Virus record (IMG/VR): IMGVR_UViG_3300046170_000391
Source of the DNA: a virus
Reading direction: 5' to 3' (one strand)
Length of the DNA: 64,000 nt
Shown: positions 1 through 64,000 of the stretch, piece by piece
Layout of the letters: each line of letters starts with the position of its first letter
How positions within the stretch are numbered: position 1 is the stretch's first letter
The notes under the pieces: generated by a model
Databases searched by the model: none
Seen by the model: only the letters and a program-made list of their open reading frames with translations
Told to the model about the DNA's origin: nothing
Translations under genes and position numbers: made by a program

Positions 1-65
1 GATTAAATATATCTGAAATCAGAGCAGAAAGCAATTTTTAATTAAAAATGATTACAGTTCAATAA

Positions 66-863
66 CTAATTTTCATCATTCCACCCACTTCTTCTGTAGT
101 TTTGACGCTCTGGAATAGCAGGATTTAGGATGACCTCTTGATTTGTTTGAAAATTTTTATGAAAGCCTGAGCAGAAGAGTCTTAGTCTTTTAATATCTTT
201 ATGATCTGTGTAGCCGATTGCCGTATATTTCTTGTTATCATAAGGTAAATGGTCAAATTTAGGCAAAGGTTTATTCAAATCTAATATAAAAGTCTCTACA
301 TATAGATCTTCGACTTCTTCTGGAGTAATGTAAATATCGACAGTTCCATTTGAAAGTAATTTATTGACGTATTTTTGACCAGTAATTTCATATTGATAAA
401 ATACTTCATCTAAGTAATGTGAATTAAATCTAAAAACAGAGTATGATTTTGACGTTGGAAATATCTGAACCATTCGTGATTGCCAATTATGAAGTGCGTA
501 CGCAACTGAAGGAATCATCGGGACGGTATAAACTAGATCTTCAAAAAATATATAATCATACCCATCACGCGGTTTCATGTAATTGGCCTTGATAAAGTTG
601 ACTTCAGGGTACTCCTGTTTACAAATATTCTCACAAACAGAGGATGCGTCCATACAATCTACATCAAGGCCAAGAGATAGTGCGTAATTGGTTAATCTAC
701 CTACTCCGCCAGGCACAAAAAGTCCTTTTTTATTAATCCATTCATCTTTATAAGTATCAACAAAAGATTTTTGTAGTTCAAATAATCTTTTATTGTTAAC
801 TTGAAAAGGCCCAGAATCAGTCATTGACGACTGATCACTAGGGTGAGTAATAATTCTCATCAA
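66..863 (-). CDS. putative class I SAM-dependent methyltransferase-like protein
   Basis: Motif I-like LFVPGGVGRL followed by acidic beta2 (VDCMDAS) and YDYIF; last gene of the oxygenase operon. Confidence 0.5.
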   Translation of the reverse strand: MMRIITHPSDQSSMTDSGPFQVNNKRLFELQKSFVDTYKDEWINKKGLFVPGGVGRLTNYALSLGLDVDCMDASSVCENICKQEYPEVNFIKANYMKPRDGYDYIFFEDLVYTVPMIPSVAYALHNWQSRMVQIFPTSKSYSVFRFNSHYLDEVFYQYEITGQKYVNKLLSNGTVDIYITPEEVEDLYVETFILDLNKPLPKFDHLPYDNKKYTAIGYTDHKDIKRLRLFCSGFHKNFQTNQEVILNPAIPERQNYRRSGWNDEN

Positions 864-1579
864 GCAGCCTGTTTTAGCTGTACCATTTCATCAATGTCAA
901 CGAACTGCATAGTCTCATTCTGACACAAACTATCAATCCACTCATTACGTTTTACTACTAACATAAAAGTATTTCTAGGAATTGAAGTGATATTTTGAGT
1001 TCCATGACCAGTGTGATCTGGATTGAAGATCAGAAACTGACCTTTTTGTAGATTAACAGTGACTTGTGAGTCAGCCGTCTTAAAATGGAACCAAGCCCCT
1101 CCGGGCATATCATTGAGTTGTACAAAAATACGAACTGTCTCACCATAGTCGGTGCCTTTAGTGTTATCAAAATCAGTATGAATAGGCATATGATGCCCAG
1201 GTTGTTGTTGAAAAATTCTAATACGAGATTTTTCACACTGGAACCAATCACATATAGCAGCTAGTTTTGGTGATGCAAAATATGAATCTGTATATGAAAA
1301 ATCGGATGGTACATCTTCTTTCCAAAAGTCATCACCTAGTGTGTCATGAAATGTAGACTCACCTGTGGCACTCTTGAATGAGTTGTACAGATAACCAGAG
1401 TGGATACCTTTATCATCATCCGATTGACGAATTGTTTCGTCTTGGCTCTCCTGAGTGCGAGGAGTATATTTTAGATTAGCGAGTTCATTATCCCAGTTAC
1501 CTGTGAAAATATATGAACTAGCATAAATGCCAGTTGAAGGATTATAACCTTCTGGCTCATATTGTTTTAATTCAGTCAT
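860..1579 (-). CDS. Fe(II)/2OG-dependent dioxygenase (Asp/Asn beta-hydroxylase-like)
   Basis: PIHTD (HxD) ... HGTQN...R; AGGAG SD; C-terminus KQAA. Confidence 0.75.
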   Translation of the reverse strand: MTELKQYEPEGYNPSTGIYASSYIFTGNWDNELANLKYTPRTQESQDETIRQSDDDKGIHSGYLYNSFKSATGESTFHDTLGDDFWKEDVPSDFSYTDSYFASPKLAAICDWFQCEKSRIRIFQQQPGHHMPIHTDFDNTKGTDYGETVRIFVQLNDMPGGAWFHFKTADSQVTVNLQKGQFLIFNPDHTGHGTQNITSIPRNTFMLVVKRNEWIDSLCQNETMQFVDIDEMVQLKQAA

Positions 1580-1634
1580 TTTTCTCTCCTTTACTGAGTT
1601 TTCTCAGATTTTTATTATAACGTATTGTAAAAAA

Positions 1635-2174
1635 CTACGCTATATCCCAAATTCTAAATATTGTGTAGTCTTTACAACAATTTCTAATTAGTAATTCACC
1701 ACATATCTTTGTGGCTCCGTAAATATCTATAGGTTTTTCGCCGTTAAATTCATCAGCATAAACTCTACCACCATTCTTATTTGTGGGAATATTGATGATT
1801 TTATTTCTTAAGTGTCCTCGACTAGCTACATCAATCATTAAGCCAATATCTTCTCTGCTGACCCGACCAGGACTGTATTGTTCTTTTTTCCAAATAGCTT
1901 TTGTACTAGTGTAGATTATTCTCCTGTTAGAAAATGCAGAGACAATATTAGATAATCCTCTTACTTCAGTAGTCATCGTATCAATATCACGTCGAGGTTC
2001 TTCTTTTCTGCAAGCACGGGACAAAATTACAATGTTCTTTATGTGAGGGTGCCTATTTGCTAGTTTTTTCCACTCATCTTGTGACCATTCAAATCTACCA
2101 CTTAATGCATATCCATCAAGTTGATTAACTAAATGTTGACCTAGATAACTTGTAGCTCCAATGATACCAATCAT
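1635..2174 (-). CDS. short NAD(P)-dependent epimerase/SDR
   Basis: GATSYLG Rossmann motif, YTST, YGATK (YxxxK). Confidence 0.7.
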   Translation of the reverse strand: MIGIIGATSYLGQHLVNQLDGYALSGRFEWSQDEWKKLANRHPHIKNIVILSRACRKEEPRRDIDTMTTEVRGLSNIVSAFSNRRIIYTSTKAIWKKEQYSPGRVSREDIGLMIDVASRGHLRNKIINIPTNKNGGRVYADEFNGEKPIDIYGATKICGELLIRNCCKDYTIFRIWDIA

Positions 2175-2806
2175 TTTACAAACCCAGTCACGGTAAAAGT
2201 ATATTTTGGGTTAATACCTGCATTACCGCTAAGATGATATACTCCTTCTGGAATTTCAACAGCGTAACCAGAATCATATTTTGATACCATATTATCATGC
2301 ACTTGTAAAAAATGACCCCAATCCCAAGGAGTAATTGCTATGAACCAGCGAGTAATACTGCCATCACCATAACGATCTTTGAAGCCGTTATATGAGTCTG
2401 TATGAAGCGGAAGCATTTGTCCAGGATTGTATTGAAGTAGTCTAACCATGCTTGTTTCCGCATTAAGAGACATTTGATCAAACGCTTGAGTACCTATCAT
2501 AGATTTGAAAATAGTGTCGTTTTCTACTCCCCAGTTCCATTCTTGGGTATTATGTTCATTATAACCTGCCCATATAGACATTACTGATTGGCGCATTGAC
2601 TCATCAGATACAAAGGGTCTAATCGGCCCAATAGATTTATGAATAGCCGTATCTCTGTTCTGGTCAGCCCATTCAACAATTTGTTCCCACGACCAATCGA
2701 GATTAAGTTGAGTTTCTAAAGGACTTATCTCAAAATGATTGTCCAAAGAAACATTATGCTCATCTAAAAAAGTCTGATAATAATCTCTTTTTGCATAAAT
2801 ACTCAT
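2171..2806 (-). CDS. Fe(II)/2OG-dependent dioxygenase paralog
   Basis: LPLHTD ... WDWGHFLQ ... HLSGNAG. Confidence 0.75.
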   Translation of the reverse strand: MSIYAKRDYYQTFLDEHNVSLDNHFEISPLETQLNLDWSWEQIVEWADQNRDTAIHKSIGPIRPFVSDESMRQSVMSIWAGYNEHNTQEWNWGVENDTIFKSMIGTQAFDQMSLNAETSMVRLLQYNPGQMLPLHTDSYNGFKDRYGDGSITRWFIAITPWDWGHFLQVHDNMVSKYDSGYAVEIPEGVYHLSGNAGINPKYTFTVTGFVK

Positions 2807-3510
2807 CTTAGTTTACCACTCCAATGCATTGTAATTTTTGGTGTAACACCGCAATTAGCACTACCGTGATAAATACCCCCTAAAAGATCCCAAGTATCTC
2901 CTGCTTTCCAAGGTTGCATCACATGATTACCATAATGAAAAAAGTGACCCCAATCCCAATCAGAAACAAAAGTCATATATCTACGTAAACGAGAATAATC
3001 AGGATATTCCCCTGTCTTTCTCATATAAGACGAATAAGTATCAACATGACCAGGCATAGTCTGTCCAGCAGGTTGAACAAACAAACTCATGGTCATATCC
3101 TCAAGTGTATCTTCAAACATGGCTTTGAGAGGTTCAAAGAATCTTTCAAGTTCTTCATTAGCAAACTTAAAGTATCTAGTGTTGTGCTCATTGTAGTCAT
3201 TTTGAACCATCCACTGTTTGCAGGTATCAAATATCGGACAATGATTGACAGATTCATTAGCGTGCATAGCGTGACCATCTTTCCAGTGCCAATATTTTTG
3301 TGGAACTCTGATTTCGTTAGACTGGGCTATAGCCCAATTTCCTAACTCGGTCCAGTCTAAATGCTCAGAGTTGTACATGAAAGAATCACCATCATTATGG
3401 TTTTGTTCTTGAGCATTCCAATGCCAGGGTGATTGTTTAATAATTTCTTCAGGTATTGCGTCTTTTGGACTAATAGTAGAATCAATTCTTGCATTTATTG
3501 GATATGTCAT
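2803..3510 (-). CDS. Fe(II)/2OG-dependent dioxygenase paralog
   Basis: MPGHVD ... WDWGHFF ... HGSANCG. Confidence 0.75.
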   Translation of the reverse strand: MTYPINARIDSTISPKDAIPEEIIKQSPWHWNAQEQNHNDGDSFMYNSEHLDWTELGNWAIAQSNEIRVPQKYWHWKDGHAMHANESVNHCPIFDTCKQWMVQNDYNEHNTRYFKFANEELERFFEPLKAMFEDTLEDMTMSLFVQPAGQTMPGHVDTYSSYMRKTGEYPDYSRLRRYMTFVSDWDWGHFFHYGNHVMQPWKAGDTWDLLGGIYHGSANCGVTPKITMHWSGKLR

Positions 3511-4301
3511 TATACTCTTGCCCCACTAATACTACAAGTTAGCTTAAGCCTCATTCCCATATTAGTACTACAATGAGGTCTTGGGATAGGAAGATTGTAA
3601 ACCTCTCCACTTTTCCAGTTAGGAAAGTATGAATTTTCAATCTGTAATACGTGCCCCCAATGCCAATCACTAATCATAACAAGGTCTCTTACAATGGGGC
3701 CAAGATCACACACTTGTTCGTCAACCCTTGGGTTAAGGTGTTTATTATTTCTACACCAATTACCAAGATTGTCATGATGCCAAGGTAGAGTTTGTCCTGG
3801 AAGATATGCAAGTAATCTTACAAGTGCAGTATCATAGTCTATTTTCAAAATATTATCCCAAACACTTCTATCACCAATCAATCTTTTAATTTGTTCATTT
3901 GAATCTCCATAGAGTCCCCAGTTGTATTCAATAGTGTTTCGTGCATTATAACCACACTTCATGGGATAGTTACTAGTAAGTTCACTATCACCACTTCCAT
4001 GATAAGGTCTTCGTTCATAGTATTTTTTCTGACAAGTGTGTTTATTGTTAATCATGTAATGTATAAACTCTTGTTCATCAATATCTAAACGTGCATAGGG
4101 TTTAGCTTCGTAGGTCTCAGTCAGAGTGCTACCAATTTTAGTAGCCCATTCTTCGTAAGCACGATCAGGTCTTGTCTCAAGAAAATCCCATAACGTTAGT
4201 TCTGGCTGTTTAGCCATGACACTCTCTTTAATATAGTATTCAATATCTTTTGGTATCTCGCTATAGTCAGCATTAGTCTGACTAGGTGTTAATTTATCCA
4301 T
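3510..4301 (-). CDS. Fe(II)/2OG-dependent dioxygenase paralog
   Basis: LPWHHD ... WHWGHVLQ ... HCSTNMG. Confidence 0.75.
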   Translation of the reverse strand: MDKLTPSQTNADYSEIPKDIEYYIKESVMAKQPELTLWDFLETRPDRAYEEWATKIGSTLTETYEAKPYARLDIDEQEFIHYMINNKHTCQKKYYERRPYHGSGDSELTSNYPMKCGYNARNTIEYNWGLYGDSNEQIKRLIGDRSVWDNILKIDYDTALVRLLAYLPGQTLPWHHDNLGNWCRNNKHLNPRVDEQVCDLGPIVRDLVMISDWHWGHVLQIENSYFPNWKSGEVYNLPIPRPHCSTNMGMRLKLTCSISGARV

Positions 4302-4926
4302 AAGTTACTCCTGTAATATTTAATGTGAATTGAGTCTTTAATCCAAAGTTTACTCCAAGATGTGGGATGCCCCAAGGAATTTCATATCCATCTCCTACTT
4401 GCCAATGAGAAAGAACTTTATCAGAGATCTGAAAAAAGTGTCCATCTTCCCAAGGAGAGACAGGAAACCAAAGTCTCTTAGCCTTTTCTTTGTGAGCGAG
4501 TGAAAATTTCTGTGTATATGTACTAGCATCGTCAAGGTGAATTGCAATACCGTGACCAGGAACTTTTACAATTAGTCTCATCAAAACAGTATCTGGTAAT
4601 AGATTAAGTTTTGCTAAATTACCGTATCCAAATATTTCTTTGAGTTGTTCATTAGTGTCACCATTATTTCCATATTTGAGTAAGAATGTATTGTGCCTAC
4701 CATACAAAAGATTCATATTATCCCTAACCCTAAGATTACCATCATCAGGATAGTGGTCTTTTTGCCTCTCCCAATCTTGATCTGCTAATTCAAAATAGTC
4801 TTCAGTAAAATCAATAAATGAATCAGAATATAAATTAAGAAAAGGTAATTTAATTAGATCAACAGGTACGTGATCATAATGAGGTACATTATAGTTTAAC
4901 AGGTACTGATATTCTTCTTTATTCAT
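4294..4926 (-). CDS. Fe(II)/2OG-dependent dioxygenase paralog
   Basis: IAIHLD ... WEDGHFFQ ... HLGVNFG. Confidence 0.75.
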   Translation of the reverse strand: MNKEEYQYLLNYNVPHYDHVPVDLIKLPFLNLYSDSFIDFTEDYFELADQDWERQKDHYPDDGNLRVRDNMNLLYGRHNTFLLKYGNNGDTNEQLKEIFGYGNLAKLNLLPDTVLMRLIVKVPGHGIAIHLDDASTYTQKFSLAHKEKAKRLWFPVSPWEDGHFFQISDKVLSHWQVGDGYEIPWGIPHLGVNFGLKTQFTLNITGVTYG

Positions 4927-4927
4927 G

Positions 4928-5911
4928 CTACTCTCCTAAGTCTAGTTCAAAAAGCTTAAAACCTACATTAAGGTTAAGAACTGATTTTGTGTTAATTGTT
5001 GTACCAAGTAAAAACTTATATCTGTCTAGTAAGTCCTTATTAGGATCTTGGTTCATCATGGCTTTTGCCTTTAAAGTAGTAAAATTAATAGTTGAAGAAT
5101 TACGATCAGATTTTATCATAGACGGGTGTTCTTGAGCAACGGGAGTATCTCTTACAACTTCACGGGCTATATGTTTAGTATCACGAGTATCATTAGTGTG
5201 TTTAATATGATTTTTCATAATGTGACATTGTTTAGAATGTAATTTAGGTAAATCTGCTGAAGTAAAGAATAACTCTACATTTTTATGAACGTAGTCAGTC
5301 ACATTTGTTGTATCCCACTGTATATCATAATATCTATTACCAACCTTTTGAACACATGGAGAGAAATCACCATATATATTACAAAAATTACTACCTCTAA
5401 TTCTAGGAGCATACATTGTTCTGATATCTAAATTGTTTTTTCTTTCAAACCATTTATCATTAAGTATCTTTCTATACTCATCATAGCCAACATAATAAGT
5501 TGTAAACTTAGTTTTAGTTAAATGTAGAGATAACTTTTTAAGAAAGGGAAGTGTAAAAGTATTAAGTTCATAATTACCTAGATGATTAAAGTCATTAGTC
5601 AAAGATTGAGTGTAAACAACAATTTCATCTATGTGTATGTTACTTTTTAAAAAACCGTTTAATATAGTTGTAGTATCAGTACCACCACTAAACCATAATT
5701 TAATGTAGGGGTACTTATCTCTAATTTGTTTACATCTTTCGCCGACTAACTCATAAAATGATTCAGTAGGATTACGAGTAAAATCAAAGTTTGTAAAAGA
5801 TTCAGGCATCAATGTACAATTAATATCAAAGATATTGCTTCCAGCAGCTTCAATAGCTTTAAATTTCCTATCGTAATTAATACCTCTATATTCCCAAACT
5901 AGACCTTTCAT
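4928..5911 (-). CDS. PP-loop (N-type) ATP pyrophosphatase, asparagine-synthetase C-domain-like
   Basis: LWFSGGTDT (SGGxD[ST]) motif; no N-terminal glutaminase domain. Confidence 0.6.
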   Translation of the reverse strand: MKGLVWEYRGINYDRKFKAIEAAGSNIFDINCTLMPESFTNFDFTRNPTESFYELVGERCKQIRDKYPYIKLWFSGGTDTTTILNGFLKSNIHIDEIVVYTQSLTNDFNHLGNYELNTFTLPFLKKLSLHLTKTKFTTYYVGYDEYRKILNDKWFERKNNLDIRTMYAPRIRGSNFCNIYGDFSPCVQKVGNRYYDIQWDTTNVTDYVHKNVELFFTSADLPKLHSKQCHIMKNHIKHTNDTRDTKHIAREVVRDTPVAQEHPSMIKSDRNSSTINFTTLKAKAMMNQDPNKDLLDRYKFLLGTTINTKSVLNLNVGFKLFELDLGE

Positions 5912-6594
5912 TGAAGTTCAGCATTTCCAAAGAAAGATATGTCAGTAAATCCAGATATTTTAAGTATTGGACGATGGGAAAAAGATGCGTTAGCAGTTGA
6001 ATGAGGTTGACCTCTCCAATGAAAATCTATTACATCTCCTTTTTTCCAACCAGACCATTGCTTTTTTCCCATCTGGAACATCCACCCATCTTCCCAATCA
6101 GATAGTGCTACAAACAGACGACGTAGTTTAAGTCGGTGTTTGGGTTGACGATTTATAGTATCAAATGGCAGACTATGAAGAGATTCAAAATTCCTACAAA
6201 AAGTTCTCATATTGTCATAGTGTAAAACTTTTACAGTATTTGGCGGCTGTACGTTTACATCAGCTTGATATTCATCCTTAAAGCCTAAGAAATCAATAAC
6301 CTTTTGACAAAAATCGTCAGGGTAGTGCCTGTCATAACCATGAGTATAGTTGTGAGTTTCTAAACGTCCTCTCTCAGGATTCATCATAGCGGCTTGAGTA
6401 CCTACACGGAATTCGGTAGGGGGGATTAAATAAGTAAAATTATTACCAACATTACCTAAGTAAGTATAAGCACTTGTATCATAATCCCAGGTGATGGTAT
6501 TTTTCTCAATCTCTGCTTCATCATAGTTTTCACACAATGAAATAAAGTCAGAAACAGTATCGAGTGAGTTGTAAAGTTGTTTATAATCAACCAT
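5908..6594 (-). CDS. Fe(II)/2OG-dependent dioxygenase paralog
   Basis: VLHYD ... WEDGWMFQ ... HSTANAS..R. Confidence 0.75.
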   Translation of the reverse strand: MVDYKQLYNSLDTVSDFISLCENYDEAEIEKNTITWDYDTSAYTYLGNVGNNFTYLIPPTEFRVGTQAAMMNPERGRLETHNYTHGYDRHYPDDFCQKVIDFLGFKDEYQADVNVQPPNTVKVLHYDNMRTFCRNFESLHSLPFDTINRQPKHRLKLRRLFVALSDWEDGWMFQMGKKQWSGWKKGDVIDFHWRGQPHSTANASFSHRPILKISGFTDISFFGNAELQ

Positions 6595-6689
6595 AAATTA
6601 CGCCTTTGCAATAAATTTATGGAGAAATGCAAATATGAAAATGTAATAACGAGTACCTGCATACTCCAGTTATGTATTAATTATATTTA

Positions 6690-7286
6690 TTATTTTAACA
6701 GATGACCAGTAAAAACAATTAAAAATCTGTCATCTAGTCCAGCATTAACGAAACCATGCTCTACACCATTTGGTATTCTAAAAACATCGCCTTGTTTCCA
6801 AGAATTAAGAGCAAAGCCTTCTCCGTAAAAGATATGACCTAACTTACTGTCTTCTAAAGGTATCCATGCTCTCATAATACCTTTACCTATCTCTCTAGTT
6901 TCTTCCTCAGTGTATAAAGTTCCGTCTGGTTTCTTTTGTGATAAGAATGAGGGGTAAAAATCTACATGAGGAGGCTCAAAGTTTCCTGGCTTTGTCCACA
7001 CAACTTTTGCAACCCACTGTTTACTAACATCATAATTTAATTCTTCGAACCATTTGATAGGAAAATATCTTTTATCAGTAACATCTAGTCCAGCATTTAC
7101 ATTGTTATGCCAACCGTAGAATTTTTGGTATTGTTGTTCTTTTTCAGAGCGTGTAGGTAGTGCATAATCATTTAGAGCACTACTAACATGTTTTAGGTTA
7201 CCATAACCTACACTTTTCATATGTTCTAAAATATCCGCGTAAGGAAGATAATCATGAAAACCGAGATAAGGAAAACTCACAACCAT
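6690..7286 (-). CDS. Fe(II)/2OG-dependent dioxygenase paralog
   Basis: PPHVD ... LGHIF ... HGFVNAG..R. Confidence 0.75.
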   Translation of the reverse strand: MVVSFPYLGFHDYLPYADILEHMKSVGYGNLKHVSSALNDYALPTRSEKEQQYQKFYGWHNNVNAGLDVTDKRYFPIKWFEELNYDVSKQWVAKVVWTKPGNFEPPHVDFYPSFLSQKKPDGTLYTEEETREIGKGIMRAWIPLEDSKLGHIFYGEGFALNSWKQGDVFRIPNGVEHGFVNAGLDDRFLIVFTGHLLK

Positions 7287-8041
7287 TTATCCTCTTCAAA
7301 ACGCATGGCAATCTTATCTTTATCCTCAACCAAAAACTGTGCAAAAGATCTACCAGAATAATAAAAGAGTGTCTTCACAGAGTTAGAGGTTTCTGGGAAC
7401 CATCCATGCATGTATTTTTCACCAAGACGTGCTAATAGCTTCTCATCTGCGTCTCTATAATCAATATCATGAGTTTTTGTATATACACGATCAGCTATAG
7501 TTTCAACATCGTAACTAGCATCTTCCATATATAATGCGATATCATATATTGTATACTGTTCATCACCAGTAATGTGCAGAGGTGTTTTCCAAGTAAAATT
7601 ACTAGTTAATGTGTAGTGAATTACATGAGCAAGTGCCTCTGGGTCTAAATAAGGAGCTGATCCTCCAAAACGATAATCATACAAAACTTTATCACAATAC
7701 TGTTCATAAAAAATAGCGTTCATCAATGGGGCTATAGCTAAAGTAGTAACATACAGCCCTGCCTCCTCTGCAAATGAATCAAGCTGTTGATGAATCATTC
7801 TGTAAGGACCAAGAGATCCAAGCTTAACAATATGTTGAATACCTCTGTCGGCACAATACAATAAAAATTCTTTACTCTGCTCAACAGTCTTTTCTTTTTT
7901 CGGAACGTACATAAACATCTTATCAAGATTATCTACTTGATTCCAAGTGCTTTTATCGAAGATATCGACATCTATATAGTTTACGTCTTTAGGAAAATAT
8001 TGTGATAGAATTGTATTTTTTCCAAAGTATCCTATGTTCAT
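7277..8041 (-). CDS. NmrA-like atypical SDR (NAD(P)-binding)
   Basis: GIQHIVKLGS, H..LD and LHITGDEQYT elements resemble the NmrA family; degenerate glycine loop. Confidence 0.5.
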   Translation of the reverse strand: MNIGYFGKNTILSQYFPKDVNYIDVDIFDKSTWNQVDNLDKMFMYVPKKEKTVEQSKEFLLYCADRGIQHIVKLGSLGPYRMIHQQLDSFAEEAGLYVTTLAIAPLMNAIFYEQYCDKVLYDYRFGGSAPYLDPEALAHVIHYTLTSNFTWKTPLHITGDEQYTIYDIALYMEDASYDVETIADRVYTKTHDIDYRDADEKLLARLGEKYMHGWFPETSNSVKTLFYYSGRSFAQFLVEDKDKIAMRFEEDKWL

Positions 8042-8179
8042 CTTTTTACTAATCCTGTTGAGGTTCTAAGTTTACGCTTAAGTTTCTTAAAATTTTCTTT
8101 AAGTTTAATACGTTTCCTAGATTCATGAGTTTTATTCTGCATCTTAGGATCAAAATAATCATTAATTGGGTGAGAGCCG

Positions 8180-8386
8180 CTACGATTTTTCAACAACGGC
8201 CTCCACTAGCATTCTTTGCAACTTTTCAATCTCAGAATTCTTACGGTCAATCTTTTTATATGATTGTTGAAGGTGAGTTTGAAGTTCATTTACATTTCTC
8301 TTTAAAATATCAATCTGTCCTTCTTTTTCCATAAGAGCATCTCTCAGTGTCTCTTCAGTAGATTTAGTGTGATCTTGCCAATTCAT
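8180..8386 (-). CDS. small coiled-coil hypothetical protein
   Basis: AGGAGG SD, heptad pattern. Confidence 0.55.
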   Translation of the reverse strand: MNWQDHTKSTEETLRDALMEKEGQIDILKRNVNELQTHLQQSYKKIDRKNSEIEKLQRMLVEAVVEKS

Positions 8387-8395
8387 ATTTACCTC

Positions 8396-9118
8396 CTATG
8401 ACTCTACAAAGGCACGCTCAAGTACAAAAGTTCCAGGTTCATTGCGAGTGCCTTCAACAAACCCCCTATCTTCAAGTATCTCTTTCATATCTTCATTAAA
8501 ACTCATATTACCACAAAGCATGATGCGAGCATTATCGGGGGTTATGTGTTTTAAGATATTATCCGTTTTAAGCATAGTAGTAATTCTTTCATTATTCGCC
8601 CACGGCTCTTGAGTTACTATAGGTATATAAAGTATATCTACTTCCTCACCTAAAAACTCGTCAAATGCTTGCAAATCTTTTTTGTGGGAAACAGACCAAA
8701 CAACAAAAATGCAATTAAATTGCTCATAAGTATAAGGATCACGTAAAATACTGATAAATGGAGCAATACCAGTACCAGTAGCAAAAAGCCAAAGATTATC
8801 ATTTTCTTTATGAGCAGTAAGATTAGTCATAAGTAAAGAACCAGTTGGTTTTTTACCTATCATAATTTCATCTCCAACTTCCATTTGTGAAAGTTGAGAA
8901 GTGAAAGCTCCGTCAGTTACATTTATTGAGTAGAACTCTAAGTATTCATCATACGGGCCGGATGTATATGAATAAGCTCTTTTTAACTTACCGTCTAGAG
9001 TAAGCATATTAAACTCCCCTGCGGTGAATCGGTGAGATGCTGGACGCTCAGTTCTAAAGCAAAATAGCTGATCTGTATAATGATGTATATCAGTTATGAG
9101 CACTTGATCAAATGTCAT
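8396..9118 (-). CDS. fpr: ferredoxin(flavodoxin)-NADP+ reductase
   Basis: RAYS FAD motif, GAFTS, ATGTGIAPF, MLCGN, C-terminal ERAFV. Confidence 0.92.
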   Translation of the reverse strand: MTFDQVLITDIHHYTDQLFCFRTERPASHRFTAGEFNMLTLDGKLKRAYSYTSGPYDEYLEFYSINVTDGAFTSQLSQMEVGDEIMIGKKPTGSLLMTNLTAHKENDNLWLFATGTGIAPFISILRDPYTYEQFNCIFVVWSVSHKKDLQAFDEFLGEEVDILYIPIVTQEPWANNERITTMLKTDNILKHITPDNARIMLCGNMSFNEDMKEILEDRGFVEGTRNEPGTFVLERAFVES

Positions 9119-9458
9119 CTATAAGCTTGCTCCAAGTTTTTAATTTTTTTCTTTTGTATAAGGCTCTCTCTTCAAGATCATCAACTTTAACTACTCCAAA
9201 CTCAACTAAAAGTTGAATCATACAATAAACGTCACCAATCTCTTCTTTAAGTAGTTTATTAGTGTAATGATTATTATGTTTTATTGATTTGCTACACGCT
9301 TGAGTAAGTTCGCCACACTCTTCCATAGTAATAACCATAAGTTGTAAAAGTGCGTCTTTTTTGAAATGATAATTAGAAGTCAATTTGCCCAAGTCCTGAA
9401 CCAAAAGGTGAACCATGACGAACGTCGTGATGAGCGTGTTGATTTTTCTCATCTTCAT
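9108..9458 (-). CDS. MazG-like nucleotide pyrophosphohydrolase (true start probably ~9383)
   Basis: EECGEL ... EEIGDV acidic motifs. Confidence 0.8.
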   Translation of the reverse strand: MKMRKINTLITTFVMVHLLVQDLGKLTSNYHFKKDALLQLMVITMEECGELTQACSKSIKHNNHYTNKLLKEEIGDVYCMIQLLVEFGVVKVDDLEERALYKRKKLKTWSKLIDDI

Positions 9459-9568
9459 AAGGACAATCTTTTATATTACAAGGCCAAATAGCAGGTTCGC
9501 TATCTGACGCACTCCACAGATTGATAGTACAAATAGAACACTTACCTACTGCTTCTCCAAAGTCTTTT

Positions 9569-9784
9569 TTAGCCACAATCAAATATCCCCATAACATAAT
9601 TTTCTGCACAATCTTCAGCATAACGCTCACTATGGTCGTATAGTGGTCGTTTTTCTACATGACCATCTTGTAGATACATATTAACATAGAATCCCTCTTC
9701 ATTTTTACAAACATGAGCGATTCTATCTTTATACTCACCCTCTCCCCAATAAGTACTAATAATCATCTTCATCCTCCGAGTCAT
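9569..9784 (-). CDS. hypothetical phage protein
   Basis: Compact ORF in operon; HSERYAEDCAENYV. Confidence 0.55.
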   Translation of the reverse strand: MTRRMKMIISTYWGEGEYKDRIAHVCKNEEGFYVNMYLQDGHVEKRPLYDHSERYAEDCAENYVMGIFDCG

Positions 9785-9931
9785 AATTTATAGCAGGTAG
9801 TTCAATTTCATTAATTTTTATACAGTCTATAAGTTCGTCTGTAGTCATGTACTTAATCAATGATGTTACAAGATAATAGGGCTCTACCCAGCCGTCTTCC
9901 ATACCTTCAATAATTTGATCTCTGATATCCA

Positions 9932-10390
9932 TTAGTCTTTATCCCATGAATGTTCATAATATACTAAAAAACCCATACCACCCAGCTCATTCCACTTCTG
10001 GATAGTCCAGCGTTTATCGTCATACAACACATCGCCTGGTTGACAGTATGGAAGTTTGTCTTTAGATTGTTCAACTACAATTATATCTTCACTCTTAAAT
10101 CCGAATTGATTCAACCAGAAGTGTTTATTTTCGATTACAGTGCTGATGTGTTCTTTCTTATAGTGAGACCCTCTGGCAGTGAGAATTTTCATGTCTTTCT
10201 CTCTGGCATACATCTCTCTAAAAAATTCCATGTTTTTAGTTGGAGGTGAAGTTCTAAATATTTGAGTGTAGTTATCTGCCATAAACTTTTCCAGTTTACC
10301 GTGTCCACCAAACAAGTCACCTTCCCAACCAAGAGCAACACACCCTACATAAAAGTCAGCGATTACACCGTCAACATCTAAATATATCAC
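9932..10390 (-). CDS. HAD-superfamily 5'(3')-deoxyribonucleotidase-like protein
   Basis: IYLDVDGVIADF, ILTAR, K, LYDD motifs. Confidence 0.8.
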   Translation of the reverse strand: MIYLDVDGVIADFYVGCVALGWEGDLFGGHGKLEKFMADNYTQIFRTSPPTKNMEFFREMYAREKDMKILTARGSHYKKEHISTVIENKHFWLNQFGFKSEDIIVVEQSKDKLPYCQPGDVLYDDKRWTIQKWNELGGMGFLVYYEHSWDKD

Positions 10391-10911
10391 TCAGATTTTT
10401 CCTGCTCTTCAGCATAAAGACGCTCTTCTTCTAAGTACTCTTGCATCCACTCAGAGGCTCCATACTCGTCATCAAGATCATCCCCAATACATTCACGTAA
10501 TTCTTCTGGAGTCTCACAGTGTGCATAGTTAATGTGTTCATCACCCCCCTCAGAATTAAAACATCCTACAAAGCACATACCCGGCTCGTAGTAGGTAGCT
10601 TCTACATAAATACCTTGTTCTTGTGCGGCTTCGTACACACCAATAGGAGGACCCCATGCAGTATCAAAAGTCATTACTACATTTAGATCATCTATCCAAT
10701 TCATATCAATGATGTTAGCATCCCACTTAGTACCCCACGCGTCAACACGAGACCAGTACCATGAGTCTTGATCCCATACTTCAGGAACAAAGAAACCAAA
10801 GAATGACCAATTGTCATCATCTGCTTCTTTTTTCATGTGCAGGTGAAGTTCGTCAGCTTCTTCTTTTGTAGGGAAAGTGAGTGTTAGATTATTGTTACAC
10901 CAATTTGGCAT
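10387..10911 (-). CDS. DUF1281/YubB ferredoxin-like domain protein
   Basis: MPNWCNN start, WGTKWDA, FDTAWGPP, YYEPGMCF. Confidence 0.75.
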   Translation of the reverse strand: MPNWCNNNLTLTFPTKEEADELHLHMKKEADDDNWSFFGFFVPEVWDQDSWYWSRVDAWGTKWDANIIDMNWIDDLNVVMTFDTAWGPPIGVYEAAQEQGIYVEATYYEPGMCFVGCFNSEGGDEHINYAHCETPEELRECIGDDLDDEYGASEWMQEYLEEERLYAEEQEKSE

Positions 10912-10951
10912 TGCCTACTCCATATATCTGGTTAAATCTTTATCTTTGTAT

Positions 10952-10980
10952 AATATATCAAACATCAGGCGGATAAGCAA
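10952..10980 (-). promoter_or_regulatory. sigma70-type promoter TTGCTT-N17-TATATT
   Basis: Intergenic, exact 17-nt spacer, one of a repeated family. Confidence 0.7.
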
Positions 10981-10995
10981 GATCAAAGTAACTAT

Positions 10996-11439
10996 CTATT
11001 CTCTTGGGTCACGGCCTACTTGCAAAGATAGGACAGTTATACTAGATACATTTTTTTGTTTATATCCGTATAGGTGAAAGCCTTTGAACGGAGGAGTGGG
11101 GGAACATTCATAAATGAAAGGTTGTGCTTCTGCATATCTTTTCGCTGGCATATCAGCGTCAACCCCGTAGGCAAAAGAAGGGTGAAATTTATTATAAGTG
11201 AAATCAAAAGTTCCTACAGTTCCATCCTCTAACTTAACAGTGCAGACAGTGTGAGAATCACCATTATCGAAAAAAGAAGTGATAATATAAACTTTAGAGT
11301 AGTAACTACTTAACCAGAAAGCACACATTGCAGCATGCTCTCCGCATCTCCAAATACGTCTTGTAGTATCGATACGATTGTCTCTTATATTATCACCTTG
11401 ATGAGCTATAAGAGAAATCATTACTGGAGGTTTATACAT
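10996..11439 (-). CDS. transglutaminase/papain-like Cys-His-Asp protein
   Basis: RCGEHA helix Cys, SHTV His, FDFT Asp with typical spacing. Confidence 0.45.
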   Translation of the reverse strand: MYKPPVMISLIAHQGDNIRDNRIDTTRRIWRCGEHAAMCAFWLSSYYSKVYIITSFFDNGDSHTVCTVKLEDGTVGTFDFTYNKFHPSFAYGVDADMPAKRYAEAQPFIYECSPTPPFKGFHLYGYKQKNVSSITVLSLQVGRDPRE

Positions 11440-11453
11440 AGTTTCTTAAATTA

Positions 11454-11577
11454 AGGCACAAGTATGACGTGAAACTGGGCAACTCCGTTGCCCCACTAGC
11501 TCCCTACGGTCGCACAACTAAACGATAGCCTGTGCCGCGCTGTTCGCCAGCGTTTTTAATCGTTTAACAGCTAACGC
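11454..11577 (-). ncRNA. GC-rich multi-hairpin non-coding element (ncRNA, leader or ssDNA structure)
   Basis: Hairpins CGCTG-GCGAA-CAGCG, GGGCAAC-GGA-GTTGCCC, GCGACC-GTA-GGGAGC; promoter TGGACA-N17-TAATTT at 11582-11610. Confidence 0.45.
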
Positions 11578-11620
11578 ATATAAATTAGCATACATGAAGG
11601 CCAGTGTCCAAATTAAAATA

Positions 11621-11968
11621 TTACCAATCGCGAGGTTTAGGATCATCTAACCAATCATCCATCACGCTAAAGTCTAAGCCTGCGCCAATGAGAATCTGAC
11701 AAGCATAGTTTGCTTCTAGATTGTACTCTATCAACGAGTAGTATCCATTTTCTGATTGATCGTAGAACATGATCCAAGGCAGCTCATGCATATTATTTTC
11801 AATACGTGCTTTTGTCACGCCAGCTATAAACGGAGTGAGACCTTCTTCAGCTTGGCGCTCATTGACTTCAGCTACAGACGCACACTGTACAGGTTTAGAT
11901 GCCCACTCAGGTTCAGCCTGTGCAGAAACTGCCCATAAGAATGCCAGAACAAAGGCTAGCGCTCTCAT
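11621..11968 (-). CDS. secreted hypothetical protein
   Basis: Signal peptide ending AQA; two Cys. Confidence 0.6.
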   Translation of the reverse strand: MRALAFVLAFLWAVSAQAEPEWASKPVQCASVAEVNERQAEEGLTPFIAGVTKARIENNMHELPWIMFYDQSENGYYSLIEYNLEANYACQILIGAGLDFSVMDDWLDDPKPRDW

Positions 11969-12180
11969 TCTTCGCTCATAAAGACGTCAAGCATTTCCAT
12001 GCGATCTTGTGCAGCTGCCATCTTATCCAACTCATCTTGGATTGCTTCCATAATATCAGAGTGTTCACCAATACCTGCAGGATTTTCCATGTATACTTCG
12101 ATATTAGCTTTGTGTAGTAAAAACTCTCCATGCGCATGAGCATAAGCCGCATCGAGCATATTATTCTTCAGTCGTGTCAT
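11965..12180 (-). CDS. conserved hypothetical phage protein
   Basis: KANIEVYMENPAGIGEHSDI; AAGGA SD. Confidence 0.65.
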   Translation of the reverse strand: MTRLKNNMLDAAYAHAHGEFLLHKANIEVYMENPAGIGEHSDIMEAIQDELDKMAAAQDRMEMLDVFMSEE

Positions 12181-12719
12181 TTTGATTCCTTTGCTGTTTT
12201 AAGTATTGATAAAGTTGAATATAATAGTAGAATGTTTTCGGATAGAGATCAGGGTCTGGTAGAGAACCAAACATCTGACACATTTCTTTTATCTCTTCTA
12301 ATTTTAACATTTAGTTAGTAAAAACCCAGATCACATTTGTCGCACTTTTGGGTTGAATTTGGTCAGCACGATGAATACCTACTGACGGTAGAGTTTGAGC
12401 AATTTCAACTGTTGGTTTAGTTTGTGTTTGAATGATTTCTTCTTCACTAGTGTAGTGGTCATAAGCGTGTGCCACTCCAAGTATTAATCCTAATGCTACC
12501 ATAGCTTCCATTATTCTGATTCCCCTTCTTGTTTAATTTGTTGTAATCCAAACTCTGTTTGTTCATAGAGATTTTGATCTATGAATCTACGTTCTCCAAC
12601 CTGTAGTTGTATTGGGTCGCGGATTACCAGTGTTTCACCACACTTTGTGCAGTAGGCTTGCATTCCAAAACGGGAAATTAAGCAAAAGTTATGTCCAAAA
12701 AATGCACATATTACGTTCA

Positions 12720-12908
12720 TTACACACCCTCTGAATTAATTGGTTTGCAAAGGTATGTAACAGATGTCCAATCACCATCGAGAGGGATCTGTTGATACAG
12801 TCCTTTTGATAGTTCACATTCTTGTTTAGTGTCAAACCACTGAACATCTTGCACTACACAGTTTGAACCTAAACATGCGGTTAATAGAATTTGCCAAATA
12901 ATCTCCAT
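12720..12908 (-). CDS. small Cys-containing hypothetical protein
   Basis: Hydrophobic N-terminus, FDTKQEC ... YLCKP. Confidence 0.55.
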   Translation of the reverse strand: MEIIWQILLTACLGSNCVVQDVQWFDTKQECELSKGLYQQIPLDGDWTSVTYLCKPINSEGV

Positions 12909-13028
12909 CAGAACAACCCTACGATACCTCTTATAGCTGTATATACAATAATACCAGCTGTAAGAGCAAAAGGCAAGTATACTAACACAATCTCAATGTC
13001 GTCATGTTCTCTAAAGAATTGAATAATT

Positions 13029-13577
13029 TTACTCATGTTCTCCTCCTGGATCATTTGAATCAAGCATAACTCGCTTACCATTAATCCACATGTGCCCTCG
13101 TGTGCGACTTACAGAATGATAACCATCCGTGCGCAACCTAAAAAGTTCAGGTTTGTTCTTTGCAACTGTAAAGGTTCCAACAGTGATTGCAATCGCTGCC
13201 AACACAATAACGTGTGCAATAGCAGTGACTCCAAACATCCACATGCTGCCAAAGTAGCTACTAAACACAATACACCACATCCAGGCTAATACTTGCATCA
13301 CCATGTGTCGTGTGTTTAAGTCTGGAATATGTCGTAATGGATTCATATTATGATCCATGATTGTATTCCAACAGTTTATAATAAATGTGCTCATTGGATA
13401 AACTCCTTTGTTAAATGTAACACGAAGTGGATAATGAGCGTCCACTGTGTCTCTAAAATCTATTGCGTCATACTGATCTACAAAGTATCGAGTAACAACA
13501 TGACTTTTGAAATATGCTTTTACTTGATACATTAATACCTCAATAAGTAGTCCCAATGACCTGATGTTCTGACACAT
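13029..13577 (-). CDS. membrane protein (may be two adjacent genes; second start MSTFII)
   Basis: MQVLAWMWCIVFS and AHVIVLAAIAIT TM segments; ends DPGGEHE. Confidence 0.55.
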   Translation of the reverse strand: MCQNIRSLGLLIEVLMYQVKAYFKSHVVTRYFVDQYDAIDFRDTVDAHYPLRVTFNKGVYPMSTFIINCWNTIMDHNMNPLRHIPDLNTRHMVMQVLAWMWCIVFSSYFGSMWMFGVTAIAHVIVLAAIAITVGTFTVAKNKPELFRLRTDGYHSVSRTRGHMWINGKRVMLDSNDPGGEHE

Positions 13578-13723
13578 ACCCAGTCACGATTAAGAGTTCT
13601 AAAATTGTATTCAAACTCTTGTTCTGTTTTTGCAGCATAACACTCAGCAATTGAAGTGTGTATGCTAATTTTTTCTGCTAATAAATTATTGCCTACAAGT
13701 GAAACCATTACAAGAATCCACAT
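13532..13723 (-). CDS. small Cys-containing hypothetical protein
   Basis: MWILVMVSL ... SIAECY ... WVCVR; AGGAG SD. Confidence 0.55.
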   Translation of the reverse strand: MWILVMVSLVGNNLLAEKISIHTSIAECYAAKTEQEFEYNFRTLNRDWVCVRTSGHWDYLLRY

Positions 13724-13734
13724 TATATCTCCTT

Positions 13735-13808
13735 TGGCAGAGGATCAAGGAATTGAACCCTGTCTTGCTGGGTTGGAGCCAGCTGTGCTACCGTAACACT
13801 TATCCTCT
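13735..13808 (-). tRNA. trnW: tRNA-Trp(CCA)
   Basis: Cloverleaf AGAGGAT/ATCCTCT, anticodon loop CTCCAAC, GGTTCAATT, encoded CCA. Confidence 0.93.
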
Positions 13809-13812
13809 ATTT

Positions 13813-13887
13813 TGGAGCGGGTAGACGGAATCGAACCGACATCCTCAGCTTGGAAGGCTGTGATAATTGCCATTATACTATACCCGC
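13813..13887 (-). tRNA. trnG: tRNA-Gly(TCC)
   Basis: GCGGGTA/TACCCGC acceptor, loop CTTCCAA, U73, CCA. Confidence 0.92.
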
Positions 13888-13888
13888 A

Positions 13889-13965
13889 TGGACGCCCTTG
13901 AGAGACTCGAACTCCCGACCTTTTGGTTCGTAGCCAAATGCTCTAATCCACTGAGCTAAAGAGCG
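13889..13965 (-). tRNA. trnR: tRNA-Arg(ACG)
   Basis: TAGCTCAGTGGATTAGAGC D-arm, loop CTACGAA, GTTCGAGTC, CCA. Confidence 0.92.
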
Positions 13966-14179
13966 TATAAATCTTATGTAGTGTATAAAACCACACACCG
14001 TTAATAGAAGGCTCAATCAATGCAACAAGTCCCGCTTCCCATAAACTTGCTTCTGTCATGATACTTACAACAGACATTGCTATAATAACATGGCCGACAG
14101 TATAAATCAAGGCAAGAGCAATACTCGATTGGCTTAAATTTTGTAATACAACGTATGCTCCTTGCCTAAACTCAGTCAC
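13943..14179 (-). CDS. DUF2061-like small membrane protein
   Basis: IYTVGHVII ... ALIEPSINGVWFYTLH; 3' end overlaps tRNA-Arg. Confidence 0.65.
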   Translation of the reverse strand: MTEFRQGAYVVLQNLSQSSIALALIYTVGHVIIAMSVVSIMTEASLWEAGLVALIEPSINGVWFYTLHKIYTLFSSVD

Positions 14180-14448
14180 TTAACAATCCTCTGGGTAAAT
14201 GCTCTTATTACGTTCTACTTTTCTACGTGCTGCCATTCTCCAAGGGGGTCTATCCTCTGTAAAGGTTGCATCACTTGCAGGAGTCTCGTCTAACTTACGT
14301 GTTAGTGTAGCAACGCGTGACTCCATCCAACTAATAGCAGTACTAATATGCCCAGTATCGTGTGGAGCAAGTTGAGACTTAGCAAATTCAATCTCACGTA
14401 ATAGATGAATTACTCTTTCATAATCAGCTTTAGTTCCATTATAGTGCA

Positions 14449-14658
14449 TTAGTTATCTAACTCCACTGCTGAGTGTTCCATTACAAGTGTGACTACTTCA
14501 TCCATCTGGGTGCAAACAATCTTATAGTGTTTCCATTCGTCGTCACGAGTACGACCACCAAACTCTACAAGCCAGCCGTTGTCAGCGCGTCTTACAGTAA
14601 TATCTTCATTTACTTTTGCAAGCTTGCTTGCGATAGTTCCGTCCATTTTATTAGCCAT
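14449..14658 (-). CDS. hypothetical phage protein
   Basis: VRRADNGWLVEFGGR; coupled to neighbours. Confidence 0.6.
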   Translation of the reverse strand: MANKMDGTIASKLAKVNEDITVRRADNGWLVEFGGRTRDDEWKHYKIVCTQMDEVVTLVMEHSAVELDN

Positions 14659-14883
14659 ATCATTATCCTAAAATTTTGTTAGTGGTTGAATCTACATAGT
14701 CTTTTTCGTTAAAGAACTTGCGACTAACGATTTTTTGACAAATTGCGCCGTCTAAGTCGCGATAAGTTGTGACAAGTTGTTGTTCTAGTAACCCTGTAGT
14801 AGGCTGGGCAAGAAACTTGTCATGTTCCCATCCAGAATCTGTTTTAGTCATTAGTGCAATCATATAAATCTCCCATTTTTTAT

Positions 14884-14912
14884 ATCATACAAGAATAAAG
14901 GCCATAAAGCAA
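14884..14912 (-). promoter_or_regulatory. sigma70-type promoter TTGCTT-N17-TATGAT
   Basis: Exact spacing; preceded by terminator-like hairpin AAAGGAGCT..GGTTCCTTT. Confidence 0.7.
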
Positions 14913-15065
14913 GAAAGGAACCACATTAGCAGCTCCTTTAGTACTTAGATTTTTTGTTTTACTTATTGTAAGAAGTCAGCTTCTTCATCAGTATAAGGCC
15001 ACATTACTTGCCACCTTTTTTCTGTTCACCCTTTGGGCGAAGGTATGTGTGATCGACATCTAACA

Positions 15066-15242
15066 TTAGTATCTTGTCCCGTATCCATTGATTTCTGCAT
15101 TCAGACGACGCTCAAGTTCTGCGAGTGTATAAGTTGATTCACGATACTTTAATGGTTGCCCCATTGGTGTACCAGGCCAACCACCTGTTTTTGCATCGCT
15201 AAATCGCATACTGACGATGTTATTTATGAAACGTTTAATCAT
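15066..15242 (-). CDS. 58-aa hypothetical protein (not in ORF track)
   Basis: AAGGA SD; MIKRFINN...GGWPGTPMGQPLKY; TAATG-coupled to next micro-ORF. Confidence 0.55.
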   Translation of the reverse strand: MIKRFINNIVSMRFSDAKTGGWPGTPMGQPLKYRESTYTLAELERRLNAEINGYGTRY

Positions 15243-15293
15243 TTGTGTTGTTCCTTTCTAAAATTTTAGAAAGTTTGCTGATTGTTTGAGGGT

Positions 15294-15557
15294 TCATTTG
15301 TAGTACTCCTTCAATGTTTTATCATTAAGGATCGCCAAAACACCTGCGTAGTCTTCGTGCGGATATTCGTGACGAAGCATGTGAGCAAGTTTTTGATTAG
15401 CTTCAATTTGTCTTGAAACTTGAATCGCTCGACCCAATGCGTCTAAGTAACCTGTCATCGAAACAAACAGTGCTGCAATGAATGAATTGCGAATATATGA
15501 AGCTACCTTGTTGCAAAACGAACAAGTATAGCCCCATGTTAGGGTAAGTGTAGTCAT
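15294..15557 (-). CDS. hypothetical protein in hsp20 operon
   Basis: GAGGAG SD, directly after hsp20. Confidence 0.65.
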   Translation of the reverse strand: MTTLTLTWGYTCSFCNKVASYIRNSFIAALFVSMTGYLDALGRAIQVSRQIEANQKLAHMLRHEYPHEDYAGVLAILNDKTLKEYYK

Positions 15558-15578
15558 TGATTTCTCCTCGAATATTGA

Positions 15579-15983
15579 TTATTTGATCTCAATTAAACGA
15601 GGACGCTGCTCTTCTGGAATTACTACTTGAGGTCGATCACAAGTAGTCCATCCTTAATTTCAGCTCCATGCACTTGAGTGTGCTCAGACAGACGAAACTG
15701 GCGTTTAAACTTCTTTGTACTAATTCCACGATGAATAAATTCACGACCACGAGATTCATGCTCACCTACAACGGTTAACACTCCTTCTTTAAGTTCAGCT
15801 GATACTTCATCTTTTGTGAAGCCTGCAACTGCAACCTCAATAGCAAGCTCATGTTCATTGTATTTTACAATGTTATGAGGTGGATAATGATCCATTGCAT
15901 GTGTTGAAATTTGTTCTAGTTCTTTTAGAATATGATCGAAGCCGATAAAACCAGCATTACGAATAGCGAATTGGTCCTGTCAT
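15579..15983 (-). pseudogene. Hsp20/IbpA small heat-shock protein with two frameshifts
   Basis: Core YPPHNIVK..EVAVAGF..HRGIS..F.R.F.L..DGLL. The N-terminus (ATG 15983, ...GFIGFDH) and C-terminus (VVIPEEQRPRLIEIK*) are each offset by 1 nt. Confidence 0.8.
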
Positions 15984-16036
15984 TTTTTTCTCCTTTATAA
16001 CAGCAAGAAATTTATAAGTCCCTAACGGCAACTTAT
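15984..16036 (-). promoter_or_regulatory. ROSE-like RNA thermometer in hsp20 5'UTR
   Basis: UUUCUU(G)CU pairs with AGGAGAAA (UUGCU motif, bulged G opposite SD); upstream hairpin AUAAGUU..GACUUAU; promoter TTGCTT-N17-TACTAT at 16043-16071. Confidence 0.7.
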
Positions 16037-16122
16037 GTACATATAGTATTAAAATTAATCCTATCAAGCAAGCTAAATTTATAAAAGTCTGGACAAATTG
16101 ACAGTTTAAAATAAAATTAAAT

Positions 16123-16626
16123 ATGATTAAAATTAACGATAAAAGCGGAATTAAATATTTAAAGTACTATCCCGACACATGCTTACCTACTATAAAAAAT
16201 ATGGTATCAGACCTGAATTTTGTTCATGTAAATATTGTAGATAGTAAAGAGGAAGATGAAATAGTAGAAGGGGCTCAATGGGAGCTTTTTGATAAAAAAA
16301 TACAATCTTTAGTAGAATTTTATAATAAATGCGTAGCCGTGTCTTTGTATAGATGTCCTATTCTTTTTCATACACAATTACCTAATTTTATACCATCTTT
16401 AACAGATTCAATGATTCATAAATATTGTGAGTTTAACGATAAAAGTTATGAAGAAGCTAAGGCTCATCTAGAACTATTGTTTGAGTTAGCTAAAGATCAG
16501 TCATGGGAAATGTATTGTTTCTATGATAAATGGTCTAATGAGATTAAATATTGTGAAGACATAAAATCTTTAAATAAAGTATTTGAAAATGCTATGAATA
16601 AAATTGAAAATCATTCTGTGATGTAA
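16123..16626 (+). CDS. hypothetical protein
   Basis: Long ORF, TAATG-coupled to next gene. Confidence 0.55.
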   Translation: MIKINDKSGIKYLKYYPDTCLPTIKNMVSDLNFVHVNIVDSKEEDEIVEGAQWELFDKKIQSLVEFYNKCVAVSLYRCPILFHTQLPNFIPSLTDSMIHKYCEFNDKSYEEAKAHLELLFELAKDQSWEMYCFYDKWSNEIKYCEDIKSLNKVFENAMNKIENHSVM

Positions 16627-17573
16627 TGCAATACATAAATGACCCGTTTACAGATAGAACAAGACCTCTATTTGACATTTTTGGTTTTGGCAGATTTTTA
16701 TGTGATAGAAAAAATCCAGAAAATACAAAAAAATGGCCTTACAAATTTACTATACGTGATGACTGCCGTATGCCAACAGAACTTACTACTTTAAGTTTTG
16801 AAGAAATTTGCATGAAAAAATTAAACGAAATAAAACATATGAATAGGGATAATTGGGTAGTTTTATGGAGTGGAGGTATAGATTCATCACTTGTTCTAAG
16901 ATTATTACTAGAACATGAAAAAGATTTTAATTTTAGTGTTATGTTGTCTGACGCTTCAATACAAACTTTTCCAGAAATGTACAATGAATTACTGAAAAGA
17001 GGTATCAATCTTTTATCAATTTCAAAGTATCTTGAAATTGCTAATGAAGTATCTTATTTAGCTGGTGCTGGGGCTGACCCCTTAACATATCAATTTGCAA
17101 ACTGGTATGAAAGAGGAATAAATCCAGATATGCCTATAGATAATTTCTACACTGCTTACTCAAAGATTATGAAAAGCAAATCACTAGCAAAATTTCAAAT
17201 TGATTTGATATTAGATTCTTGCCCCTATGAATTAGAATATTTTTGTGACTTAGCTTGGTGGTATAGTTTTAATTTCGGGTGGCAAAGCACAAGTTTAGGT
17301 CATAATATAATGCTACAAGCTAACAATACGCATTACAAAAGAAAAATTGAAGCTTTTTTCACAGGGAATTTGTTTGAAAGATGGTCTTTGTCCACGTATA
17401 AATCAAGGAGGATAGATAACCACAGAGATATTAAAGCACCTATTAAAAGATTTATTTACGCACTAGGGGATAAAAACTACGCTGATAGAATAATTAAGAC
17501 TAAAAGTCATATTCTGGCTCTAGGAATGAATAAATCACATAGAGACATTGACGCTAATGGTAAACTTTTATAA
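16626..17573 (+). CDS. PP-loop ATP pyrophosphatase, asparagine-synthetase C-domain-like
   Basis: VLWSGGIDSS, GAGADPL, EAFF ... K motifs. Confidence 0.7.
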   Translation: MQYINDPFTDRTRPLFDIFGFGRFLCDRKNPENTKKWPYKFTIRDDCRMPTELTTLSFEEICMKKLNEIKHMNRDNWVVLWSGGIDSSLVLRLLLEHEKDFNFSVMLSDASIQTFPEMYNELLKRGINLLSISKYLEIANEVSYLAGAGADPLTYQFANWYERGINPDMPIDNFYTAYSKIMKSKSLAKFQIDLILDSCPYELEYFCDLAWWYSFNFGWQSTSLGHNIMLQANNTHYKRKIEAFFTGNLFERWSLSTYKSRRIDNHRDIKAPIKRFIYALGDKNYADRIIKTKSHILALGMNKSHRDIDANGKLL

Positions 17574-17760
17574 ATTGTGTTCTTCAATTATGTCATCAAA
17601 TCTTTGTGTAAAAAAAGACATATCTGCAATGAAAAATGATAGTAATAGTGTTAAAGCAGTTATAGGAATTGCAAAGAGCATTGATGCTAGTAAAGTAATA
17701 TTAAACCATTTAAATTGAGTAAATACGTAACTTTTTAGCTCTTCTTTTGGTACAATTAAC

Positions 17761-18303
17761 TCATTTAAACCTATAAAATATATGATCATCGATTTCAATA
17801 GTTTTCTCCTTTTGTTTTGCCCAGCTCGGTAATACGTAATCTGCGTGATAGAATAATGCTCCGCCTGTATAATCCATGTATTTAGTAGTTAAAATAGCAT
17901 TAGCAATTTCATGGGCTATCATAACAGCTTCCTCATCGAACTTAGGAAACTTATCCGTTTTTCCATCACAATACCACGAAAATTGACAACGATCTCTCAT
18001 TGGTATTAATATAGAAGGATCTTTCCATGACTTACGGTGTAACCCTTCATAAACTACTTCACAAACTGTACCAGGAAAGCGCTCATCTCTAACACGATTC
18101 ATAGTAACCATCCCAACAGCCCATTGACCAAAGTAAGATTGATTTCGTGCTTCCCAGTATATATTCTTTGCTAAACAAAGAAGTTCGTCTGCATGCTGAT
18201 TACTGATAGTTGAGGGGTGGGCGTTCTGAGCGAATAATGTCAGACTCGCGACAATCGCTACCAAACTGAATCTCAATGATGTGAACAGGTATTTCTGTTT
18301 CAT
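17761..18303 (-). CDS. cell wall hydrolase (SleB/Hydrolase_2)
   Basis: CLAKNIYWEARNQ, VTMNRV, CQFSWYCDG, ALFYHA, HIFY; start revised to MKQKYL. Confidence 0.92.
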   Translation of the reverse strand: MKQKYLFTSLRFSLVAIVASLTLFAQNAHPSTISNQHADELLCLAKNIYWEARNQSYFGQWAVGMVTMNRVRDERFPGTVCEVVYEGLHRKSWKDPSILIPMRDRCQFSWYCDGKTDKFPKFDEEAVMIAHEIANAILTTKYMDYTGGALFYHADYVLPSWAKQKEKTIEIDDHIFYRFK

Positions 18304-18571
18304 TTGCAAGTTGGTGCCACTTTCCTTGAGCGATATCAAATGTTTTGAATTGAGTAATAGTATCCTTAAAAACTTCGTGCCCATCATTATCCGCTGAGTA
18401 ATAAACTGTAGCAGTTCCTCGACTACAAAACCAATGCTCAGATCTATGCTCGTGTTTTTGCCACGAAAGACGACATCCAGGATTAACTACTAGTTCTTTT
18501 ACTTTACAAGTACTATCATATTTTTGAAGTACGTCCCAGTATCCCCAGTCACGTGTTACTATTCCATCCAT
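18200..18571 (-). CDS. mannose-6-phosphate isomerase type II cupin domain
   Basis: RDWGYW, LSWQKHEHRSEHW, WHQLAN, IIEIQFG, ESDIIR. Confidence 0.85.
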   Translation of the reverse strand: MDGIVTRDWGYWDVLQKYDSTCKVKELVVNPGCRLSWQKHEHRSEHWFCSRGTATVYYSADNDGHEVFKDTITQFKTFDIAQGKWHQLANETEIPVHIIEIQFGSDCRESDIIRSERPPLNYQ

Positions 18572-18804
18572 AAGTTACCTACTATATTAGCTTCATCATC
18601 AAAAACAACACCTACAGGGTTATTTATCTTATTCCAAGCTTTTAAAATCTTGGTATGTTTACAAGTCCTATAACGAGAAGGACAAGAACAGCCTCTAGTA
18701 TTGATGGTATATACATCAATTGGATAACTTGATTCTTCAAATTTTGCAACTTCATCACTAAACTTTCCTTTACGAACAACATAATCAGCCACTAAAATCT
18801 CCAT
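18559..18804 (-). CDS. SWIM zinc-finger protein
   Basis: CSCP....CKH. Confidence 0.7.
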   Translation of the reverse strand: MEILVADYVVRKGKFSDEVAKFEESSYPIDVYTINTRGCSCPSRYRTCKHTKILKAWNKINNPVGVVFDDEANIVGNLWME

Positions 18805-18858
18805 ATTTTAACTATAGTATCAAAACTATGTCTACTTTGCAATTATAAAGTATATTTA

Positions 18859-19602
18859 TTAGGAGAGGTTGTTTCTAATAATATAATTTTTCAAAAAATC
18901 TGCAAACCAGATCTGAGCATTTTCATCGTAATGAGAAGAGAAACCACTATCAATACTAGGTTGTGCTATTTTTTGATTAGATTTAAGACATAATTCAGTA
19001 AAACAATAAGAAGGCTCGTACATTTTAGGGTATCTTTTTGGATTAATATGTAAAGCATAAGGGGAAAATTCTGGTCTTCTTTCAATAACACTTTTAGAAG
19101 CATTCCAAAATATATATTTTATACCATATTTTTGGAATAAAGTTTGAAGTAATATAACACTCATTTGAAAGTCGATTAGATGTTGATGTTTGTCTGTTGT
19201 AGTAACCCAAGATTGATAGTATGCATAATCAGAATAGTTAAGAACCTCTTTATACTGTGAATCATTACCTACAACTAAGGGGCACCAATTATTATCATAA
19301 AATTGATTTTTGCCTTCACCTGAACCATCATATATCTCAGTTCTAAATATACCAGGCCATAGTATGACAAAAAAGAGATCTTTGAGGTCTCTTTTGTTAT
19401 CTATAAAATGTGTATGAATATATTCAAGAGTAGTTCTAACTACTCTGTGATTAGATGCCCCTGACATAGACAGATTCATATGATCATAACCAAGAGAATT
19501 AGCTAAATGTTGGGGCCAAGCTTTTTCATAACACTGACCTTGTTGAGGATACTCAAGTTCAGCCCCTGCTGTATGAGAACAACCGTTTGCTACAAGTATC
19601 AT
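18859..19602 (-). CDS. SGNH-like (DUF6071-type) protein
   Basis: NGCSHTAG, NLSMSGASN, SSHY. Confidence 0.65.
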   Translation of the reverse strand: MILVANGCSHTAGAELEYPQQGQCYEKAWPQHLANSLGYDHMNLSMSGASNHRVVRTTLEYIHTHFIDNKRDLKDLFFVILWPGIFRTEIYDGSGEGKNQFYDNNWCPLVVGNDSQYKEVLNYSDYAYYQSWVTTTDKHQHLIDFQMSVILLQTLFQKYGIKYIFWNASKSVIERRPEFSPYALHINPKRYPKMYEPSYCFTELCLKSNQKIAQPSIDSGFSSHYDENAQIWFADFLKNYIIRNNLS

Positions 19603-20126
19603 CCCGACCCAGAAGAAATGATTGTGTTTATGAGGGGAATTGCGTTTGCTAGAATAGCTGCTTCTGATATACCCACAGGAAATAAATTACTAGAGATATT
19701 ATTTACTTCTAATACTTGTACACGGGGTCGATCCCATGCAGTATTCTGACCTATATCAGTATTGCTAAAATATATAAGATCCATGTTCTTATGGCCTGCT
19801 CCACCATTAACAAGAGTACACGTATAAGGATCCTCAGCATCTGCAGTAATTGTTACCACTAAACCTGTTCCATCCCCCGTAGATGACTCTTGTCCTACAT
19901 TAGTGTAAGTCCCATCAGCTAGTCTAGTGTTGCCTGTTAGGAAATTAAATTGTGTGACTTCCCCCTGCGTACCTTGATCATACAACTGATCGTTTTGAAA
20001 ATGATAAGAGAAATCTTCAGTCCAATGCCCGTCTGAATCTAGATGACCTCCTGTAGCAGCTGCAACTGTAGCATCTTGTTGAACATTGCTAATAAAATAA
20101 TCACTACATACAAATAAATTTGCCAT
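19599..20126 (-). CDS. hypothetical protein, possibly virion-associated beta-rich
   Basis: GDGTGLVVTIT...NGGAG motif typical of tail/fibre proteins. Confidence 0.45.
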   Translation of the reverse strand: MANLFVCSDYFISNVQQDATVAAATGGHLDSDGHWTEDFSYHFQNDQLYDQGTQGEVTQFNFLTGNTRLADGTYTNVGQESSTGDGTGLVVTITADAEDPYTCTLVNGGAGHKNMDLIYFSNTDIGQNTAWDRPRVQVLEVNNISSNLFPVGISEAAILANAIPLINTIISSGSG

Positions 20127-20161
20127 TGAAAACTCCTTATAAATTAATTATATAGAATATA

Positions 20162-21343
20162 TCATTTTTTACTTGCATAAGCAACAGCTTTATGTAAGGA
20201 ACTACTTGATAATGTAAGATATTCGTAATTTTTAAATTGCGGGAACGTTTTAAAGAAGTCTGTGCCTCTATACCCATCCAAAAGAGTATTAACATCAATA
20301 AACTCTTTCATTCTATCAGGCTTATCCTCTGAGATAAAATCATTGTATAGTTTAGTTAGTCTATCGTCATGTTTGTATAATTCTTTTAATTGTTCTTTTA
20401 ATTCTCTGGGTAAGGCTTGCGCACTAAGATACGCAGGAGCGTGTAGAGGATTAAAAGTAACACGTTTTCCTAACGTATCCATAATCTCTAATAGTCGAGG
20501 TAAAGTCCACACACTGTACTTATTTACAACACAACATATCTGAGAAACAAAAGGAAAGGCTAGTTTCAAGTTAGTTAGAAAAATTTTAGTGTCAAAACCT
20601 GTTCTACTATACTCGTTTTGTGGCCCCCATCCATCACAACTTGCTAATAAACTTACTTGAGTAAAGTGTTTCCAAAGATCTCTTAAATTATAATTTTTGT
20701 AGTGTAAATTAGATAAATTAGTCGAGTAAGAAAGAATGACATTAGTACAATTATTATCTATTAGGAATGTTAATAATTGAGCATTAGCATCGGTAATTAG
20801 TGGCTCACCTCCAGAAATATTAATTTGTTTGAGAGAGTTGTTTTGAATTAACCCTTTAATGAGTTCTAAAAAACGAGGATCTTTTTTGAAGATATTAGTA
20901 GTAAGCTCTTCATCCGGCATAAAAGTGTAAAATTTATGCTTTTTATTTTCAATCGCCCAAGTGGTTGAAAAACTAGGGTTACACATACGACATTTAAAGT
21001 TACACACATTGTTTAATCGAATGTGTATTTTTTCAATATTTTTGGCATCATTTCGATAAGTTGGATATTTTACTCTATGCGTTGGGAGATTATATTTTTC
21101 ATTTTCCCAGCAGTATTTACAAGACGGATGCTTTTGATTATTTAAAAATGCTTGTCTTAATTCTTTAAGAGCATTGCCTTTTAGATATTCTTTAATGGAA
21201 TTACCCATAGGAAAACTATTAGAAGGCATAACACAACAAGGAGTAATTTTTCCATCTTCTTCTATATGCAATTCAGTCCAAGGTCTAACACAGAAATTAC
21301 TAGGTACTGGCGGCTCTTTTGAAAAGTTTTTTGATTTCGTCAT
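20162..21343 (-). CDS. radical SAM protein with N-terminal SPASM/twitch domain
   Basis: FCVRPW..ITPCC, CKYCW, CNFKCRMC, SGGEP. Confidence 0.88.
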   Translation of the reverse strand: MTKSKNFSKEPPVPSNFCVRPWTELHIEEDGKITPCCVMPSNSFPMGNSIKEYLKGNALKELRQAFLNNQKHPSCKYCWENEKYNLPTHRVKYPTYRNDAKNIEKIHIRLNNVCNFKCRMCNPSFSTTWAIENKKHKFYTFMPDEELTTNIFKKDPRFLELIKGLIQNNSLKQINISGGEPLITDANAQLLTFLIDNNCTNVILSYSTNLSNLHYKNYNLRDLWKHFTQVSLLASCDGWGPQNEYSRTGFDTKIFLTNLKLAFPFVSQICCVVNKYSVWTLPRLLEIMDTLGKRVTFNPLHAPAYLSAQALPRELKEQLKELYKHDDRLTKLYNDFISEDKPDRMKEFIDVNTLLDGYRGTDFFKTFPQFKNYEYLTLSSSSLHKAVAYASKK

Positions 21344-21863
21344 TTGTTATTACTTTGAAATTACCAGACTCTACGCCTTTTACTATCTTTTCGTATTCTA
21401 CATGGGCTTCAGCTTGATTCTCTAGCAGAGGATTAAGAAAAGCACAACGAAGACGGCGATACATATTTTTAAATGCAGGTCCATGAGGTTTACATCTATA
21501 GTTATTTAATCTATATGAGTAATATTGTAAAGCATGAGCAACCTCGTGTAAAATAGTCATTTCTAATTTTGCTGTTTTCCTACGAGTATAAATTTCACCT
21601 ATATCTCTATCCTTAGCAAACGACGCATATTCATAGATTTTGTATAATTCGCCTTTTTGATCGCGACAAGCTGGGACCATTGCAATTGAAATACCAGGGC
21701 CATCAGCGTACATGCCCCCACGAGACCGAGAACGTCGAGAACTCCAATCAAGAGTAATACTTTTTAGCTCAAACTTAGGGTACATTTCTTGTTGCGCCCA
21801 AGCCTCAACCTCACGTGCGTACTTATAGCCAAAGCTATGCCACTCAGTTTTATTCATTCTCAA
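21300..21863 (-). CDS. SprT-like zinc metalloprotease
   Basis: LHEVAHA ... HGPAF. Confidence 0.7.
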   Translation of the reverse strand: MRMNKTEWHSFGYKYAREVEAWAQQEMYPKFELKSITLDWSSRRSRSRGGMYADGPGISIAMVPACRDQKGELYKIYEYASFAKDRDIGEIYTRRKTAKLEMTILHEVAHALQYYSYRLNNYRCKPHGPAFKNMYRRLRCAFLNPLLENQAEAHVEYEKIVKGVESGNFKVITNDEIKKLFKRAAST

Positions 21864-22007
21864 TATCCTCCAAAAATACTATATCATCGTGACATATAAC
21901 TTCAAACATTGCCGAACCGAAATCAAACATCTCAGCAGCAATTAAACATGCATTGTCTTCATCTTCTGCTTCAACATCCATTGTTTGTGTTAATGTAACT
22001 GTAAATT

Positions 22008-22301
22008 TCATCGTCTTTTCCCTGTTGCTGAGTCGGAGGCTTCCTTTGAAGAAAGCACGACAAGGTTGCCTTTATTGTATGCTTGACCAACGTGAACACC
22101 TGAGCCACTGTATGAGTTCTTACCTTTAACAAATCCATTACCAACCCGATCTGATGTAGGCAATGAAGTACAATCAGATTTATAATCAGGCATAGGTGCC
22201 GATAATTTAGTAGCTATTTTAAGTTGTGAGGGATGTAAACCTCGCTTACGTAGCCAAGCATCGTGATATGCTATTTTTTCTGCTTTTGTATATTTTTTCA
22301 T
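22008..22301 (-). CDS. conserved hypothetical basic phage protein
   Basis: VGQAYNKGNLVVL; own promoter TTGCAT-N17-TAATAT at 22308-22336. Confidence 0.65.
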   Translation of the reverse strand: MKKYTKAEKIAYHDAWLRKRGLHPSQLKIATKLSAPMPDYKSDCTSLPTSDRVGNGFVKGKNSYSGSGVHVGQAYNKGNLVVLSSKEASDSATGKRR

Positions 22302-22343
22302 ATATACATATTAGTAAATAATAGAGCAGTATGCAAGAAAGAC

Positions 22344-23288
22344 TTATATTCTAAGATCACGAAAGTTAGTTAGTGCGTCAGTATATTTTCCATCAATATC
22401 AGGAGTAAAAAGAGCTATTGCTATATTTCGTGCATCTGTGACATCTCTGAGAGATTCGCCACAAAAGATAGCAAGACGTTGACCTGAAGGAGGATTAATA
22501 CAGGCATTATTAGGATCATCAATCTGGTAGTAGGTTAGATAATCAAATATTTCTTCACATAGATTAGGATTAATAGTAAATGATTGATTGTATTGTGCAA
22601 ATAACGCAGAGAGATAAAACTCCTCAGTTCGATCACCGTCATAAGTCCACTCTCCTACGTTATATAACACATGAATTGCTTCCATCAACTCTCTATCACC
22701 AAATCTATCTATATCGCCCATACGCAAGTGACACTCAATGATAGTTTCTCCAATGACTTCAAGATTTAAACAACCAGTGTAGTGTTCAAAATTTTCTTCT
22801 ACCCAGTTATATACATAGCGATAAGTAGCGTCAGGACACTCTATTAGTTCCCAATAATCAAACATTCCGTGCTGTAGTTTTTCTCCACGTATACAATAGT
22901 GGTCTACAATCTCACCTTTACGAAGTATTAAATCAATTGAATAGTGTTCACCCATTACATAAGGAGACCAGAACAAACTGGTCAACTGAGTAGATTCATA
23001 CTGCTCACGATTGTGAATAACTTGACTTTCCATCCCTCCACCACGTAAGTTATAGATTGGTTTTAGTACGATAGGATATTGAGTAGGGTCAGTGCCTATA
23101 GGTCCATGAGGTATATCCTGCATCTCACAAACATGCATTTTATTGTAGAAATTACGATAGTTAAAAAACTCTGGATGAGAATATGCGAATTCGTCTGTTG
23201 TGGGAATATCAACTCCCCAATCAGACACATAATTTTTGTAGTATTGAGGCATCGACTCAATCGGATTGTGGTTTTTCCAAGGCATCAT
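22344..23288 (-). CDS. ATP-grasp-like protein
   Basis: YPIVLKPIYNLRGGG, GEHYSID, LNLEVIG..IIECHLR. Confidence 0.6.
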   Translation of the reverse strand: MMPWKNHNPIESMPQYYKNYVSDWGVDIPTTDEFAYSHPEFFNYRNFYNKMHVCEMQDIPHGPIGTDPTQYPIVLKPIYNLRGGGMESQVIHNREQYESTQLTSLFWSPYVMGEHYSIDLILRKGEIVDHYCIRGEKLQHGMFDYWELIECPDATYRYVYNWVEENFEHYTGCLNLEVIGETIIECHLRMGDIDRFGDRELMEAIHVLYNVGEWTYDGDRTEEFYLSALFAQYNQSFTINPNLCEEIFDYLTYYQIDDPNNACINPPSGQRLAIFCGESLRDVTDARNIAIALFTPDIDGKYTDALTNFRDLRI

Positions 23289-23827
23289 ATACTCGCTCTC
23301 TTATATCAACAACTTTTTCAGTTTCAATTATGTTGATACATAGATTTGTAATGTCAATATCTTTCCGTAAAAAGAACATTTTTTCTTGAAGTTCTTCAAG
23401 TTGTTTTTGGTAATACGCAAGTTCTTTTTCTTTGCGAAGTTTTTGATCAATAATATCCGTTAACAGAAAAATTCTATTCTCGCTCACAAGTACTCTCTCA
23501 CGGTAATAAATTTAAATTTTTTTGGGTCTTTGTTAATATCTTCCGACCAAAAACGTTCATATCTAGCTCTCTGTAAATATCCTGCAAACCAAGTTATTTT
23601 GGTAAAATCTATATCAAAGAAACAATTAGACCAAACATCAATCCAATAAGTAGAATTATATAGAACAAATGTATGAATATAGTTCTGTGCAACAACAGTT
23701 GTTTTATCGAAAGAAGTGTGTGGCTGTAGGCGCCAACACAGTCTTAAACTAGACGACTCGCAGTCACCTGAAGAATCTCTGTATTTTATTATCCATTCTT
23801 CTAACCATTTTACTAATTCTTCTTCAA

Positions 23828-24697
23828 TCAAAACTGAACCGCCGGAGACCAAAAAGTAGTACGCCCATCATCAAGCTTGATTTTTTCAACAGGATGACCG
23901 TATATATCTTTTTGCTGATTATAAACCATTACGTGTCCTCCTCTTGCTTCTACTATTTCAGAAGGATTTGATGCGAAACGAGTATACTTCCCATGATTAT
24001 TATATAAGTCAGAATAATTACGAATAGTTGCTCCGCCAGACTCATACGATGCTGATAGTACTTTACAAATTGCATAATAAAGTTTTTCAAGTTCTTTTTC
24101 GTCCAAACTACCCATTGTTCTATGAGGAGCAATACCAGCTAAAAATAGGGATTCTGATTTATAGATATTTCCTACACCAGAAATTTTTTTCTGATCCATT
24201 AACCACTTTACCACTGACCAACTGGGATTACCTCGTGCGCGGGTATTAAATTCGCTAAGAGTACAAGGATTATTAAGCATATCAGGTCCAATTGATCTAA
24301 GTTTTGCTTGAAGATCACTTTCTTTATCCACAAACTTAATAGTCCCAAAATTACGCTGATCGTTGTAGTAGACAGCAGTGTCATCATCAAAGTAAAAAGC
24401 CATCCTTGTGTGTTTGGATGGCTGGAGTTTAAAATTACCAGTCATACCAAGAGTAGTATAAATATAATATATTGGAAGCAAATCACCAAGCTCCCAATAT
24501 ATAAATTTACCCTTGTTGTGTACGGCTTTGACAGGAAATGGCCCATCATCTTCTAAATCACAATAGAAGCTGCCAAATCCTGTAGGTAGATTTTTAGTAT
24601 ACCTACCAGAGATAAAATTAATATTGATTAAATTTTTACCTCGTACAGCCCGATCAAGTTGTCTAGCTGTACGTGTGCATTCTGGACCTTCAGGCAT
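23828..24697 (-). CDS. mutM: Fpg/Nei DNA glycosylase-AP lyase (zincless finger)
   Basis: MPEGPE, KGK, LGMTG, DQRNFG, H2TH MDQKKISGVGNIYKSE. Confidence 0.92.
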   Translation of the reverse strand: MPEGPECTRTARQLDRAVRGKNLININFISGRYTKNLPTGFGSFYCDLEDDGPFPVKAVHNKGKFIYWELGDLLPIYYIYTTLGMTGNFKLQPSKHTRMAFYFDDDTAVYYNDQRNFGTIKFVDKESDLQAKLRSIGPDMLNNPCTLSEFNTRARGNPSWSVVKWLMDQKKISGVGNIYKSESLFLAGIAPHRTMGSLDEKELEKLYYAICKVLSASYESGGATIRNYSDLYNNHGKYTRFASNPSEIVEARGGHVMVYNQQKDIYGHPVEKIKLDDGRTTFWSPAVQF

Positions 24698-24963
24698 TAG
24701 CGCATCTTAAGGTTAGCTTGACGTGGAAATCCCCAAACATCTATTGCTGGAACACGAATCATACGCTCTTTAGTATTCTTTTTATCGGGATTTGGGACAG
24801 TGAGCACAACGTTTTTACCTTTACGCCACGCAATAGCTTGATTATTACGGCGCATATCAGACTGAATATACTCACGACGAAGAGCATTTAACACAGAACG
24901 TGTTACATTTGGACGCTCACCTTTAGAGGTGTAATTTTTACCAGAACTTTTCTTACCTGCCAT
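24697..24963 (-). CDS. conserved basic hypothetical phage protein
   Basis: YTSKGERPNV..AWRKGKNVVLTVPNP; promoter TTGCTT-N17-TATATT at 24993-25021. Confidence 0.65.
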   Translation of the reverse strand: MAGKKSSGKNYTSKGERPNVTRSVLNALRREYIQSDMRRNNQAIAWRKGKNVVLTVPNPDKKNTKERMIRVPAIDVWGFPRQANLKMR

Positions 24964-25021
24964 TTGAATCTCCTGTTTTTGAAATATAAGTTAATATACA
25001 AAAATTAAAGGGACTAAGCAA

Positions 25022-25234
25022 TTATAAAGTAGCTGAGAAAGGGGTTGAGTTAGAAGATACAGAGATATTGCTGTGTAGTTCTATAAATGTATAAATAAAA
25101 TCTGCGGGCTCATATAATTGTGAACATTTTCGACACTCTACAATATCAAGCGGCTCCACTTTACCATTCATAAACCATACTTCTTCATCAGAAGAGCAGA
25201 TAGGACATAAGCTTCTAGCTCTGTAAGTAGACAT
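25022..25234 (-). CDS. zinc-ribbon protein
   Basis: CPIC ... CRKC; start revised to MSTYRA. Confidence 0.55.
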   Translation of the reverse strand: MSTYRARSLCPICSSDEEVWFMNGKVEPLDIVECRKCSQLYEPADFIYTFIELHSNISVSSNSTPFSATL

Positions 25235-25961
25235 GATAAATTTTGCGGTGATATAAATCCATGGAATGGTCACGTGCTCCGTCAAAAAATTCACGTTTCT
25301 TCCACGCTGCTAAACGTCCACGCCATTGATCTTTAATGCGTTGCCAAGCAGTCATTTTACGAATATTTCCATAGTGATTTATATAGACAAGCTCTCCGTG
25401 ATGACGGTACACAATAGGAGGAGGTACACGAGTCACTATATCATTGTTGTTAACAAAGCGGTAATGCTTTATTTTGTCAGTACTCATTTCTTTGACGAAG
25501 CGTCTATCACCTACACGAGGGGAACCAAAAGTGTAAAGTTCGTTGGCGTCTAACCGACTTGCCATGATAGTAGCTAATGCAGCTCCGAGTGAATGACCCG
25601 TACACGTGATTCGACAATCATCATCAAATTGTTGAGCATCTAAATACTCAACAATCTCACTATACACAAGATTTATAGCATTAGCAAATCCTGAATGAAC
25701 ACGACCCCTCTCTTGGGCTCTTTTCGGCCACGCTCGGAGATCGGCTAAGACATCGGAAAGTTGGTCTGGCTCAGTACCTCTGAAACAGATAATCACTGTG
25801 TTGGTTTCTTTATCCCAAGCAACAAAACATTGTGTGCTTCCTCTATCAAACCATTTGAACTTTTCATAGCCAAATGTATCACAAGACGAACGCACTAAGG
25901 GCTCACCTGAGTAGACAAGTTTACTCAAGTAAGCCGCACGAACTGCTTTATGTGTTAGCAT
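25215..25961 (-). CDS. lipase class 3
   Basis: FRGT, VHSGF, TGHSLGAALA, YTFGSPRVG, DIVTRVP, DH. Confidence 0.9.
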   Translation of the reverse strand: MLTHKAVRAAYLSKLVYSGEPLVRSSCDTFGYEKFKWFDRGSTQCFVAWDKETNTVIICFRGTEPDQLSDVLADLRAWPKRAQERGRVHSGFANAINLVYSEIVEYLDAQQFDDDCRITCTGHSLGAALATIMASRLDANELYTFGSPRVGDRRFVKEMSTDKIKHYRFVNNNDIVTRVPPPIVYRHHGELVYINHYGNIRKMTAWQRIKDQWRGRLAAWKKREFFDGARDHSMDLYHRKIYHVYLQS

Positions 25962-26277
25962 TACTTTTTCTTCTTTTTATTTTTTAAGATAGCAGCTTGA
26001 AGTGCTGGTGGAAGTTTCTTTTGAGCGGCAGTAAGTCCATTACCTTTACCATTCATTTTTTTCTTACCACCATTCATTGGTTTTCCGTTTTTCTTGTGCA
26101 TAGCCATTAGCTCTTTCCTCTTCTTCCTAAGTCGATTTTTTTACCCTTATGAGGGCCTGATTTACGTGGTATCATGCCACGGGCTACAAGTCTGGCTCGG
26201 TTAGTAGAACCGATTGAGCGCCCAGACTTATATTTGCGTAGTAGTTCCGCATAGTTAATTTTTGGTTTTTTCTTCAC
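25961..26277 (-). CDS. two tiny Lys/Arg-rich proteins (26107-26277, 56 aa; 25961-26107, 48 aa), not in ORF track
   Basis: TAATG-coupled; KKKPKINY...RRGKS and MAMHKKNG...KNKKKKK. Confidence 0.55.
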
Positions 26278-27126
26278 CTATACGTTCCAATCAAACGTGT
26301 CTGATTCTTCTGTAGGTGCTACTTCTAGTCCTACAAAGTTTTCACTATATTTTGTAAAACCAAAAGACGCAATTTCAGACTGAGTATACCCTATTAAATT
26401 TGATTTAGTTGAATCTTCCCAATAGTTTAGGTTTTTATAGCCCCAACCACTTGGTTTTCCAGACTCAGAAATATCTAGTTTAATCATGGAATTGTTCGCC
26501 ATAGTATCTGTAGTGATCTTATTTCTATGATAAGAGTGTCTTATCACATTACCTTTAGTTCCTGCATAGATCATTAGTACGGGAACTACTGGTTGCCGTT
26601 CATAGTAAGAACCAAAAGAAGTATTCCAGGCGATAGGAGCCATAAAAGGTGCGCTTAAAAAGCCTACATCATAACCAAAATCTTGCAAAGTTCTTGCATA
26701 TTCCATTGCTGAGATAGCTATACCTATAGCATAATTTCTGATAAAGTCATTCATCACGGCAGGATTGTTTAAAAAATTTTTCTCACCTGCTAAAAAACCT
26801 CCATCGAAATATTCGTCTGGATAATCAATACCCCAGCCGTTATCCTCAGTTTCTGAATCTAGTTCTGGTATCATTGTCCATATAGCAGCGTGTCCACAAT
26901 TTGAAATTAAATTTCTAGCAGTAGACGCATGAGTATGTACGTCCATCCAATTCCATACCTCAGAGAGTACATCTCCAGTCTCTCTATGAGGCAACCAAAC
27001 ACGCGTATGATTGCGAGAAGCCGCTGGCATTTGAAATGCTTTAACTAGTGCTTGGTTGATGTGATCTTCAGTGGGATTTTCGTTATCTGAAGCGTATCCA
27101 ACTGTTTGTAATAACATATCTCTCAT
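26278..27126 (-). CDS. hypothetical protein, possibly nitroreductase-like fold
   Basis: AFQMPAASRN resembles A..APS..N; IGIAI..ARTLQDFGYDVGF. Confidence 0.35.
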   Translation of the reverse strand: MRDMLLQTVGYASDNENPTEDHINQALVKAFQMPAASRNHTRVWLPHRETGDVLSEVWNWMDVHTHASTARNLISNCGHAAIWTMIPELDSETEDNGWGIDYPDEYFDGGFLAGEKNFLNNPAVMNDFIRNYAIGIAISAMEYARTLQDFGYDVGFLSAPFMAPIAWNTSFGSYYERQPVVPVLMIYAGTKGNVIRHSYHRNKITTDTMANNSMIKLDISESGKPSGWGYKNLNYWEDSTKSNLIGYTQSEIASFGFTKYSENFVGLEVAPTEESDTFDWNV

Positions 27127-27152
27127 TTTTTAATCTCCAAATATCATAAATT

Positions 27153-27668
27153 TTACCTATTTGCTAAAGGGTTGTCCAATGCTCTTTGTAACTGTTTTTC
27201 CATATCCGCTTCAAGATTTTGAATCTTCGTTTCTAAAATATCACGAGTTGCAGTGTTTTCACGGATTAACAAATCTTTTTGAGCTACATATTGATTCAGT
27301 AAATCTTGTCGCTTTACTTCAAAGCGCTCTTCAGCATCATCAATTGTGGTGCGTACATCATCTTCAACACCATTAATATCATCCTCTACAGAATCTACGA
27401 TACGTTCAAGACGAACTATGTCATCTCTTAGACCATTTTTGATATCACGTGAATACTCAAGAGCTTCATCGAGTTTTGTTTCAAGCACAGCGTTACGTGT
27501 CGCAATTTCATCAGTATCAATGTTAGCAATAATTTCTTTCATATTCATGTAGTCTTTGTAAAATTCAAAACCAGCCCAAAGACCGCCACCAAGTGTTCCT
27601 ATCAGTGGAAGGATGAGTAGTAGTTTAGAACCACCAACCTTTACTCCGGCATATTCTATCTCAGCCAT
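27153..27668 (-). CDS. membrane-anchored coiled-coil protein
   Basis: TM LLLILPLIGTLGGGLWAGFEFY, coiled coil, ends ALDNPLA. Confidence 0.65.
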   Translation of the reverse strand: MAEIEYAGVKVGGSKLLLILPLIGTLGGGLWAGFEFYKDYMNMKEIIANIDTDEIATRNAVLETKLDEALEYSRDIKNGLRDDIVRLERIVDSVEDDINGVEDDVRTTIDDAEERFEVKRQDLLNQYVAQKDLLIRENTATRDILETKIQNLEADMEKQLQRALDNPLANR

Positions 27669-27676
27669 TTTATCTC

Positions 27677-29566
27677 CTATCTATATTGTAAATCAGTCAT
27701 CATACTGAATTTAGGGTCGTTTAAAAACCATCTTGCAAACGAATGATCTACCGTGGGTTTTGGCGGATAGAAGTTTGCTAAGTCTAGTATTTCTTCTTCG
27801 TTATAATCTTTAAAATCTGGTACGAAAGAAATCAAAGCGAGAAGCCTACGTTGAATGTCCATTTGCTGTTCAAGTGTCACAGCAGCTTCAAGCTCTTTAA
27901 CAGCTTCAATAGCTTTCATAGCTATTAGTAATTTTAGTTTTTCTCTCTTTGAATCTACGGGATCAACTTTAGGCATTGGTTTACCAGGAATATTCTCAAT
28001 ATACTCGGGTTTAGCATTCTCTAACTCAGCTAATTCTTTTTCAATATCATCTTCCTGATTTGCTCCACCCATCATAGCATCCACGGGACTTCCCTCTTCA
28101 TTAGATTCTGATTCTAACGCAGCAATCTCTGAGTCTATGTCGTCAATCATTTCAAGTTCACCAACTTCTTCATCAATATCATCTTCTACCATTTGAAAAC
28201 CATCATCAAGTTCTACGGTTTCTTGTTCTATTACTAATTCTTCTTGCAAAAAGTCATCAGTAGGAACACTATAAAACTCAGGTTCACCAGTTGTTATGTC
28301 AGTTTCCACAGTCAATACATCATCAATCAAGGGGTCTAAAACAGTAAAGTCACCATCATTACCTGATAAATCAACATATCCTGTGCAGGTGATATCATAT
28401 TGGGGATCTAATGAGCATTGTTGATCGAAGTATGCGGTATCGTATCCTTGACAGCCTGGATCAAACAAAGCATCCTCTTCACACATTGCTATGTAGTAAT
28501 CAGGGCAGCTTGGATCTGAGGTAGGATCATTAGTACACTGTTGATTGTATGATGCAGTGGCATAGCCTGAGCATCCTTGATCGTAAAGCGGATTTAAGTT
28601 ACACTGTTGAGTATAGTAAGCATTAGCATATCCCGGGCAAGCAGGGTCATGTAATGGATTAGCAGTACACTGTTGAGTTAAGTTAGCTGCGGCGTATCCA
28701 GGACAGGATGGGTCGTATAGAGGGTTTGCCGTGCATTGCTGATTAAACAATGCATTAGCATATCCTGAGCAAGACGGGTCGTGTAGAGCATTGATAGCGC
28801 AAATATCTTGACTGAATACGATATCACCAGTCATTCTTCTTACTGCAGGTCCAGCAAAGAAACTTCCTCCATTTTGATAACCTCCATCACCACCGTCTCC
28901 GCCAGTGATAGAAATATCAAAGCTTGCAATGTCTGTGCCATACCCAAGTTGACTGTTAAACCAACTTAAACCACTTTCAGTATACCACGTACCATCTGTA
29001 GCATTTGAGTCATAATTAAAAGTATCAGTTACAACAGCTTTACCATTACTGTCTTTTATAGTAAAACTAATCTCAAGGTGGTCATCACAACCCATCATCA
29101 TACGATTAGGTACTTGTCCATGACACATACCGTTTGAAGCAAATGCATCATCTGACTTTTTATACTCCCAAGAGTATGAGAATCCATCTAACTTGATTCC
29201 TGTTAATTGTTGAAGTAGTCCTGAAACAATTTGAGAGGTGTAGGTCCAATTGGCATCTCCGTTTATAGATTCGCCGTGTAATAGAATTTGGACGTTATTG
29301 CTGCCGCCATTATAGATACCAGTGCCTGCACCTTGGTTTCCGCCCCAAAAGTCTGATTGTTGGTGAGGACCGCCACCATCAAATATTTGCAGTTCAGTTT
29401 GTGCGTGAGTATTTGGATCTTCGGCACAAGCTGTACCAGTGACGAAATTAGTAGTTCCGTTAGTCGAACAATCACCTGTTGTTAAGGATTGAGCATTAGA
29501 GAAGGAGCAATAAGAGAGCGAGAGAAATGCCGCCACCAGCAATCGCTGCGTTACGTTTCTGAACAT
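27677..29566 (-). CDS. large exported protein with Cys-rich tandem repeats and acidic region
   Basis: Signal peptide; 7 x ~22-aa C..NPL.DP.C.GY repeats. Confidence 0.75.
   Translation of the reverse strand: MFRNVTQRLLVAAFLSLSYCSFSNAQSLTTGDCSTNGTTNFVTGTACAEDPNTHAQTELQIFDGGGPHQQSDFWGGNQGAGTGIYNGGSNNVQILLHGESINGDANWTYTSQIVSGLLQQLTGIKLDGFSYSWEYKKSDDAFASNGMCHGQVPNRMMMGCDDHLEISFTIKDSNGKAVVTDTFNYDSNATDGTWYTESGLSWFNSQLGYGTDIASFDISITGGDGGDGGYQNGGSFFAGPAVRRMTGDIVFSQDICAINALHDPSCSGYANALFNQQCTANPLYDPSCPGYAAANLTQQCTANPLHDPACPGYANAYYTQQCNLNPLYDQGCSGYATASYNQQCTNDPTSDPSCPDYYIAMCEEDALFDPGCQGYDTAYFDQQCSLDPQYDITCTGYVDLSGNDGDFTVLDPLIDDVLTVETDITTGEPEFYSVPTDDFLQEELVIEQETVELDDGFQMVEDDIDEEVGELEMIDDIDSEIAALESESNEEGSPVDAMMGGANQEDDIEKELAELENAKPEYIENIPGKPMPKVDPVDSKREKLKLLIAMKAIEAVKELEAAVTLEQQMDIQRRLLALISFVPDFKDYNEEEILDLANFYPPKPTVDHSFARWFLNDPKFSMMTDLQYR
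28376..28801 (-). repeat. seven degenerate ~66-bp coding repeats (CxxNPLYDPSCPGY...QQ)
   Basis: Visible in translation. Confidence 0.85.
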
Positions 29567-30056
29567 CTTCTTTTGTCTCCATTTCTTCTACGACTGGAAT
29601 TCTATGTGGATTTGCTTTCCACTGATCAGAGGCTTTGTCACCGATCTCTCCTAAATAAGGACAAGGAGTTCCTGCCATTTCCATTGCGTCATATACTCTA
29701 CGATCTTGACATAGTACTGACACAGCAGCTACTTTCATGCCCATATCATAAAGAGTTTTTGAAATTTTGAGACGTTCACAGTTTTCATCTCTGACCATCT
29801 CACCAGTTGAGATACCCAATATTTGTGTTTGTACTGCCCCAGAAACTCCGACTGTACATAAATCAGATGATGAAGAACCAACACCTGGTGATATTGCAGA
29901 GGGAGGGGGTGATATTACGATTGTACGCGATTTAGCATCAGTGTCTACAGATGATTCAGAAGTTGAATCTGTAATAACTGTGCTAGTAGTTTGCGCAAAG
30001 GAGGCCCCACTAATTGATAGCAGGGCCATAGTTAAAATTATTTTTGTGAGTTTCAA
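29496..30056 (-). CDS. exported protein with C-terminal anchor
   Basis: Signal peptide, SPPPSAISP, DLC, NCERLK, GMKVAAVSVLC, GTPCP. Confidence 0.7.
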   Translation of the reverse strand: MKLTKIILTMALLSISGASFAQTTSTVITDSTSESSVDTDAKSRTIVISPPPSAISPGVGSSSSDLCTVGVSGAVQTQILGISTGEMVRDENCERLKISKTLYDMGMKVAAVSVLCQDRRVYDAMEMAGTPCPYLGEIGDKASDQWKANPHRIPVVEEMETKEDVQKRNAAIAGGGISLALLLLLL

Positions 30057-30090
30057 TTCACCATTCTCTAACTACTATGTAGTTTACTTT

Positions 30091-30255
30091 CTAGTTGTCG
30101 TTTTTGATCATATTCCATAAGCCCCAGGCTAGACCTGCCCAGACAACAATGTCTAATAAAGCCATACCGCCCCAGATAACTGCGACTGCAGCGGCTGCGA
30201 CGATTACACCGTTGTGAGTGGAACGTTCTTTGATTCTATCTGTAATCCAGCTCAT
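30091..30255 (-). CDS. 54-aa two-TM holin-like protein (not in ORF track)
   Basis: AGGAG SD; MSWITDRIKERST + two TM helices. Confidence 0.45.
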   Translation of the reverse strand: MSWITDRIKERSTHNGVIVAAAAVAVIWGGMALLDIVVWAGLAWGLWNMIKNDN

Positions 30256-30409
30256 CCACCACTCCTTTCTGTGTTGCTATTTTTTGCTCTTGTTATTCTT
30301 TCTTTTAGGCAAAGGAGATGCTAAAACTTTGCGTAGCATCTTTGACTGTTTTGCATGAGCTTTTGAGGCTCCAGCTAACAAGTCAGCAACTTTTTTAATA
30401 GTTTTATCG

Positions 30410-30712
30410 TTATGCACTTTTTCTCCTTTTTGCAGTAATCTTTTTCTGAGCGTTAATAAATTTTCTATAAACACCCGCTGCCGAGACCTTTCCCATCTCT
30501 CTTGCTCGTTGTTCCATAGCGATAGCCGCTTGTGTCTTATGAGCGTGAGACTTTCCTGATCTTTTAATTTTATTTACAGAGGTTTGCGCAGATTTAACTG
30601 TAGCAAAACCTAGTCCTTTTATAGTACCTTTTGGGTTTTCATCAGTGTACAAATCACTATGTTTAGTAGAATTGGCACGTTGTCCTTTTTTGCGAGGAAT
30701 ACGGGGAGCCAT
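30410..30712 (-). CDS. small basic protein
   Basis: HSDLYTDENPKGTIKGLGF, AMEQRA; K/R-rich. Confidence 0.7.
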   Translation of the reverse strand: MAPRIPRKKGQRANSTKHSDLYTDENPKGTIKGLGFATVKSAQTSVNKIKRSGKSHAHKTQAAIAMEQRAREMGKVSAAGVYRKFINAQKKITAKRRKSA

Positions 30713-30990
30713 TACTTTTTCTTTCTTCTTTTCATAGTACTTACCATAGTAGGTTTACCACCCGGATTACCTGCAGCACGTTTACGTTGTACTGCGCTAC
30801 GAATCTGTGCAGCAGTCATACTATTAGCTTTAGAGCGAGGTACACATTTCGGGTACTTACCTCCATCACCAGCAGATTTTCTACCACAAGGTTGCCATTT
30901 ACCGTTCTTTTTAGGCGCACCAATGTTTACCCAATCACCTTTTTTACCTTTGCCAAACCATGCAGTAAGGCCGCCTCTAGGTTTAGCCAT
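30712..30990 (-). CDS. small basic protein
   Basis: GGLTAWF..WVNI..PCGR..YPKCVP. Confidence 0.7.
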   Translation of the reverse strand: MAKPRGGLTAWFGKGKKGDWVNIGAPKKNGKWQPCGRKSAGDGGKYPKCVPRSKANSMTAAQIRSAVQRKRAAGNPGGKPTMVSTMKRRKKK

Positions 30991-31145
30991 TATCTATACC
31001 CACCACCACGTTGTTTGTAGGTTCTCACTAACCAACCATTAGCATACGCTGATGGATAAACATTAAATTTTCTTTTAGCTTCTGCCTTAACTCTTGCATA
31101 TAATTTTGGATTTGTAGGTTTTGCACCTTTTTTCTTAACTGCCAT
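30990..31145 (-). CDS. 51-aa basic protein (not in ORF track)
   Basis: PTNPKLYARVKAEAKRKFNVYPSAYANGWLVRTYKQRGGGY; TAATG coupling on both sides. Confidence 0.7.
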   Translation of the reverse strand: MAVKKKGAKPTNPKLYARVKAEAKRKFNVYPSAYANGWLVRTYKQRGGGYR

Positions 31146-31366
31146 TAATAGCTCCTTCTGACTCTACCTTTAAAGGGTGTTTTTTCTGCACACCAATCTT
31201 CGGGGTGCATATGACGTGGACGTTTACCTGCTGGTTTACTTACAATGCGCCCCATTGGGGTGTAAAAGGCACACCAATCTTGTTGTGGTCTACGTTTAAC
31301 AGAAGAGCTCATTGACTCCCACATTTTTGTTCCATTAGATGCTTTAGTCAATTTACGAACGGCCAT
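31145..31366 (-). CDS. small basic protein
   Basis: GGAG SD; first gene of the basic-protein operon. Confidence 0.6.
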   Translation of the reverse strand: MAVRKLTKASNGTKMWESMSSSVKRRPQQDWCAFYTPMGRIVSKPAGKRPRHMHPEDWCAEKTPFKGRVRRSY

Positions 31367-31441
31367 GATTACTCCAATAAAAAAGGGTATATTTGTATAC
31401 CCTCATTGTTGCACTTTAGTTTTAGTATGTCAAAAAGATAG

Positions 31442-32548
31442 TTATAAAATTTGCTTTAATTCTGGAATTGCTGCAATAAAATTACGATTCCATAGAGAAT
31501 CTAATTGAGTTGTGTAATTTAAAAATTGTTGTTTTTTTGGAATGAAAATTTCTTGCTTTAAACAATCTGCTATTGGGTTAAAAAAGTTTACACTATCGTA
31601 GTAATCTAAAACACGTTTTCTATCTACTTTTTCAAGAACATAAACACTTAAAAAATCAGGATCAACTAGAAAGTTATAGTTTATACTTATCCCATAGCTT
31701 TCTGCATATTCAAATATTTTAGGTAGATTAAATATATTATATATTTGAATTGTAGTTGAAAAGTAATTAACTAAATCAAGGCAAGTTTCTAGATTGTGCT
31801 GAAATTTTTTTGCTGAAAAACCAGTTCTAATATATTCTCCAACAGCCCCCACACCGTCAAAACTAGCATAAACATCTACATCTTTAAATCTTTTCAAGTG
31901 ATCTATATGATCAACTCCTTTATAAGAGAGTACAGAAAGATTTGTTGTCATAACTAGATAAATTGACTCATATAAATTATTCTGTTCAATCAAATTTAAG
32001 AGATAAAGATATTCATCACAAATAAACGGTTCTCCACCCATCACAGTAAGAGTAATTTTTTGTTTTTTAGCTTGAGATATGATCCAGTCAATTTTATCAA
32101 ATTGGGGGTTAGAATGAGTTGAAGCCATACCTCTTATAGAACAAGCTTTAGGATCGTTCGCCCAAGCAGAACTATCTTCTGGATTACACATCATACATTT
32201 AAAGTTACACTTGTTTGATAGTGATATAGAGATTCTATTTAAATTTTTAGAAAAATTTTTATCTAACTGTCTAACACTATTTATTTTTGCGTCTTCTGCT
32301 TTCCAGCAAGCTGAACAGGAAGTAGGTTTACCTCCAATTAAAAACTCTTTTCGCAACGACTTAAGCTCCTCTGACTGCAAGTAGGAGTCAAAGGAGCCAT
32401 CGTAGAAGTTATAATTAACACAGCAAGGTCCAATAGTATTAAAATGGCTATATACTTCATTCCAAGGCTTAAAACAAAAATATTTAGGTAAGTCTTTTGG
32501 TAGTAATTTTTTCGTCACTAAATGTCTCTTCTTGTTTGATAAAGTCAT
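31442..32548 (-). CDS. radical SAM protein with SPASM/twitch domain
   Basis: FCFKPW..GPCC, CSACW, CNFKCMMC, MGGEP. Confidence 0.88.
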   Translation of the reverse strand: MTLSNKKRHLVTKKLLPKDLPKYFCFKPWNEVYSHFNTIGPCCVNYNFYDGSFDSYLQSEELKSLRKEFLIGGKPTSCSACWKAEDAKINSVRQLDKNFSKNLNRISISLSNKCNFKCMMCNPEDSSAWANDPKACSIRGMASTHSNPQFDKIDWIISQAKKQKITLTVMGGEPFICDEYLYLLNLIEQNNLYESIYLVMTTNLSVLSYKGVDHIDHLKRFKDVDVYASFDGVGAVGEYIRTGFSAKKFQHNLETCLDLVNYFSTTIQIYNIFNLPKIFEYAESYGISINYNFLVDPDFLSVYVLEKVDRKRVLDYYDSVNFFNPIADCLKQEIFIPKKQQFLNYTTQLDSLWNRNFIAAIPELKQIL

Positions 32549-33560
32549 AAAAACTTTGAACAGCTAGTTCTTTATGTTTGGCTTCAATATCAAAATCTGC
32601 ATATTCAAGCATCGGTACATGATTTGCCATTAGATGCTCATCCCAGTAAGTTTCTGAATGAGCATTAGGTTTCATCCAGTAATCTCGATTATCGGGGTGG
32701 AAGGATTGTGACTTGTGGAACAACGGGCGTACGCCTCTCCATGACTTGACAGCTTCCACGAAGTAGTCACTTGTGTGCGTGATATGATCCACGTCTCGAA
32801 TTTTCCGATTGACCGTTTTCTCGCCAATTTTAACTCTCTCAGTCTCAACCATTCGATGGCAGGCATAGTGGTGTGTGTCGAGGGTGCAGCGGATAGGGAT
32901 CCGTTGGGCAAGTTCAAGTGTGTGGTGGATGTCATATCCATTGGGTTTATCTTCATTTTCGACGGAGAGGCAACCCTGGGCGTAGTCTGAAAGGTAGGGG
33001 AAGTGTGTGGCAAAGCGTTTAATACCATCTTCGTGTTTTCCTCCATATAGTCCTTGTAAGTGGATGTTCATTGAAAATTCTTCAGCAGGTAAGCTCATCA
33101 ATGAACCGTATAGAGCGTGATACTCTAAGTCTTCAATAGATTTAGTTACTACGTCTGGTTTATTAGAAGCGAGAACTGTATACTGACCAGGATGCACAGA
33201 AAGACGAACAGAGTGTCGTTTTGCGGCCTCACCAGCTTGAGCCAGTATAGTTTCAATCTCCTCCCAAATTTCTTTATACCAGTCTTGAGTAAATTCAAGA
33301 GTGTAGCAAGGGAACATCTCAGAAGAGATCCGAAAGCTTCTAAGATTAAAAGGTTGAGTTGGGAAATAAGTAGTAAGAGCGTCGAGAAGTTTTTTACAGT
33401 TCTCAATAGCTTTTGTTTGAACTTTTTCTTTTCCGCCCTCTTTAAGAGCATAGGTCTTGGTAGTGGTTCCAAAGTTATACCTTTTAGCAAGTGTTTTATC
33501 ATGCCATTGGCAGCATTGCGAAATGCGCCAATCAGTTTGTTTTTGATTGAAATATTCCAT
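32484..33560 (-). CDS. uvsE: UV damage endonuclease
   Basis: FRISSEMFP, RLSVHPGQYTVLAS, VENED, LDTHH, AHS, IEAKHKE. Confidence 0.9.
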   Translation of the reverse strand: MEYFNQKQTDWRISQCCQWHDKTLAKRYNFGTTTKTYALKEGGKEKVQTKAIENCKKLLDALTTYFPTQPFNLRSFRISSEMFPCYTLEFTQDWYKEIWEEIETILAQAGEAAKRHSVRLSVHPGQYTVLASNKPDVVTKSIEDLEYHALYGSLMSLPAEEFSMNIHLQGLYGGKHEDGIKRFATHFPYLSDYAQGCLSVENEDKPNGYDIHHTLELAQRIPIRCTLDTHHYACHRMVETERVKIGEKTVNRKIRDVDHITHTSDYFVEAVKSWRGVRPLFHKSQSFHPDNRDYWMKPNAHSETYWDEHLMANHVPMLEYADFDIEAKHKELAVQSFYDFIKQEETFSDEKITTKRLT

Positions 33561-33619
33561 AGAATCTCCGTTGATTTTCTATAGTATATATAAAGTAGTA
33601 AGGACTTTGCAAAGACTTA

Positions 33620-33967
33620 TTAGAGTCTTAACCTACCATAAGGTTTAATCACGCCATTATAAAATTCCTTACTGGAAAGTTTAGATAGGTTAAGCAACTC
33701 ATCGTAATCTTTAATGTGGTAAGAATTTTTAAGGTGCCGGGCAGTAAAAACGATTGTTTTAAGGGTACTAATTTTAAGTAGAATTGCAACCCTTACTCTA
33801 GTAGTTCCTAATAGACATCTACCTGTTTCATCAACAATAATTGGTTTTTCAATACCAATTTCTTTAATATTTTTATATATCTGCATTGTATAGTCATTAT
33901 TGATTGAAGTTTTCAAAATATCTATTTTAATACTTGTAGTAGGTAAATATGCTAAATAAACATACAC
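33620..33967 (-). CDS. ParB/Srx-like domain protein
   Basis: NIKEIGIEKPIIVD...LLGTTRV. Confidence 0.5.
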   Translation of the reverse strand: MYVYLAYLPTTSIKIDILKTSINNDYTMQIYKNIKEIGIEKPIIVDETGRCLLGTTRVRVAILLKISTLKTIVFTARHLKNSYHIKDYDELLNLSKLSSKEFYNGVIKPYGRLRL

Positions 33968-33970
33968 AAG

Positions 33971-34297
33971 TTACTTACTTTTACCAAGGTTTTGAGTACC
34001 AAAAAAAGCAGCAACAATAGCTGCAACTGATACAAAATATACAGAGGCCATGTCTCCAAGGATTTTACTTGCTTGATCTAACCCAATAAGAACTGCCAGC
34101 ACAACAGCAAAAGGATATAGTAACATACCAAACAGGGCAAACCATGCCATTTTACGTTGTGCATCTCTCATTGCGTCTGCATCTTCTAGAGCTTTACGTT
34201 TAAATTCTAAATCCATCTCTAACTCTTCTTTAGATAAATGTCCGTCACCGTTAACATCTTTAGCGGCTACTTCTGGATCAACCGTTTTCGTTTCCAT
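33971..34297 (-). CDS. two-TM membrane protein with EF-hand-like loop (holin-like)
   Basis: DVNGDGHLSKEE; two TM helices. Confidence 0.55.
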   Translation of the reverse strand: METKTVDPEVAAKDVNGDGHLSKEELEMDLEFKRKALEDADAMRDAQRKMAWFALFGMLLYPFAVVLAVLIGLDQASKILGDMASVYFVSVAAIVAAFFGTQNLGKSK

Positions 34298-35078
34298 TAA
34301 TCATCTCCCAGGGAATATAATTCATAATATCCTCTTGATAAAAATACGCACCTAATACAGCAGCTACAAGCACTAGTATCCAAAGTGGTTTTTTAGAGGT
34401 TTGCGCTGAGATAGACTGAGCTACTTCATCTGCAAATTTTTCTGCTTCACGCTCTGCATGCATACGTTCCCAAAGCATTTTTTGATTTTCTATCCTACGT
34501 AGAGAAGCTCCTTTTACTTTAAGTAGTGTTTCAGCTTCTTCCCAAGTAAGAAGTATTTTAATATCTTTGTCCATTTTATCGTCCTTTAAAAGTCGATTTC
34601 TCGACCGTCTTTTTCCCAAGTGTTAAATCTAGTCCTGATAGTTGCCACTTGAGTTTCTGTTAGTTGTTGTTTGTTCGAGTATTCGGATACGAGCTTCGAT
34701 ACTGTCGAGTCGTTTGGCGAGTTCGGGGAATTTAGCCATTCGCTTTCGTTCATCTGTGAGCATTTTGATTCCGTATCTTTTTGAAGCCCAAGTGTAGAGC
34801 GAATCCAATTTAGCATATGTCCATACTCCTAATTTTGTATCTCTAAACCACGATTCTGTAGCGGAACCTACAATAGAACCTGCTATAGATTTTAATAAGA
34901 AAAACCACATTAATCTTTTACCGCCATATGACAATTATGTGTTGGCGTTGTCATCATTTGTTTAGTCCAGTCAAGTTCTTGAATTAATCTATTATACCAA
35001 GCTTGATCCATTGGGTCATGAGCTTTTGCCATATCTTCTTTTAATTGCCCAATTCTTACGTTAATATATTTTTCTGCC

Positions 35079-35540
35079 TTACTCATCGCACCAACCCTTT
35101 TTAGCCCCACCGTCATAAGGACGAGCTAAACCTTTATCAATTAAAATGTCAGAATAAAGAAGACCGTCTAGATACACATTTGAAAGTATACGTCCTCCAT
35201 ATTTATCCCATTTGAGATCTTTAAACTCAATAGTTTTCGCAGCGCGAAATAACTCGTTAGCAGTTTGTCTACCAATAAGTGCTAATTCTTTTTCTTTTTC
35301 ACATTTACCTTTTATTTCAGGAGTATCGATACCAAGTACCCTCACACTCATTTTACTTAACTTACCTGGAAGAACTGGGGCTGAAACGTAACAAGTATCA
35401 CCATCATAGCAAACATTACCTCTAAACTCTCTCATCTGCAAAAAATCAGAAGCAAAGGCTAAGTTTGCAAATAAGATTACGAATATAGCTAAAGAAAATC
35501 CAGCTAATAGTTCCAATCCAAATTTATCAATTTTCTTCAT
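35079..35540 (-). CDS. thermonuclease (SNase-like)
   Basis: YDGDT, VRVLGIDTPE, DKYGGRIL. Confidence 0.9.
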   Translation of the reverse strand: MKKIDKFGLELLAGFSLAIFVILFANLAFASDFLQMREFRGNVCYDGDTCYVSAPVLPGKLSKMSVRVLGIDTPEIKGKCEKEKELALIGRQTANELFRAAKTIEFKDLKWDKYGGRILSNVYLDGLLYSDILIDKGLARPYDGGAKKGWCDE

Positions 35541-35965
35541 AATATTACTCCTAAAATTAAATTAGCAATAATAAGCACACCTAAAATCTCTAACATTAGT
35601 TATATCTCCTTATTCATCATGTATTCTATAATACCAGTCTATCATATAGCAAATAAAAATAATTACAATCACAAGGAAAATATAGAATAAAATCTGAAGC
35701 ATTTATTTTCCGTTGTGGTGAAACCACTGATTATAAGGAGTTGGAGTTTTTTTAAAATATCGCTTATTTAATTTTTCTCTAACAGAAGGAGGACAACTAC
35801 TACCATACGGTATATGCATTACAGTCGGGTACCAACTCTTATGATAGTTAATTTTTGGATCCATTCGATATGAGCAAACTGTAACTAAACAACCTTTACA
35901 AATACTCCAAGAGTGTGCTGCTGAAACAGAGCTGAGAAGTACAGTTATATAGACGTACTCGACCA

Positions 35966-36487
35966 TTAAATGACAACCGTAAAGAGAAATATAAACAAAC
36001 CAATAGCAGCACCAACAGCACCTAAAAGTATGGCTCCATTTTTTATATTATCCATAAATTCTTTTTCTTTACGAGCCTTTTCACGTTTGATTTCTGCCAA
36101 ACGTTCCCGCTCCTCTTGTATTCTTTTTGCTCTTAGATCAACTATTTCCTGCCAAGTATTCGGACCAAAACGCAAGTTAATCATGTTTTTCATCTCTTGC
36201 ATAGATTCTGCCGCAACTTTAGCATCTATAACTTCTTGTGCAACAGTCTTTATACCTAATTGATACCCTACTCCCATACCCGCTTTTTTACTACGTTTAT
36301 GCTCAATCTCTTCTTGACCACGAAATAAGTCATCAACAGCGCCTGCAATCTCGCCTATGTCTTTAGCCGTATCAATATTTGATTTTATAAATTCCACACT
36401 TGCTTTTACAAGTGCAATTCCAGCCATTGCCTCCGCAAACATATCTTTCTCCCACGATTTATAAACCGTAAAACGTAATTCCCTCAA
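35966..36487 (-). CDS. coiled-coil protein with C-terminal TM (true start probably MFAEAM)
   Basis: GIALVKASVEFIKSNIDTAKDI ... RFGPNTW. Confidence 0.6.
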   Translation of the reverse strand: MRELRFTVYKSWEKDMFAEAMAGIALVKASVEFIKSNIDTAKDIGEIAGAVDDLFRGQEEIEHKRSKKAGMGVGYQLGIKTVAQEVIDAKVAAESMQEMKNMINLRFGPNTWQEIVDLRAKRIQEERERLAEIKREKARKEKEFMDNIKNGAILLGAVGAAIGLFIFLFTVVI

Positions 36488-36524
36488 CTAAATTATAGCT
36501 AAAACAGAAAAGTAGTCCAATAGA

Positions 36525-36556
36525 AAAACCACACCTCAAAACAGAAGTGTGGTTTT
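36525..36556 (-). terminator. intrinsic terminator hairpin
   Basis: AAAACCACAC/GTGTGGTTTT inverted repeat after transporter gene. Confidence 0.65.
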
Positions 36557-36574
36557 AAAAAAGTTTTAATATTT

Positions 36575-37534
36575 TTAAAGTCCGTTAGGTACGATTACAT
36601 AATGAATAGATAAGACTACTCCAACAGAAGCAGCAAGTCCGACCATCATTTTAAGAAAGTCTTTTCCTATTAGTGGAAATACAACTTTGAACTTTTCCTT
36701 GCCTGTCATAGTTGCCATAGCAAGTTCACGTCCACATAGTAACCCTACAAATACCCAGGTGGTTGACATGGGTATATCATTTAGCTCTTTAAAAAAGAAT
36801 AAGATAACCCAATATACGGCATCAATAATTGTAGCGGAGCGAACATAACGAGTATTATGCTTCTCTAAAACAATATTTTGAATTTTACCTCCACCTTCTC
36901 TAAACATGAACCAAAGTCCACCTACAAAGATAATAGAAATTGCAAACATCATATCCGCAGGAATTTGTCTTGGTAAAAAGACTGCAATATTTGCGATATC
37001 ATGGGATAACCAAGTCCACCAAAGAAAACCTGTTGTTACCCATTGTCCGATTCTCCACCAACGCTTATGTTCTTCTTTAACTGGTTTAGATTCGTCTAAA
37101 ATTTTAGTTACACCAATCCATATAGCATAGGCAGCAACAGCAGCTACAGCATATCCCATCATGGATTTCATTAACATTTTTTCTAGTACAAAAGTAGAAG
37201 CAAAGGCTGAAAGTACTAAAAAAGATGTGCTAACAGGCACACCGATCCGCGTTAGTAGAAGTAGAAGTCCAGGGGCTAACGCGTGATACCACTGAATTTC
37301 TTGGAAGGGGATTTTATTCAGTCTTCCATAGGAGATGTCTCCTCCATATGTAAACCACCCGTACCATAATGCCCATAACAAAACAGACGAAGCAGCAAGC
37401 CACATCGTCCTCCAATGAAATCGTTCGTTGTTAGAAGCAATCCAAGTACCAAGAGTTTGTACTGAGTCATTTGCTATTACTGAATACGCAGCAAATAAAA
37501 AACCAACACCCATCCAAAGAGTTAAAAGTTCCAT
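36575..37534 (-). CDS. PiT-like inorganic phosphate permease
   Basis: Multi-TM; ANDS and HDIAN signature-like motifs, duplicated PVSTS/PMSTT; Pho box upstream. Confidence 0.65.
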   Translation of the reverse strand: MELLTLWMGVGFLFAAYSVIANDSVQTLGTWIASNNERFHWRTMWLAASSVLLWALWYGWFTYGGDISYGRLNKIPFQEIQWYHALAPGLLLLLTRIGVPVSTSFLVLSAFASTFVLEKMLMKSMMGYAVAAVAAYAIWIGVTKILDESKPVKEEHKRWWRIGQWVTTGFLWWTWLSHDIANIAVFLPRQIPADMMFAISIIFVGGLWFMFREGGGKIQNIVLEKHNTRYVRSATIIDAVYWVILFFFKELNDIPMSTTWVFVGLLCGRELAMATMTGKEKFKVVFPLIGKDFLKMMVGLAASVGVVLSIHYVIVPNGL

Positions 37535-37555
37535 TTTAATTTCTCCTTAGAAAAG

Positions 37556-37581
37556 TAATAAGAGGCTATAGCCTCTTATTA
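37556..37581. terminator. 26-bp perfect palindrome (terminator or 5' stabilising hairpin)
   Basis: TAATAAGAGGCTATAGCCTCTTATTA. Confidence 0.6.
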
Positions 37582-37583
37582 TT

Positions 37584-37617
37584 AGTATATTATAAAATTG
37601 TTACAGTTTTGTGAAAT
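37584..37617 (-). promoter_or_regulatory. Pho box promoter
   Basis: ATTTCACAAAACTGTAAC (consensus CTGTCAY-AWAW-CTGTMAY) exactly 10 nt before -10 TATACT. Confidence 0.7.
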
Positions 37618-37632
37618 TTTAAAAATTTAAAT

Positions 37633-37717
37633 TGGCTGTGGAGGATGGAGTCGAACCATCACGCCTTTCGGCACACGAGAAACAGTCGTGCGTGTCTACC
37701 AGTTTCACCACCCCACA
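37633..37717 (-). tRNA. atypical type II tRNA, anticodon GTT (Asn) on a Leu-like body
   Basis: TGTGGGG TG GTGAAACTGGTAGACAC G CACGA CTGTTTC TCGTG T GCCGAAAGGC GT GATGG TTCGACT CCATC CTCCACA G CCA. Confidence 0.88.
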
Positions 37718-37722
37718 ATAAA

Positions 37723-38553
37723 TTATGCTGCGAGCTGAAGCTGGGTATCAAGAGCCGCAATCATGCGAGTCATACCAATACCTCCGCCCACACGTGGGAA
37801 GAAGTCAAACTTTAAAAACTCTTCAAGTTCTGCCTCTACGCGTTCTTTACCAAACAGTTCAAACAGTAGGTTAGCGTAGGCTCCATCAGTAATTGTGTGG
37901 AAAGTGTTGCGCATCATATCAATATCGCATGAGCGTTCTGCTGAACCGATAGTTTCCATACCCCCAAGAATAACATCAATCTTTTTAGAGGTTAGTCCGT
38001 TTTCATAGCGGCTCATGTTCCAAAATGGTGAAGTAAACTCAGGGAAGTCCGTAATCATAGTAGTACTAAAATCATTAAACATTGCGATTTCATGCTCTGC
38101 CTCAAGTTCTCCGTCAACCTTATAATGCTTTTGCCATGCTTCGTAGGTCTTCTCAATCGGGCGATCAAAACCCAGATAATCTACAAGTTCATATTCCATC
38201 TTTTTAAGGTCTACAATATCACCTGGCATTTCAAATTCAAACATAGGGAAGATGATATCATGCCTACCAGGGATAGCATTAGGTTCTTGTCTGTACGAAG
38301 TTGAGACACAAAAAAAGCCCTTTTCATTGGGCTGAGAGAGTAACTCATGTTCTAACCACATCTGACCGGTTTGTGGAAGAGGCCAAACTTGACCAGCATA
38401 GTTATATGTAGCAACGTTGAAAGGATCTTCGCAAGCTGCAAGGATAGAAAGACGGTTCTGTGTGTGAACTTCTTTAAAACCTTTATCTAAAAAAAATGAC
38501 CTTAAAAGGCCAACGGTGTGAGTAAATTTTGTAGGGGAAATTAGTTGAGTCAT
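37723..38553 (-). CDS. class IIb aaRS catalytic-core-only protein (AsnRS/AspRS-like; AS-AR/EpmA-type architecture)
   Basis: Motif 1 RSFFLDKGFKEVHT, motif 2 YRQE...RH..FPMFEFE, motif 3 GGGIGMTR; no N-terminal OB fold; start revised to MTQLISP (AAGG SD). Confidence 0.85.
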   Translation of the reverse strand: MTQLISPTKFTHTVGLLRSFFLDKGFKEVHTQNRLSILAACEDPFNVATYNYAGQVWPLPQTGQMWLEHELLSQPNEKGFFCVSTSYRQEPNAIPGRHDIIFPMFEFEMPGDIVDLKKMEYELVDYLGFDRPIEKTYEAWQKHYKVDGELEAEHEIAMFNDFSTTMITDFPEFTSPFWNMSRYENGLTSKKIDVILGGMETIGSAERSCDIDMMRNTFHTITDGAYANLLFELFGKERVEAELEEFLKFDFFPRVGGGIGMTRMIAALDTQLQLAA

Positions 38554-38615
38554 TATTATACCTTTCTTGTATATAAAAAGACGCGCAGATTTAAAACCTG
38601 CGCTCAAATTAACCA

Positions 38616-38644
38616 ATTATATAAGAAGTATAGTAAGTATGCAA
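38616..38644 (-). promoter_or_regulatory. sigma70 promoter TTGCAT-N17-TATAAT for the aaRS-like/tRNA unit
   Basis: Exact spacing; 5'UTR hairpin GCGCAGG..TCTGCGC. Confidence 0.75.
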
Positions 38645-38665
38645 ACATAATTTAATTTTAAATAC

Positions 38666-39760
38666 TTACTCTGGTAGTTGATATAGTCTTATCACTTGTT
38701 TTGTAATGTACTGTATTTCATCGTCTGTTAAGTGTGGATTTATAGGAATTGAAAGAGCATGTTTTGCAAAATACTTAGAGTAAGGTAGTTCTTTTTTATC
38801 TTCAACCCATTTAAGTTCTGAAAATACATCGGGATAATGACATTCTGAATCTATGCCTACTTTTTGAAGTCTTTGATACATCTCAAACTTATCATCTACT
38901 TCAATAACATATTTATGAGTATTATTTTCAGAATACCTAGGAGAAGGACGAAATTTCACATCATGTTCATAAAACTGAGTATCATAATAGTCCCATATTT
39001 CAAGTCTTCTTTTTTGCCAAGCATCAACCCAGTTAGTAGCCGACCAAATCTGAGCAGCCTTATCTTCTTCTGGCACTGCGTTGATTCCTGACGACACCCA
39101 CTCAGATCTTCTACTATACTTGCCATGTTTACGTAAAGATAAAAGTTTAAAATATTTTGAAGTATCATTTAAGAGCACTGCTCCAAAAGTGCCTAAGCTA
39201 GGAATCGGTTTGTTTTCTGCAAAAGAAATACAAGCAATGTCACCTCTACTCATAGGTTCTTCACCTTTGTAACGACCAAGGTAGCTTTGTGAAGCATCAT
39301 TTATATGTATCAAACCATACTTATTACATATATAAGAGACTTCATCAATATCATAGGAATCTCCATATAACCCAGTACCTGTTATAGCTTTTGTTTTAGG
39401 AGTGATAAGTTTTTCAATTTTATCTGTATCAATTAAACCAAATCGATCTACATCACAAAAAATAGGAGTGGCGCCTGAATTAATGACATAGGTTAAAGAA
39501 GCCATGCAACTATAACCTGTAATAATTACTTCATCACCTGCCCCTATATCATTTACTAATAGTGCTAAATGTAATGCTTGAGAACCGCTTCTTACTAAAA
39601 GAGCGTGTTTTCTATCTGCAATTTTTTGTAAATAGTGTTCAACCTTATTAGTATAAAACCCATTAACAGTTTTTTCAGAACCAGAGATTACTTCAAGGCT
39701 ATTGAAATAGTCTTCTTTTATATCTTGAAAACGTCTTGCTAGGTTATATGTATGAATCAT
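38666..39760 (-). CDS. DegT/DnrJ/EryC1/StrS sugar aminotransferase
   Basis: SGSQALHLAL, GDEVI, NDASQS, SFAENK, SIPINP. Confidence 0.9.
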   Translation of the reverse strand: MIHTYNLARRFQDIKEDYFNSLEVISGSEKTVNGFYTNKVEHYLQKIADRKHALLVRSGSQALHLALLVNDIGAGDEVIITGYSCMASLTYVINSGATPIFCDVDRFGLIDTDKIEKLITPKTKAITGTGLYGDSYDIDEVSYICNKYGLIHINDASQSYLGRYKGEEPMSRGDIACISFAENKPIPSLGTFGAVLLNDTSKYFKLLSLRKHGKYSRRSEWVSSGINAVPEEDKAAQIWSATNWVDAWQKRRLEIWDYYDTQFYEHDVKFRPSPRYSENNTHKYVIEVDDKFEMYQRLQKVGIDSECHYPDVFSELKWVEDKKELPYSKYFAKHALSIPINPHLTDDEIQYITKQVIRLYQLPE

Positions 39761-40200
39761 GCTAGTGCGCGAATACGTTCTACCAATCGATCAGCACGTT
39801 TAGTAACTTGCTTGTACCAACGAGAATCAACCATCTCATCAGCTGCTGTACTCCATTCACGAGCGTCTACTCCGCGTTTCATACCCTTAAATTTAGACAA
39901 ACGAGGTCTACCCATATTAAACATCATATTTGCAATTACTCGTTGAGCTTCTTCCGGCAAATCATCAAAGTCTGGGTATAGGGTGTGGCAGTCTGACACG
40001 ACTGTTTTGATATCTTCGTTGAAGGCCTCAACGCATCTATCGTTACTGACGGCTGTACCAACTTCCCATCCGTGTTCAGGATCAGACTCCCTAACAAGAT
40101 GACCAATGCCAAAAGTAGGCAAACCGAGATGATCCAAATAGATCTTTTCCACGTTTCCTTCATCATATTCAATCTCTTCTCTTAATTTTTCAATATTCAT
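39757..40200 (-). CDS. T4-type lysozyme (GH24) endolysin
   Basis: DEG..YLDHLGLPTFGIGH, NMMFNMG, DSRWYKQVTKRA; start revised to MNIEKL. Confidence 0.9.
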   Translation of the reverse strand: MNIEKLREEIEYDEGNVEKIYLDHLGLPTFGIGHLVRESDPEHGWEVGTAVSNDRCVEAFNEDIKTVVSDCHTLYPDFDDLPEEAQRVIANMMFNMGRPRLSKFKGMKRGVDAREWSTAADEMVDSRWYKQVTKRADRLVERIRALA

Positions 40201-40324
40201 AAAATTTTTCCTTTTTAAATAAATTTCTGTACAAACCTGATTGATTGTAGTATTTAAATTTGTACACTTTTTAAAAATAAACAAGATTAATACACAACTC
40301 TACGTTTTACTTTTTTATTTTGTA

Positions 40325-41035
40325 TTAATCATAATTCTTTTTTACATGAGCATGATTTTTGTACCAATCTTCTCTATCTTTTTGCATTTCTGCACGTTTC
40401 TTCTTTGTTTTACGTAGCTCTTGTTTATCTAACCAAGTAACTTTAGAAGTCCAAGTATCTCTACGAACAGGTATAACCTGACATATAGGAGTGCCAGCAG
40501 GAATAATTACTTCCGGACCTCCTGCTTCTAGCATTGAATGGATAAAAGGTATATTTACTATATTATCAAAAGTATCAGTATCCACAAGCCCTGTAAGAGG
40601 AATAATAGGATTATCAAGCCTGTTTAGAGGAGGTAAAAATAGTAATGAGTAGTCTTTTGGGGTTTCAATTCGCCAAGGATTCATCCACTTGAGAACTGTA
40701 AATGATTCCATTGGAGATCCGGGTATCTGTCTCATAGGATGAGTCTCGATTGGGGGCCATTTAGAGATAAGTATTTTGTGCTTTTCATCAATGAAATCTA
40801 GCTTTAAAGACAAATCAGAAAGTTGTCTAATAACAATATCAACATGGTTGAGAAGCATATAACCAGCAGTCATTGCATCCAAAAACGGTACACATTTTTT
40901 AACTGTTTGGTCGCCATCATTCCAAGCTGGTGTTTTTTTAAACCAGTCTGGTACTGTGCGTTTAGTAGGAATTGGGGGAAGTACAATTTGATCAGGAAAA
41001 TCCTGCATTAAATGAAATTTGATTAGTTTTTTCAT
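40325..41035 (-). CDS. conserved phage protein (dUTPase-like fold, DUF6065-like)
   Basis: TVKKCVPFLDAMTAGY, PWRIETP, GLVDTD, IPAGTPICQVIP. Confidence 0.6.
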   Translation of the reverse strand: MKKLIKFHLMQDFPDQIVLPPIPTKRTVPDWFKKTPAWNDGDQTVKKCVPFLDAMTAGYMLLNHVDIVIRQLSDLSLKLDFIDEKHKILISKWPPIETHPMRQIPGSPMESFTVLKWMNPWRIETPKDYSLLFLPPLNRLDNPIIPLTGLVDTDTFDNIVNIPFIHSMLEAGGPEVIIPAGTPICQVIPVRRDTWTSKVTWLDKQELRKTKKKRAEMQKDREDWYKNHAHVKKNYD

Positions 41036-41193
41036 GCAGAAGCAACATTAGTTGGAGTAAAAAAAGTAGAAGGAACTTCCTCAGATGTAGTACCACAATC
41101 GCAAATATCACAACCACACGCACCGTTCTCGCAACAGTCCCACGCACAATGGCAGTTACATCCGCATTTCTTACAATTCTTCGTTTCGATCAT
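41032..41193 (-). CDS. 53-aa Cys-rich metallothionein-like peptide (not in ORF track)
   Basis: MIETKNCKKCGCNCHCAWDCCENGACGCDICDCG...; ATGA overlaps at both ends. Confidence 0.7.
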   Translation of the reverse strand: MIETKNCKKCGCNCHCAWDCCENGACGCDICDCGTTSEEVPSTFFTPTNVASA

Positions 41194-42278
41194 GCAGCTA
41201 AACTTTCGGGTAAATGAATTAGGGGATTAGAAGGATTAACACCTAAAAACTTGCCCCATTCTGCATAATAATGACGCATACCAACTTCGTCATGAATAGT
41301 CGAATTCTCATGTCTACCATGTAGTATGTTTCTTGATTCTGTTCCCTCACGCATCGTAGTACCCTGCCCAGCAACGCCAATAAGGTCTTCGTGTAGATTA
41401 CGACCAAAAGGACCCCAGATGGAGTTGTGATGTTTTATGCGTGTTTGTCTTTCTTCTGGTGTATCTTTTCTTAGTCCATATCCACGAAACTCAATAAGAA
41501 CTTTATTAGGACCAAGGGGTGTTACCGAGTCTGAACGATATGCGCTCCCACGGAGGTTAAAATTGAATCCTGGGAAGAGGTCAACCATGTACCACTGGTT
41601 GGGCGGCAGATTGGGAAAAGATAGTTCCCCGCGATCTTCAAATCCATCATACTCTTCATAGTTAACAGTAAAGCTGCTAACATTAACATGACCATTATCA
41701 AAAGGAATATTCTTTCTAGCGAAATACTCATCGTTAAATCCTGACACTCTGTTGAAATAATGCATAAAGTCATGATAGAACTCGCTGTTAGTATCATGCC
41801 ATAATTTATAATTAGTATCTATAATAGCTTTATGATAATGAAATACTTCCATTTCTTCAGTATCAATGGCATCTGCAATACAATCAAATGCACCTGCTGT
41901 CCATTCATCTACGCTTTGTGTAGGATTAGGATCAAGTGTTACCCAAACCATTCCACCATGTTTTACTTCACAGTGTAGTTGTGGTTCGACTGTTACGATT
42001 GGTGCAGCGACTGTACCAGATGGAGAATTAAATCCATGATTACAATATGCCTTAACACCGTCTTTGGTATTTACTGCAATCACATTCTGTCCAGCAATCT
42101 GTGTGGTTCTATAGTTGCCTTCATTGTACATCTCTGAGATATGACACATAGGAACCCAAACTTTACTAAAGATCATTTCTTGTTCTGCTAGATAAACATC
42201 GTGACTATTATAACAGTCACTACTAATATATTCAATTTTCGGTAATTTAGTCCAATTGTTATGGTTTCTTGGTGCCAT
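41190..42278 (-). CDS. ring-hydroxylating oxygenase alpha-subunit homolog with truncated Rieske domain
   Basis: EQEMIFSKVW, NYKLW..EFYHDFMH and EDL mononuclear Fe site; second CxxH absent; start revised to MAPRNH. Confidence 0.75.
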   Translation of the reverse strand: MAPRNHNNWTKLPKIEYISSDCYNSHDVYLAEQEMIFSKVWVPMCHISEMYNEGNYRTTQIAGQNVIAVNTKDGVKAYCNHGFNSPSGTVAAPIVTVEPQLHCEVKHGGMVWVTLDPNPTQSVDEWTAGAFDCIADAIDTEEMEVFHYHKAIIDTNYKLWHDTNSEFYHDFMHYFNRVSGFNDEYFARKNIPFDNGHVNVSSFTVNYEEYDGFEDRGELSFPNLPPNQWYMVDLFPGFNFNLRGSAYRSDSVTPLGPNKVLIEFRGYGLRKDTPEERQTRIKHHNSIWGPFGRNLHEDLIGVAGQGTTMREGTESRNILHGRHENSTIHDEVGMRHYYAEWGKFLGVNPSNPLIHLPESLAA

Positions 42279-42660
42279 CTTCGTTTCCTTCTTCCATTGC
42301 TGATTCATAATAAATTATGATTTCATTTTGTTGATCAATAAAACGTTTAATATCTGCTATGTTAAGTGCTAAATTTTCATAATCTTTTATAGCTAAAGCG
42401 ACATAAGCTAACTCACCATTTTCTTCTGTAAAATCTTTTACAAACTGGTCGTAGTTATCTTTATTAACCACATAAACTCTAGTATCAACTAGCTGGAGTG
42501 GTTTGGGCCTTGCTACTACTGGTACTGTTATTTTCTGAGTCTGAGTTACTACCTTGACTTCCTGTTCGGGGATCAGGCTGCAACCAGTTAGGAAGAGGCT
42601 TGCTATCACTACTGCCAGTGCTTTCCATGAAGTCTCTCCAAAGTTTAGCTGTTGCTCCAT
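42259..42660 (-). CDS. o-spanin (Rz1-like lipoprotein)
   Basis: Lipobox FLTGC; starts inside the i-spanin gene in another frame. Confidence 0.75.
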   Translation of the reverse strand: MEQQLNFGETSWKALAVVIASLFLTGCSLIPEQEVKVVTQTQKITVPVVARPKPLQLVDTRVYVVNKDNYDQFVKDFTEENGELAYVALAIKDYENLALNIADIKRFIDQQNEIIIYYESAMEEGNEDGTKKP

Positions 42661-42976
42661 TCATTCTACCTTCTAAATTTGCAGCATCTCTAAGAGCATC
42701 TGCAAGTAAATCTAATTCTCTGAGTTTTTGACGAAGATTATCTCCGTATGCTTCGGCCTTTTGCAAATCAGTCTGAAGCTGAATAGTCAGTTGTTGATTT
42801 AGCTCTGCTTGTTGAGTAAGTGTTGCAATACTTTGCTCACTGATCATAGCAGCTGTTTCTAATTTAGCATTATTTTCAGTTAAAATACTAATGCGAGTTT
42901 GCGTGATAGTATAATACCAATAGCCCATGCCTAATATCGCTATTAAAACGCCAATTAGAACCTTACTAAGCATCAA
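42485..42976 (-). CDS. i-spanin (Rz-like)
   Basis: N-terminal TM plus coiled coil; overlaps o-spanin. Confidence 0.72.
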   Translation of the reverse strand: MMLSKVLIGVLIAILGMGYWYYTITQTRISILTENNAKLETAAMISEQSIATLTQQAELNQQLTIQLQTDLQKAEAYGDNLRQKLRELDLLADALRDAANLEGRMNGATAKLWRDFMESTGSSDSKPLPNWLQPDPRTGSQGSNSDSENNSTSSSKAQTTPAS

Positions 42977-43318
42977 TTAGCCTTTTCTATGTTTCTGACC
43001 TTTTGGAGGCGACTTTTTAGATCCTGAAGGTCCAGCCCAATAGACTTTATTAGCCCAGTAAGCTGCTGACATTTTTCCTTTGGCGATGTTGCGGGCGTGG
43101 CGTGCTTTAAAAGATTTTCGTGCCTCTGGAGAGTAGTTATGCCCCATTGAAGAGTCTCCAAAATGTATGACTCGCACTTTATCTCCTTCTTTTGCCAAGA
43201 CCATGCCTTTTTTCTCTGCTCTGTCTGATCTTCGTGGTTTATTGAATCCATCAAATGTCTTCCCTCTATAATTGATTTTTCCGCTAGGAGTCCGTTTTAG
43301 TCCTGGAATCTTTGCCAT
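42977..43318 (-). CDS. small basic protein
   Basis: FNKPRR..VIHFGD..RKSFKARH..SAAYWA. Confidence 0.7.
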   Translation of the reverse strand: MAKIPGLKRTPSGKINYRGKTFDGFNKPRRSDRAEKKGMVLAKEGDKVRVIHFGDSSMGHNYSPEARKSFKARHARNIAKGKMSAAYWANKVYWAGPSGSKKSPPKGQKHRKG

Positions 43319-43576
43319 CTTTATATCTCTTTTCTATATCACATACAATTTGCCATTGACGATGTGTCAGTTGTGGGTACTTTGTTTGCGCATTTACACA
43401 ACCTAATATAAAGGATTTTTCAGCATCGGTCAACGACTGATTATCTAAAAAGTCCTTTAATGGTTTCTTAATTCTTCTTGTCATCGTTAGGTATATCATA
43501 TATGAAGGGATCTAATTTTATAATCTCTTTTTTCTTACGCTCAAACTCACGATTGAACTTCCATTCGTTGTATTTT

Positions 43577-44083
43577 TCAAGCAACCAGTTTAAGAACATG
43601 ACTATCTACCTCCGGGGTTACACATACAGTGACTCTAAAATCTTCACTTAAATTAAATATGCGGTGTTCTACACCGCTTTTTATTAAATAACTCATTCCT
43701 TGCTTATAAGTATATTTTCCGTCATCTTTAAATTCGATAAAGCTATTATCTGTTTTTATGGCTGCTATCATAGAAGAACTAAAAGTAACGGTGTCAGACT
43801 TATCTACATGCCAAGGTATACTACTTTTTGGGGCCAGAACAGAAAGATATAAAGTTTTGATGCCTCCTATCTTTAATGACTTTGACCATTTTTCGATACT
43901 CGGAAAATGTTTCATCATAGGCGATGTTTGAGAGTTATGTATGAGATCAAAAGATTTCCACTTTGGGTTGAAGTAACGTTCTGCAAATAAGTGATTTCCT
44001 AATTTATAGAAATACATCACCCGTTCAATATCAACACCTTCAAGTTTAGGTACTGGTATTTCTTTGCAGTTTGTCAAACTCAT
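43577..44083 (-). CDS. Asp/Asn beta-hydroxylase-like Fe(II)/2OG dioxygenase
   Basis: IPWHVD ... EHRIFN..R. Confidence 0.75.
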   Translation of the reverse strand: MSLTNCKEIPVPKLEGVDIERVMYFYKLGNHLFAERYFNPKWKSFDLIHNSQTSPMMKHFPSIEKWSKSLKIGGIKTLYLSVLAPKSSIPWHVDKSDTVTFSSSMIAAIKTDNSFIEFKDDGKYTYKQGMSYLIKSGVEHRIFNLSEDFRVTVCVTPEVDSHVLKLVA

Positions 44084-44741
44084 CTCTCCTGTTCTTTAAC
44101 AAAGGTAAAAAGGGAACAGCACTTTTTTCAAAAATAATCGGATCATCGTTTTCAACAGTCATAATAATTGCTATATCTTGAATTCCTGTACCATACATTT
44201 CATTATGTGCAACAGCGTATGCACAGCCTTGAATATAGTAGTCCGTAATTTGCTTTTGATTCTTTTTCTTTTTTGATGTTTTAAAATCAATAATTGTAGG
44301 CTTGCCTTTCCATATACCTACCATGTCTGTTCTTCCTGCATAGCGGTATTTATTAGACCATAGTACTTGTTCTTGTCCCCAAACTTCTTCAACACCTGTT
44401 TCAGTAGCTCTAATAAGATTAGCGGTCATAGATCTAACATCCAACTGTAATGTCTTGATTTCTTCCCAGACGTCTTCTCCGTTGAAGTGTCTTTCAGCAA
44501 GCTCATGAACAAGCGTGCCTCTATCCGTAGCAAGTTTAGAAATGCGTGCAGCTTCTTCTTCACCAACTTTATCCTTCCATCTTTGTAACCAAGTTTGATC
44601 TGATGTCTTACCTAGTATAGTTGTAATAGATGGGTAGGACCCATCAGGGGTATGATAAGTTCTACCAGTAGGTAATGTGTCTGTGTCTACTTCAGTTAGA
44701 TACTTGAACTTCTCTTTTGTAATCTTCCACTGTGTTAACAA
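44046..44741 (-). CDS. PD-(D/E)XK exonuclease
   Basis: YPSITTIL, RGTLVH, E..AGRTD, IIDFKTS, Q..AYA. Confidence 0.88.
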   Translation of the reverse strand: MLTQWKITKEKFKYLTEVDTDTLPTGRTYHTPDGSYPSITTILGKTSDQTWLQRWKDKVGEEEAARISKLATDRGTLVHELAERHFNGEDVWEEIKTLQLDVRSMTANLIRATETGVEEVWGQEQVLWSNKYRYAGRTDMVGIWKGKPTIIDFKTSKKKKNQKQITDYYIQGCAYAVAHNEMYGTGIQDIAIIMTVENDDPIIFEKSAVPFLPLLKNRRDEFDKLQRNTST

Positions 44742-46059
44742 TAGGTTTTCCTTTTGCGTTTAAACTCGTGTTTATCAGTATGGGGTATCCATATTGTCTG
44801 GTTATCTCTAGTACTTTCCAAATATAAGCATTTTTATTGCGACTAACTAGTTGAAGACGAGCTGATTTATCATGAGTAGTAAAATTACCTCCAATAATAT
44901 CAGCAACAAATAGCATATCATGACTAGGCTGATAAATCTTAAACCACGTATCAGCTTCTTCTTCTTGACAAATAGGGGCATAAGGCCTCCAGGAATCTGT
45001 ATCACGTTTCTTAATTTTGTTTAATTTTTTAATATTATCATTTGTAGGAATACAGAGCAAGCTACGATTACCTAATGCACGAGGCCCAAACTCAGCCTTT
45101 CCCTGTATAATAGGAACAATTTCTCCTTTTAGTAATCTTTCCGCCGCCTCATCTGTAGTGACATCATTAGTATCGGTTATCCCTAAATAAGCACTCTCCC
45201 ATAAAGGTCTACAAATTAATGCCGCTGCTCCTAAAGCACACCCTGCATCTCCTGCTGCAGGTTGTATCGCTACTGAATCAAATCCTGAGTGTTTTTTTAT
45301 TTTAGTATTAGCGACACAGTTTAATGCTACTCCTCCTGCATATGCTAAGTTTTTCATACCAGTTTCTTGTTGGAGCCACGTAGCCAACGCAAGAAGAACA
45401 TTTTCAGTAACTCTTTGAACTGAAGCAGCAACATCCCAATCTAAAATACCGTAACCAACACCACGTTCAAGGTTATGCAATAGAGTGTAATCTCCATCCG
45501 CATTCCAATCTATTATTTTTTGATTTATCCAAGGTAACCACTTCGGCTCTCCATGAGCAGCTGCTGCCATTACTTGAGACTCATCACAAAGAGGTTTAAG
45601 TCCCAAGAAACGAGTAGCACTAGAGTAAAATAAACCAATAGAGTTTGGATACATAAACCTTTTAATCCATTCAATTTTGCCATTTTGATAAACTCCTAAA
45701 GATGTTGAATATTTACCTCCTACGGTATCTACCACCATAACGGCACACTCATACCAATCAGTCAAAAGGACAGAGCTCATAGCATGTGCTTCATGATGAT
45801 CTACTAAAACAGGTTGAGCTTTAGTAATCTTTTTAATTTCTGATTTAAAATCGTTGTAAGTAGACTCTTCATAAAAAGCAGCAAACTCAAAGTCTTCATA
45901 TACATCTTGCAACCATTTTACTGTATTATGAGGGAAGGATTTATCATATTTTTTACGAGTAAAACGTTCCTCATGAGAAGCACCAACTATTGAAGTATCT
46001 TTTATAAATGCTGCAGCGCTATCGTGGTGATAACAGCTGACTCCTAGTATGTTCATCAA
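44692..46059 (-). CDS. carbamoyltransferase (NodU/CmcH family)
   Basis: HDSAAA, EERFTR, HHEAHA, GGVALN, EFGPRALGNRS, NTSLN. Confidence 0.92.
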   Translation of the reverse strand: MMNILGVSCYHHDSAAAFIKDTSIVGASHEERFTRKKYDKSFPHNTVKWLQDVYEDFEFAAFYEESTYNDFKSEIKKITKAQPVLVDHHEAHAMSSVLLTDWYECAVMVVDTVGGKYSTSLGVYQNGKIEWIKRFMYPNSIGLFYSSATRFLGLKPLCDESQVMAAAAHGEPKWLPWINQKIIDWNADGDYTLLHNLERGVGYGILDWDVAASVQRVTENVLLALATWLQQETGMKNLAYAGGVALNCVANTKIKKHSGFDSVAIQPAAGDAGCALGAAALICRPLWESAYLGITDTNDVTTDEAAERLLKGEIVPIIQGKAEFGPRALGNRSLLCIPTNDNIKKLNKIKKRDTDSWRPYAPICQEEEADTWFKIYQPSHDMLFVADIIGGNFTTHDKSARLQLVSRNKNAYIWKVLEITRQYGYPILINTSLNAKGKPIVNTVEDYKREVQVSN

Positions 46060-46594
46060 AATACCTATTAAAAATTGAAGTTAAATCTTTTTTAGATTTA
46101 CTCATAAAATTTGGTTGATTTATGAAATCAACAAAAGCCCATCTATAATTATCTACTATGGGTTGAATTCTATGTACCATGAAACAAGGAAAATATAACG
46201 ATTTACCAGGTTTAGGGTATATTCTTGCTATAATTTCTTCCGGCTCTGGAGCAGAAAAATCTGTTTGAAGTACTCTAGATTTTTCAGGATTCCAAGTACC
46301 TATTTCAAAAGGTTTACCTTCTGTTAAGTAGATTATATGTGTCCAGTATCTTTGCGGTCGAGAGGTACTTAATTTACTATTTGTGTAATCTAGATTATCA
46401 AAATGCCACTCGTACCCCTCACCAGGCTTTAGAAGAATAGCTACTTTTCCTGCTACATCACATCTCCATTGATGACCGTAGTTATAAAAGTTTTTATCAC
46501 AATATTCTACAATTCTGCTTGCGCTCTTAGCGATTTTCTCGTTAAACCCAATTTCGACTGCATCTCTCCACTTACCTGCAATGAAATCTTCCAT
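46019..46594 (-). CDS. Fe(II)/2OG dioxygenase (prolyl-hydroxylase-like)
   Basis: YEWHFD, IIYL, FPCFMVHRIQP..R. Confidence 0.78.
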   Translation of the reverse strand: MEDFIAGKWRDAVEIGFNEKIAKSASRIVEYCDKNFYNYGHQWRCDVAGKVAILLKPGEGYEWHFDNLDYTNSKLSTSRPQRYWTHIIYLTEGKPFEIGTWNPEKSRVLQTDFSAPEPEEIIARIYPKPGKSLYFPCFMVHRIQPIVDNYRWAFVDFINQPNFMSKSKKDLTSIFNRYFDEHTRSQLLSPR

Positions 46595-47151
46595 CTTTCG
46601 TATACCTCCAAGGCTAACTCGTCACAAAAGTTATTATGCCCAAGTTGATTCATATGACCCCTACCATCTGGGTATTCTTTAACGTAGTCTCTTAAGTAGT
46701 GTCTCCAAATACAAGGATTTTGGGAAATCATGTCGTTATCAATAACATTAGGCCTATAAATAGGAATAAGTAATAAGTTATCTGGAGTGGCGTCTCCTAG
46801 CACTGCTTTTATAAACAAAGCATTAGTTCGCCAATACCAAGGCATACGAGTAATTTTTTTGAACCAAAGATCTTGAACTAGTTTACCCCACACATCTCCT
46901 TCGCCCCACTTATAGGGTAATAAATAATCTCCTGTTCCTCTAGGATCTGCTCTATGATGATGTCCAATAAGCCAAATTACACGATATTTATTGACAAGTT
47001 GGTTATTTATAATGTATTCTGCTTGTGCATCTAAGGTTACACCAGCTTTTTCCCACCTATTTTTTAGTCCTAAAATATCAAACGCGGGATAAGGGGCTTC
47101 GTCACTAGGAATAGACCATGAATTACCTACTACAAAAATTTCGCTACTCAT
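46507..47151 (-). CDS. SGNH-like protein
   Basis: VVGNSWS ... GHMNQLGH. Confidence 0.5.
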   Translation of the reverse strand: MSSEIFVVGNSWSIPSDEAPYPAFDILGLKNRWEKAGVTLDAQAEYIINNQLVNKYRVIWLIGHHHRADPRGTGDYLLPYKWGEGDVWGKLVQDLWFKKITRMPWYWRTNALFIKAVLGDATPDNLLLIPIYRPNVIDNDMISQNPCIWRHYLRDYVKEYPDGRGHMNQLGHNNFCDELALEVYERWKISLQVSGEMQSKLGLTRKSLRAQAEL

Positions 47152-47809
47152 GCTAATAGTATCCTGTGGAGATAGTTTTACTCAAGGAGAGGGCTTAAGT
47201 TTACGAACTGAAGCTTATCCTTATCTAGTCGCTAAGAGGCTCAAAGCAAGTATTAAAAACTTATCTCAAAGTGGAGCGTCTGAATATCTTATTACATCAC
47301 AAATTGAGCAGGCTGTCAAGTTAAAACCTGATTTAATACTTATAGGTCATACGAGTGAGTATCGTTGGGAGATTTGGGATTACAGAAATAATATCAATCA
47401 AGGATTTCTTATCGCCAACCATGTATTACAAAATGAAAAATACTATAGAAATTGGATATTTTCAGAACAAATACTAGCAAACCGAAGGAGCGATGATCAA
47501 AAACACAAGGCAGCTTGGCACGCTGCAGGAATGTTATATTTTTCAGATGAAGCATTAGTTCGAAGACTATGGAGCGGTGCCGTATCAAAACAAATTCTTT
47601 TGTGCCAAAGGGCTAATATACCTGTAATTCATCACTGTTGTTTTCCTCATTTACATCCATATTTGAAGGAATTAACAGACGATTATGTAGAATTTCATCT
47701 TGATTTAGAGAAACATAAAGACTTAGCCCCTGACGGATCACATGCAGGGGCGTCTAGTCATTTTAAATTAGCAAAAATGCTTATGAACAGGCATCTACCC
47801 ACTCTTTAA
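47150..47809 (+). CDS. SGNH-like (DUF6071-type) protein
   Basis: GDSFTQG, NLSQSGAS, DGSH. Confidence 0.65.
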   Translation: MLIVSCGDSFTQGEGLSLRTEAYPYLVAKRLKASIKNLSQSGASEYLITSQIEQAVKLKPDLILIGHTSEYRWEIWDYRNNINQGFLIANHVLQNEKYYRNWIFSEQILANRRSDDQKHKAAWHAAGMLYFSDEALVRRLWSGAVSKQILLCQRANIPVIHHCCFPHLHPYLKELTDDYVEFHLDLEKHKDLAPDGSHAGASSHFKLAKMLMNRHLPTL

Positions 47810-48017
47810 TTTCATCCCATTTTTCCTCTTCTTCTTCAAGAGAATTTTTGCGAACAATAGTTGCTACCTTAGTAATAGTAGCGACAGGTAAGCCATACTC
47901 AGTTTTAATATCCTTTTTTAGTTCTGCAATAGATTCTCGGATTGATTCTGCTTGAATCATCAAGTCTACAATACGTGAAATTTCTTTTCTTACTTCTTGT
48001 TTTAGTGCTGGTTCCAT
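47781..48017 (-). CDS. DsbA/GapR-like dsDNA-binding protein
   Basis: Helical pattern IRESIAELKKDIKTEYGLP..I.K...I; start revised to MEPALK. Confidence 0.6.
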   Translation of the reverse strand: MEPALKQEVRKEISRIVDLMIQAESIRESIAELKKDIKTEYGLPVATITKVATIVRKNSLEEEEEKWDEIKEWVDACS

Positions 48018-48018
48018 T

Positions 48019-48654
48019 TTATTCCTCATAGTTAAAAAGGTTAAAGTCACTCCAATAGTGTTCTTCTATTAGTTTTTTCTGATTTCGATTTAGCTCAACA
48101 GAAATATTAGATACGTTTGCTCGTTCAAGAGTACATCCGTGAACACTGAGAAAATGCGTTAGGCTGTGAAGAGTTGCGTCAAAGTCATATATTAGTTTAG
48201 GTATTATATTAAAATTTTGATCACATAAGAAGCGATAAATGGGTTGGAAATGGTGGTTACACTCTTCTAAATTTCGATCTTTGAGAAGATGTTCAATAAA
48301 ATAAGTTAGGTTATGAACTCTTGCTAAGTTTATTGTTGAGTCTAGCTCTAAACAACGTTCAGTATCTCGTAATGCAAAGTGTTTATATAATGCTAATATT
48401 CTAAGGTAAGGGTGTCTTATAACAGCGAAATTATGTAATCCATTCGTCTCAGCATACTCTGGAGTTATATAGGTTAAATTTATATGGTGATGAACGTAAT
48501 AATAATCAGTAGAAGATTCATCATGTATCTTCTGTTTTATCAGAGCCGCTTTTACAGCAGTACAACCACACTTAGTAACTCCCCAATAATTAAGGTTATA
48601 ATCAGGGTATTGAGTTATATTGAAAAATTTACTTTTATCATACTTAATCATCAA
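48019..48654 (-). CDS. sulfotransferase family 2
   Basis: TKCGCT PAPS loop, IRHPYLRILALY, HFQP. Confidence 0.8.
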   Translation of the reverse strand: MMIKYDKSKFFNITQYPDYNLNYWGVTKCGCTAVKAALIKQKIHDESSTDYYYVHHHINLTYITPEYAETNGLHNFAVIRHPYLRILALYKHFALRDTERCLELDSTINLARVHNLTYFIEHLLKDRNLEECNHHFQPIYRFLCDQNFNIIPKLIYDFDATLHSLTHFLSVHGCTLERANVSNISVELNRNQKKLIEEHYWSDFNLFNYEE

Positions 48655-49912
48655 TAAATTGTCTCAATTTTTTAAGTCGAACTTCAAAATTACTTTGATT
48701 GTGCTCAAAAGTAGGAATACATTTCTCTTCAAGTAAGGTAAATTCTTCATCTGACATTTTGATTAATTTTACACACTCAGCAAATGCTCTCATAATTCTT
48801 TCAAAGTCACTAGTAACGTTATCATAAGCCTCATCGATTAATGGGTGAAAAGATTTGTAACCAAGTTGATGAAACCACTTTAAAGTATCTTTTTGTCCAA
48901 CAACGACAAATATTTTTTCTGATGCTATATTTCTCCAGATTTTTTCTGTGATAAGAGGCCAGTCTATTACATTATTTGAAAAATAAGCCTCAACAACTAA
49001 ATTAAATCGAGTAGTCTCATGTGCTTTTGAAATGGTAATAAAATTGTCAGTTGTATGATTTTTTGCAGTTTTTAAAGCGTCTACTCTAACTTCAGAAAAA
49101 TTAGTATCGTTACTTGTAAGTTTCAACTGGTCATATAGTTCTGGAATAGTATCACCTTGATAATCTAAACTGACTAAACCATGTTTAAGTAAATCATAGC
49201 GATCTAATAAATAAGTTATAAATACGGCTCCAAGATGCTTATCTGTTCTTTTATTAAGAAGTAGATATCTTTTTGAATCATAACCGTCAATGAGGCCTTT
49301 GACGTCAGGATGATCAGGATGTTCATAATCCATTGGAGGTTTAAATCTATAAGATTTATTTTTTTCTTCGTCTCTAAGAACAAAAGTATCATGAACATCA
49401 TACAAGTGTCTAGCACAAAAATGAATTTCTAAGAAACTTGGATGACAATGAAAATTTATATTATCTGCAAATCTTTGATCACTGATGTTGATATGTATTT
49501 TATCATTTGGGAACTGAGTACAGTCTTTTAATGCTTCTACTAATTGAGTAAAATCATAAGAGTTAACAGGCTCCATAGTAGCATCAATAACTATTCTACC
49601 TTTACCCGCACGTAATGATTCAGTGACTCGTGGATCTATAAGAGACCAGAAACCAAAGTCGTCATGATGATTAGCAATTAAAGATCTTATTTGAACGTAA
49701 GGCTCTTGCATTAAAACAGGATATATAAAAGAGTCTACTTTATCTATCTCGTGAGGAGAAATAATATTAAGATCATCGATAAATATTTGAAACATCCAAG
49801 GTATTTGACGGCCATAATCTAAACAATTATGAATATCGTTATCAAAATAGCCGGTTGATTGAGGAAACCAGACATTGGTTTTCCAAGCATGATCATACAC
49901 GAGATTTATCAT
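48644..49912 (-). CDS. glycosyltransferase-like protein (GT10-like ITEK motif)
   Basis: NLVVE...ITEKIWRNI..IFVVVG..LGYKSF..DEAYD. Confidence 0.5.
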   Translation of the reverse strand: MINLVYDHAWKTNVWFPQSTGYFDNDIHNCLDYGRQIPWMFQIFIDDLNIISPHEIDKVDSFIYPVLMQEPYVQIRSLIANHHDDFGFWSLIDPRVTESLRAGKGRIVIDATMEPVNSYDFTQLVEALKDCTQFPNDKIHINISDQRFADNINFHCHPSFLEIHFCARHLYDVHDTFVLRDEEKNKSYRFKPPMDYEHPDHPDVKGLIDGYDSKRYLLLNKRTDKHLGAVFITYLLDRYDLLKHGLVSLDYQGDTIPELYDQLKLTSNDTNFSEVRVDALKTAKNHTTDNFITISKAHETTRFNLVVEAYFSNNVIDWPLITEKIWRNIASEKIFVVVGQKDTLKWFHQLGYKSFHPLIDEAYDNVTSDFERIMRAFAECVKLIKMSDEEFTLLEEKCIPTFEHNQSNFEVRLKKLRQFIDD

Positions 49913-50262
49913 TAAACTATTCTAAAGGTCTCTCTAACCTTTTCTGGACGTTTACGGATCATTTTACGTTTTTGAAGATCAGACATAACTTCATTAAATA
50001 AAGACATGCTCTCTTTACTAGTATCTGTATACTGATCAAGAGAAGTTTGTTGAATAACTAATTTTTGATGTAGCATATTGAGTGCAGTAACTAGATTAGC
50101 CGAGCCTATGACTCGGGAGCCTTCAAAGTCTCCTTCAGTGCGAGATCGCACAAGTTCCCAAGTATCATTTTCCCAGATCTCTCCAGAGTCGTCATCAAAC
50201 ACTTCTATAGGCATACCTTGAAGTATTTTCCATACAATACTTTTAGCGTCAACTAACTGCAT
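49912..50262 (-). CDS. hypothetical protein (start revised to MQLVDA)
   Basis: GGGAG SD 7 nt upstream. Confidence 0.55.
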   Translation of the reverse strand: MQLVDAKSIVWKILQGMPIEVFDDDSGEIWENDTWELVRSRTEGDFEGSRVIGSANLVTALNMLHQKLVIQQTSLDQYTDTSKESMSLFNEVMSDLQKRKMIRKRPEKVRETFRIV

Positions 50263-50311
50263 CGGCTTGCTCCCTACGGTCGCAGATTGAAGGCACACGC
50301 GTTGCGTAAAC

Positions 50312-50683
50312 CTAAGCGGCGACCCAATCATCGCGGTGCGGGTGTTGATAGAACCAGGCTAAAGCAACTCCTACATCACGGCAGACACTCTTCGAGCGTA
50401 AAGCTAAAACAAACTCACGTTTGAAGTTGAGCCACGGGTTACGACAGTTGTCAACAGGCTTCAACACAGCTATATCACGCTGGCTCCAGTGCTGACAGCG
50501 ACTTGCATATGCTGCCTCAGCGTTAAGTGAGCGCGTTGACTCGTCGAGTCTCTTTTCTAACAGTTGGAACAGCTCTTGAAAAGCTTCGCTTTTCTCGCTA
50601 TCACTCAGCTCTGAGATGCTAATGCGACGTGCGTTTCTAACTAAATCACGATATGCGTTCTTCGACACAAGCTTAAAATACAT
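50312..50683 (-). CDS. hypothetical protein
   Basis: Promoter TTGCAC-N17-TATTAA at 50698-50726; C-terminus VAA. Confidence 0.55.
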   Translation of the reverse strand: MYFKLVSKNAYRDLVRNARRISISELSDSEKSEAFQELFQLLEKRLDESTRSLNAEAAYASRCQHWSQRDIAVLKPVDNCRNPWLNFKREFVLALRSKSVCRDVGVALAWFYQHPHRDDWVAA

Positions 50684-50745
50684 TTTTTATACCTTTATTA
50701 ATAGCATGGTTTATGGGTAAGTGCAATCTAAAATTATTAAGATGT

Positions 50746-51060
50746 TTACTCGTCATATAATGGTTCTAACATCTTTGGCGGCATTGGAAATTTTCCCTTT
50801 GCCCAAAACTCTTTCTGGGAATAGAAGCGGGTCTTTGTAATTGACCGCCAATAAGCATTAATACGATGTACTGCACTGTTATAATCCTCATGAAAAGGTG
50901 CATCACGGATATCTAAGCGATTATAAGCTTGTTCCATCCACTCATGAGCTGTCCACGGCGACCAACGAGCAATATTTTCAGCTTCTCGTATAGTACGTCT
51001 TACACTCCAATCTACATAGCCTACGTCAGTTCCAAAAGGTACGGGTTTAGCGCGTGCCAT
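50746..51060 (-). CDS. hypothetical protein
   Basis: GGAG SD, 104 aa. Confidence 0.55.
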   Translation of the reverse strand: MARAKPVPFGTDVGYVDWSVRRTIREAENIARWSPWTAHEWMEQAYNRLDIRDAPFHEDYNSAVHRINAYWRSITKTRFYSQKEFWAKGKFPMPPKMLEPLYDE

Positions 51061-51267
51061 ATTTTACAGTCTCCATTACGTTATTTAAATGGTTATAGTG
51101 ATCAACAATGTCCACAATAAAACGAGCTGCAAAGAACTCGCCATGAGTATTTAGTAGGTCTCCATACTCCGTCATAATATGAGGTGCGTGTTGATTGAGA
51201 AAATTTTTAGCTTCGGGTAGGGTCGGTCTTTTATGCATAATGGTCCTTTGTTTAATTGTTATAAGTA

Positions 51268-51355
51268 ATAATATATAAAAATTTAGCAAATAGCAAGGCA
51301 AAGATTAGGTTAAAATGTGAAAGTTGTTGACTTGTCATATAATTATTGATACAGT
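51268..51355. promoter_or_regulatory. divergent promoters at the strand switch
   Basis: Minus TTGCTA-N17-TATTAT (51268-51296); plus TTGACT-N17-TACAGT (51327-51355). Confidence 0.65.
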
Positions 51356-51536
51356 ATTGCTATGTATGTAAATGAAAAAACACTCAAGACAGAAATAAGA
51401 GAAATGCAATCTACAGTGAACGAGGTTGCAAATGATCTAGGAGGAGATATTCGATATCTTCATCAAGAAATTACAGATCTTCGTAATGAGATAATTATGT
51501 TGCGTACAGATTTTGAAGAATTAAAGGAAAAAGTAA

Positions 51537-51812
51537 ATGCCAAATTATAAAGTAGTACTATTTGCTAATATTGGGCAAACTACTGAAGTTCAATATTTAA
51601 ATAATCAACGTCTTGAATTGTTAGATGCTTTTCCTACAATTACTGTGGATATAAGCAACTCATCTGATACCCGCTTACTGAAATTTGCTAAAAAAGGTGT
51701 GCGTTGCCCCTGTGCTATCATATTTAAAGACGGAGCTAAAGTTACGTCTAAACACGGAAAGCTCAATAATCAAGAAGCGATTAATTGGGTAAGAACTATA
51801 ATCAGTAGCTAA
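51537..51812 (+). CDS. thioredoxin-fold-like protein
   Basis: GVRCPCAIIFKDG...G pattern; no CxxC. Confidence 0.4.
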   Translation: MPNYKVVLFANIGQTTEVQYLNNQRLELLDAFPTITVDISNSSDTRLLKFAKKGVRCPCAIIFKDGAKVTSKHGKLNNQEAINWVRTIISS

Positions 51813-51813
51813 A

Positions 51814-52866
51814 GTGCCTTTATCAATCCCCAGTATTCCCCATAAATCAAGAATGAAGGCTCATAAACTTCAATACTTAAGAGCCATATCTGATTCTATG
51901 GATTATCCTTTTCAATCTGAAGATGGAAGAGATCCTTCTGCCTCACATCAAGAATTAACAGAAACTTGTGTTGAATATACTGACATACCTTACTGGCAGT
52001 TTACAAACTGTTGTACTGACTCACTACAAATCGCTTTTTCAATGTTGTGCAAAGTAGGAGATACAGTCATCGTACCTGCTTATGGTTGGAGAGCGGTAAC
52101 AAATGCTCCACAGTTTGTAGGTTTAAATGTTATATATTGTGATATTGATGAGACAGGTAACGTTAGTATTTCAGAGTTGCATCGTCTAATATATGAAAAT
52201 CAACCTGCTGCAATACTAATAATTCACAATTTCGGCACGGTAGTAGACGTATCAGAATTAACAGGTATTTGTGAAAAGTACGGTGTTAAAATTATTGAAG
52301 ACGCTGCCCAAGCATTTGTAATGAAAGAACCCTATGACTATAAAATTGGTTCTTGCGCTGACATAGTATGTTTTTCTTTTGATTTTACTAAATCTCCTGG
52401 TACCTTAGGTGCTGGAGGGGCAATAGCTACTTATAATCCAGATCATTTTACAAAAATTAAATCAATTTGTTCTCATATCACTAATGAGTTGGGAATTGGG
52501 ACAAAATCGTATTTAGATACTACTGCAGCAGCAGTGCTCAATTGTGATATAAAACTTATAGAGCAAATGCAGTATAGACAGCGTAGAGTCGAAGTTGCTA
52601 CTTACTATATAAACAAACTTCCTTATGAAACTCTGAGCGGAAAAAATTATATCTTTCATCGTTTTATAATTTTACCTGATAAAAGTGAAAAACAAGATCT
52701 AATTAACAAACTAAAGTCACAAAAAATTCTAGCTAAACCTGTATATAAACCTAATACAGATGCTTGTACTTATGCAAATAGATTCTACGAGAGTGCAATT
52801 GAGCTCCCTTGTCATCAGTTTATTGATGTAAATGACTTAAATTCAAGAATTGAAAAAATATTATGA
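51814..52866 (+). CDS. DegT-family sugar aminotransferase
   Basis: GDTVIVPAY, IIEDAAQA, FSFDFTK, ELPCH. Confidence 0.88.
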   Translation: MPLSIPSIPHKSRMKAHKLQYLRAISDSMDYPFQSEDGRDPSASHQELTETCVEYTDIPYWQFTNCCTDSLQIAFSMLCKVGDTVIVPAYGWRAVTNAPQFVGLNVIYCDIDETGNVSISELHRLIYENQPAAILIIHNFGTVVDVSELTGICEKYGVKIIEDAAQAFVMKEPYDYKIGSCADIVCFSFDFTKSPGTLGAGGAIATYNPDHFTKIKSICSHITNELGIGTKSYLDTTAAAVLNCDIKLIEQMQYRQRRVEVATYYINKLPYETLSGKNYIFHRFIILPDKSEKQDLINKLKSQKILAKPVYKPNTDACTYANRFYESAIELPCHQFIDVNDLNSRIEKIL

Positions 52867-53795
52867 AGATACTAATAACAGGCGGAATGGGTTTTATTGG
52901 AGCACACTTAGTAGCAGAATTAGGACGCACTCATGACATAGATATTTTAGACGGTTTTGATGAAAACTACGTAGGCTACAAATATATACATAGAGGGACA
53001 AAAGGTTTACAAGAAACTAATGAGATTGAAAAACGTCATAGAAAACTAAATCTAAAGTATAGACTTGATTTAGTAAAAGGTAAATTCAATCAATACTATA
53101 GAAAATGGAGTTTTGAAGATATTCCAAGAGCAAATTATGATTTAGTACTTAACTTTGGGGCTTTATCAGAAGCTATCTTATCTCAACATTTTCCAAAATT
53201 TACTTCAGATTCTATAGTGCAAGGATTAAATCTAATTAAATTGTACCTTCCTAAGACACCTGTCTTACATATAAGTAGTAGCATGGTTTACGGCACTTGG
53301 GAAGGAGTAATTGACGAGCAGTACTCTTTAGGAGCTGTGGACCATTACGGGGACAGTAAAATAAAGGCAGAAACTATCTGCGGAGAGAATGACGTAATTT
53401 TGCGACCCATACATGTTTATGGTATGGGAGATGGTAAATTCTCAATCTGGATGAATATAGAAAGACAGATTGCAGCTGCAAAACCTGTTATGGTTGAGAG
53501 GGCAGGATGTATATACATAGACGATTTCGTTTTAGCAATCAAAAATATTTTAGACAGATGGCGTCCTGGCATTTATAATATTTCATACACATTCACTAGA
53601 AATGCTGAAGCATTAACTAATACTTATCCAGAAACTTTTGACGTTCAATATAAGTCAGGACCCACGGGTAAACCTAGAGGGCTGCTAGATAATAGCAAAC
53701 TAATAAATACATTTAATGTGAACTTTAAGTTTACAAATTATATAGATACTGTGAGAGACTATTATAGAACATATGAAAATTTTTGTAAGAAATAA
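52863..53795 (+). CDS. NAD-dependent epimerase/dehydratase
   Basis: GGMGFIG, SSSMVYG, YGDSK. Confidence 0.85.
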   Translation: MKILITGGMGFIGAHLVAELGRTHDIDILDGFDENYVGYKYIHRGTKGLQETNEIEKRHRKLNLKYRLDLVKGKFNQYYRKWSFEDIPRANYDLVLNFGALSEAILSQHFPKFTSDSIVQGLNLIKLYLPKTPVLHISSSMVYGTWEGVIDEQYSLGAVDHYGDSKIKAETICGENDVILRPIHVYGMGDGKFSIWMNIERQIAAAKPVMVERAGCIYIDDFVLAIKNILDRWRPGIYNISYTFTRNAEALTNTYPETFDVQYKSGPTGKPRGLLDNSKLINTFNVNFKFTNYIDTVRDYYRTYENFCKK

Positions 53796-54102
53796 TGATG
53801 TTGGAAAAGCACTTCGCATCTTAAAGAAAAAATTACACAATGAAGGTGTAATGAAAGAAGTAAGAGATAGACGTCATTTTATTTCAAAAGGCGAGCAAGA
53901 TCGTTTAGCTAAAAAAGCAGGGGTTAAACGTTGGCATAAAAAACGAGAAGAATTAGAGAAACAATTTATTCGTGAAGAACGAAATATGCTACGTAACAGC
54001 AGGAAAAATAAAAGAAATGTTCAAAGATCTAACAAAAGTTCAAATCAACAGCGAACGCAACGCTACTCTAGCGATAAGAATAAACGATCATCACGTTCAT
54101 AA
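53773..54102 (+). CDS. rpsU: ribosomal protein bS21 with basic C-terminal extension
   Basis: VRNNDVGKALRILKKKL..EG..KE.RDRRHFISKGE. Confidence 0.85.
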   Translation: MKIFVRNNDVGKALRILKKKLHNEGVMKEVRDRRHFISKGEQDRLAKKAGVKRWHKKREELEKQFIREERNMLRNSRKNKRNVQRSNKSSNQQRTQRYSSDKNKRSSRS

Positions 54103-54355
54103 TCTTGTGCTAAGTTTAGACAATTTTGCTTTCATTCTAAATAAGAATGTCAATTCATGGAAAGGTTTAATTCATAATAAAACATGGGAGTTCAGAAAAC
54201 TTTCTGATCGTGTTAAATTATATGATCAAAGCTATGAATATCATTACCGTTTCTCCCTTGAAGAATGGGAAACTATAAGACAACAATTTGCAGCAGCTTT
54301 ACTTGAAAGTAATCTTGCTAAGTAGTTATTTACTTTTCTATAATACCTTATAAAT

Positions 54356-54616
54356 ATGGAGGTTTATATGAAAGCATACAAAGGTACGTTTAAAAAGAAA
54401 AATGGTGAATCACGTGATATGGTTTTTGCTAGACTATATGATTTACCGCAAAAGTTTCTTGACGAAAAAGTACAAGGAGCAGGTTCTGAGCAAAAATATC
54501 CAGAAGGTATGGAACTCGTTTGGGATCTAGAAGCAGATAACTTTAGAATTTTTAATTGGAAATCTGTAGATAACGACCCGAAAGAATTTGATATTGACGA
54601 AACTCTTTTTAGATAA
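54356..54616 (+). CDS. hypothetical SH3/WYL-like domain protein
   Basis: FKKKNGESRDM ... VWDLEADNFRIF; GGAGG SD. Confidence 0.55.
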   Translation: MEVYMKAYKGTFKKKNGESRDMVFARLYDLPQKFLDEKVQGAGSEQKYPEGMELVWDLEADNFRIFNWKSVDNDPKEFDIDETLFR

Positions 54617-54864
54617 TGAACCTTTTATTCTTGTAGAAACAGAAATTGTAAATTTTAAAGAGCTTAAAGCAGGTAATATTAACTTAATGTACTACATTAT
54701 TGAAATACATAATACAGAAAATGATGAAATAGGAGTAGTGACAGAAGAGATAGATGGTGAACAGATTATCAAAAAATTTGATACCTGGTCTAAGGCAAAG
54801 GCTATGTCTGGAACACTAAATAGAGATACCCCTGAAAATCTCTCTACTCACATAGTAACCATTA

Positions 54865-55239
54865 ATGAAACTGCTACAAAAGATAAAGAAGTGGATAACG
54901 ATTGACCATTGTGTTGATCTTGTCGTTGATATATTGTTAATTGTATGGGAAGTTATCAGTAGTCCAATACTTATAGCTATGCGTCTTATAAGGCACTTTG
55001 TAGGTGAGTGGATAACAGATAAAATTAAAGCAGGAGTGCGTAAAATAGCACACTGGTTTGAGCATAAAAGAGAGTATAGATTAAAAAACGGATATGGAAT
55101 ATTTCGTACATATTGGTGGTTAATTATTTCAAGTCCTATAATTATATTTATCAGTATTTTTATTGTAGCTATACTGTCAGGATTACACGAAGGTTTAAAT
55201 ATAGCTTTCGAAGAAATTAGTGCTTCGTTTGAGGAGTAG
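54865..55239 (+). CDS. hypothetical membrane protein
   Basis: Two hydrophobic segments. Confidence 0.55.
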   Translation: MKLLQKIKKWITIDHCVDLVVDILLIVWEVISSPILIAMRLIRHFVGEWITDKIKAGVRKIAHWFEHKREYRLKNGYGIFRTYWWLIISSPIIIFISIFIVAILSGLHEGLNIAFEEISASFEE

Positions 55240-55245
55240 TATAAT

Positions 55246-55714
55246 AGACGGACTGGACTCGGGGGCAGTACCCGACGGCTCCACCATAAACACAGGAATA
55301 ACACATGAAAGAATATATGTTAATAATCAGCATGTGGGGAAGTGATGGAAGCACAGAGCATTACATTGGTCAGATGGTTTTACAACAACCAATGAGTAAA
55401 TCTCAGTGTGAGTGGATGATTGAGGATGAACAGTGGGGTGCAAGTTTTGATAATGAGTATTACTTCTTTGCTAGACACTGTATGCCGAAAGATTGTGCTG
55501 GAAAAGATTCCTGTGACTAAACACTATTGGTGTGTTTATGATGGGGCCGAAATAGGATCGACAGACGTAATAAAAACAATGCCGAGAAGCAGGTGCGCAA
55601 GCGACCTCAACCGCAAGAAAACAAACAATTGCAAATGATAATTTCGCAATCGAGGACTACCGCATAGCGGCATAGTCTCACGGGGTATGGCTCCACCTAG
55701 CAACAGAACGGGCC
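55246..55714 (+). ncRNA. ssrA: permuted two-piece tmRNA (acceptor piece ~55250-55286; coding piece 55543-~55714)
   Basis: T-arm TCGGG-GGCAGTA-CCCGA and CGGCTCC-A-CCA pair with GGGGCCG (G3.U70); GGATCGAC; tag ANDNFAIEDYRIAA* at 55631-55675; CACCTAGCAACAGAA 3' element. Confidence 0.92.
55305..55520 (+). CDS. 71-aa protein inside the tmRNA intervening segment
   Basis: AGGA SD, full ORF, resembles small Cys proteins at 12720 and 13532; flanked by TAAACAC direct repeats. Confidence 0.75.
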   Translation: MKEYMLIISMWGSDGSTEHYIGQMVLQQPMSKSQCEWMIEDEQWGASFDNEYYFFARHCMPKDCAGKDSCD

Positions 55715-55737
55715 TTTACAACTCTTATGAGGATTAA

Positions 55738-56880
55738 ATGTTTAATTTTAATACAACTCCACGTTTAGTAATCGGCGCAAATAGATTACAGTTCTTAGGC
55801 ACACTTCTTTCCGACCTTGGAATCAAAAACCCTTTAATAGTGACAGGTCCTAATCTTGCAAAATCTAAAATCATAACTGAGACACAAAAATGGTCTTGGA
55901 CTGATAATGTATTCTGTGATTTAGTACAGGATCCAACGACTCAGAATGTGTTAGACTGTGTTGAATATGGAATAAGTAAAGACGTAGATGGAGTTATTGG
56001 TATCGGGGGTGGATCATCTCTTGATGTAGCAAAAGTTGCTTCTGTGTTATTAAAACAGGAAACATCTTTAGAAAACATTTGGGGTGTAGACAATGTTTAT
56101 AGTTCAAGACTACCTTTAATTCTTATACCTACCACCTCGGGGTCAGGATCAGAAGTTACCCCAGTTTCAATTATTACAACAGGTGAGACAACAAAAATGG
56201 GAATTGTTTCTCACAGAATCATTCCAGATGCAGCAATTCTTGACCCTCTTCTTACAGTTTCTTGTAACCCTCAACTAACTGCATATAGCGCAATAGATGC
56301 GATGGTTCATGCTATCGAATCATACACTTCTATAAATCCCAATAACAATCCTTACTCAAAAATGCTTGCACTTGAAGCTTGTCGCTGGTTAGGTAAATCA
56401 ACAAAAACTGCCATCTTAGAGCCAAGTAATATCGAAGCAAGAGCTAATGTACAATATGGATCTATGTTGGCCGGGCAGGCATTTGGTAATTCGCCAGTAG
56501 CAGCAGTTCATGCATTAGCCTACCCACTAGGTGGGTACTTTAAACTGCCACATGGTTTAACAAATACTTTGGTTCTTCCTGGTGTTTTAGAGTATAATCA
56601 AGAAAATACAGACTATTCAACTCTTGCTACTGCTTTATTTCCTCATGATGAAGGAGAAATATACTACTATAAAGGTGATGTTGTTGAAGTAATGTGCAGA
56701 AATATCAAAGAATTAGCAGAGTTAGCAGGAATCGAAACTCGAATGAGTGATTATGGAATCAGTGCAGAGCATATTCCAATGTTAGCAGAAGAGGCAATGA
56801 AACAATCTAGGCTCTTGGTAAATAATCCGAGAGAAATTACAGAAGAAGTTGCAAAAGAAATTTACTGGGAAGTTCTATAA
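55738..56880 (+). CDS. iron-containing alcohol dehydrogenase
   Basis: GIGGGSSLDVAK, PTTSGSGSE, DAMVHAIE, HALAY, HG. Confidence 0.93.
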   Translation: MFNFNTTPRLVIGANRLQFLGTLLSDLGIKNPLIVTGPNLAKSKIITETQKWSWTDNVFCDLVQDPTTQNVLDCVEYGISKDVDGVIGIGGGSSLDVAKVASVLLKQETSLENIWGVDNVYSSRLPLILIPTTSGSGSEVTPVSIITTGETTKMGIVSHRIIPDAAILDPLLTVSCNPQLTAYSAIDAMVHAIESYTSINPNNNPYSKMLALEACRWLGKSTKTAILEPSNIEARANVQYGSMLAGQAFGNSPVAAVHALAYPLGGYFKLPHGLTNTLVLPGVLEYNQENTDYSTLATALFPHDEGEIYYYKGDVVEVMCRNIKELAELAGIETRMSDYGISAEHIPMLAEEAMKQSRLLVNNPREITEEVAKEIYWEVL

Positions 56881-57509
56881 TGTATAAAACTTATATTCTA
56901 GGGAATGGCGGATACGCTCAAGAATGCTTTGAACAATTTGTACTAGGCAGAGTTATAGAAGATTTCGGGGGATTTATTATCCTAAAAGAAGGTAAAGCAG
57001 TTCTTATTAACGATGAAGGTATAAATAATTTTACTTACCCTAAAGAATCTGCATTTATGCTAGGGACTGGGCACCGTAAGTGGCGTAAAGTATTTTTAGA
57101 TCATTTATTTGGTTATTATGAACAGAATATTAATCATTTTCCAAATATGATAGCTAATGAAGCACACTTATCACAAACTTCTACTCTAGGTATAGGTAAT
57201 GTACTTAATTGCTTTGCTATGACAAATGCTAATGCTAATATCGGAGATTTTAATCTTTTAAACTGTTATGCATCAGTTCATCATGACGTAACGATGGGAA
57301 GTCACAATATATTTACAACGTATGCTACCGTGCTAGGGTATTGTACAGTAGGAGATGATAACTGGTTTGGTAATGCAGTTACAGTAACATCAAAAACAAA
57401 TATCGGTAATGATAATACACTTAGTTCTGGCGAACATCTTTTTGAAGATATGAGCACTCGTCAATTCTTTAAACACGGTATTGTTACAGAGAAACCTATA
57501 AAACAATGA
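56880..57509 (+). CDS. NeuD/PglD-like hexapeptide acetyltransferase
   Basis: GNGGYA, LbetaH repeats, VHHD. Confidence 0.82.
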   Translation: MYKTYILGNGGYAQECFEQFVLGRVIEDFGGFIILKEGKAVLINDEGINNFTYPKESAFMLGTGHRKWRKVFLDHLFGYYEQNINHFPNMIANEAHLSQTSTLGIGNVLNCFAMTNANANIGDFNLLNCYASVHHDVTMGSHNIFTTYATVLGYCTVGDDNWFGNAVTVTSKTNIGNDNTLSSGEHLFEDMSTRQFFKHGIVTEKPIKQ

Positions 57510-58276
57510 TTATTTTTTTTAGAAGCTGTGAAGCAAACTTAAAAGCTGGATCTCTTGGAGACGAAGTTACGGGTGATGGTATTCGCTGGAATGGTAAACA
57601 TAAATTAGAAATTATTCGTAAATGTTATCTTTCAATTCAATCTAGCTTAGATGAGCGTGATTTAATCGTAGTAATTGATGATAGAACGACTAAAGATACC
57701 CTTAACTGGATGAGAGACAACACTAAAGCCCAATTTAGGGTACACCCCATTACCCCCTTACCTGAACTAAGAGCAAAAGATCCTTATCCTAATTATCATC
57801 CTGTTATGGCTAATTCATGTCCAGAAATCATGGAACATTTAGTGAGTGTTTCAGAAGAAAATCCTGATGAAATTATATACATCTGTGAGGACGATTATCT
57901 TCATCTACCTCAAGCAATACTTGCAATGAAAGCTTTATTTGGTCAAGGATATAGTGGGTTTTATGCCCCACAAGATTATCCTGATAGATATACCTTAGAC
58001 TCTAGTAGGGTATGTGAAGTACATGTGGGGCCTTATGGGCATCTAAGATCAATTCCAAGCTCAACACTTACTATCGCAGCAAAGGGCACTACTTGGCTTC
58101 AGTATAAGTATGAAATACTCAGAGCAGGAGCTTTTGCAGATGATACATGGACTTGGAAAGCTTTTAAACAAGTTGGCTGTCTATGTCCCCTACCAGGCCA
58201 CTCTACTCACCTACAAGAAGGGTGTATTAGCCCTTGTATAAACTGGGAACAAGTATATGAAGGCATTAGTTTATAA
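57506..58276 (+). CDS. GT-A fold glycosyltransferase-like protein
   Basis: IDD, YICEDDYLH, DYPDRY, STH. Confidence 0.65.
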   Translation: MIIFFRSCEANLKAGSLGDEVTGDGIRWNGKHKLEIIRKCYLSIQSSLDERDLIVVIDDRTTKDTLNWMRDNTKAQFRVHPITPLPELRAKDPYPNYHPVMANSCPEIMEHLVSVSEENPDEIIYICEDDYLHLPQAILAMKALFGQGYSGFYAPQDYPDRYTLDSSRVCEVHVGPYGHLRSIPSSTLTIAAKGTTWLQYKYEILRAGAFADDTWTWKAFKQVGCLCPLPGHSTHLQEGCISPCINWEQVYEGISL

Positions 58277-58279
58277 TAT

Positions 58280-59260
58280 ATGAAATTTATACTTAGAAAA
58301 GACATAAAAATAGATCTTTTTGAGAGGCATCTTAGAAAGGCTAGAGCAAGTAATCAATTTTCTAATTACGGAGCTGCGGTACAAGACCTAGAATTAAAAG
58401 CTCGTGAAATGCTTAAAATTGATGATTCAAAAGCTATAATAGCTGTGAATAACGGCTCTTCATGTGTTACTACTATAGTATACGCTTTTCAGAGGGCTTT
58501 TGGTAATCATCTTAACGTGCTCACTCAAGATTTTACATTTCCCTCTAATGCACAAATCGGGGCAAGCGGCGCTCAAAAAACAGATTTTACAGACGCTTTA
58601 GATATACATTTGGACTTTCCTTATTGGGATCAAATAAAAATAGTAATTGTAACTAACATATTTGGTCACTTGCAAGACTTAAACATGATAATTAATAAAT
58701 GTAATGATTCAGATAAACTATTAATATTTGATAACGCGGCCACTCCATATTCTTTTTATGAAGGAACTAATTCGTGTAATTTAGGAACAGCTTCTTATAT
58801 TTCTCTTCACCATACTAAGCCTCTTGGTTTCGGAGAAGGAGGGTTAGTAATAATCAATAAAGAATACGAGAAAGAGGCTAGGGCAGTTATAAATTTCGGT
58901 CCGACCGAGGGCAATGAGTTTAATGAAAGAGGTAGCAATTTTAAAATGAGTGAGATTGCGGCAGCGGGAATTCTTCAGTGGTGGGATCAATTCGATATTG
59001 AAGACCTAAAAGAAAAATTCCTTAATAATTACTTTAAGAAACGTTATGAGTTAGCAAATCAAAAAGGTATTTTTTATCCAAATAAAGGAGATGATAACTT
59101 TTTTCCTTCATGTTTACCTTTTATCCACGATAATCCTACAGAAGCAAACAAAGACAATGAAGAATTTAAGTATTATAAGCCCTTAGTGGGTTTGCAAAAT
59201 TCTAAACTTGTGTATGAAAACATTATCTGTTATGGGCTAACTGAGGATTGGTATGTATAA
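58280..59260 (+). CDS. DegT-family sugar aminotransferase
   Basis: FSNYG, FTFPS, DNAA, SLHHTKPLGFGEGG, NFKMSE. Confidence 0.85.
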   Translation: MKFILRKDIKIDLFERHLRKARASNQFSNYGAAVQDLELKAREMLKIDDSKAIIAVNNGSSCVTTIVYAFQRAFGNHLNVLTQDFTFPSNAQIGASGAQKTDFTDALDIHLDFPYWDQIKIVIVTNIFGHLQDLNMIINKCNDSDKLLIFDNAATPYSFYEGTNSCNLGTASYISLHHTKPLGFGEGGLVIINKEYEKEARAVINFGPTEGNEFNERGSNFKMSEIAAAGILQWWDQFDIEDLKEKFLNNYFKKRYELANQKGIFYPNKGDDNFFPSCLPFIHDNPTEANKDNEEFKYYKPLVGLQNSKLVYENIICYGLTEDWYV

Positions 59261-60230
59261 TAAATCAGCAGTAGTTACTGGATGTCTTAGCTTTATTGGG
59301 GTAGCGTTGACCGAAAAATTACTTCGCGAAGATTGGCAAGTATATGGTATAGATAAATTAACTTATGTAGCTAACACTAAATTAATTTCGTATTTTAAAA
59401 CAACTTACAAAGATAACTTTACTTTGGTCTCGGAAGATATTAAAGATGTTAAATGGCTACCTGCTTGTGATGTAGTTTTTAATATTGCAGCAGAATCAGA
59501 TGTTGATAATGGTAATAAAGATTGTTCTCAGTTTATTAGTTCAAATATTGAGGGTGTACGAAACTTACTAAGTCTTATTAATTCAAGAATTATTACTAAA
59601 GCAGATAAACCTTTATTTTTTCAAATGTCTACAGATGAAGTTTATGGAGATCTTGAAGAAGGAGTTTTTGACGAAAATGCACCTCTTAGACCATCTAATC
59701 CTTATGCCGCTACAAAAGCAAGTGCTGACCTACTTATCCAAAGCTGGGCACGTACTCACGGGTTAGAGTACCTTATAGCTAGACCTTCAAATAACTACGG
59801 ATACTATCAGTATCCAGAAAAATTAATTCCTTTAGCAGTAAAACAGTTATCAAGGGGTAAGAAAATAAAACTTCACAATGAAGGAAAACCTATTAGAAGT
59901 TGGACGCACTCAGAAGATACAGCAGAAGCAATCCTAACATTATATGACAACGCTGATAGAAATAAAGTTTATAATATTTCATCAGAATATGAGCAAACAA
60001 ATCTCGATACTGTTAAAAAAATCATAAACTCTTACTTTTTAGGAACTATAAGTAGAGAGGTGCCCAATTATACTAGTCATATAGATCTGGAGTACTCAAG
60101 GCCAGGGCAAGACGTGAGATATGCAATTTCTTGTAATCCTTTAAAAGAATTACAATGGAGACCTAAAAAAGAATTTAATCAAGAGATAGTAAAGTTAGTG
60201 GAAAATTATAAGAAAGGATGGACATGGTAA
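59253..60230 (+). CDS. rmlB: dTDP-glucose 4,6-dehydratase
   Basis: DKLTY, AAESDVD, STDEVYG, YAATKAS, NNYG.YQYPEKLIP, RPGQDVRYA. Confidence 0.9.
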   Translation: MYNKSAVVTGCLSFIGVALTEKLLREDWQVYGIDKLTYVANTKLISYFKTTYKDNFTLVSEDIKDVKWLPACDVVFNIAAESDVDNGNKDCSQFISSNIEGVRNLLSLINSRIITKADKPLFFQMSTDEVYGDLEEGVFDENAPLRPSNPYAATKASADLLIQSWARTHGLEYLIARPSNNYGYYQYPEKLIPLAVKQLSRGKKIKLHNEGKPIRSWTHSEDTAEAILTLYDNADRNKVYNISSEYEQTNLDTVKKIINSYFLGTISREVPNYTSHIDLEYSRPGQDVRYAISCNPLKELQWRPKKEFNQEIVKLVENYKKGWTW

Positions 60231-61231
60231 TGAGAGTATTTATTACAGGGATAGGAGGATTACTAGGTAGTAACTTAGCTAATTTCTTAATTGGACAAGG
60301 GCATGAAGTAGCGGGTATAGATAATATGATAGGGGGAGTAGATGATAATATTCCTATCGGGGCTAAATTTCATGAAGGTGATATTACAGACACAAAGTTG
60401 ATGAAAGAGATAACTGAAGGGTATGAAGTAATTTTTCATGCAGCTGCTCTCCCATACGAGGGTTTGAGTGTTTTCTCCCCAGCAGTGACAGTAAATTCAA
60501 TTGTTTCGGGAACTGTGTCAGTAGCTTCGGCAGCTCTGCACAACAAAGTAAGATTATTAATAAACTGCTCTTCTATGGCTCGATACGGAGATCAAATACC
60601 CCCGTTTACAGAAGATATGCCTACTAAGCCTGTTGATCCTTATGGACTTGCTAAAGTACAGGCTGAAGAACATTTAGAAATGTTGAGTAATATACATGGA
60701 CTAAACTATATTACTGTAGTTCCTCATAATGTTATTGGGGTAGGTCAAAGATATTATGACCCTTTTAGAAATGTGATGGGAATTATGATTAGTCGCTGCT
60801 TACAGGGTAAACCTTTAGTGATTTATGGGGATGGAGAACAACAAAGATCATTTTCTAATGTAAGTGATTGTATAAAAGCTGTTTATCAAATAATGATAAC
60901 AGATAGAGATATTTGTGGACAAGTTTATAATATCGGGCCAGATGATAATGAGATATCTATTAAACAACTTGCGTATAAAGTAGGACATCATTGCGAGAAA
61001 TACCCGTCTTTAGAGCATTACCCAGATAGGCCCCAAGAAGTAAAAAATGCTTTTTGTTCTTCAGATAAGATAAGAAAAGACTTTAACTATAATGCAGCAG
61101 TTAAATTAGACACTACTATAATTGATATGGTTTCGTGGATTAAACCACGACTCCGTGAGTTTGAGTATCATCTAGAATTAGAATTTATTACAGATAAAAC
61201 ACCTAAAACATGGACAGATAAGTTGATATAA
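60218..61231 (+). CDS. NAD-dependent nucleotide-sugar epimerase
   Basis: GIGGLLG, SSMARYG, YGLAK, YGDGEQQRSF. Confidence 0.88.
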   Translation: MDMVMRVFITGIGGLLGSNLANFLIGQGHEVAGIDNMIGGVDDNIPIGAKFHEGDITDTKLMKEITEGYEVIFHAAALPYEGLSVFSPAVTVNSIVSGTVSVASAALHNKVRLLINCSSMARYGDQIPPFTEDMPTKPVDPYGLAKVQAEEHLEMLSNIHGLNYITVVPHNVIGVGQRYYDPFRNVMGIMISRCLQGKPLVIYGDGEQQRSFSNVSDCIKAVYQIMITDRDICGQVYNIGPDDNEISIKQLAYKVGHHCEKYPSLEHYPDRPQEVKNAFCSSDKIRKDFNYNAAVKLDTTIIDMVSWIKPRLREFEYHLELEFITDKTPKTWTDKLI

Positions 61232-61232
61232 A

Positions 61233-61409
61233 ATGAAAAATAGACCAGGAAGTGTAGAACTCAATTTATTATACGCTCTTCAATGGGAGCAATACGATTT
61301 TCATGTGTCCGATCATAAAAAAAAATGGGATTTATCAGAGGAAGAAGCAAGAGCAGTTAACAAATGGATTTCAGCACGAATAAAGGATATCAAAGATAGA
61401 TGTCTGTAA
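61233..61409 (+). CDS. 58-aa hypothetical protein (not in ORF track)
   Basis: Fills the gap in the operon exactly. Confidence 0.45.
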   Translation: MKNRPGSVELNLLYALQWEQYDFHVSDHKKKWDLSEEEARAVNKWISARIKDIKDRCL

Positions 61410-62140
61410 AAATAATAACTCCATATGTATTTGAGAATGAAATAAAAAAACACAAAGAAACCTTCTGGGAATATGATATTTATTATGAGCAGGATATTGC
61501 TGGTATAGGTTGCGATTTGATGTTTCAAAAAATGTGGAATCGTTTTCCTGATGATGACATATTTATTTTACACGCAGACATGGATCTTCACCATGATGGG
61601 TGGTTTGAGGAGGTGCTAGAGTATGTCGAAAAGTACCCAGAAGCAGGAATGTTTGGTTGTTTGTTATTGTACCCAGCAAAAAACGAGAGTAGCAAATATT
61701 TCATACAGTGTGCAGGAGGAAAATTCACTGACAATAGACCAGATCACTTCGGAAGTGGGCTCATACTTGAAAACGGGCAAACTTTCAAACAAGAGTTGGA
61801 AATTGATAAGGGACAATACGATACCACGCGATCCGTCGCCTGGACAACATTTGGAGGTTGTTACCTCAGAAGGGAATTTTTGGATTCCGTGGGCAACTTT
61901 GACACCACCTTTGAATGGACGTACAACAGAGATGTCGATTACTGCTTGTCTGGAAGAAAAAATGGTTTCAGCATCTATCAGATTCCTGTACGACTCTTCC
62001 ATCATGAATCAAGGGATACTAAAAGAATAAAAGATAAAAGTAAAGCAGCTATGGAGATGAGAAACCTTGAACGTTTACAGACGAAATGGGCAAACTCAAA
62101 ATTTTACAAAACGCTGGACAAGGAGATAAAAAGTGAGTAA
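61400..62140 (+). CDS. glycosyltransferase family 2
   Basis: LHAD, GNFD, DVDYC, HHES. Confidence 0.8.
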   Translation: MSVKIITPYVFENEIKKHKETFWEYDIYYEQDIAGIGCDLMFQKMWNRFPDDDIFILHADMDLHHDGWFEEVLEYVEKYPEAGMFGCLLLYPAKNESSKYFIQCAGGKFTDNRPDHFGSGLILENGQTFKQELEIDKGQYDTTRSVAWTTFGGCYLRREFLDSVGNFDTTFEWTYNRDVDYCLSGRKNGFSIYQIPVRLFHHESRDTKRIKDKSKAAMEMRNLERLQTKWANSKFYKTLDKEIKSE

Positions 62141-62356
62141 AGTATTCATAAGTAAAAAAGAATTAGAAGAAGCGGTATTACGCAAGAAAAATAAAATGAC
62201 TCCTTTCCTATTTATTTTTGTGTGGTTTTATGCAATAGTATGTTTAGTAACTTTGCTACCTGTAGCATTTATATGGTGTGCATTTACTTTAGCAGTTATT
62301 CTTGCGTATTTACCGTTTTACTTCATTGATAAAATTTTGTTTGAAAAGGAATAAAT

Positions 62357-63097
62357 ATGAGTAAACTAAATCACGCCTGGGTAAAGGCATCTTTAGAGCA
62401 GTCAGATAACGAAAGATCAAAGATATCAGAGAGAGAAAGAGAACTACACGGATTATCCTCTACACGCCTGAAATGTCTTATTAATAATCTCTGCGCAGCA
62501 GAAAAAACAAACTATTTAGAAATTGGGGTATACAAAGGATCTACCATTATATCGGCGGTTATGGGTAACGAAGTAAAAGCTATAGGTGTTGATAATTTTA
62601 TGTACGACGAGAGAGAGCCTAGAAAGTGGGCCCCGGAAGGTGATATTTGGTACAATGTAAAATCTCAAATGGAGGCAAATATCAAACGATATGATCTCCA
62701 TCCAGAAACCAAAATTCCAGGAGCAATAACTCTCATTGAAAAACCTTTTGAGGAAGTAGATTGGGTCAAGCAGCCTAAGTTTAACGTATGTTTATTTGAT
62801 ATCTCTCCTATAAATCAAAAAGTCTATGATGATTTTTTTGAAAAAGTTATAGTGTCCTTAGCACAAGAATGTGTCGTAGTATTTACCGGACAATCAAATG
62901 CTCAACATGCAGAAGAGCTTAATAAAAGTTTACTTCGCCACCAAGACAAGTTAGACATTCAGTATAGTGAACTAAGAATATCTGGAGGATTAGCTGACGC
63001 TACTAGATACTACAGCGGAATCAGAGTTATCGGCATTAAGAAAAAATCAGGGTCATTTATCAAAAAACCTGTAGCAAATACCACCCCTAAGAACTAA
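62357..63097 (+). CDS. class I SAM methyltransferase (Methyltransf_24-like)
   Basis: YLEIGVYKGST, GVDNF. Confidence 0.75.
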   Translation: MSKLNHAWVKASLEQSDNERSKISERERELHGLSSTRLKCLINNLCAAEKTNYLEIGVYKGSTIISAVMGNEVKAIGVDNFMYDEREPRKWAPEGDIWYNVKSQMEANIKRYDLHPETKIPGAITLIEKPFEEVDWVKQPKFNVCLFDISPINQKVYDDFFEKVIVSLAQECVVVFTGQSNAQHAEELNKSLLRHQDKLDIQYSELRISGGLADATRYYSGIRVIGIKKKSGSFIKKPVANTTPKN

Positions 63098-63106
63098 GAG
63101 GAATTA

Positions 63107-63955
63107 ATGTTAAAAAAATCTGTAATTAGTTTAATTAGTTACGACGCTAATAGGTTTCTAGCTAATAGCATTAAAACATATTATAACTATGTTGATGAGA
63201 TTATTTTAGGTCTCGATAAAAATAGAGTAACATGGAGTGGGAATCCCTTCTCTCTTGACGAAGAAACATTATGGTCAGACCTTCAAGCTATTGATGGAGA
63301 CAGTAAAATATCAATTATTGAAGAAGATTTTAAAAAATCTGATGTACCAATTGAGAATGATAATTTTGAAAGAAATTTTCTAAAAGAACAATGCTCAAAT
63401 GACTGGATCTTTTCGTTTGATGCAGATGAAGAATTACTTAATGCAAAAGAATTTTTTTATGACTACTGCCCTATTCTTGAGAAATACTATAACAAGGTAG
63501 ATATTCTTATGACTTGGTGTACTCCTTACAAAGAAATAGTAAATGATGAAGGAGAGTCTTATACTTTGATGATTGCTAATGACGATAGTTCACCATTTTT
63601 TGGAGAAAACCAAGGAGTAGTGACTTCTAAAGATAGTACATTTACTTATGCTAGATGGACCGACAAAAGTGCGCAAGGAACTAATAGAGTAACTTCTCCT
63701 CTAGTTTCTTTACATTGGAGCTTATGTAGACCTTCTGATGAACTACACGAGAAAATTCATAATATAGGTCATTCAGATATAGTAGAAAACGATCCATTTT
63801 TTCAAATATGGAAAGATGTTACGTGGGATAATTATCATGAGTTGAGAAACTTTAAAACATCAGGACTAGGATCTGCGCAATGGCCTAAATTAGAGGCTGT
63901 TCCTACACAGCACGTAAAAAATTACGTTAATCAATATTTAGCAGGAGCATACTAA
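63107..63955 (+). CDS. glycosyltransferase family 2-like protein
   Basis: VDEIILG, ERN, DWIFSFDADE, HWS. Confidence 0.7.
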   Translation: MLKKSVISLISYDANRFLANSIKTYYNYVDEIILGLDKNRVTWSGNPFSLDEETLWSDLQAIDGDSKISIIEEDFKKSDVPIENDNFERNFLKEQCSNDWIFSFDADEELLNAKEFFYDYCPILEKYYNKVDILMTWCTPYKEIVNDEGESYTLMIANDDSSPFFGENQGVVTSKDSTFTYARWTDKSAQGTNRVTSPLVSLHWSLCRPSDELHEKIHNIGHSDIVENDPFFQIWKDVTWDNYHELRNFKTSGLGSAQWPKLEAVPTQHVKNYVNQYLAGAY

Positions 63956-64000
63956 TATGATAATTGAGATTATTGGTAAATTTTTCGATAACCACTCGTT

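Follow-up and report, generated by a model that had tools for sequence, protein, structure and literature searches.

Several described enzymes and enzyme-tRNA pairs resemble the unit analysed here, in which a 276-amino-acid protein (hereafter X) is encoded directly upstream of an unusual tRNA within a 64,000-nucleotide viral sequence (IMG/VR record IMGVR_UViG_3300046170_000391, the whole of which we refer to as the window). Asparaginyl-tRNA synthetase (AsnRS; Brugia malayi 2XTI/2XGT, human 8TC8, P. horikoshii 1X54) has the fold and the catalytic and pocket residues of X, whereas X lacks the N-terminal OB domain, is ~20% identical and occurs in the context of pyrimidine genes or of a dedicated tRNA. 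AS-AR (3P8T) and AsnA (11AS) are likewise core-only class IIb paralogs which adenylate the Asx carboxylate without a tRNA, but they are structurally farther from X than AsnRS is, and X is tied to pyrD/E/F and tRNA and does not appear to follow the pattern of AsnRS present and AsnB absent. EpmA (GenX/PoxA; 3A5Y), responsible for the lysylation of EF-P, combines an anticodon-domain-less class IIb core with a non-canonical acceptor (Z 23.8 to X); it derives however from LysRS while X is AsnRS-like, and neither EF-P nor EpmB genes were seen in the surroundings of X.

The use of tRNA as a scaffold is represented by the non-discriminating AspRS (ND-AspRS) with GatCAB on tRNA-Asn, by SepRS/SepCysS and by tRNA-Sec, and the phage tRNA described here keeps the U1-A72 pair. 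In contrast to these biosynthetic systems no amidotransferase lies beside X, which has a synthetase-type core and for which we infer a tRNA-dependent role. Adjacent and co-inherited pairs of an enzyme and an unusual tRNA are known in PylRS-tRNAPyl, where the PylRS core also ignores the anticodon, and in the Streptomyces ProRSx-tRNAProA pair. The phage tRNA differs from these in keeping a host-type identity set, and members of the X family differ in being mostly without a dedicated tRNA and in metabolic operons. Sequence comparisons indicate that X is probably a new metabolic enzyme working with tRNA and not an ordinary tRNA charger.

Organisation of the unit

The features of the unit, together with the other tRNAs of the window, are as follows.

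37556-37581, both strands: 26-bp palindrome with T-rich tails, a bidirectional terminator-like hairpin closing the unit
37633-37717, minus strand: 85-nt type II tRNA with anticodon GUU (ARAGORN, Rfam RF00005, homologous sequences)
37723-37725, minus strand: stop codon of X
37723-38553, minus strand: X gene, encoding a 276-aa anticodon-domain-less class IIb (AsnRS-like) adenylate-forming enzyme (ORF, conserved start, PF00152)
38583-38603, minus strand: GC-rich hairpin with a T run, lying in the leader downstream of the promoter-like site and upstream of the start codon
38616-38644, minus strand: sigma-70-like promoter match TTGCAT-N17-TATAAT (10/12)
13735-13965: other tRNAs of the window (Trp, Gly, Arg; ARAGORN)

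An earlier sequence-only reading had described a compact unit of a 276-aa class IIb core, a 5-nt gap, an 85-nt tRNA(GUU) and a 26-bp palindrome, and this architecture was confirmed. The start of X (MTQ...) is conserved in all homologs, its stop codon is separated by 5 nt from the first base of the tRNA, and the palindrome folds into a terminator-like hairpin of 11-13 bp followed by a T-rich tail, one of 5 terminator-like sites in the window compared with 0.7 in shuffles. The tRNA was also correctly placed far from the ordinary tRNA cluster, the measured distance to the Trp, Gly and Arg tRNAs being ~23.7 kb. The promoter proposed in the same reading exists as a sequence match, read by the promoter tool as TTTGCA-18-TATAAT (10/12), but such sites occur in the window at chance frequency (5 found, 4.3 expected from shuffles) and the hairpin at 38583-38603 lies between the site and the start codon, so the call is weak. 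This hairpin either terminates the upstream DegT-type gene or acts as an element of the leader.

X is an AsnRS-like catalytic core

Pfam PF00152 (class II D/K/N core) matches residues 14-268 of X (profile positions 29-292 of 308, E 1.2e-14), no other domain was found in the Pfam search and the AF2 model (pLDDT 94.9) forms a single domain. X begins at the core, the PF00152 match starting only at profile position 29, and the N-terminal OB-fold anticodon-binding domain is absent, in agreement with what had been proposed from the letters alone. Most members of the family are 260-300 aa in length. The best structural matches of the model were AsnRS catalytic domains (Z 26-27; 245-250 residues superposed at an rmsd of 2.0-2.5), and a family profile searched against the PDB also gave AsnRS as the best match (E 9e-14); the profile was needed for this, the single protein yielding only marginal AspRS matches (E ~2e-3).

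Class II motifs 1-3 are present in X by PF00152 match and alignment, and it keeps the motif-2 Arg/Glu (YRQE, R88/E90), the RH pair, the motif-3 Arg and a full-length motif-2 loop. Aligned to Brugia AsnRS, X displays a QxxQxxLE and E..GS.R pattern (L67-E68, R207), which from class IIb signatures we take to be an AsnRS-type pocket and not the K-Q of AspRS. Residues invariant in the family include C41, W66, W178, N179 and R254. A hint of altered substrate contacts had been seen in RHDIIF, with I for the usual E; RHDIIF is indeed present, but R88/E90 are intact and all family members have a hydrophobic residue where I replaces E. Matches to asnS (TIGR00457; 22.7 bits, cut-off 342.6) and to NCBIfam asparagine synthetase A (NF005055 and related; 20.3 bits, cut-off 389) fell below their cut-offs. 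X is an AsnRS-derived catalytic core which has kept all of the adenylation residues and is part of a widespread family that is uncharacterised.

A chimeric tRNA(GUU)

ARAGORN called positions 37633-37717 as tRNA-Asn(GUU), with an Rfam RF00005 score of 43.8 bits (gathering score 29). The tRNA has U1-A72, G73, U37 and an encoded CCA, and its variable arm of 13 nt is a GCC-GAAA-GGC hairpin. It is 72% identical to a phage tRNA-Leu(UAG), from which its D-arm differs by one D-loop base, and only 56-59% identical to type I tRNA-Asn. The anticodon GUU, G73 and U1-A72 are those of tRNA-Asn, but the 4-5 nt variable loop and the purine (t6A) at position 37 of type I tRNA-Asn are absent, t6A37 being normal for ANN-decoding tRNAs; the D-arm and long variable arm are of tRNA-Leu type, but G73 and GUU stand in place of A73 and a Leu anticodon. 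Judged by its sequence, it is a chimera of a phage tRNA-Leu body and a tRNA-Asn identity (GUU, G73, U1-A72, CCA), which upholds the earlier description of it as chimeric.

Among 56 distinct homologous sequences base pairing is preserved, with compensatory changes, at all 17 pairs of the acceptor, anticodon and T stems. GUU is present in all, as are U1-A72 (56/56) and G73 (56/56), and CCA is encoded in 55/56. The base at position 37 varies (42 U, 9 A, 5 C). The variable arm ranges from 11 to 37 nt and is not conserved in sequence. We therefore rejected the suggestion that the long variable arm is a recognition handle, given that its length and sequence vary while GUU, G73 and the 1:72 pair are invariant.

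GUU, G73 and the 1:72 pair are elements read by a host AsnRS or by ND-AspRS with GatCAB, and the tRNA thus looks non-orthogonal. Of the orthogonal charging pair envisaged in the sequence-only reading, the co-inheritance of enzyme and tRNA stands, but the tRNA keeps the full tRNA-Asn identity set. U1-A72 is the GatCAB determinant (PMC2330236). The argument from GatCAB does not hold generally, since the tRNA of a second tRNA-linked clade of X shows A1-U72 and lacks an encoded CCA.

The conserved anticodon bears on a role for X in tRNA modification. GluQRS (YadB), a core-only GluRS paralog, glutamylates queuosine-34 of tRNA-Asp, and by analogy X might add an Asx residue to an anticodon-loop base. 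GluQRS offers the precedent of a synthetase core without an anticodon domain, GUU tRNAs normally carry Q34, and the anticodon is invariant beside variable positions 32, 37 and 38; the pyrimidine-linked homologs described below, with their identical active site, instead favour a small-molecule role, and we regard modification as highly improbable.

Linkage of X and tRNA in phages

In the first loci sampled the tRNA directly followed the stop codon of X in 81/86, mostly with a gap of 5-8 nt. Wider sampling found the tRNA at 93 of the 97 testable phage-clade X genes (4 without), and conversely all 112 testable tRNAs found by the tRNA pattern alone have X upstream (112/112). The linkage is near-obligate in both directions in phages, which bears out the earlier claim of co-inheritance and answers the check for a downstream tRNA at homologs that had been suggested with it. 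It is maintained over ~50% protein divergence and in two clades, and the module lies in differing genomic neighbourhoods in P-SSM7, P-SSM2 and the window. One locus (L127) has the tRNA reduced to an acceptor-stem minihelix with G73-CCA, and in a bacterial MAG (L195) X is followed by an ordinary tRNA-Asn. Alignment across groups gave no X residue signature common to the two tRNA-linked clades, so nothing in X marks tRNA binding.

Such linkage could be purely structural, the tRNA serving as a 3′ processing, stability or terminator element of the X transcript, or the two genes having been captured jointly and never separated. The tiny gap and the terminator after the tRNA fit this, and the L195 arrangement is a possible source of joint capture. 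A processing signal alone, however, would not fix GUU, G73, the 1:72 pair and CCA amid stem covariation and an arm of 11-37 nt, and the linkage has been kept across the divergence of two clades; we consider this explanation very doubtful.

Alternatively, X could charge tRNA(GUU) with Asn or Asp by reading only its acceptor end (G73 and a weak 1:72 pair), the tRNA decoding AAY and giving the phage a supply of Asn-tRNA independent of the host. The obligate linkage in both directions, the aminoacylation-type catalytic residues and full-length motif-2 loop, AsnRS as the nearest fold, an invariant GUU suited to decoding and the minihelix of L127 are all consistent with such a pair. Set against them, position 37 is occupied by U or C in 47/56 variants, which suits AAY decoding poorly, and no residue signature of X sets the tRNA-linked clades apart. 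Moreover, X homologs sharing the active site are encoded in pyr operons, or as fusions, by genomes with an ordinary AsnRS or GatCAB and without any special tRNA. On balance we hold charging of this kind to be somewhat unlikely. It would represent a natural minimal synthetase-tRNA pair with acceptor-end recognition, of value in genetic-code engineering; otherwise, X and its chimeric tRNA could be coupled through a new non-translational use of tRNA. P-SSM2, P-SSM7 and their Prochlorococcus hosts are cultured, making both options directly testable.

P-SSM2, P-SSM5 and P-SSM7 annotate the pair as 'tRNA ligase' and tRNA-Asn. The pair is already known from cyanophage annotation but unstudied: our literature search found no study of X or its tRNA beyond a table entry listing the phage X gene as 'tRNA ligase' (PMC3037559). 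X, carried under that name in model cyanophage genomes since 2005 (PSSM2_198 in P-SSM2), is among the commoner unexplained genes of large marine phages, with >8000 clusters at 90% identity and at least 598 IMG/VR loci. The cultured phages with the module infect Prochlorococcus, leaving an earlier remark on alphaproteobacterial Asn-tRNA synthesis without basis here. Synechococcus elongatus, used as a control genome, has AsnRS. Within the window, a 629-aa ORF had no phage match and the carbamoyltransferase is only ~28-35% identical to cyanophage carbamoyltransferases; the P0140 piece had no match in viral contigs.

Pyrimidine context of cellular and giant-virus homologs

Homologs of X with 45-60% identity are found in giant viruses, Bacteroidota, Chlamydiae, CPR and DPANN, and a scan of genome contigs with the single protein as query also returned homologs. 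Genes for pyrD/E/F adjoin X in 19 loci (Bacteroidota, Myxococcota, Chlamydiae, Alphaproteobacteria and giant-virus MAGs), bacteria with X in a pyr operon include Aureispira, Chitinophagales and Moheibacter, and fusions of both PyrD-X and X-PyrF type were identified; neither a pyr neighbourhood nor a fusion was met in the window or in P-SSM2/P-SSM7. An above-cut-off pyrB was found in 0/26 X-bearing genomes but in 14/14 controls. In a sample of 61 Weeksellaceae genomes pyrB was present in 48 and X in 2, both without pyrB; 48/59 of those without X carry pyrB. All 27 X-bearing genomes tested, these 2 among them, lack it. Neither type of pyrC was found above cut-off in the X-bearing genomes (0/26), and pyrD was present in 17/26, the other 9 being MAGs that may be incomplete. 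Some X genomes retain PyrC-like genes below cut-off, and some retain ATC/OTC-like genes.

Approximately 85 positions, those of the active site among them, vary in none of the groups, with only ~7 conservative clade-specific changes, and since the active site does not differ between phage and pyr-linked members the chemistry is probably common to all. Homologs with the same active site lying in or fused to pyrD, pyrE or pyrF, in genomes without pyrB and often without pyrC, argue for small-molecule chemistry over plain tRNA charging. The sequence-only reading had not foreseen this context; the use of aminoacyl-tRNA in non-ribosomal chemistry, one of the options it listed, may still apply.

One such chemistry would be the ammonia-dependent synthesis of asparagine in the manner of AS-AR or AsnA, with the tRNA as an extra tRNA-Asn, together boosting the Asn-tRNA supply of a phage whose genome is AT-rich. 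Asn-making core-only AsnRS paralogs provide a precedent, X has structural similarity to AS-AR (3p8t, Z 23.2) and AsnA (11as, Z 20.4) and weak NCBIfam asparagine synthetase A matches, and 9/26 X genomes have AsnRS but no AsnB. However, those matches reach 20 bits against a cut-off of 389, and X also occurs without AsnRS (at least 8/26) and alongside AsnB (13/26), both counts coming from MAGs that may be incomplete; its presence does not appear to track AsnRS, AsnB or GatB status. The pyrD/E/F fusions, the universal absence of pyrB, the abnormal tRNA body and U37 would also be left unexplained, and asparagine synthesis seems to us distinctly unlikely. X as the missing Asn-tRNA amidotransferase was rejected, gatB being present in most X genomes.

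A candidate Asx ligase for dihydroorotate synthesis

The reading we prefer, to which we assign a probability of roughly 0.4, is that X is a candidate Asx ligase which depends on ATP, has a tRNA as its dedicated partner and feeds the synthesis of dihydroorotate. X would activate an Asn- or Asp-type substrate with ATP, and the product would feed dihydroorotate formation, the same chemistry operating in phage, cellular and giant-virus members. We infer that this shared chemistry is tied to pyrimidine entry across the X family; the exact reaction and the substrate-carrier role of the tRNA are speculative. One simple possible reaction, offered as speculation, is Asn + CO2 + ATP -> dihydroorotate + AMP + PPi. 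The tRNA(GUU) would presumably be charged by anticodon-reading Asx enzymes of the host, either AsnRS or a non-discriminating AspRS followed by GatCAB, and the charged form might then serve X as a dedicated carrier or partner of the Asx substrate and not mainly as a decoder. A tRNA-borne substrate would cost much energy, and this counts against the ligase reading, as do the X-bearing genomes in which no pyrD was seen, the retained PyrC-like and ATC/OTC-like genes and the absence from X of any mark of tRNA binding. P-SSM2 and P-SSM7 encode no PyrD or PyrF, so the phage would need the host for the later pyrimidine steps.

A stricter version, unlikely in our estimation, would make X a tRNA-dependent pyrimidine-ring enzyme converting tRNA-delivered Asn (or Asp), ATP and a C1 unit to dihydroorotate. 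Bacterial X would then use the cell's own tRNA-Asn and phage X its captive Leu-bodied tRNA(GUU), bypassing the feedback-controlled CPSase, ATCase and dihydroorotase steps. If true, nucleotide biosynthesis would gain its first tRNA-dependent step, and viruses a new means of seizing pyrimidine supply. More generally, if X replaces PyrB and PyrC, the missing pyrimidine enzyme of Bacteroidota, Chlamydiae, CPR, DPANN and giant viruses would be solved, providing a new case of a synthetase turned metabolic enzyme.

Fragmented gatB genes in two of the genomes (G005 and G007) may be long-read error. Viewed singly, loci from Weeksellaceae, Chlamydia and Woesearchaeota had no obvious partner gene beside X; the neighbours there include a PEP carboxykinase gene upstream (L162), gldB, NAD synthase, a LigT-like phosphoesterase, an ERCC4 nuclease and YjeF.

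Architecture and fold of the X-tRNA module

The window encodes X, an AsnRS-like class IIb synthetase core (the name is also used here for its homologs), directly followed by tRNA(GUU), which carries a long variable arm. The coordinates given in the sequence-only reading were all correct. The elements of the module are:

38616-38644, minus strand: promoter-like site
38583-38603, minus strand: 9-bp GC-rich hairpin plus T run in the X leader, downstream of the promoter-like site
38553-37723, minus strand: X ORF, 276 aa
37717-37633, minus strand: tRNA, 85 nt, after a 5-nt gap
37581-37556: 26-bp palindrome, a terminator-like hairpin 3′ of the tRNA

The promoter proposed upstream of X is present as a site but weak as a promoter, since consensus-like sites occur in the window at chance frequency (5 observed, 4.3 expected) and a terminator-like hairpin separates the site from the start codon. 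This hairpin (38583-38603) may terminate the DegT-type gene or act as a leader or attenuator element. Rfam confirmed the tRNA identity of 37717-37633 (43.8 bits). A weak match to the Rfam 'freshwater-2' cis-regulatory motif (37532-37595, minus strand; E 0.35; 24.6 bits, gathering score 49.9) takes in the palindrome and the downstream membrane-protein gene's ribosome-binding site and is probably due to chance.

The PF00152 class II D/K/N synthetase core is the sole Pfam match of window X (E 1.2e-14), with no anticodon-binding domain found in the same search, and NCBIfam models for AsnRS, non-discriminating AspRS and asparagine synthetase A score 20-26 bits against cut-offs of 340-390. An AlphaFold model computed from 43 diverse homologs (pLDDT 94.9) has AsnRS catalytic domains as its top matches in an exhaustive structural search (2XTI, Z 27.2; 8TC8, 26.8; 1X54, 26.1), in agreement with Foldseek, followed by yeast AspRS (24.1), GenX/EpmA (23.8), the archaeal asparagine synthetase AS-AR (23.2), LysRS (22.3) and AsnA (20.4). 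The family profile also matches AsnRS best (E 9e-14). Alignment with AsnRS shows that X retains the motif-2 Arg and Glu (R88, E90), the RH pair (R97, H98), the adenine-stacking F102, E106, E108, E200, R207 and the motif-3 Arg R263, together with a Q..Q..L-E signature that we take to be AsnRS-type, as opposed to the K-Q of AspRS. With these residues retained, X appears to be active in adenylate formation and to have a pocket of the Asn type. An Ile in place of Glu in motif 2 had been read as a hint of altered substrate contacts; the residue follows the motif-2 loop, is hydrophobic family-wide and is not catalytic.

Linkage of X and its tRNA in phages

Prochlorococcus phages P-SSM7, P-SSM2 and P-SSM5 encode X homologs of 65-67 % identity annotated 'tRNA ligase', each with a tRNA-Asn(GUU) of 85-88 nt directly 3′. 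Sullivan et al. 2010 (PMC3037559) list X as gene cluster 194, 'tRNA ligase', and no more than that. Public names of homologs are merely 'aspartyl/asparaginyl-tRNA synthetase' and our literature search found no study analysing X or its tRNA; the module is thus already known as annotation but unstudied. X is very abundant in marine metagenomes (at least 8000 clusters at 90 %), with at least 598 matches in IMG/VR.

A scripted search of 86 loci (80 from IMG/VR plus cultured phages) located a tRNA immediately 3′ of the X stop codon in 81, mostly after a gap of 5-8 nt and with all 17 pairs of the acceptor, anticodon and T stems intact. Wider sampling of phage-clade loci raised the tRNA-bearing number to 93, leaving three without a tRNA despite enough downstream sequence (L085, L126, L127) and one cut off. 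In the reverse direction, a pattern derived solely from the tRNA, spanning D-arm to anticodon, matched 118 IMG/VR loci. In 112 of these X lies immediately upstream in the same orientation; the other six have less than 120 nt of upstream sequence each. The enzyme/tRNA module of the sequence-only reading is real and far beyond chance, and that reading is partly right in that the module is a co-evolved unit. The module lies between gp23 and gp3 in P-SSM7, within a sugar-modification region in P-SSM2, and between a DegT-type aminotransferase gene and a membrane-protein gene in the window, and these unrelated neighbourhoods indicate that it moves as a unit.

Such perfect linkage keeps alive the main rival to the pyrimidine reading set out below, namely that X charges tRNA(GUU) via the acceptor end as a private pair. 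So does L127 (NZDU01000035.1, 4817-4900), where the tRNA 3′ of a 64 %-identical X has shrunk to an acceptor-strand hairpin still ending in G-CCA (TCCGGGG-TC-CCCCGGA-GCCA), which is either a functional minihelix or what an internal deletion left behind.

Near the module, ARAGORN also called tmRNA genes on several contigs of marine phages, with tag peptides ending in ..LAA/..QAA (L037:3933-4278; L058, L080 and L081 at about 1097-1483).

A chimeric tRNA with asparagine identity elements

Among 56 distinct tRNA sequences, U1-A72 and G73 are universal, and U33 and an encoded CCA occur in 55 each. All 56 carry GUU, which the search pattern demanded, although nearly every eligible locus matched that pattern. 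At position 37, 42 have U, nine A and five C; a pyrimidine here is a poor fit to AAY-codon decoding. Covariation in the stems is rich: three types of pair occur at acceptor positions 2-4, and from three to five at each position of the anticodon stem. Of other tRNAs, the tRNA-Leu(UAG) that the phages themselves encode is nearest (72 % identity), the D-arm being nearly identical with one D-loop base differing, whereas type I tRNA-Asn is merely 56-59 % identical. The molecule thus combines a Leu-type body with a tRNA-Asn identity set at both ends.

AsnRS and ND-AspRS, the non-discriminating AspRS, read GUU and G73. U1-A72 is a positive determinant for the bacterial amidotransferase GatCAB (PMC2330236). 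The unit is probably neither the orthogonal pair suggested earlier nor a plain charger. The invariance of GUU beside variable positions 32, 37 and 38 implies that something reads the anticodon; this reader cannot be the domain that X is missing. The variable arm, once proposed as a recognition handle, is too variable to serve as a specific one, falling into classes of 11-17 nt (3-5 bp hairpin) and 28-37 nt (9-12 bp hairpin). L111-L116 form a second, smaller clade linked to a tRNA (protein identity about 50 %); their tRNA shares the body, GUU, U37 and G73 but has A1-U72 and lacks an encoded CCA.

ARAGORN calls long-arm variants (L013, L021, L025, L033, L065, L080 and others) tRNA-Glu(ctc), Asp(atc), Ile(aat), Asn(att) or '???' of about 100 nt, with the anticodon placed at odd positions, so automatic annotation will misname or miss this tRNA.

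Cellular relatives and pyrimidine genes

An exhaustive profile-free search yielded 683 representative clusters of X homologs, almost all core-only. Homologs of 45-60 % identity come from many lineages: giant-virus MAGs, Weeksellaceae, Moheibacter, Chitinophagales, Aureispira, Myxococcota, Alphaproteobacteria, Chlamydiae, Dependentiae, several CPR phyla and DPANN archaea. Their contigs are often hundreds of kb long, reaching 3.2 Mb. At 19 loci, which represent at least six lineages, pyrD, pyrE or pyrF adjoins X. Two clusters are fusions, both adjacent to the other late pyrimidine genes:

L088:4001-5986: PyrD-X fusion, 661 aa (P0123; 56 % identity to window X), adjoining a UMP-synthase-like gene
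L092:544-2310: X-PyrF fusion, 588 aa (P0140), adjoining pyrE and pyrD

Among cellular loci, a tRNA-Asn near X occurs only in bacterial MAG C24_maxbin.066, where an ordinary 73-nt tRNA-Asn(GUU) (L195:5021-5093) lies about 230 nt 3′ of a 45 %-identical X. Chance is an unlikely explanation (about 0.03 by rough estimate), which hints at a wider tRNA connection. The 735-kb huge phage W03 (LR756501.1) has a tRNA-less X gene at 88649-89473 and, about 3 kb away, a weak phosphoribosyltransferase-domain match in a 672-aa frame (85657-85839, minus strand).

A maximum-likelihood tree recovered the main tRNA-linked clade as large and well supported (34 with tRNA, three without, one cut) and L111-L116 as a small second one, both nested among pyr-linked and cellular clades. 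About 85 positions, including all the retained residues named above and Q..Q..L-E, are identical across both tRNA clades, the pyr-linked set and all remaining members. The main phage clade is distinguished by no more than about seven conservative substitutions, which the second clade lacks, so phage X is not visibly retooled; the ability to work with the acceptor end of tRNA-Asn would then be common to the whole family or absent from it altogether.

Phyletic pattern and proposed function

pyrB (TIGR00670) exceeded the cut-off in none of 26 X-bearing genomes and in all of 14 controls. The same 26 lacked above-cut-off pyrC (TIGR00857; eight have full-length amidohydrolases below it) and E. coli-type pyrC (TIGR00856), while pyrD was found in 17. 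In a sample of 61 Weeksellaceae genomes 48 have pyrB, and X occurs in only two, both among the 13 without it. This argues for X acting at entry to the pyrimidine ring, replacing PyrB and, in Weeksellaceae-type genomes, PyrC too. AsnRS (about 16-18 of 26), AsnB (13) and GatB (17) occur in all combinations; X therefore does not track Asn-tRNA metabolism, which also argues against it being simply the cell's asparagine synthetase. Two small X-bearing genomes without AsnRS and AsnB have gatB in frame-shifted or stop-containing pieces (G005:C3:82188-83607; G007:C2:361518-362942), reflecting either long-read assembly error or amidotransferase decay.

Most facts are covered by reading X as an ATP-dependent ligase that acts on an Asx substrate and leads towards dihydroorotate. 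Asn + CO2 - H2O equals dihydroorotate, and such a reaction would need only ATP; this is our proposal and not a result. In phages, host Asx enzymes could load the purpose-built tRNA, which would then serve X as substrate carrier or partner, and the phage would gain a feedback-free pyrimidine route. Counting against the pyrimidine reading, P-SSM2 and P-SSM7 encode neither pyrD nor pyrF; nine X genomes without detected pyrD are a further weak point, as is the A1-U72 of the second clade, which is at odds with GatCAB recognition of a tRNA carrier.

Other genes in the window

The 629-aa ORF at 27677-29566 (minus strand) matched no Pfam family, and tblastn against 50,697 phage records gave no match for it. 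A NodU/CmcH-type carbamoyltransferase (44692-46059, minus strand; PF02543 + PF16861) lies about 6 kb from X and is only 28-35 % identical to cyanophage versions; carbamoyltransferases also appear in cyanophage gene tables for X-bearing phages such as P-SSM2. Further genes are:

20162-21343, 31442-32548, 32484-33560, 51814-61231: radical SAM/SPASM genes, UvdE UV endonuclease, sugar-modification cluster

The sugar-modification cluster includes a second DegT aminotransferase, an Fe-alcohol dehydrogenase and an NAD epimerase/dehydratase, and the window is similar to LPS-type islands in large cyanophages.

Follow-up and report, generated by a model that had tools for sequence, protein, structure and literature searches.

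Few features of tRNA are as constant as position 37 and the type I or type II body plan. A natural and abundant tRNA family departs from both, combining a type II body with an asparagine anticodon and a pyrimidine at position 37, and we asked what role such a molecule might have. Our example comes from a 64,000-nucleotide stretch of viral DNA (IMG/VR record IMGVR_UViG_3300046170_000391), which we refer to, at its full length, as the window.

A tRNA gene with a leucine-type body and an asparagine anticodon

The gene (positions 37633–37717, minus strand) encodes an 85-nt type II tRNA with the anticodon GUU and with D, variable and T arms like those of tRNA-Leu, as judged by ARAGORN, Rfam, our covariance model R1, covariation and alignment with tRNA-Leu. 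ARAGORN calls it tRNA-Asn(GUU). It was missed in the Rfam gathering run over the whole window and recovered by a local Rfam search (RF00005, 43.8 bits, E = 2.7e-8), whereas model R1 scores it at 96.7 bits. The cloverleaf, U8, A14, G18 G19, a T-loop UUCGA and covariation support place it in RF00005. The cloverleaf with an extra arm is also the minimum-free-energy fold. The acceptor stem runs from U1-A72 to G7-C66 with one G-U pair, the D stem has 3 bp (D region GGUGAAACUGGUAGACAC), the anticodon stem is CACGA/UCGUG and the T arm is GAUGG-UUCGACU-CCAUC. The sequence of the anticodon loop (37679–37685, minus strand) is C32 U33 G34 U35 U36 U37 C38, with the anticodon G34-U36 at window positions 37683–37681 and the abnormal U37 at 37680. 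The variable arm forms a GCC-GAAA-GGC hairpin in both sequence and fold (37663–37672, minus strand). The tRNA carries A15 and U48, its discriminator base is G73 and the CCA end is encoded in the gene. All the elements named in the original prediction are thus present in the sequence: the D region, A15/U48 and the GCC-GAAA-GGC arm, as well as the loop CU-GUU-UC, U1-A72, G73 and the encoded CCA.

We aligned 38 distinct homologues (alignment A1), from which model R1 was built. Standard pairs fill 100% of the 760 pair cells (20 stem pairs in 38 sequences), both-sided compensatory changes are found in 14 of the 20 stem pairs, and the observed covariation score was reached by none of 500 shuffles of A1. 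When the pairing registers were slid, pairing fell to 39–62%. U1-A72, G73 and U33-G34-U35-U36 are invariant in 38/38 distinct sequences, and U8, A14, A15, G18 G19, U48 and the T loop are invariant across the family. A divergent relative at locus L098 keeps the leucine body, GUU, U37 and G73 but has A1-U72. Pair 2-71 varies (C-G in 21, G-C in 15 and U-A in 2 sequences), and the sequence of the variable arm is hardly conserved. Conservation and covariation together rule out decay or sequencing error. The claim that the gene had not decayed, first made from the single sequence, is now carried by stems that are paired and covarying in 38 distinct homologues, and conservation at hundreds of loci rules out the one-off decay or sequencing error against which it had been set.

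Position 37 is U in 35, C in 4 and A in 2 of the 41 family members called by ARAGORN, and hence a pyrimidine in 39/41. As an internal control we used the other tRNAs of the same loci, in which a purine is found at this position in all 114 genuine cases (pyrimidine in 0/114); three apparent exceptions were identified as mis-parsed members of the family. Position 32 is C or U and position 38 is C or A, and the loop variants are UUGUUUC, CUGUUUA, CUGUUCA, CUGUUUC and CUGUUAA, the last being a fully canonical Asn loop found in a few members. Conservation of U37/C38 and of the long arm had been suggested as a check. The pyrimidine at 37 is kept in nearly all members, C38 alternates with A, and the length of the arm varies between 13 nt, in a minimal hairpin with a 3-bp stem, and over 30 nt. 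We ruled out an 8- or 9-nt anticodon loop or an intron, as all members have a 5-bp stem and a 7-nt loop. Long-arm forms of 100–109 nt were found solely by R1, and ARAGORN misses or mis-parses them; its ‘tRNA-Glu(ctc)’, ‘Asp(atc)’ and ‘Ile(aat)’ calls of 100–103 nt are mis-parsed long-arm members.

A change at positions 37/38 that is specific to the loop and keeps G34-U36 would suit a decoy or nuclease-resistant tRNA, whose altered loop escapes or soaks up a tRNA-Asn anticodon nuclease of the host or of a rival, and there are described cases of phage tRNAs whose altered loops let them escape tRNA-targeting defences. No defence specific to tRNA-Asn is known to us in these hosts, and a decoy would leave unexplained both the switch to a type II scaffold and the obligatory linkage to an enzyme gene described below. 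We consider a role of this kind very improbable.

Where the scaffold comes from can be read from alignments. Positions 7–27 and the T arm hardly differ from those of tRNA-Leu(UAG) in related phages, and R1 scores phage tRNA-Leu(UAG) at 70 bits, ahead of tRNA-Tyr (54 bits) and tRNA-Ser (47 bits). The acceptor end and the anticodon resemble the ordinary 74-nt tRNA-Asn of the huge phage LR756508. By these comparisons the tRNA is chimeric: the scaffold of a phage tRNA-Leu has been re-tooled to carry Asn-type identity nucleotides. Measured against tRNA-Asn, it has the anticodon GUU, G73 and U1-A72 but neither a type I body nor A37. It has the type II body of tRNA-Leu but invariant G73 and GUU in place of A73 and a leucine anticodon. 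Measured against tRNA-Ser, it has the anticodon GUU, and neither the 2-71 pair nor the arm length is conserved.

This last result bears on the earlier suggestion that the tRNA inserts serine at AAY codons. A mistranslating tRNA charged by SerRS (through the long arm and G73) or by LeuRS, and placing serine or leucine at AAY codons, would account for a type II body that, with G73, looks superficially like tRNA-Ser and is derived from tRNA-Leu. A73 is the main LeuRS determinant, however, and G73 removes it. The variable 2-71 pair and arm length show that a Ser-type identity set is not conserved, whereas the Asn/Asp-type elements (G34 U35 U36, G73 and U1-A72) are invariant. A proteome-wide Asn-to-Ser change would moreover be costly and would not be tied to the enzyme. 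Serine insertion is thus unlikely, and we regard mistranslation in general as exceedingly improbable.

Among the invariant elements, G34 U35 U36 and G73 serve class IIb Asp/Asn systems, and U1-A72 serves bacterial GatCAB. U1-A72 is an experimentally established positive determinant for bacterial GatCAB (PMC1635274), and the transamidation route relies on U1-A72, G73 and GUU (PMC1635274, PMC2330236). U20A, an additional nucleotide in the D loop, acts as a negative determinant for GatCAB (PMC1635274), and by analogy the Leu-type enlarged D loop of the chimeric tRNA could act as a GatCAB anti-determinant.

Linkage of the tRNA to an enzyme gene

The window tRNA is located 5 nt behind the stop codon of a gene for an enzyme related to asparaginyl-tRNA synthetase (AsnRS). 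A scan of IMG/VR with this enzyme returned at least 596 confirmed loci, the best 80 of which were inspected for the tRNA. Together with the Prochlorococcus phages P-SSM2, P-SSM5 and P-SSM7 and the window itself, the tRNA is found 4–190 nt after the enzyme in 84/84 loci (two are cut by the contig end). In most of the best 80 IMG/VR loci ARAGORN calls a long tRNA(GUU), and the remainder were recovered by model R1. In the reverse direction, a scan with a tRNA-only pattern found the enzyme within 1.4 kb upstream in 77 of the 80 listed loci; the remaining three sit at the edge of the locus, so that all 77 informative loci have the enzyme. The family is abundant: IMG/VR contains over 590 loci, and the protein collection over 8,000 clusters of the enzyme.

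In P-SSM7, P-SSM2 and P-SSM5 the enzyme homologues are annotated as ‘tRNA ligase’ and are followed by a ‘tRNA-Asn’ of 85–88 nt. The annotations ‘tRNA ligase’ and ‘tRNA-Asn’ in P-SSM2 and P-SSM7 have been published (PMC3037559); our literature search found no description of the pairing, of the chimeric tRNA or of an AsnRS-like pyrimidine enzyme. Only one tRNA is listed for P-SSM2 (PMC3037559), namely the chimeric tRNA of the module; its coordinates are given wrongly in the P-SSM2 record. The other phage tRNAs in the loci with the module are ordinary and freely placed.

In the window the genes around the pair are of the sugar- or LPS-type biosynthesis kind. A DegT aminotransferase gene upstream (38666–39760) was rejected as a part of the module because the upstream genes differ in P-SSM7 and P-SSM2. 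A terminator-like hairpin of 11 bp (37556–37581, minus strand; a pattern match only, from a consensus scan) lies 52 nt past the tRNA 3′ end and is the probable end of an enzyme-tRNA transcription unit; the scan found 5 terminator-like sites versus 0.7 expected. A weak sigma-70-like promoter match (TTTGCA-18-TATAAT; 38616–38645, minus strand) was located by consensus scan upstream of the enzyme gene, in a window whose promoter-match count is not above the shuffled expectation.

The position of the tRNA 5 nt past the stop codon and ahead of the terminator-like hairpin would also agree with a decoding tRNA-Asn that is charged by the host and tied to the enzyme indirectly, with no direct enzyme-tRNA chemistry. 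The tie could be, for example, compensation for an asparagine drain, co-expression, or a 3′ processing or stabilizing element of the enzyme mRNA. Such a tRNA would be expected to keep the identity set for AsnRS or non-discriminating AspRS (G34 U35 U36, G73) and for GatCAB (U1-A72), which is invariant here, and would fit an enzyme that elsewhere clearly needs no tRNA (see below). It remains unexplained on this account why the tRNA is never found apart from the enzyme, why a leucine scaffold was re-tooled in place of an ordinary tRNA-Asn, and why position 37 is a pyrimidine; the ordinary nature and free placement of the remaining tRNAs at these loci also speak against it. An indirect tie therefore appears unlikely to us.

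The window further encodes a two-piece tmRNA, whose tag, read from the alignment as ANDNFAIEDYRIAA, is of the alphaproteobacterial type; ANDN... tags are also found in related loci. On this evidence the host may be an alphaproteobacterium and not a cyanobacterium. AsnRS scores over the cut-off in only 4 of 151 sampled Alphaproteobacteria, a count that does not depend on the one unpublished genome in the sample (G047), since this genome has no over-cut-off AsnRS match. Hosts of this kind would thus make Asn-tRNA via non-discriminating AspRS and GatCAB.

An AsnRS-like catalytic core and its relatives in pyrimidine synthesis

The enzyme (37723–38553, minus strand) is an AsnRS-like class IIb catalytic core of ∼276 aa that is devoid of an anticodon-binding domain, as indicated by Pfam, AF2, Foldseek and profile comparisons. 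The open reading frame as listed reaches 38616 from a TTG codon; homologues are 270–276 aa long and begin near an ATG at 38553, which is thus the likely start. Pfam assigns the protein to PF00152 (class II Asp/Lys/Asn synthetase core, E = 1.6e-14). The AF2 model (pLDDT 95.9, pTM 0.92) returned AsnRS structures in all of the top 10 Foldseek hits (among them P. horikoshii, T. thermophilus, Brugia and human; E ∼1e-17), and a profile of the family searched against the PDB matches AsnRS (9e-15) ahead of AspRS and LysRS. Motif 2 (SYRxE...GRH) and motif 3 (GGGIGxTR) are intact. The pocket sequence PQTGQMxLE (Q-x-x-Q-M-x-L-E) aligns with QSSQLYLE of AsnRS, not with QSPQLYKQ of AspRS, and the stretch ETIGSAER retains the Asp/Asn-type arginine. 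The class IIb fold, motifs 2 and 3 and the Asn-type pocket are those of an AsnRS, but the N-terminal OB-fold anticodon domain is missing. The asnS model TIGR00457 gives 22 bits (cut-off 342.6), and the enzyme stays far under all cut-offs of the NCBIfam asnS, aspS and asparagine synthetase A models.

We considered two other assignments and rejected them. The enzyme does not belong to the AsnA/AS-AR group (NF005055, 20 bits versus a cut-off of 389; 3.4e-5 for archaeal asparagine synthetase A, PDB ID 3p8t, in the profile search), and an EpmA/PoxA/GenX-type enzyme is a much weaker match (EpmA/GenX, 3.5e-5) and is at odds with the Asp/Asn-type arginine motif. Enzymes linked to the tRNA are very acidic (median pI 4.66, net charge −20), and we found no clade-specific basic residues or raised pI among them.

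Taken at face value, an AsnRS-type fold and pocket with intact motifs 2 and 3 would allow the enzyme to act as a mini-AsnRS, charging its tRNA with asparagine via the acceptor end (U1-A72, G73), and perhaps the long arm, for decoding of AAY codons. The two genes would then provide a direct route to Asn-tRNA in hosts dependent on AspRS/GatCAB, in line with the nearly constant absence of AsnRS from Alphaproteobacteria, and both the strict linkage and the invariant GUU, U33, T loop and CCA would be accounted for. Class II synthetases come to their tRNA from the side of the variable arm, which could thus serve as a handle. However, this arm is hypervariable in length and sequence, the anticodon never varies although the enzyme has no anticodon reader, and the enzymes are strongly acidic and have not gained basic residues. 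The pyrimidine at 37 in 39/41 members is a further objection, as A37 is, to our knowledge, universally kept by decoders of ANN codons. Finally, relatives with 51–62% identity to the enzyme work without such a tRNA, in pyrimidine operons and fusions. We therefore regard translation by a dedicated synthetase and tRNA as the main alternative, though a doubtful one; were it correct, the module would be a natural orthogonal AsnRS:tRNA pair of direct interest for genetic-code engineering.

The relatives came from an exhaustive homologue search that yielded 684 representative enzyme clusters. One protein (P0123) is a fusion of dihydroorotate dehydrogenase with the enzyme and is 56% identical to the window enzyme, and another (P0140) fuses the enzyme to OMP decarboxylase. 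Homologues of 51–64% identity are found on large cellular contigs of Bacteroidota, Chlamydiota, Patescibacteria, DPANN archaea, Dependentiae and Alphaproteobacteria, where PyrD (11 loci) and a PyrE-PyrF fusion (10 loci) are the most recurrent neighbour families. We found no tRNA near the enzyme homologues on cellular contigs; only mis-binned phage contigs have it. No partner tRNA was found for the homologues in the huge phages LR756501 and LR756508 or in three ∼45-kb phages (G001–G003), in which the best R1 matches are ordinary tRNA-Leu. The enzyme family is thus for the most part devoid of the tRNA, a feature that the original prediction had not recognized, nor its tie to pyrimidine synthesis. 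Two further homologues used as queries (P0162 and P0230) had no match in viral contigs.

Comparison of enzyme-bearing genomes with controls revealed that PyrB scores over the cut-off in 0/5 versus 14/14 genomes and PyrC in 0/5 versus 11/14, whereas PyrD does so in 5/5 versus 14/14 and CarB in 3/5 versus 14/14. The relatives of the enzyme seem to stand in for the initial steps of pyrimidine synthesis. Among phages, PyrE is above the cut-off in all three isolates with the module (P-SSM7, P-SSM2 and P-SSM5). PyrE of the P-SSM type occurs in only 13 of 50,697 phage records, including all six enzyme-bearing isolate records; the others are fragmentary single-virus contigs and one huge phage. A check for PyrE on five larger IMG/VR contigs was uninformative, because these contigs are just 17–38% complete. 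No pyrD, pyrE or pyrF was found in the 64-kb window, which covers part of its genome.

In a tree of 119 enzymes the tRNA-linked proteins form one clade of 25 (SH-aLRT 91), nested among tRNA-less, pyr-linked clades, and a second tRNA-linked branch consists of L098 and P0174. From this nesting we infer that marine phages acquired the tRNA as an add-on and that it does not belong to the core chemistry.

A possible aminoacyl carrier, and comparison with known systems

We tentatively favor a reading in which the tRNA is a dedicated aminoacyl (asparaginyl) carrier for a pyrimidine-linked, asparagine-using enzyme and not a routine decoder of AAY codons. The tRNA always stands behind an enzyme with relatives in pyrimidine synthesis and is therefore probably the helper of that enzyme rather than an ordinary decoder, and the absence of a purine from position 37 speaks against selection for decoding on the ribosome. 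The enzyme would bind asparagine and feed the pyrimidine pathway. In the simplest chemistry, asparagine with its α-carboxyl activated (as Asn-AMP or Asn-tRNA) and CO2 or bicarbonate would yield dihydroorotate, and in these marine phages the tRNA would deliver or hold the activated asparagine. It might be charged by a host non-discriminating AspRS followed by GatCAB, or by a host AsnRS, reading the anticodon, G73 and U1-A72; alternatively, charging might take place in the active site of the phage enzyme itself. The Asn-CCA end would then be used in the pocket of the enzyme.

A more specific version of the carrier reading can be formulated, which we consider rather unlikely as a whole. Here the tRNA would be loaded by host AspRS and GatCAB, kept off the ribosome by its pyrimidine 37, and would give Asn-tRNA to the enzyme for conversion to dihydroorotate. 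GUU, G73 and U1-A72 would be invariant because the tRNA is loaded by host AspRS and amidated by GatCAB, and the route from asparagine and CO2 to dihydroorotate would bypass carbamoyl-phosphate synthetase, PyrB and PyrC. If this version holds, the module would represent a tRNA-dependent entry to pyrimidine synthesis and a previously unknown way to the pyrimidine ring.

Several observations count against a carrier. The enzyme family works without a tRNA in cells, huge phages and ∼45-kb phages; the tRNA-linked enzymes are acidic and have no clade-specific basic residues; and the enlarged D loop is a possible GatCAB anti-determinant. The invariant anticodon, U33, canonical T loop and CCA are needs of a decoding tRNA as well, a few members have the CUGUUAA loop, and there is no pyr gene in the window. 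Of the three roles put forward in the original prediction (an aminoacyl donor acting with the neighbouring enzyme, a nuclease-resistant tRNA and a mistranslating tRNA), the donor nevertheless fits best, given the two-way linkage, the pyrimidine at 37 and an enzyme family tied to pyrimidine synthesis. A tRNA acting as the carrier of the enzyme would be a new case of a tRNA outside translation and a way for ocean phages to re-plumb the nucleotide supply of their hosts. P-SSM2 or P-SSM7 on Prochlorococcus NATL1A provides a culturable test system.

The tRNA and the enzyme each have well characterized counterparts. Bacterial tRNA-Asn (type I, GUU, t6A37) shares GUU, U33, G73 and U1-A72 with the chimeric tRNA, and the tRNA-Asn of LR756508 has the same acceptor features and the loop CUGUUAA. 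The chimeric tRNA differs from bacterial tRNA-Asn in its type II body, 3-bp D stem, enlarged D loop, A15-U48 and a variable arm of 13 to more than 30 nt, in having U or C at position 37 in place of A, and in its constant link to one enzyme gene. With bacterial and phage tRNA-Leu it has in common the type II body, the Leu-type D arm, A15-U48 and the T arm, but it departs from them in G73 (versus A73), U1-A72, the Asn anticodon and a different anticodon stem. The catalytic domain of AsnRS (PDB IDs 1x54, 9sh8, 2xgt and 8h53) is the best fold and profile match of the enzyme and shares its Q..Q.xLE and E..G.A.R pocket motifs. Unlike AsnRS, with which it has ∼20% identity, the enzyme is without the N-terminal anticodon-binding domain, and its relatives are fused or adjacent to pyrimidine enzymes. 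Archaeal AS-AR (PDB ID 3p8t) and AsnA are earlier examples of an AsnRS-derived core that lacks the anticodon domain and has turned into a metabolic enzyme independent of tRNA; AS-AR, however, has neither a partner tRNA nor a link to pyrimidine genes, and its profile match to the enzyme is much weaker than that of AsnRS. The idea that a tRNA can serve the synthesis of a metabolite, as its carrier or as a cofactor, is shared with the Asn transamidosome (ND-AspRS/GatCAB/tRNA-Asn) and with Glu-tRNA in haem synthesis. Whereas those systems use an ordinary translational tRNA, the phage module would use a separate, non-canonical tRNA, dedicated to one enzyme and to a suspected pyrimidine precursor.

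Annotation errors in the chimeric tRNA family

The longer members of the family, 100-103 nt in length and with an extended variable arm, are wrongly parsed by ARAGORN as tRNA-Glu(ctc), tRNA-Asp(atc) or tRNA-Ile(aat), or are assigned a 4-base anticodon (related loci L023, L024, L029, L044, L048, L059, L063 and others). About 25 of 80 family tRNAs in all are overlooked by the program, and annotation pipelines will therefore mislabel or omit the family. In the P-SSM2 record (GenBank AY939844.2), tRNA-Asn PSSM2_199 is annotated at 164094-164179, within a CDS; its true location is ∼162082-162169, immediately 3' of the 'tRNA ligase'.

Other RNA features and a PyrD match with in-frame TGA codons

The window encodes a two-piece (permuted) phage tmRNA (55171-55717, plus strand; 110.7 bits with alpha_tmRNA and 95 bits with tmRNA_permuted), for which ARAGORN returned no call. 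Its tag, ANDNFAIEDYRIAA, as read off the alignment, is of the alphaproteobacterial type. In two related loci, L026 and L062, tmRNAs with ANDN... tags adjoin the chimeric tRNA module. Three ordinary tRNAs (Trp-CCA, Gly-UCC and Arg-ACG) cluster at 13735-13965 on the minus strand; position 37 is a purine in each of them. Freshwater-2 RNA matches weakly at 37532-37595 on the minus strand (24.6 bits against a gathering score of 49.9; E = 0.088). This match, which spans the terminator-like hairpin 3' of the chimeric tRNA together with the following gene's ribosome-binding site, probably arose by chance.

In an Absconditabacterales genome (G008), the PyrD match (C1:543609-544487) is interrupted by 15 in-frame TGA codons, which is what genetic code 25 predicts for this lineage.

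Protein-coding content of the window

Five further genes (32484-33560, 35079-35540, 39757-40284, 40325-41035 and 41190-42308) encode a UvdE UV-endonuclease, an SNase-like nuclease, a phage lysozyme, a DUF6065 protein and a homologue of Rieske-type ring-hydroxylase alpha-subunits. A 629-residue ORF (27677-29566, minus strand) belongs to no Pfam family, and a tblastn search of 50,697 phage records found nothing similar to it. Genes for sugar- or LPS-type biosynthesis also form a large group in the window (31442-32548, 38666-39760, 44692-46059, 51814-52866, 55738-56880 and 60218-61231), encoding a radical SAM protein, two DegT/EryC1 aminotransferases, a NodU/CmcH-type carbamoyltransferase, an Fe-alcohol dehydrogenase and an NAD epimerase/dehydratase; the group is similar to the 'LPS clusters' that large cyanophages carry.

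What the first reader, a model, noticed from the sequence alone, without database searches (positions are those of the whole stretch)
55287..55542. Protein-coding gene nested in the excised intervening segment of a permuted tmRNA
Seen: 256 nt separate the acceptor-piece CCA (55284-55286) from the coding-piece 5' end (55543). They contain an AGGA SD and a complete 71-aa ORF (55305-55520). TAAACAC is directly repeated at 55287-55293 and 55518-55524, and the second copy supplies the stop codon. Removing one copy plus the insert restores a 25-nt hairpin spacer TAAACACTATTGGTGTGTTTATGAT. CATAAACACA (55285-55294) is the exact reverse complement of TGTGTTTATG (55531-55540), so the tRNA-like domain can still close with the gene looped out, while the local hairpin competes for the same strand. 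Known: alphaproteobacterial tmRNA spacers are usually short and are removed by RNase P and 3' trimming. Inference: tmRNA maturation would release a mini-mRNA, tying this protein to tmRNA output. The spacer may act as a neutral cargo-insertion site or a folding switch.
Basis: partly seen in the sequence, partly recalled or inferred. Interest (0 to 1): 0.85.

Follow-up and report, generated by a model that had tools for sequence, protein, structure and literature searches.

The report
Protein gene inside phage tmRNA spacer
A marine phage's two-piece ribosome-rescue RNA (tmRNA) gene carries a real, conserved 71-codon protein gene in the spacer that is cut out when the RNA matures, and closely related phages have that same spacer empty or filled with a different small gene, so a supposedly throw-away stretch of a stable RNA serves as an exchangeable slot for genes.

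Summary
Two Rfam models find a complete alpha-type permuted tmRNA at 55171-55717, with about 240 nt inserted in the inter-piece loop. The 71-aa ORF (55305-55520) is a real gene. It belongs to a family of small phage proteins with 292 hits in IMG/VR, and dN is 0.1-0.55 while dS is saturated.

Three syntenic phages share nearly identical mature tmRNA pieces. Their spacers are 256 nt with this gene, 111 nt with an unrelated 34-codon ORF, and an empty 25-nt hairpin.

In a sample of phage contigs, all 18 distinct spacers of 150 nt or more hold a same-strand ORF. In 107 cellular alphaproteobacterial genomes no spacer exceeds 83 nt. The helix that closes the spacer covaries and is kept around the cargo, which argues for one precursor transcript.

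The family is mostly free-standing, and it entered a tmRNA spacer at least twice.

Release of a translatable mini-mRNA and a folding switch remain untested. The protein's function is unknown.

I found no description of protein genes in tmRNA spacers in the papers I could search. This scan has noted the same theme before on other DNA.

The parts
54865..55239 (+). Upstream gene for a 124-aa membrane-like protein. Its last 18 nt, including the stop at 55237-55239, overlap the 5' end of the tmRNA acceptor piece.
   Evidence: ORF list. Homologs at 49-99% identity lie directly upstream of a tmRNA in L217-L219. In L218 and L219 the gene stops before the tmRNA.
55222..55286 (+). tmRNA acceptor piece: the 5' strand of the inter-piece helices, the T-arm, the acceptor 3' strand CGGCTCC (55276-55282) and the encoded ACCA (55283-55286).
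   Evidence: RF04321 and RF01849 alignments. The sequence is 100% identical in L217. The acceptor stem changes on both sides in L218 and L219.
55287..55542 (+). Intervening segment (spacer) of 256 nt, absent from the mature tmRNA.
   Evidence: It is an insert relative to both covariance models. The syntenic relatives have 111 nt (L218) and 25 nt (L219) here.
55287..55294 (+). 5' strand of the closing helix (TAAACACA). It pairs with 55531-55538.
   Evidence: Inverted repeat I1, 25 nt and 84% complementary, runs through the acceptor stem. The helix covaries across 99 spacers: 86% paired in register against 35-59% when slid.
55294..55297 (+). Shine-Dalgarno AGGA, 7 nt before the ATG. It lies in the 9-bp helix 55291-55299 / 55507-55515.
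   Evidence: The fold of the precursor and of the excised spacer both include this helix.
55305..55520 (+). Cargo gene: a 71-aa small alpha/beta protein with four cysteines (C35, C59, C64, C70). It belongs to a phage-only family with no Pfam or PHROG match.
   Evidence: AlphaFold2 gives mean pLDDT 89.
55518..55538 (+). Second TAAACAC copy, loop TATTGGT and GTGTTTA. This local hairpin looks like the short spacer of empty alleles and competes with the long-range helix.
   Evidence: Repeats D3 and I4. The hairpin forms in the fold of the excised spacer. It is the only such case among 42 long spacers.
55543..55717 (+). tmRNA coding piece, starting with the acceptor 5' strand GGGGCCG. The tag reading frame at 55631-55675 encodes ANDNFAIEDYRIAA followed by a stop.
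55738..56880 (+). Downstream gene for an iron-containing alcohol dehydrogenase. No terminator-like site lies between it and the tmRNA.
   Evidence: Pfam PF00465 and PF25137. Terminator scan. The synteny is kept in L218 and L219.

Best explanation
The window, from a large uncultured marine phage, holds a working alpha-type two-piece tmRNA gene. Its intervening segment has taken up a free-standing small phage gene. The segment is removed from the precursor by RNase P at the 5' end of the coding piece and by trimming at the CCA end of the acceptor piece, and the two pieces are never rejoined. Anything placed between the ends of the closing helix therefore leaves the mature RNA untouched, while being transcribed on the same strand together with the tmRNA. 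The spacer is thus a permissive, well-transcribed slot. In this phage lineage it is empty, or holds one small gene, or another. Here it holds a 71-codon gene with its own ribosome-binding site, which is translated from the precursor, from a longer operon transcript, or from the excised piece. Shown here: the gene is real, the tmRNA is intact, the slot is variable, the arrangement is specific to phages in the samples examined, the closing helix is conserved, and the family was captured at least twice. Inferred: co-transcription, translation in this position, and the processing sites.
For: The tmRNA is complete. Its acceptor stem changes on both sides among relatives and the tag frame is intact.

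The ORF is under purifying selection: dN is 0.11-0.55 with dS saturated or above 1, and 26 columns are invariant. There are 292 relatives in IMG/VR and 45 clusters at 50% identity. The predicted fold is confident.

Syntenic relatives with the same flanking genes and nearly identical mature pieces have a 256-nt spacer with this gene (window, L217), a 111-nt spacer with an unrelated 34-codon ORF (L218), or an empty 25-nt hairpin (L219).

In the census of phage contigs, all 18 distinct spacers of 150 nt or more have a same-strand ORF covering at least 60% of the spacer, against 3 on the opposite strand. At least ten unrelated cargo families are present. Rfam confirms the tmRNA in the 15 such loci tested. 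In cellular alphaproteobacteria, 107 spacers have a median of 30 nt and a maximum of 83 nt.

The closing helix covaries, and long spacers keep 8.0 of 10 pairs against 6.6 +/- 0.26 with shuffled partners.

The family is mostly free-standing. The window's copy is sister to free-standing P0001 (SH-aLRT 96), and an AU test rejects one clade for the two spacer-borne copies (p 0.015).

The cargo-bearing allele occurs in a second genome that is 75-92% identical in the flanks but 99.5-100% identical across 54663-55717, so it is not an assembly artefact.

Processing of permuted tmRNA from a single precursor is established for cellular forms, as stated in PMC9004378 and PMC11915505.
Against: No convincing promoter was found close to the acceptor piece: the best candidate, at 55148-55175, matches 9 of 12 positions, and promoter-like sites were no more frequent than in shuffles. 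After capture there is only one near-identical second copy, with a single synonymous change, so selection on the gene in this position cannot be measured. The SD lies in a 9-bp helix, which could limit translation. In 13 of 120 cellular loci my strict pattern found no acceptor piece, so a few long cellular spacers could have been missed.
Confidence: 0.7

Rival explanations
1. Processing-coupled expression. Maturation of the tmRNA releases the 256-nt spacer as a mini-mRNA with paired ends. The choice between the long-range helix, the 9-bp helix that hides the SD and the local 3' hairpin acts as a switch. The small protein would then be made in step with tmRNA output.
For: The SD lies in or next to the closing helix here and in many other cargo spacers, for example TAAGGAG paired through G-U pairs with the 3' strand. 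Competing helices I1, I2 and I4 exist. The excised spacer folds with the local 3' hairpin, which could protect its 3' end. The closing helix is kept around cargo.
Against: Nothing here requires a switch. The closing helix is also present in empty spacers, so it is explained by precursor folding alone. The fold energies are not unusual (z -1.6 and -1.8). The tmRNA seems to be embedded in an operon without its own terminator, so the ORF can be translated like any cistron. An excised RNA with a 5' monophosphate would normally be short-lived (general knowledge).
Confidence: 0.17
2. Silent passenger. The gene was inserted recently into a tolerant site and is carried along, but it is not expressed to any useful level in this position.
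For: The insertion footprint (second TAAACAC copy and retained hairpin) suggests a recent event. Only near-identical copies of this allele are known. The SD is sequestered.
Against: The ORF is intact, with an SD at correct spacing. The only difference from the second genome is synonymous. The same family sits intact in another tmRNA spacer (L021) after an independent capture. All 18 long phage spacers hold intact same-strand ORFs, which neutral decay would not maintain.
Confidence: 0.08
3. Two separately transcribed genes. A promoter inside the spacer or the ORF drives the coding piece, so the spacer is an ordinary intergenic region that holds a gene and there is no common precursor.
For: Weak promoter-like matches lie inside the spacer, at 55427-55454 and 55513-55542 (both 9 of 12).
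Against: These matches are no more frequent than in shuffles. The second uses the conserved TATGAT that ends 1 nt before the mature 5' G, so transcription would start inside the mature sequence. Relatives with 24-25-nt spacers cannot hold a promoter. The ends of the spacer covary as a helix, which needs both on one RNA.
Confidence: 0.05

Closest known systems
Circularly permuted (two-piece) tmRNA genes of Alphaproteobacteria and of aquatic phages such as OM43 phage Melnitz and the pelagimyophages (Rfam RF01849, RF04321; PMC9004378, PMC11915505)
   Same: The gene order is acceptor piece, intervening segment, coding piece. The CCA is encoded, the G-U pair is at position 3 of the acceptor stem, and the tag has the alpha-type ANDN... 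start and AA end. The locus scores above both gathering thresholds.
   Different: Described spacers are short and non-coding. In my sample of 107 cellular genes the median is 30 nt and the maximum 83 nt. Here the spacer is 256 nt and holds a conserved protein gene. The papers I read mention only a tRNA-Ala gene and a repetitive element as unusual spacer contents (PMC11915505).
tmRNA genes interrupted by group I introns, some with homing endonuclease genes (PMC11915505)
   Same: A protein-coding ORF sits in a part of a tmRNA gene that is absent from the mature RNA.
   Different: Introns lie in the T-loop, splice themselves out and the exons are rejoined, and their ORFs are selfish nucleases. 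Here the segment lies between the two pieces and is removed by ordinary end-processing without rejoining. The cargo has no nuclease or mobility domain.
Intervening sequences of bacterial 23S rRNA that carry an ORF (S23p type; Leptospira, Coxiella).
   Same: A stable RNA precursor loses an internal segment without religation, the mature RNA stays in pieces held by base pairing, and the excised segment can hold a small ORF.
   Different: The RNA differs, excision there is by RNase III, and a single conserved ORF family is involved. Here many unrelated small genes are exchanged between phages.
Phage 'moron' genes and small genes embedded in tRNA or stable-RNA operons (general knowledge)
   Same: Small accessory genes are inserted between functional units and expressed from a neighbour's transcription. 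Their content varies among otherwise syntenic phages.
   Different: The insertion point is inside a single RNA gene, between two halves that must still pair with each other.

Membership tests
Permuted two-piece tmRNA, alpha type (RF01849 / RF04321) | Covariance-model score above the curated gathering score, full-length match | tested here: met
   RF01849 scores 110.7 bits (gathering score 50) over model positions 1-355. RF04321 scores 95 bits (gathering score 47) over positions 1-213.
Permuted two-piece tmRNA, alpha type (RF01849 / RF04321) | Permuted order: the acceptor piece ending in an encoded CCA lies upstream of the coding piece, whose 5' end completes the acceptor stem with a G-U at position 3 | tested here: met
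   CGGCTCC-ACCA at 55276-55286 pairs with GGGGCCG at 55543-55549. The stem changes on both sides in L218 (CGCCTCC/GGGGGCG) and L219 (CATCTCC/GGGGATG).
Permuted two-piece tmRNA, alpha type (RF01849 / RF04321) | Tag reading frame with an alanine resume codon, ending in hydrophobic residues before a stop | tested here: met
   The frame at 55631-55675 encodes ANDNFAIEDYRIAA and a stop.
Permuted two-piece tmRNA, alpha type (RF01849 / RF04321) | Transcribed as one precursor and cut into two pieces by tRNA-processing enzymes | not testable with these tools
   Only indirect support is available: the closing helix of the spacer covaries and relatives have 24-25-nt spacers.
Small phage protein family of the cargo gene (no Pfam or PHROG name) | Significant sequence similarity over the full length, with the conserved SMWG...YIG...QC...W...N..Y...C pattern | tested here: met
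   E-values are 1.6e-36 to 7e-28 to P0001-P0003. The profile search finds 45 clusters. Invariant columns are listed.
Transposable element or homing-endonuclease cargo | The insert encodes a transposase, integrase or homing nuclease, or has terminal inverted repeats of its own | tested here: not met
   The only ORF has no Pfam or PHROG match. No repeat in the spacer has the form of element termini; the inverted repeats found are the tmRNA closing helix (I1), the 9-bp SD helix (I2), a local hairpin at 55518-55538 (I4) and a 7-bp hairpin inside the ORF (I5). A 7-nt direct duplication is present but could equally come from illegitimate recombination.
Known protein folds (PDB) | A structural match well above background | tested here: inconclusive
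   The best Foldseek E-value is 0.11. The best VIA-align Z is 4.5, to 8g9s_A, below the tool's stated noise level.

The most novel reading that the evidence does not exclude
The intervening segment of phage two-piece tmRNA genes is a dedicated expression platform. Host tRNA-processing enzymes carve a small mRNA with paired ends out of the ssrA precursor. The closing helix, which often contains the ribosome-binding site, makes translation depend on processing or on unfolding. Phages exchange small genes through this slot as cassettes. A stable-RNA gene would then double as a promoter-and-processing vehicle for accessory proteins.
Probability: 0.2. Interest if true: 0.85.

Novelty: new variant of a known kind. 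Interest (0 to 1): 0.68.

Why it matters
Two-piece tmRNA genes have been treated as pure RNA genes with a disposable linker. This locus and its relatives show that in aquatic phages the linker repeatedly holds real protein genes, and that these are exchanged between otherwise syntenic genomes.

Three consequences follow:
- Annotation pipelines will miss both the small genes and the tmRNA. ARAGORN fails on this lineage.
- The natural series of empty, cargo A and cargo B alleles, all with identical mature RNA, gives a direct way to test how much an RNase P substrate tolerates in its leader. It also allows a test of whether an excised leader can be translated.
- The slot is a new place to look for small phage proteins expressed with the translation-rescue machinery, some of which may act on the host.

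Tried and rejected
- ARAGORN found no tmRNA in the window or in L217-L219, L021 and L227, although it finds some cargo-bearing ones. Its failure is therefore not explained by spacer length alone.
- Nucleotide search of the region against 50,697 deposited phage genomes gave only short tmRNA hits in Rhodobacterales phages and weak alcohol dehydrogenase hits. A 628-aa window protein had no match there. No named relative of the phage could be given.
- The cargo protein has no Pfam or PHROG match. Foldseek against the PDB gave nothing at E <= 0.001. VIA-align wide gave a best Z of 4.5, in the noise. The ESM Atlas gave only viral hypothetical clusters, with DUF1482 at 0.80, a level often reached by chance. 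I assign no function.
- A transposon-like origin was considered because of the 7-nt duplication. I rejected it as a classification because no mobility gene or element termini are present.
- I considered that TAAACAC x2 is a plain target-site duplication. The first copy is the lineage's normal closing-helix strand, so recombination with another tmRNA allele is equally possible.
- The exact 'restored' empty spacer was sought in IMG/VR with a pattern. There was one hit (L227), with a 32-nt hairpin spacer of the same type but a different loop. The precise ancestral allele was not found.
- Literature searches on two-piece or permuted tmRNA, intervening sequence, ORF and pelagimyophage found no paper describing protein genes in the spacer. 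The library covers open-access papers only.

Full report
**What is there.** Two Rfam covariance models find a full-length alpha-type circularly permuted tmRNA on the + strand. RF01849 scores 110.7 bits at 55171-55717 and RF04321 scores 95 bits at 55222-55675. Both alignments place a long insert in the loop between the acceptor piece and the coding piece. ARAGORN does not report it.

The acceptor piece ends with CGGCTCC-ACCA at 55276-55286. The coding piece starts with GGGGCCG at 55543, which gives the acceptor stem its G-U pair at position 3. The tag frame at 55631-55675 reads ANDNFAIEDYRIAA followed by a stop.

Every coordinate in the finding is correct:
- The spacer is 256 nt.
- AGGA lies 7 nt before the ATG.
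- The 71-aa ORF is at 55305-55520.
- The 7-nt direct repeat TAAACAC occurs twice, and the second copy supplies the stop codon.
- The 10-nt complementarity joins the two spacer ends.

The repeat finder adds three things. The long-range complementarity runs for 25 nt (84%) through the acceptor stem. A perfect 9-bp helix, CACAGGAAT (55291-55299) with ATTCCTGTG (55507-55515), covers the ribosome-binding site. The second TAAACAC forms a local hairpin with GTGTTTA.

**Context.** No whole genome is held for the window. The window carries a tRNA cluster, a phage-type ribosomal protein S21 gene and many sugar-modifying genes with PHROG matches. Near-identical or related stretches lie on IMG/VR viral contigs of up to 203 kb. 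I read it as part of a large uncultured marine phage. No deposited phage genome is close.

**Is the ORF a gene?** An ORF this long arises in 0.4% of shuffles of the spacer. Homologs exist at 63-77% identity. There are 292 tblastn-confirmed relatives in IMG/VR and 45 clusters at 50% identity in the exhaustive profile search, all small stand-alone proteins.

Across five members dN is 0.11-0.55 while dS is saturated or above 1, and 26 columns are invariant, including four cysteines. AlphaFold2 gives a confident strand-strand-helix-strand fold with mean pLDDT 89.

There is no Pfam, PHROG, PDB or Atlas match that says what the protein does. The gene is real and its function is unknown.

**The decisive comparison.** I used the upstream 124-aa protein to fetch syntenic relatives. 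This gave three kinds of allele with the same gene order: membrane protein, tmRNA, iron alcohol dehydrogenase, hexapeptide transferase.
- L217 has the same 256-nt spacer and gene.
- L218 has a 111-nt spacer with an unrelated 34-codon hydrophobic ORF, which ends at a TAG 12 nt inside the coding piece.
- L219 has a 25-nt hairpin and no ORF.

In the three-way alignment the mature pieces are nearly invariant, the acceptor stem changes on both sides, and the spacers cannot be aligned.

**A second genome.** L217 is a different genome, not the same assembly. Against the window it is 74.9% identical in the dehydrogenase gene, 86.2% in the transferase gene and 92.5% further upstream. It is 99.5-100% identical from 54663 to 55717, and the single spacer difference is a synonymous CCG to CCA change. 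The module of membrane-protein gene plus cargo-bearing tmRNA has therefore moved recently between diverged phages. The arrangement is not an assembly artefact.

Spacer lengths run from 3 to 499 nt.

All 18 distinct spacers of 150 nt or more have a same-strand ORF covering at least 60% of the spacer, against 3 on the opposite strand. At least ten unrelated cargo families appear, several of them short hydrophobic peptides. Rfam confirmed a complete permuted tmRNA in all 15 such loci I submitted.

The same pattern in one genome per prokaryote species returned 120 alphaproteobacterial loci. The 107 spacers I could measure have a median of 30 nt and a maximum of 83 nt, and none holds a gene. In these samples the cargo is specific to phages. 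Two caveats apply. In 13 cellular loci my strict acceptor pattern found nothing.

**One transcript?** Across 99 distinct spacers, the first ten bases pair with the ten bases that precede the last four. In that register 86% of cells are paired, against 35-59% in slid registers, and several positions show three or more Watson-Crick pair types. Spacers of 120 nt or more keep 8.0 of 10 pairs, against 6.6 +/- 0.26 when 5' and 3' ends are shuffled among loci.

A helix between the two ends needs both on one RNA. Relatives with 24-25-nt spacers leave no room for a second promoter, and L196 has a canonical promoter only in front of the acceptor piece. Cellular permuted tmRNAs are made from one precursor by tRNA-processing enzymes (PMC9004378, PMC11915505). 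Co-transcription here is well supported but inferred.

In the window the upstream gene's stop codon lies inside the acceptor piece. No terminator-like site was found on the + strand across 53500-56500, which includes the tmRNA and the start of the dehydrogenase gene, and promoter-like sites are no more frequent than chance. The tmRNA is therefore probably cut out of a longer operon transcript.

**Origin of the cargo.** The family is mostly free-standing. P0001-P0003 and P0009 lie in tight arrays of small genes with no tmRNA. Of 96 family loci, only the window's own allele is inside a spacer. Seven others have the gene 1.1-1.3 kb upstream of a tmRNA: its spacer is 24-29 nt in five of them, about 97 nt in L203 and about 202 nt in L191.

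A second spacer-borne copy (L021, 266-nt spacer) is only 44% identical to the window's. In the tree the window's copy is sister to free-standing P0001 (SH-aLRT 96). L021's groups with free-standing P0009, and an AU test rejects a single clade of the two spacer copies (p 0.015). The family entered a tmRNA spacer at least twice.

**Insertion footprint.** TAAACAC is the usual 5' strand of the closing helix in this lineage, in empty and in filled spacers. Only the second copy is odd. It arises next to the 3' strand in 0.05% of shuffles and is unique among 42 long spacers. With the loop and the 3' strand it looks like the short hairpin of empty alleles such as L227.

This fits insertion of the gene into a formerly short spacer, either with a 7-nt duplication or by recombination with another tmRNA allele. 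No mobility gene is present.

**What is not shown.** No RNA or protein data could be obtained. The fold energies of the precursor and of the excised spacer are not unusual. Release of a translatable mini-mRNA, coupling of protein output to tmRNA output, and a folding switch therefore remain hypotheses.

**Comparison with what is known.** Phage-borne two-piece tmRNAs are described for Melnitz and the pelagimyophages (PMC9004378). The 2025 tmRNA database paper lists a tRNA gene and a repetitive element as unusual spacer contents and does not mention ORFs (PMC11915505). Four full-text searches found no description of protein genes in the spacer.

Earlier notes of this scan report the same theme on other DNA. 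I used them as leads only and tested the slot idea on my own loci.

I class the finding as a new variant of a known kind. The locus is a full member of the permuted tmRNA family, and the new element is the use of its spacer as an exchangeable slot for protein genes.

Noticed in passing
window 54663-55717 against L217: Sharp mosaic. [quoted passage not shown] The genes on either side are only 75-92% identical. This points to recent recombinational exchange of the module.
   Followed up: partly
window 55222-55239: The upstream 124-aa gene reads 18 nt into the tmRNA acceptor piece before its stop. In L218 and L219 the homolog stops just before the tmRNA. There is no room for a promoter between the gene and the tmRNA.
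   Followed up: partly
window 55289-55309: Near-tandem 11-nt repeat, AACACAGGAA then AACACATGAA. Other spacers start TAAACAC-ATG directly (L037, L026). A small duplication may have created the AGGA ribosome-binding site here.
   Followed up: no
L074, L096, L012, L079, L014, L078, L076, L218, L221: Two families of 34-36-codon ORFs sit in 108-118-nt spacers and use the TAG inside the conserved GAAATAGGATCGAC of the mature coding piece as their stop. Translation would therefore run through the acceptor stem.
   Followed up: partly
L191, L196, L197, L201, L202, L203, L215: In seven phage contigs the free-standing homolog of the cargo gene lies 1.1-1.3 kb upstream of a tmRNA, whose spacer is 24-29 nt in five of them and longer in L203 and L191. 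The gene family and the tmRNA share a neighbourhood even when they are not nested.
   Followed up: partly
window 53773-54102: Phage-encoded ribosomal protein S21 (PF01165, phrog_21469) with a long basic C-terminal extension, 109 aa in all.
   Followed up: no
window 37633-37717: ARAGORN calls an 85-nt tRNA-Asn here, but the Rfam tRNA model does not reach its gathering score. It may be a false call or an unusual tRNA.
   Followed up: no
window 1-64000, for example 38666-46059 and 51814-61231: The window has an unusually dense set of sugar-modifying genes: several DegT-type aminotransferases, nucleotide-sugar epimerases, a carbamoyltransferase, radical SAM enzymes and a hexapeptide transferase. 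It also has a UV-damage endonuclease homolog.
   Followed up: no
window 55171-55717; L217, L218, L219, L021, L227: ARAGORN misses the tmRNA of this lineage even when the spacer is only 25 nt (L219), whereas Rfam RF01849 and RF04321 find all of them. Surveys of phage tmRNAs based on ARAGORN will undercount them.
   Followed up: partly
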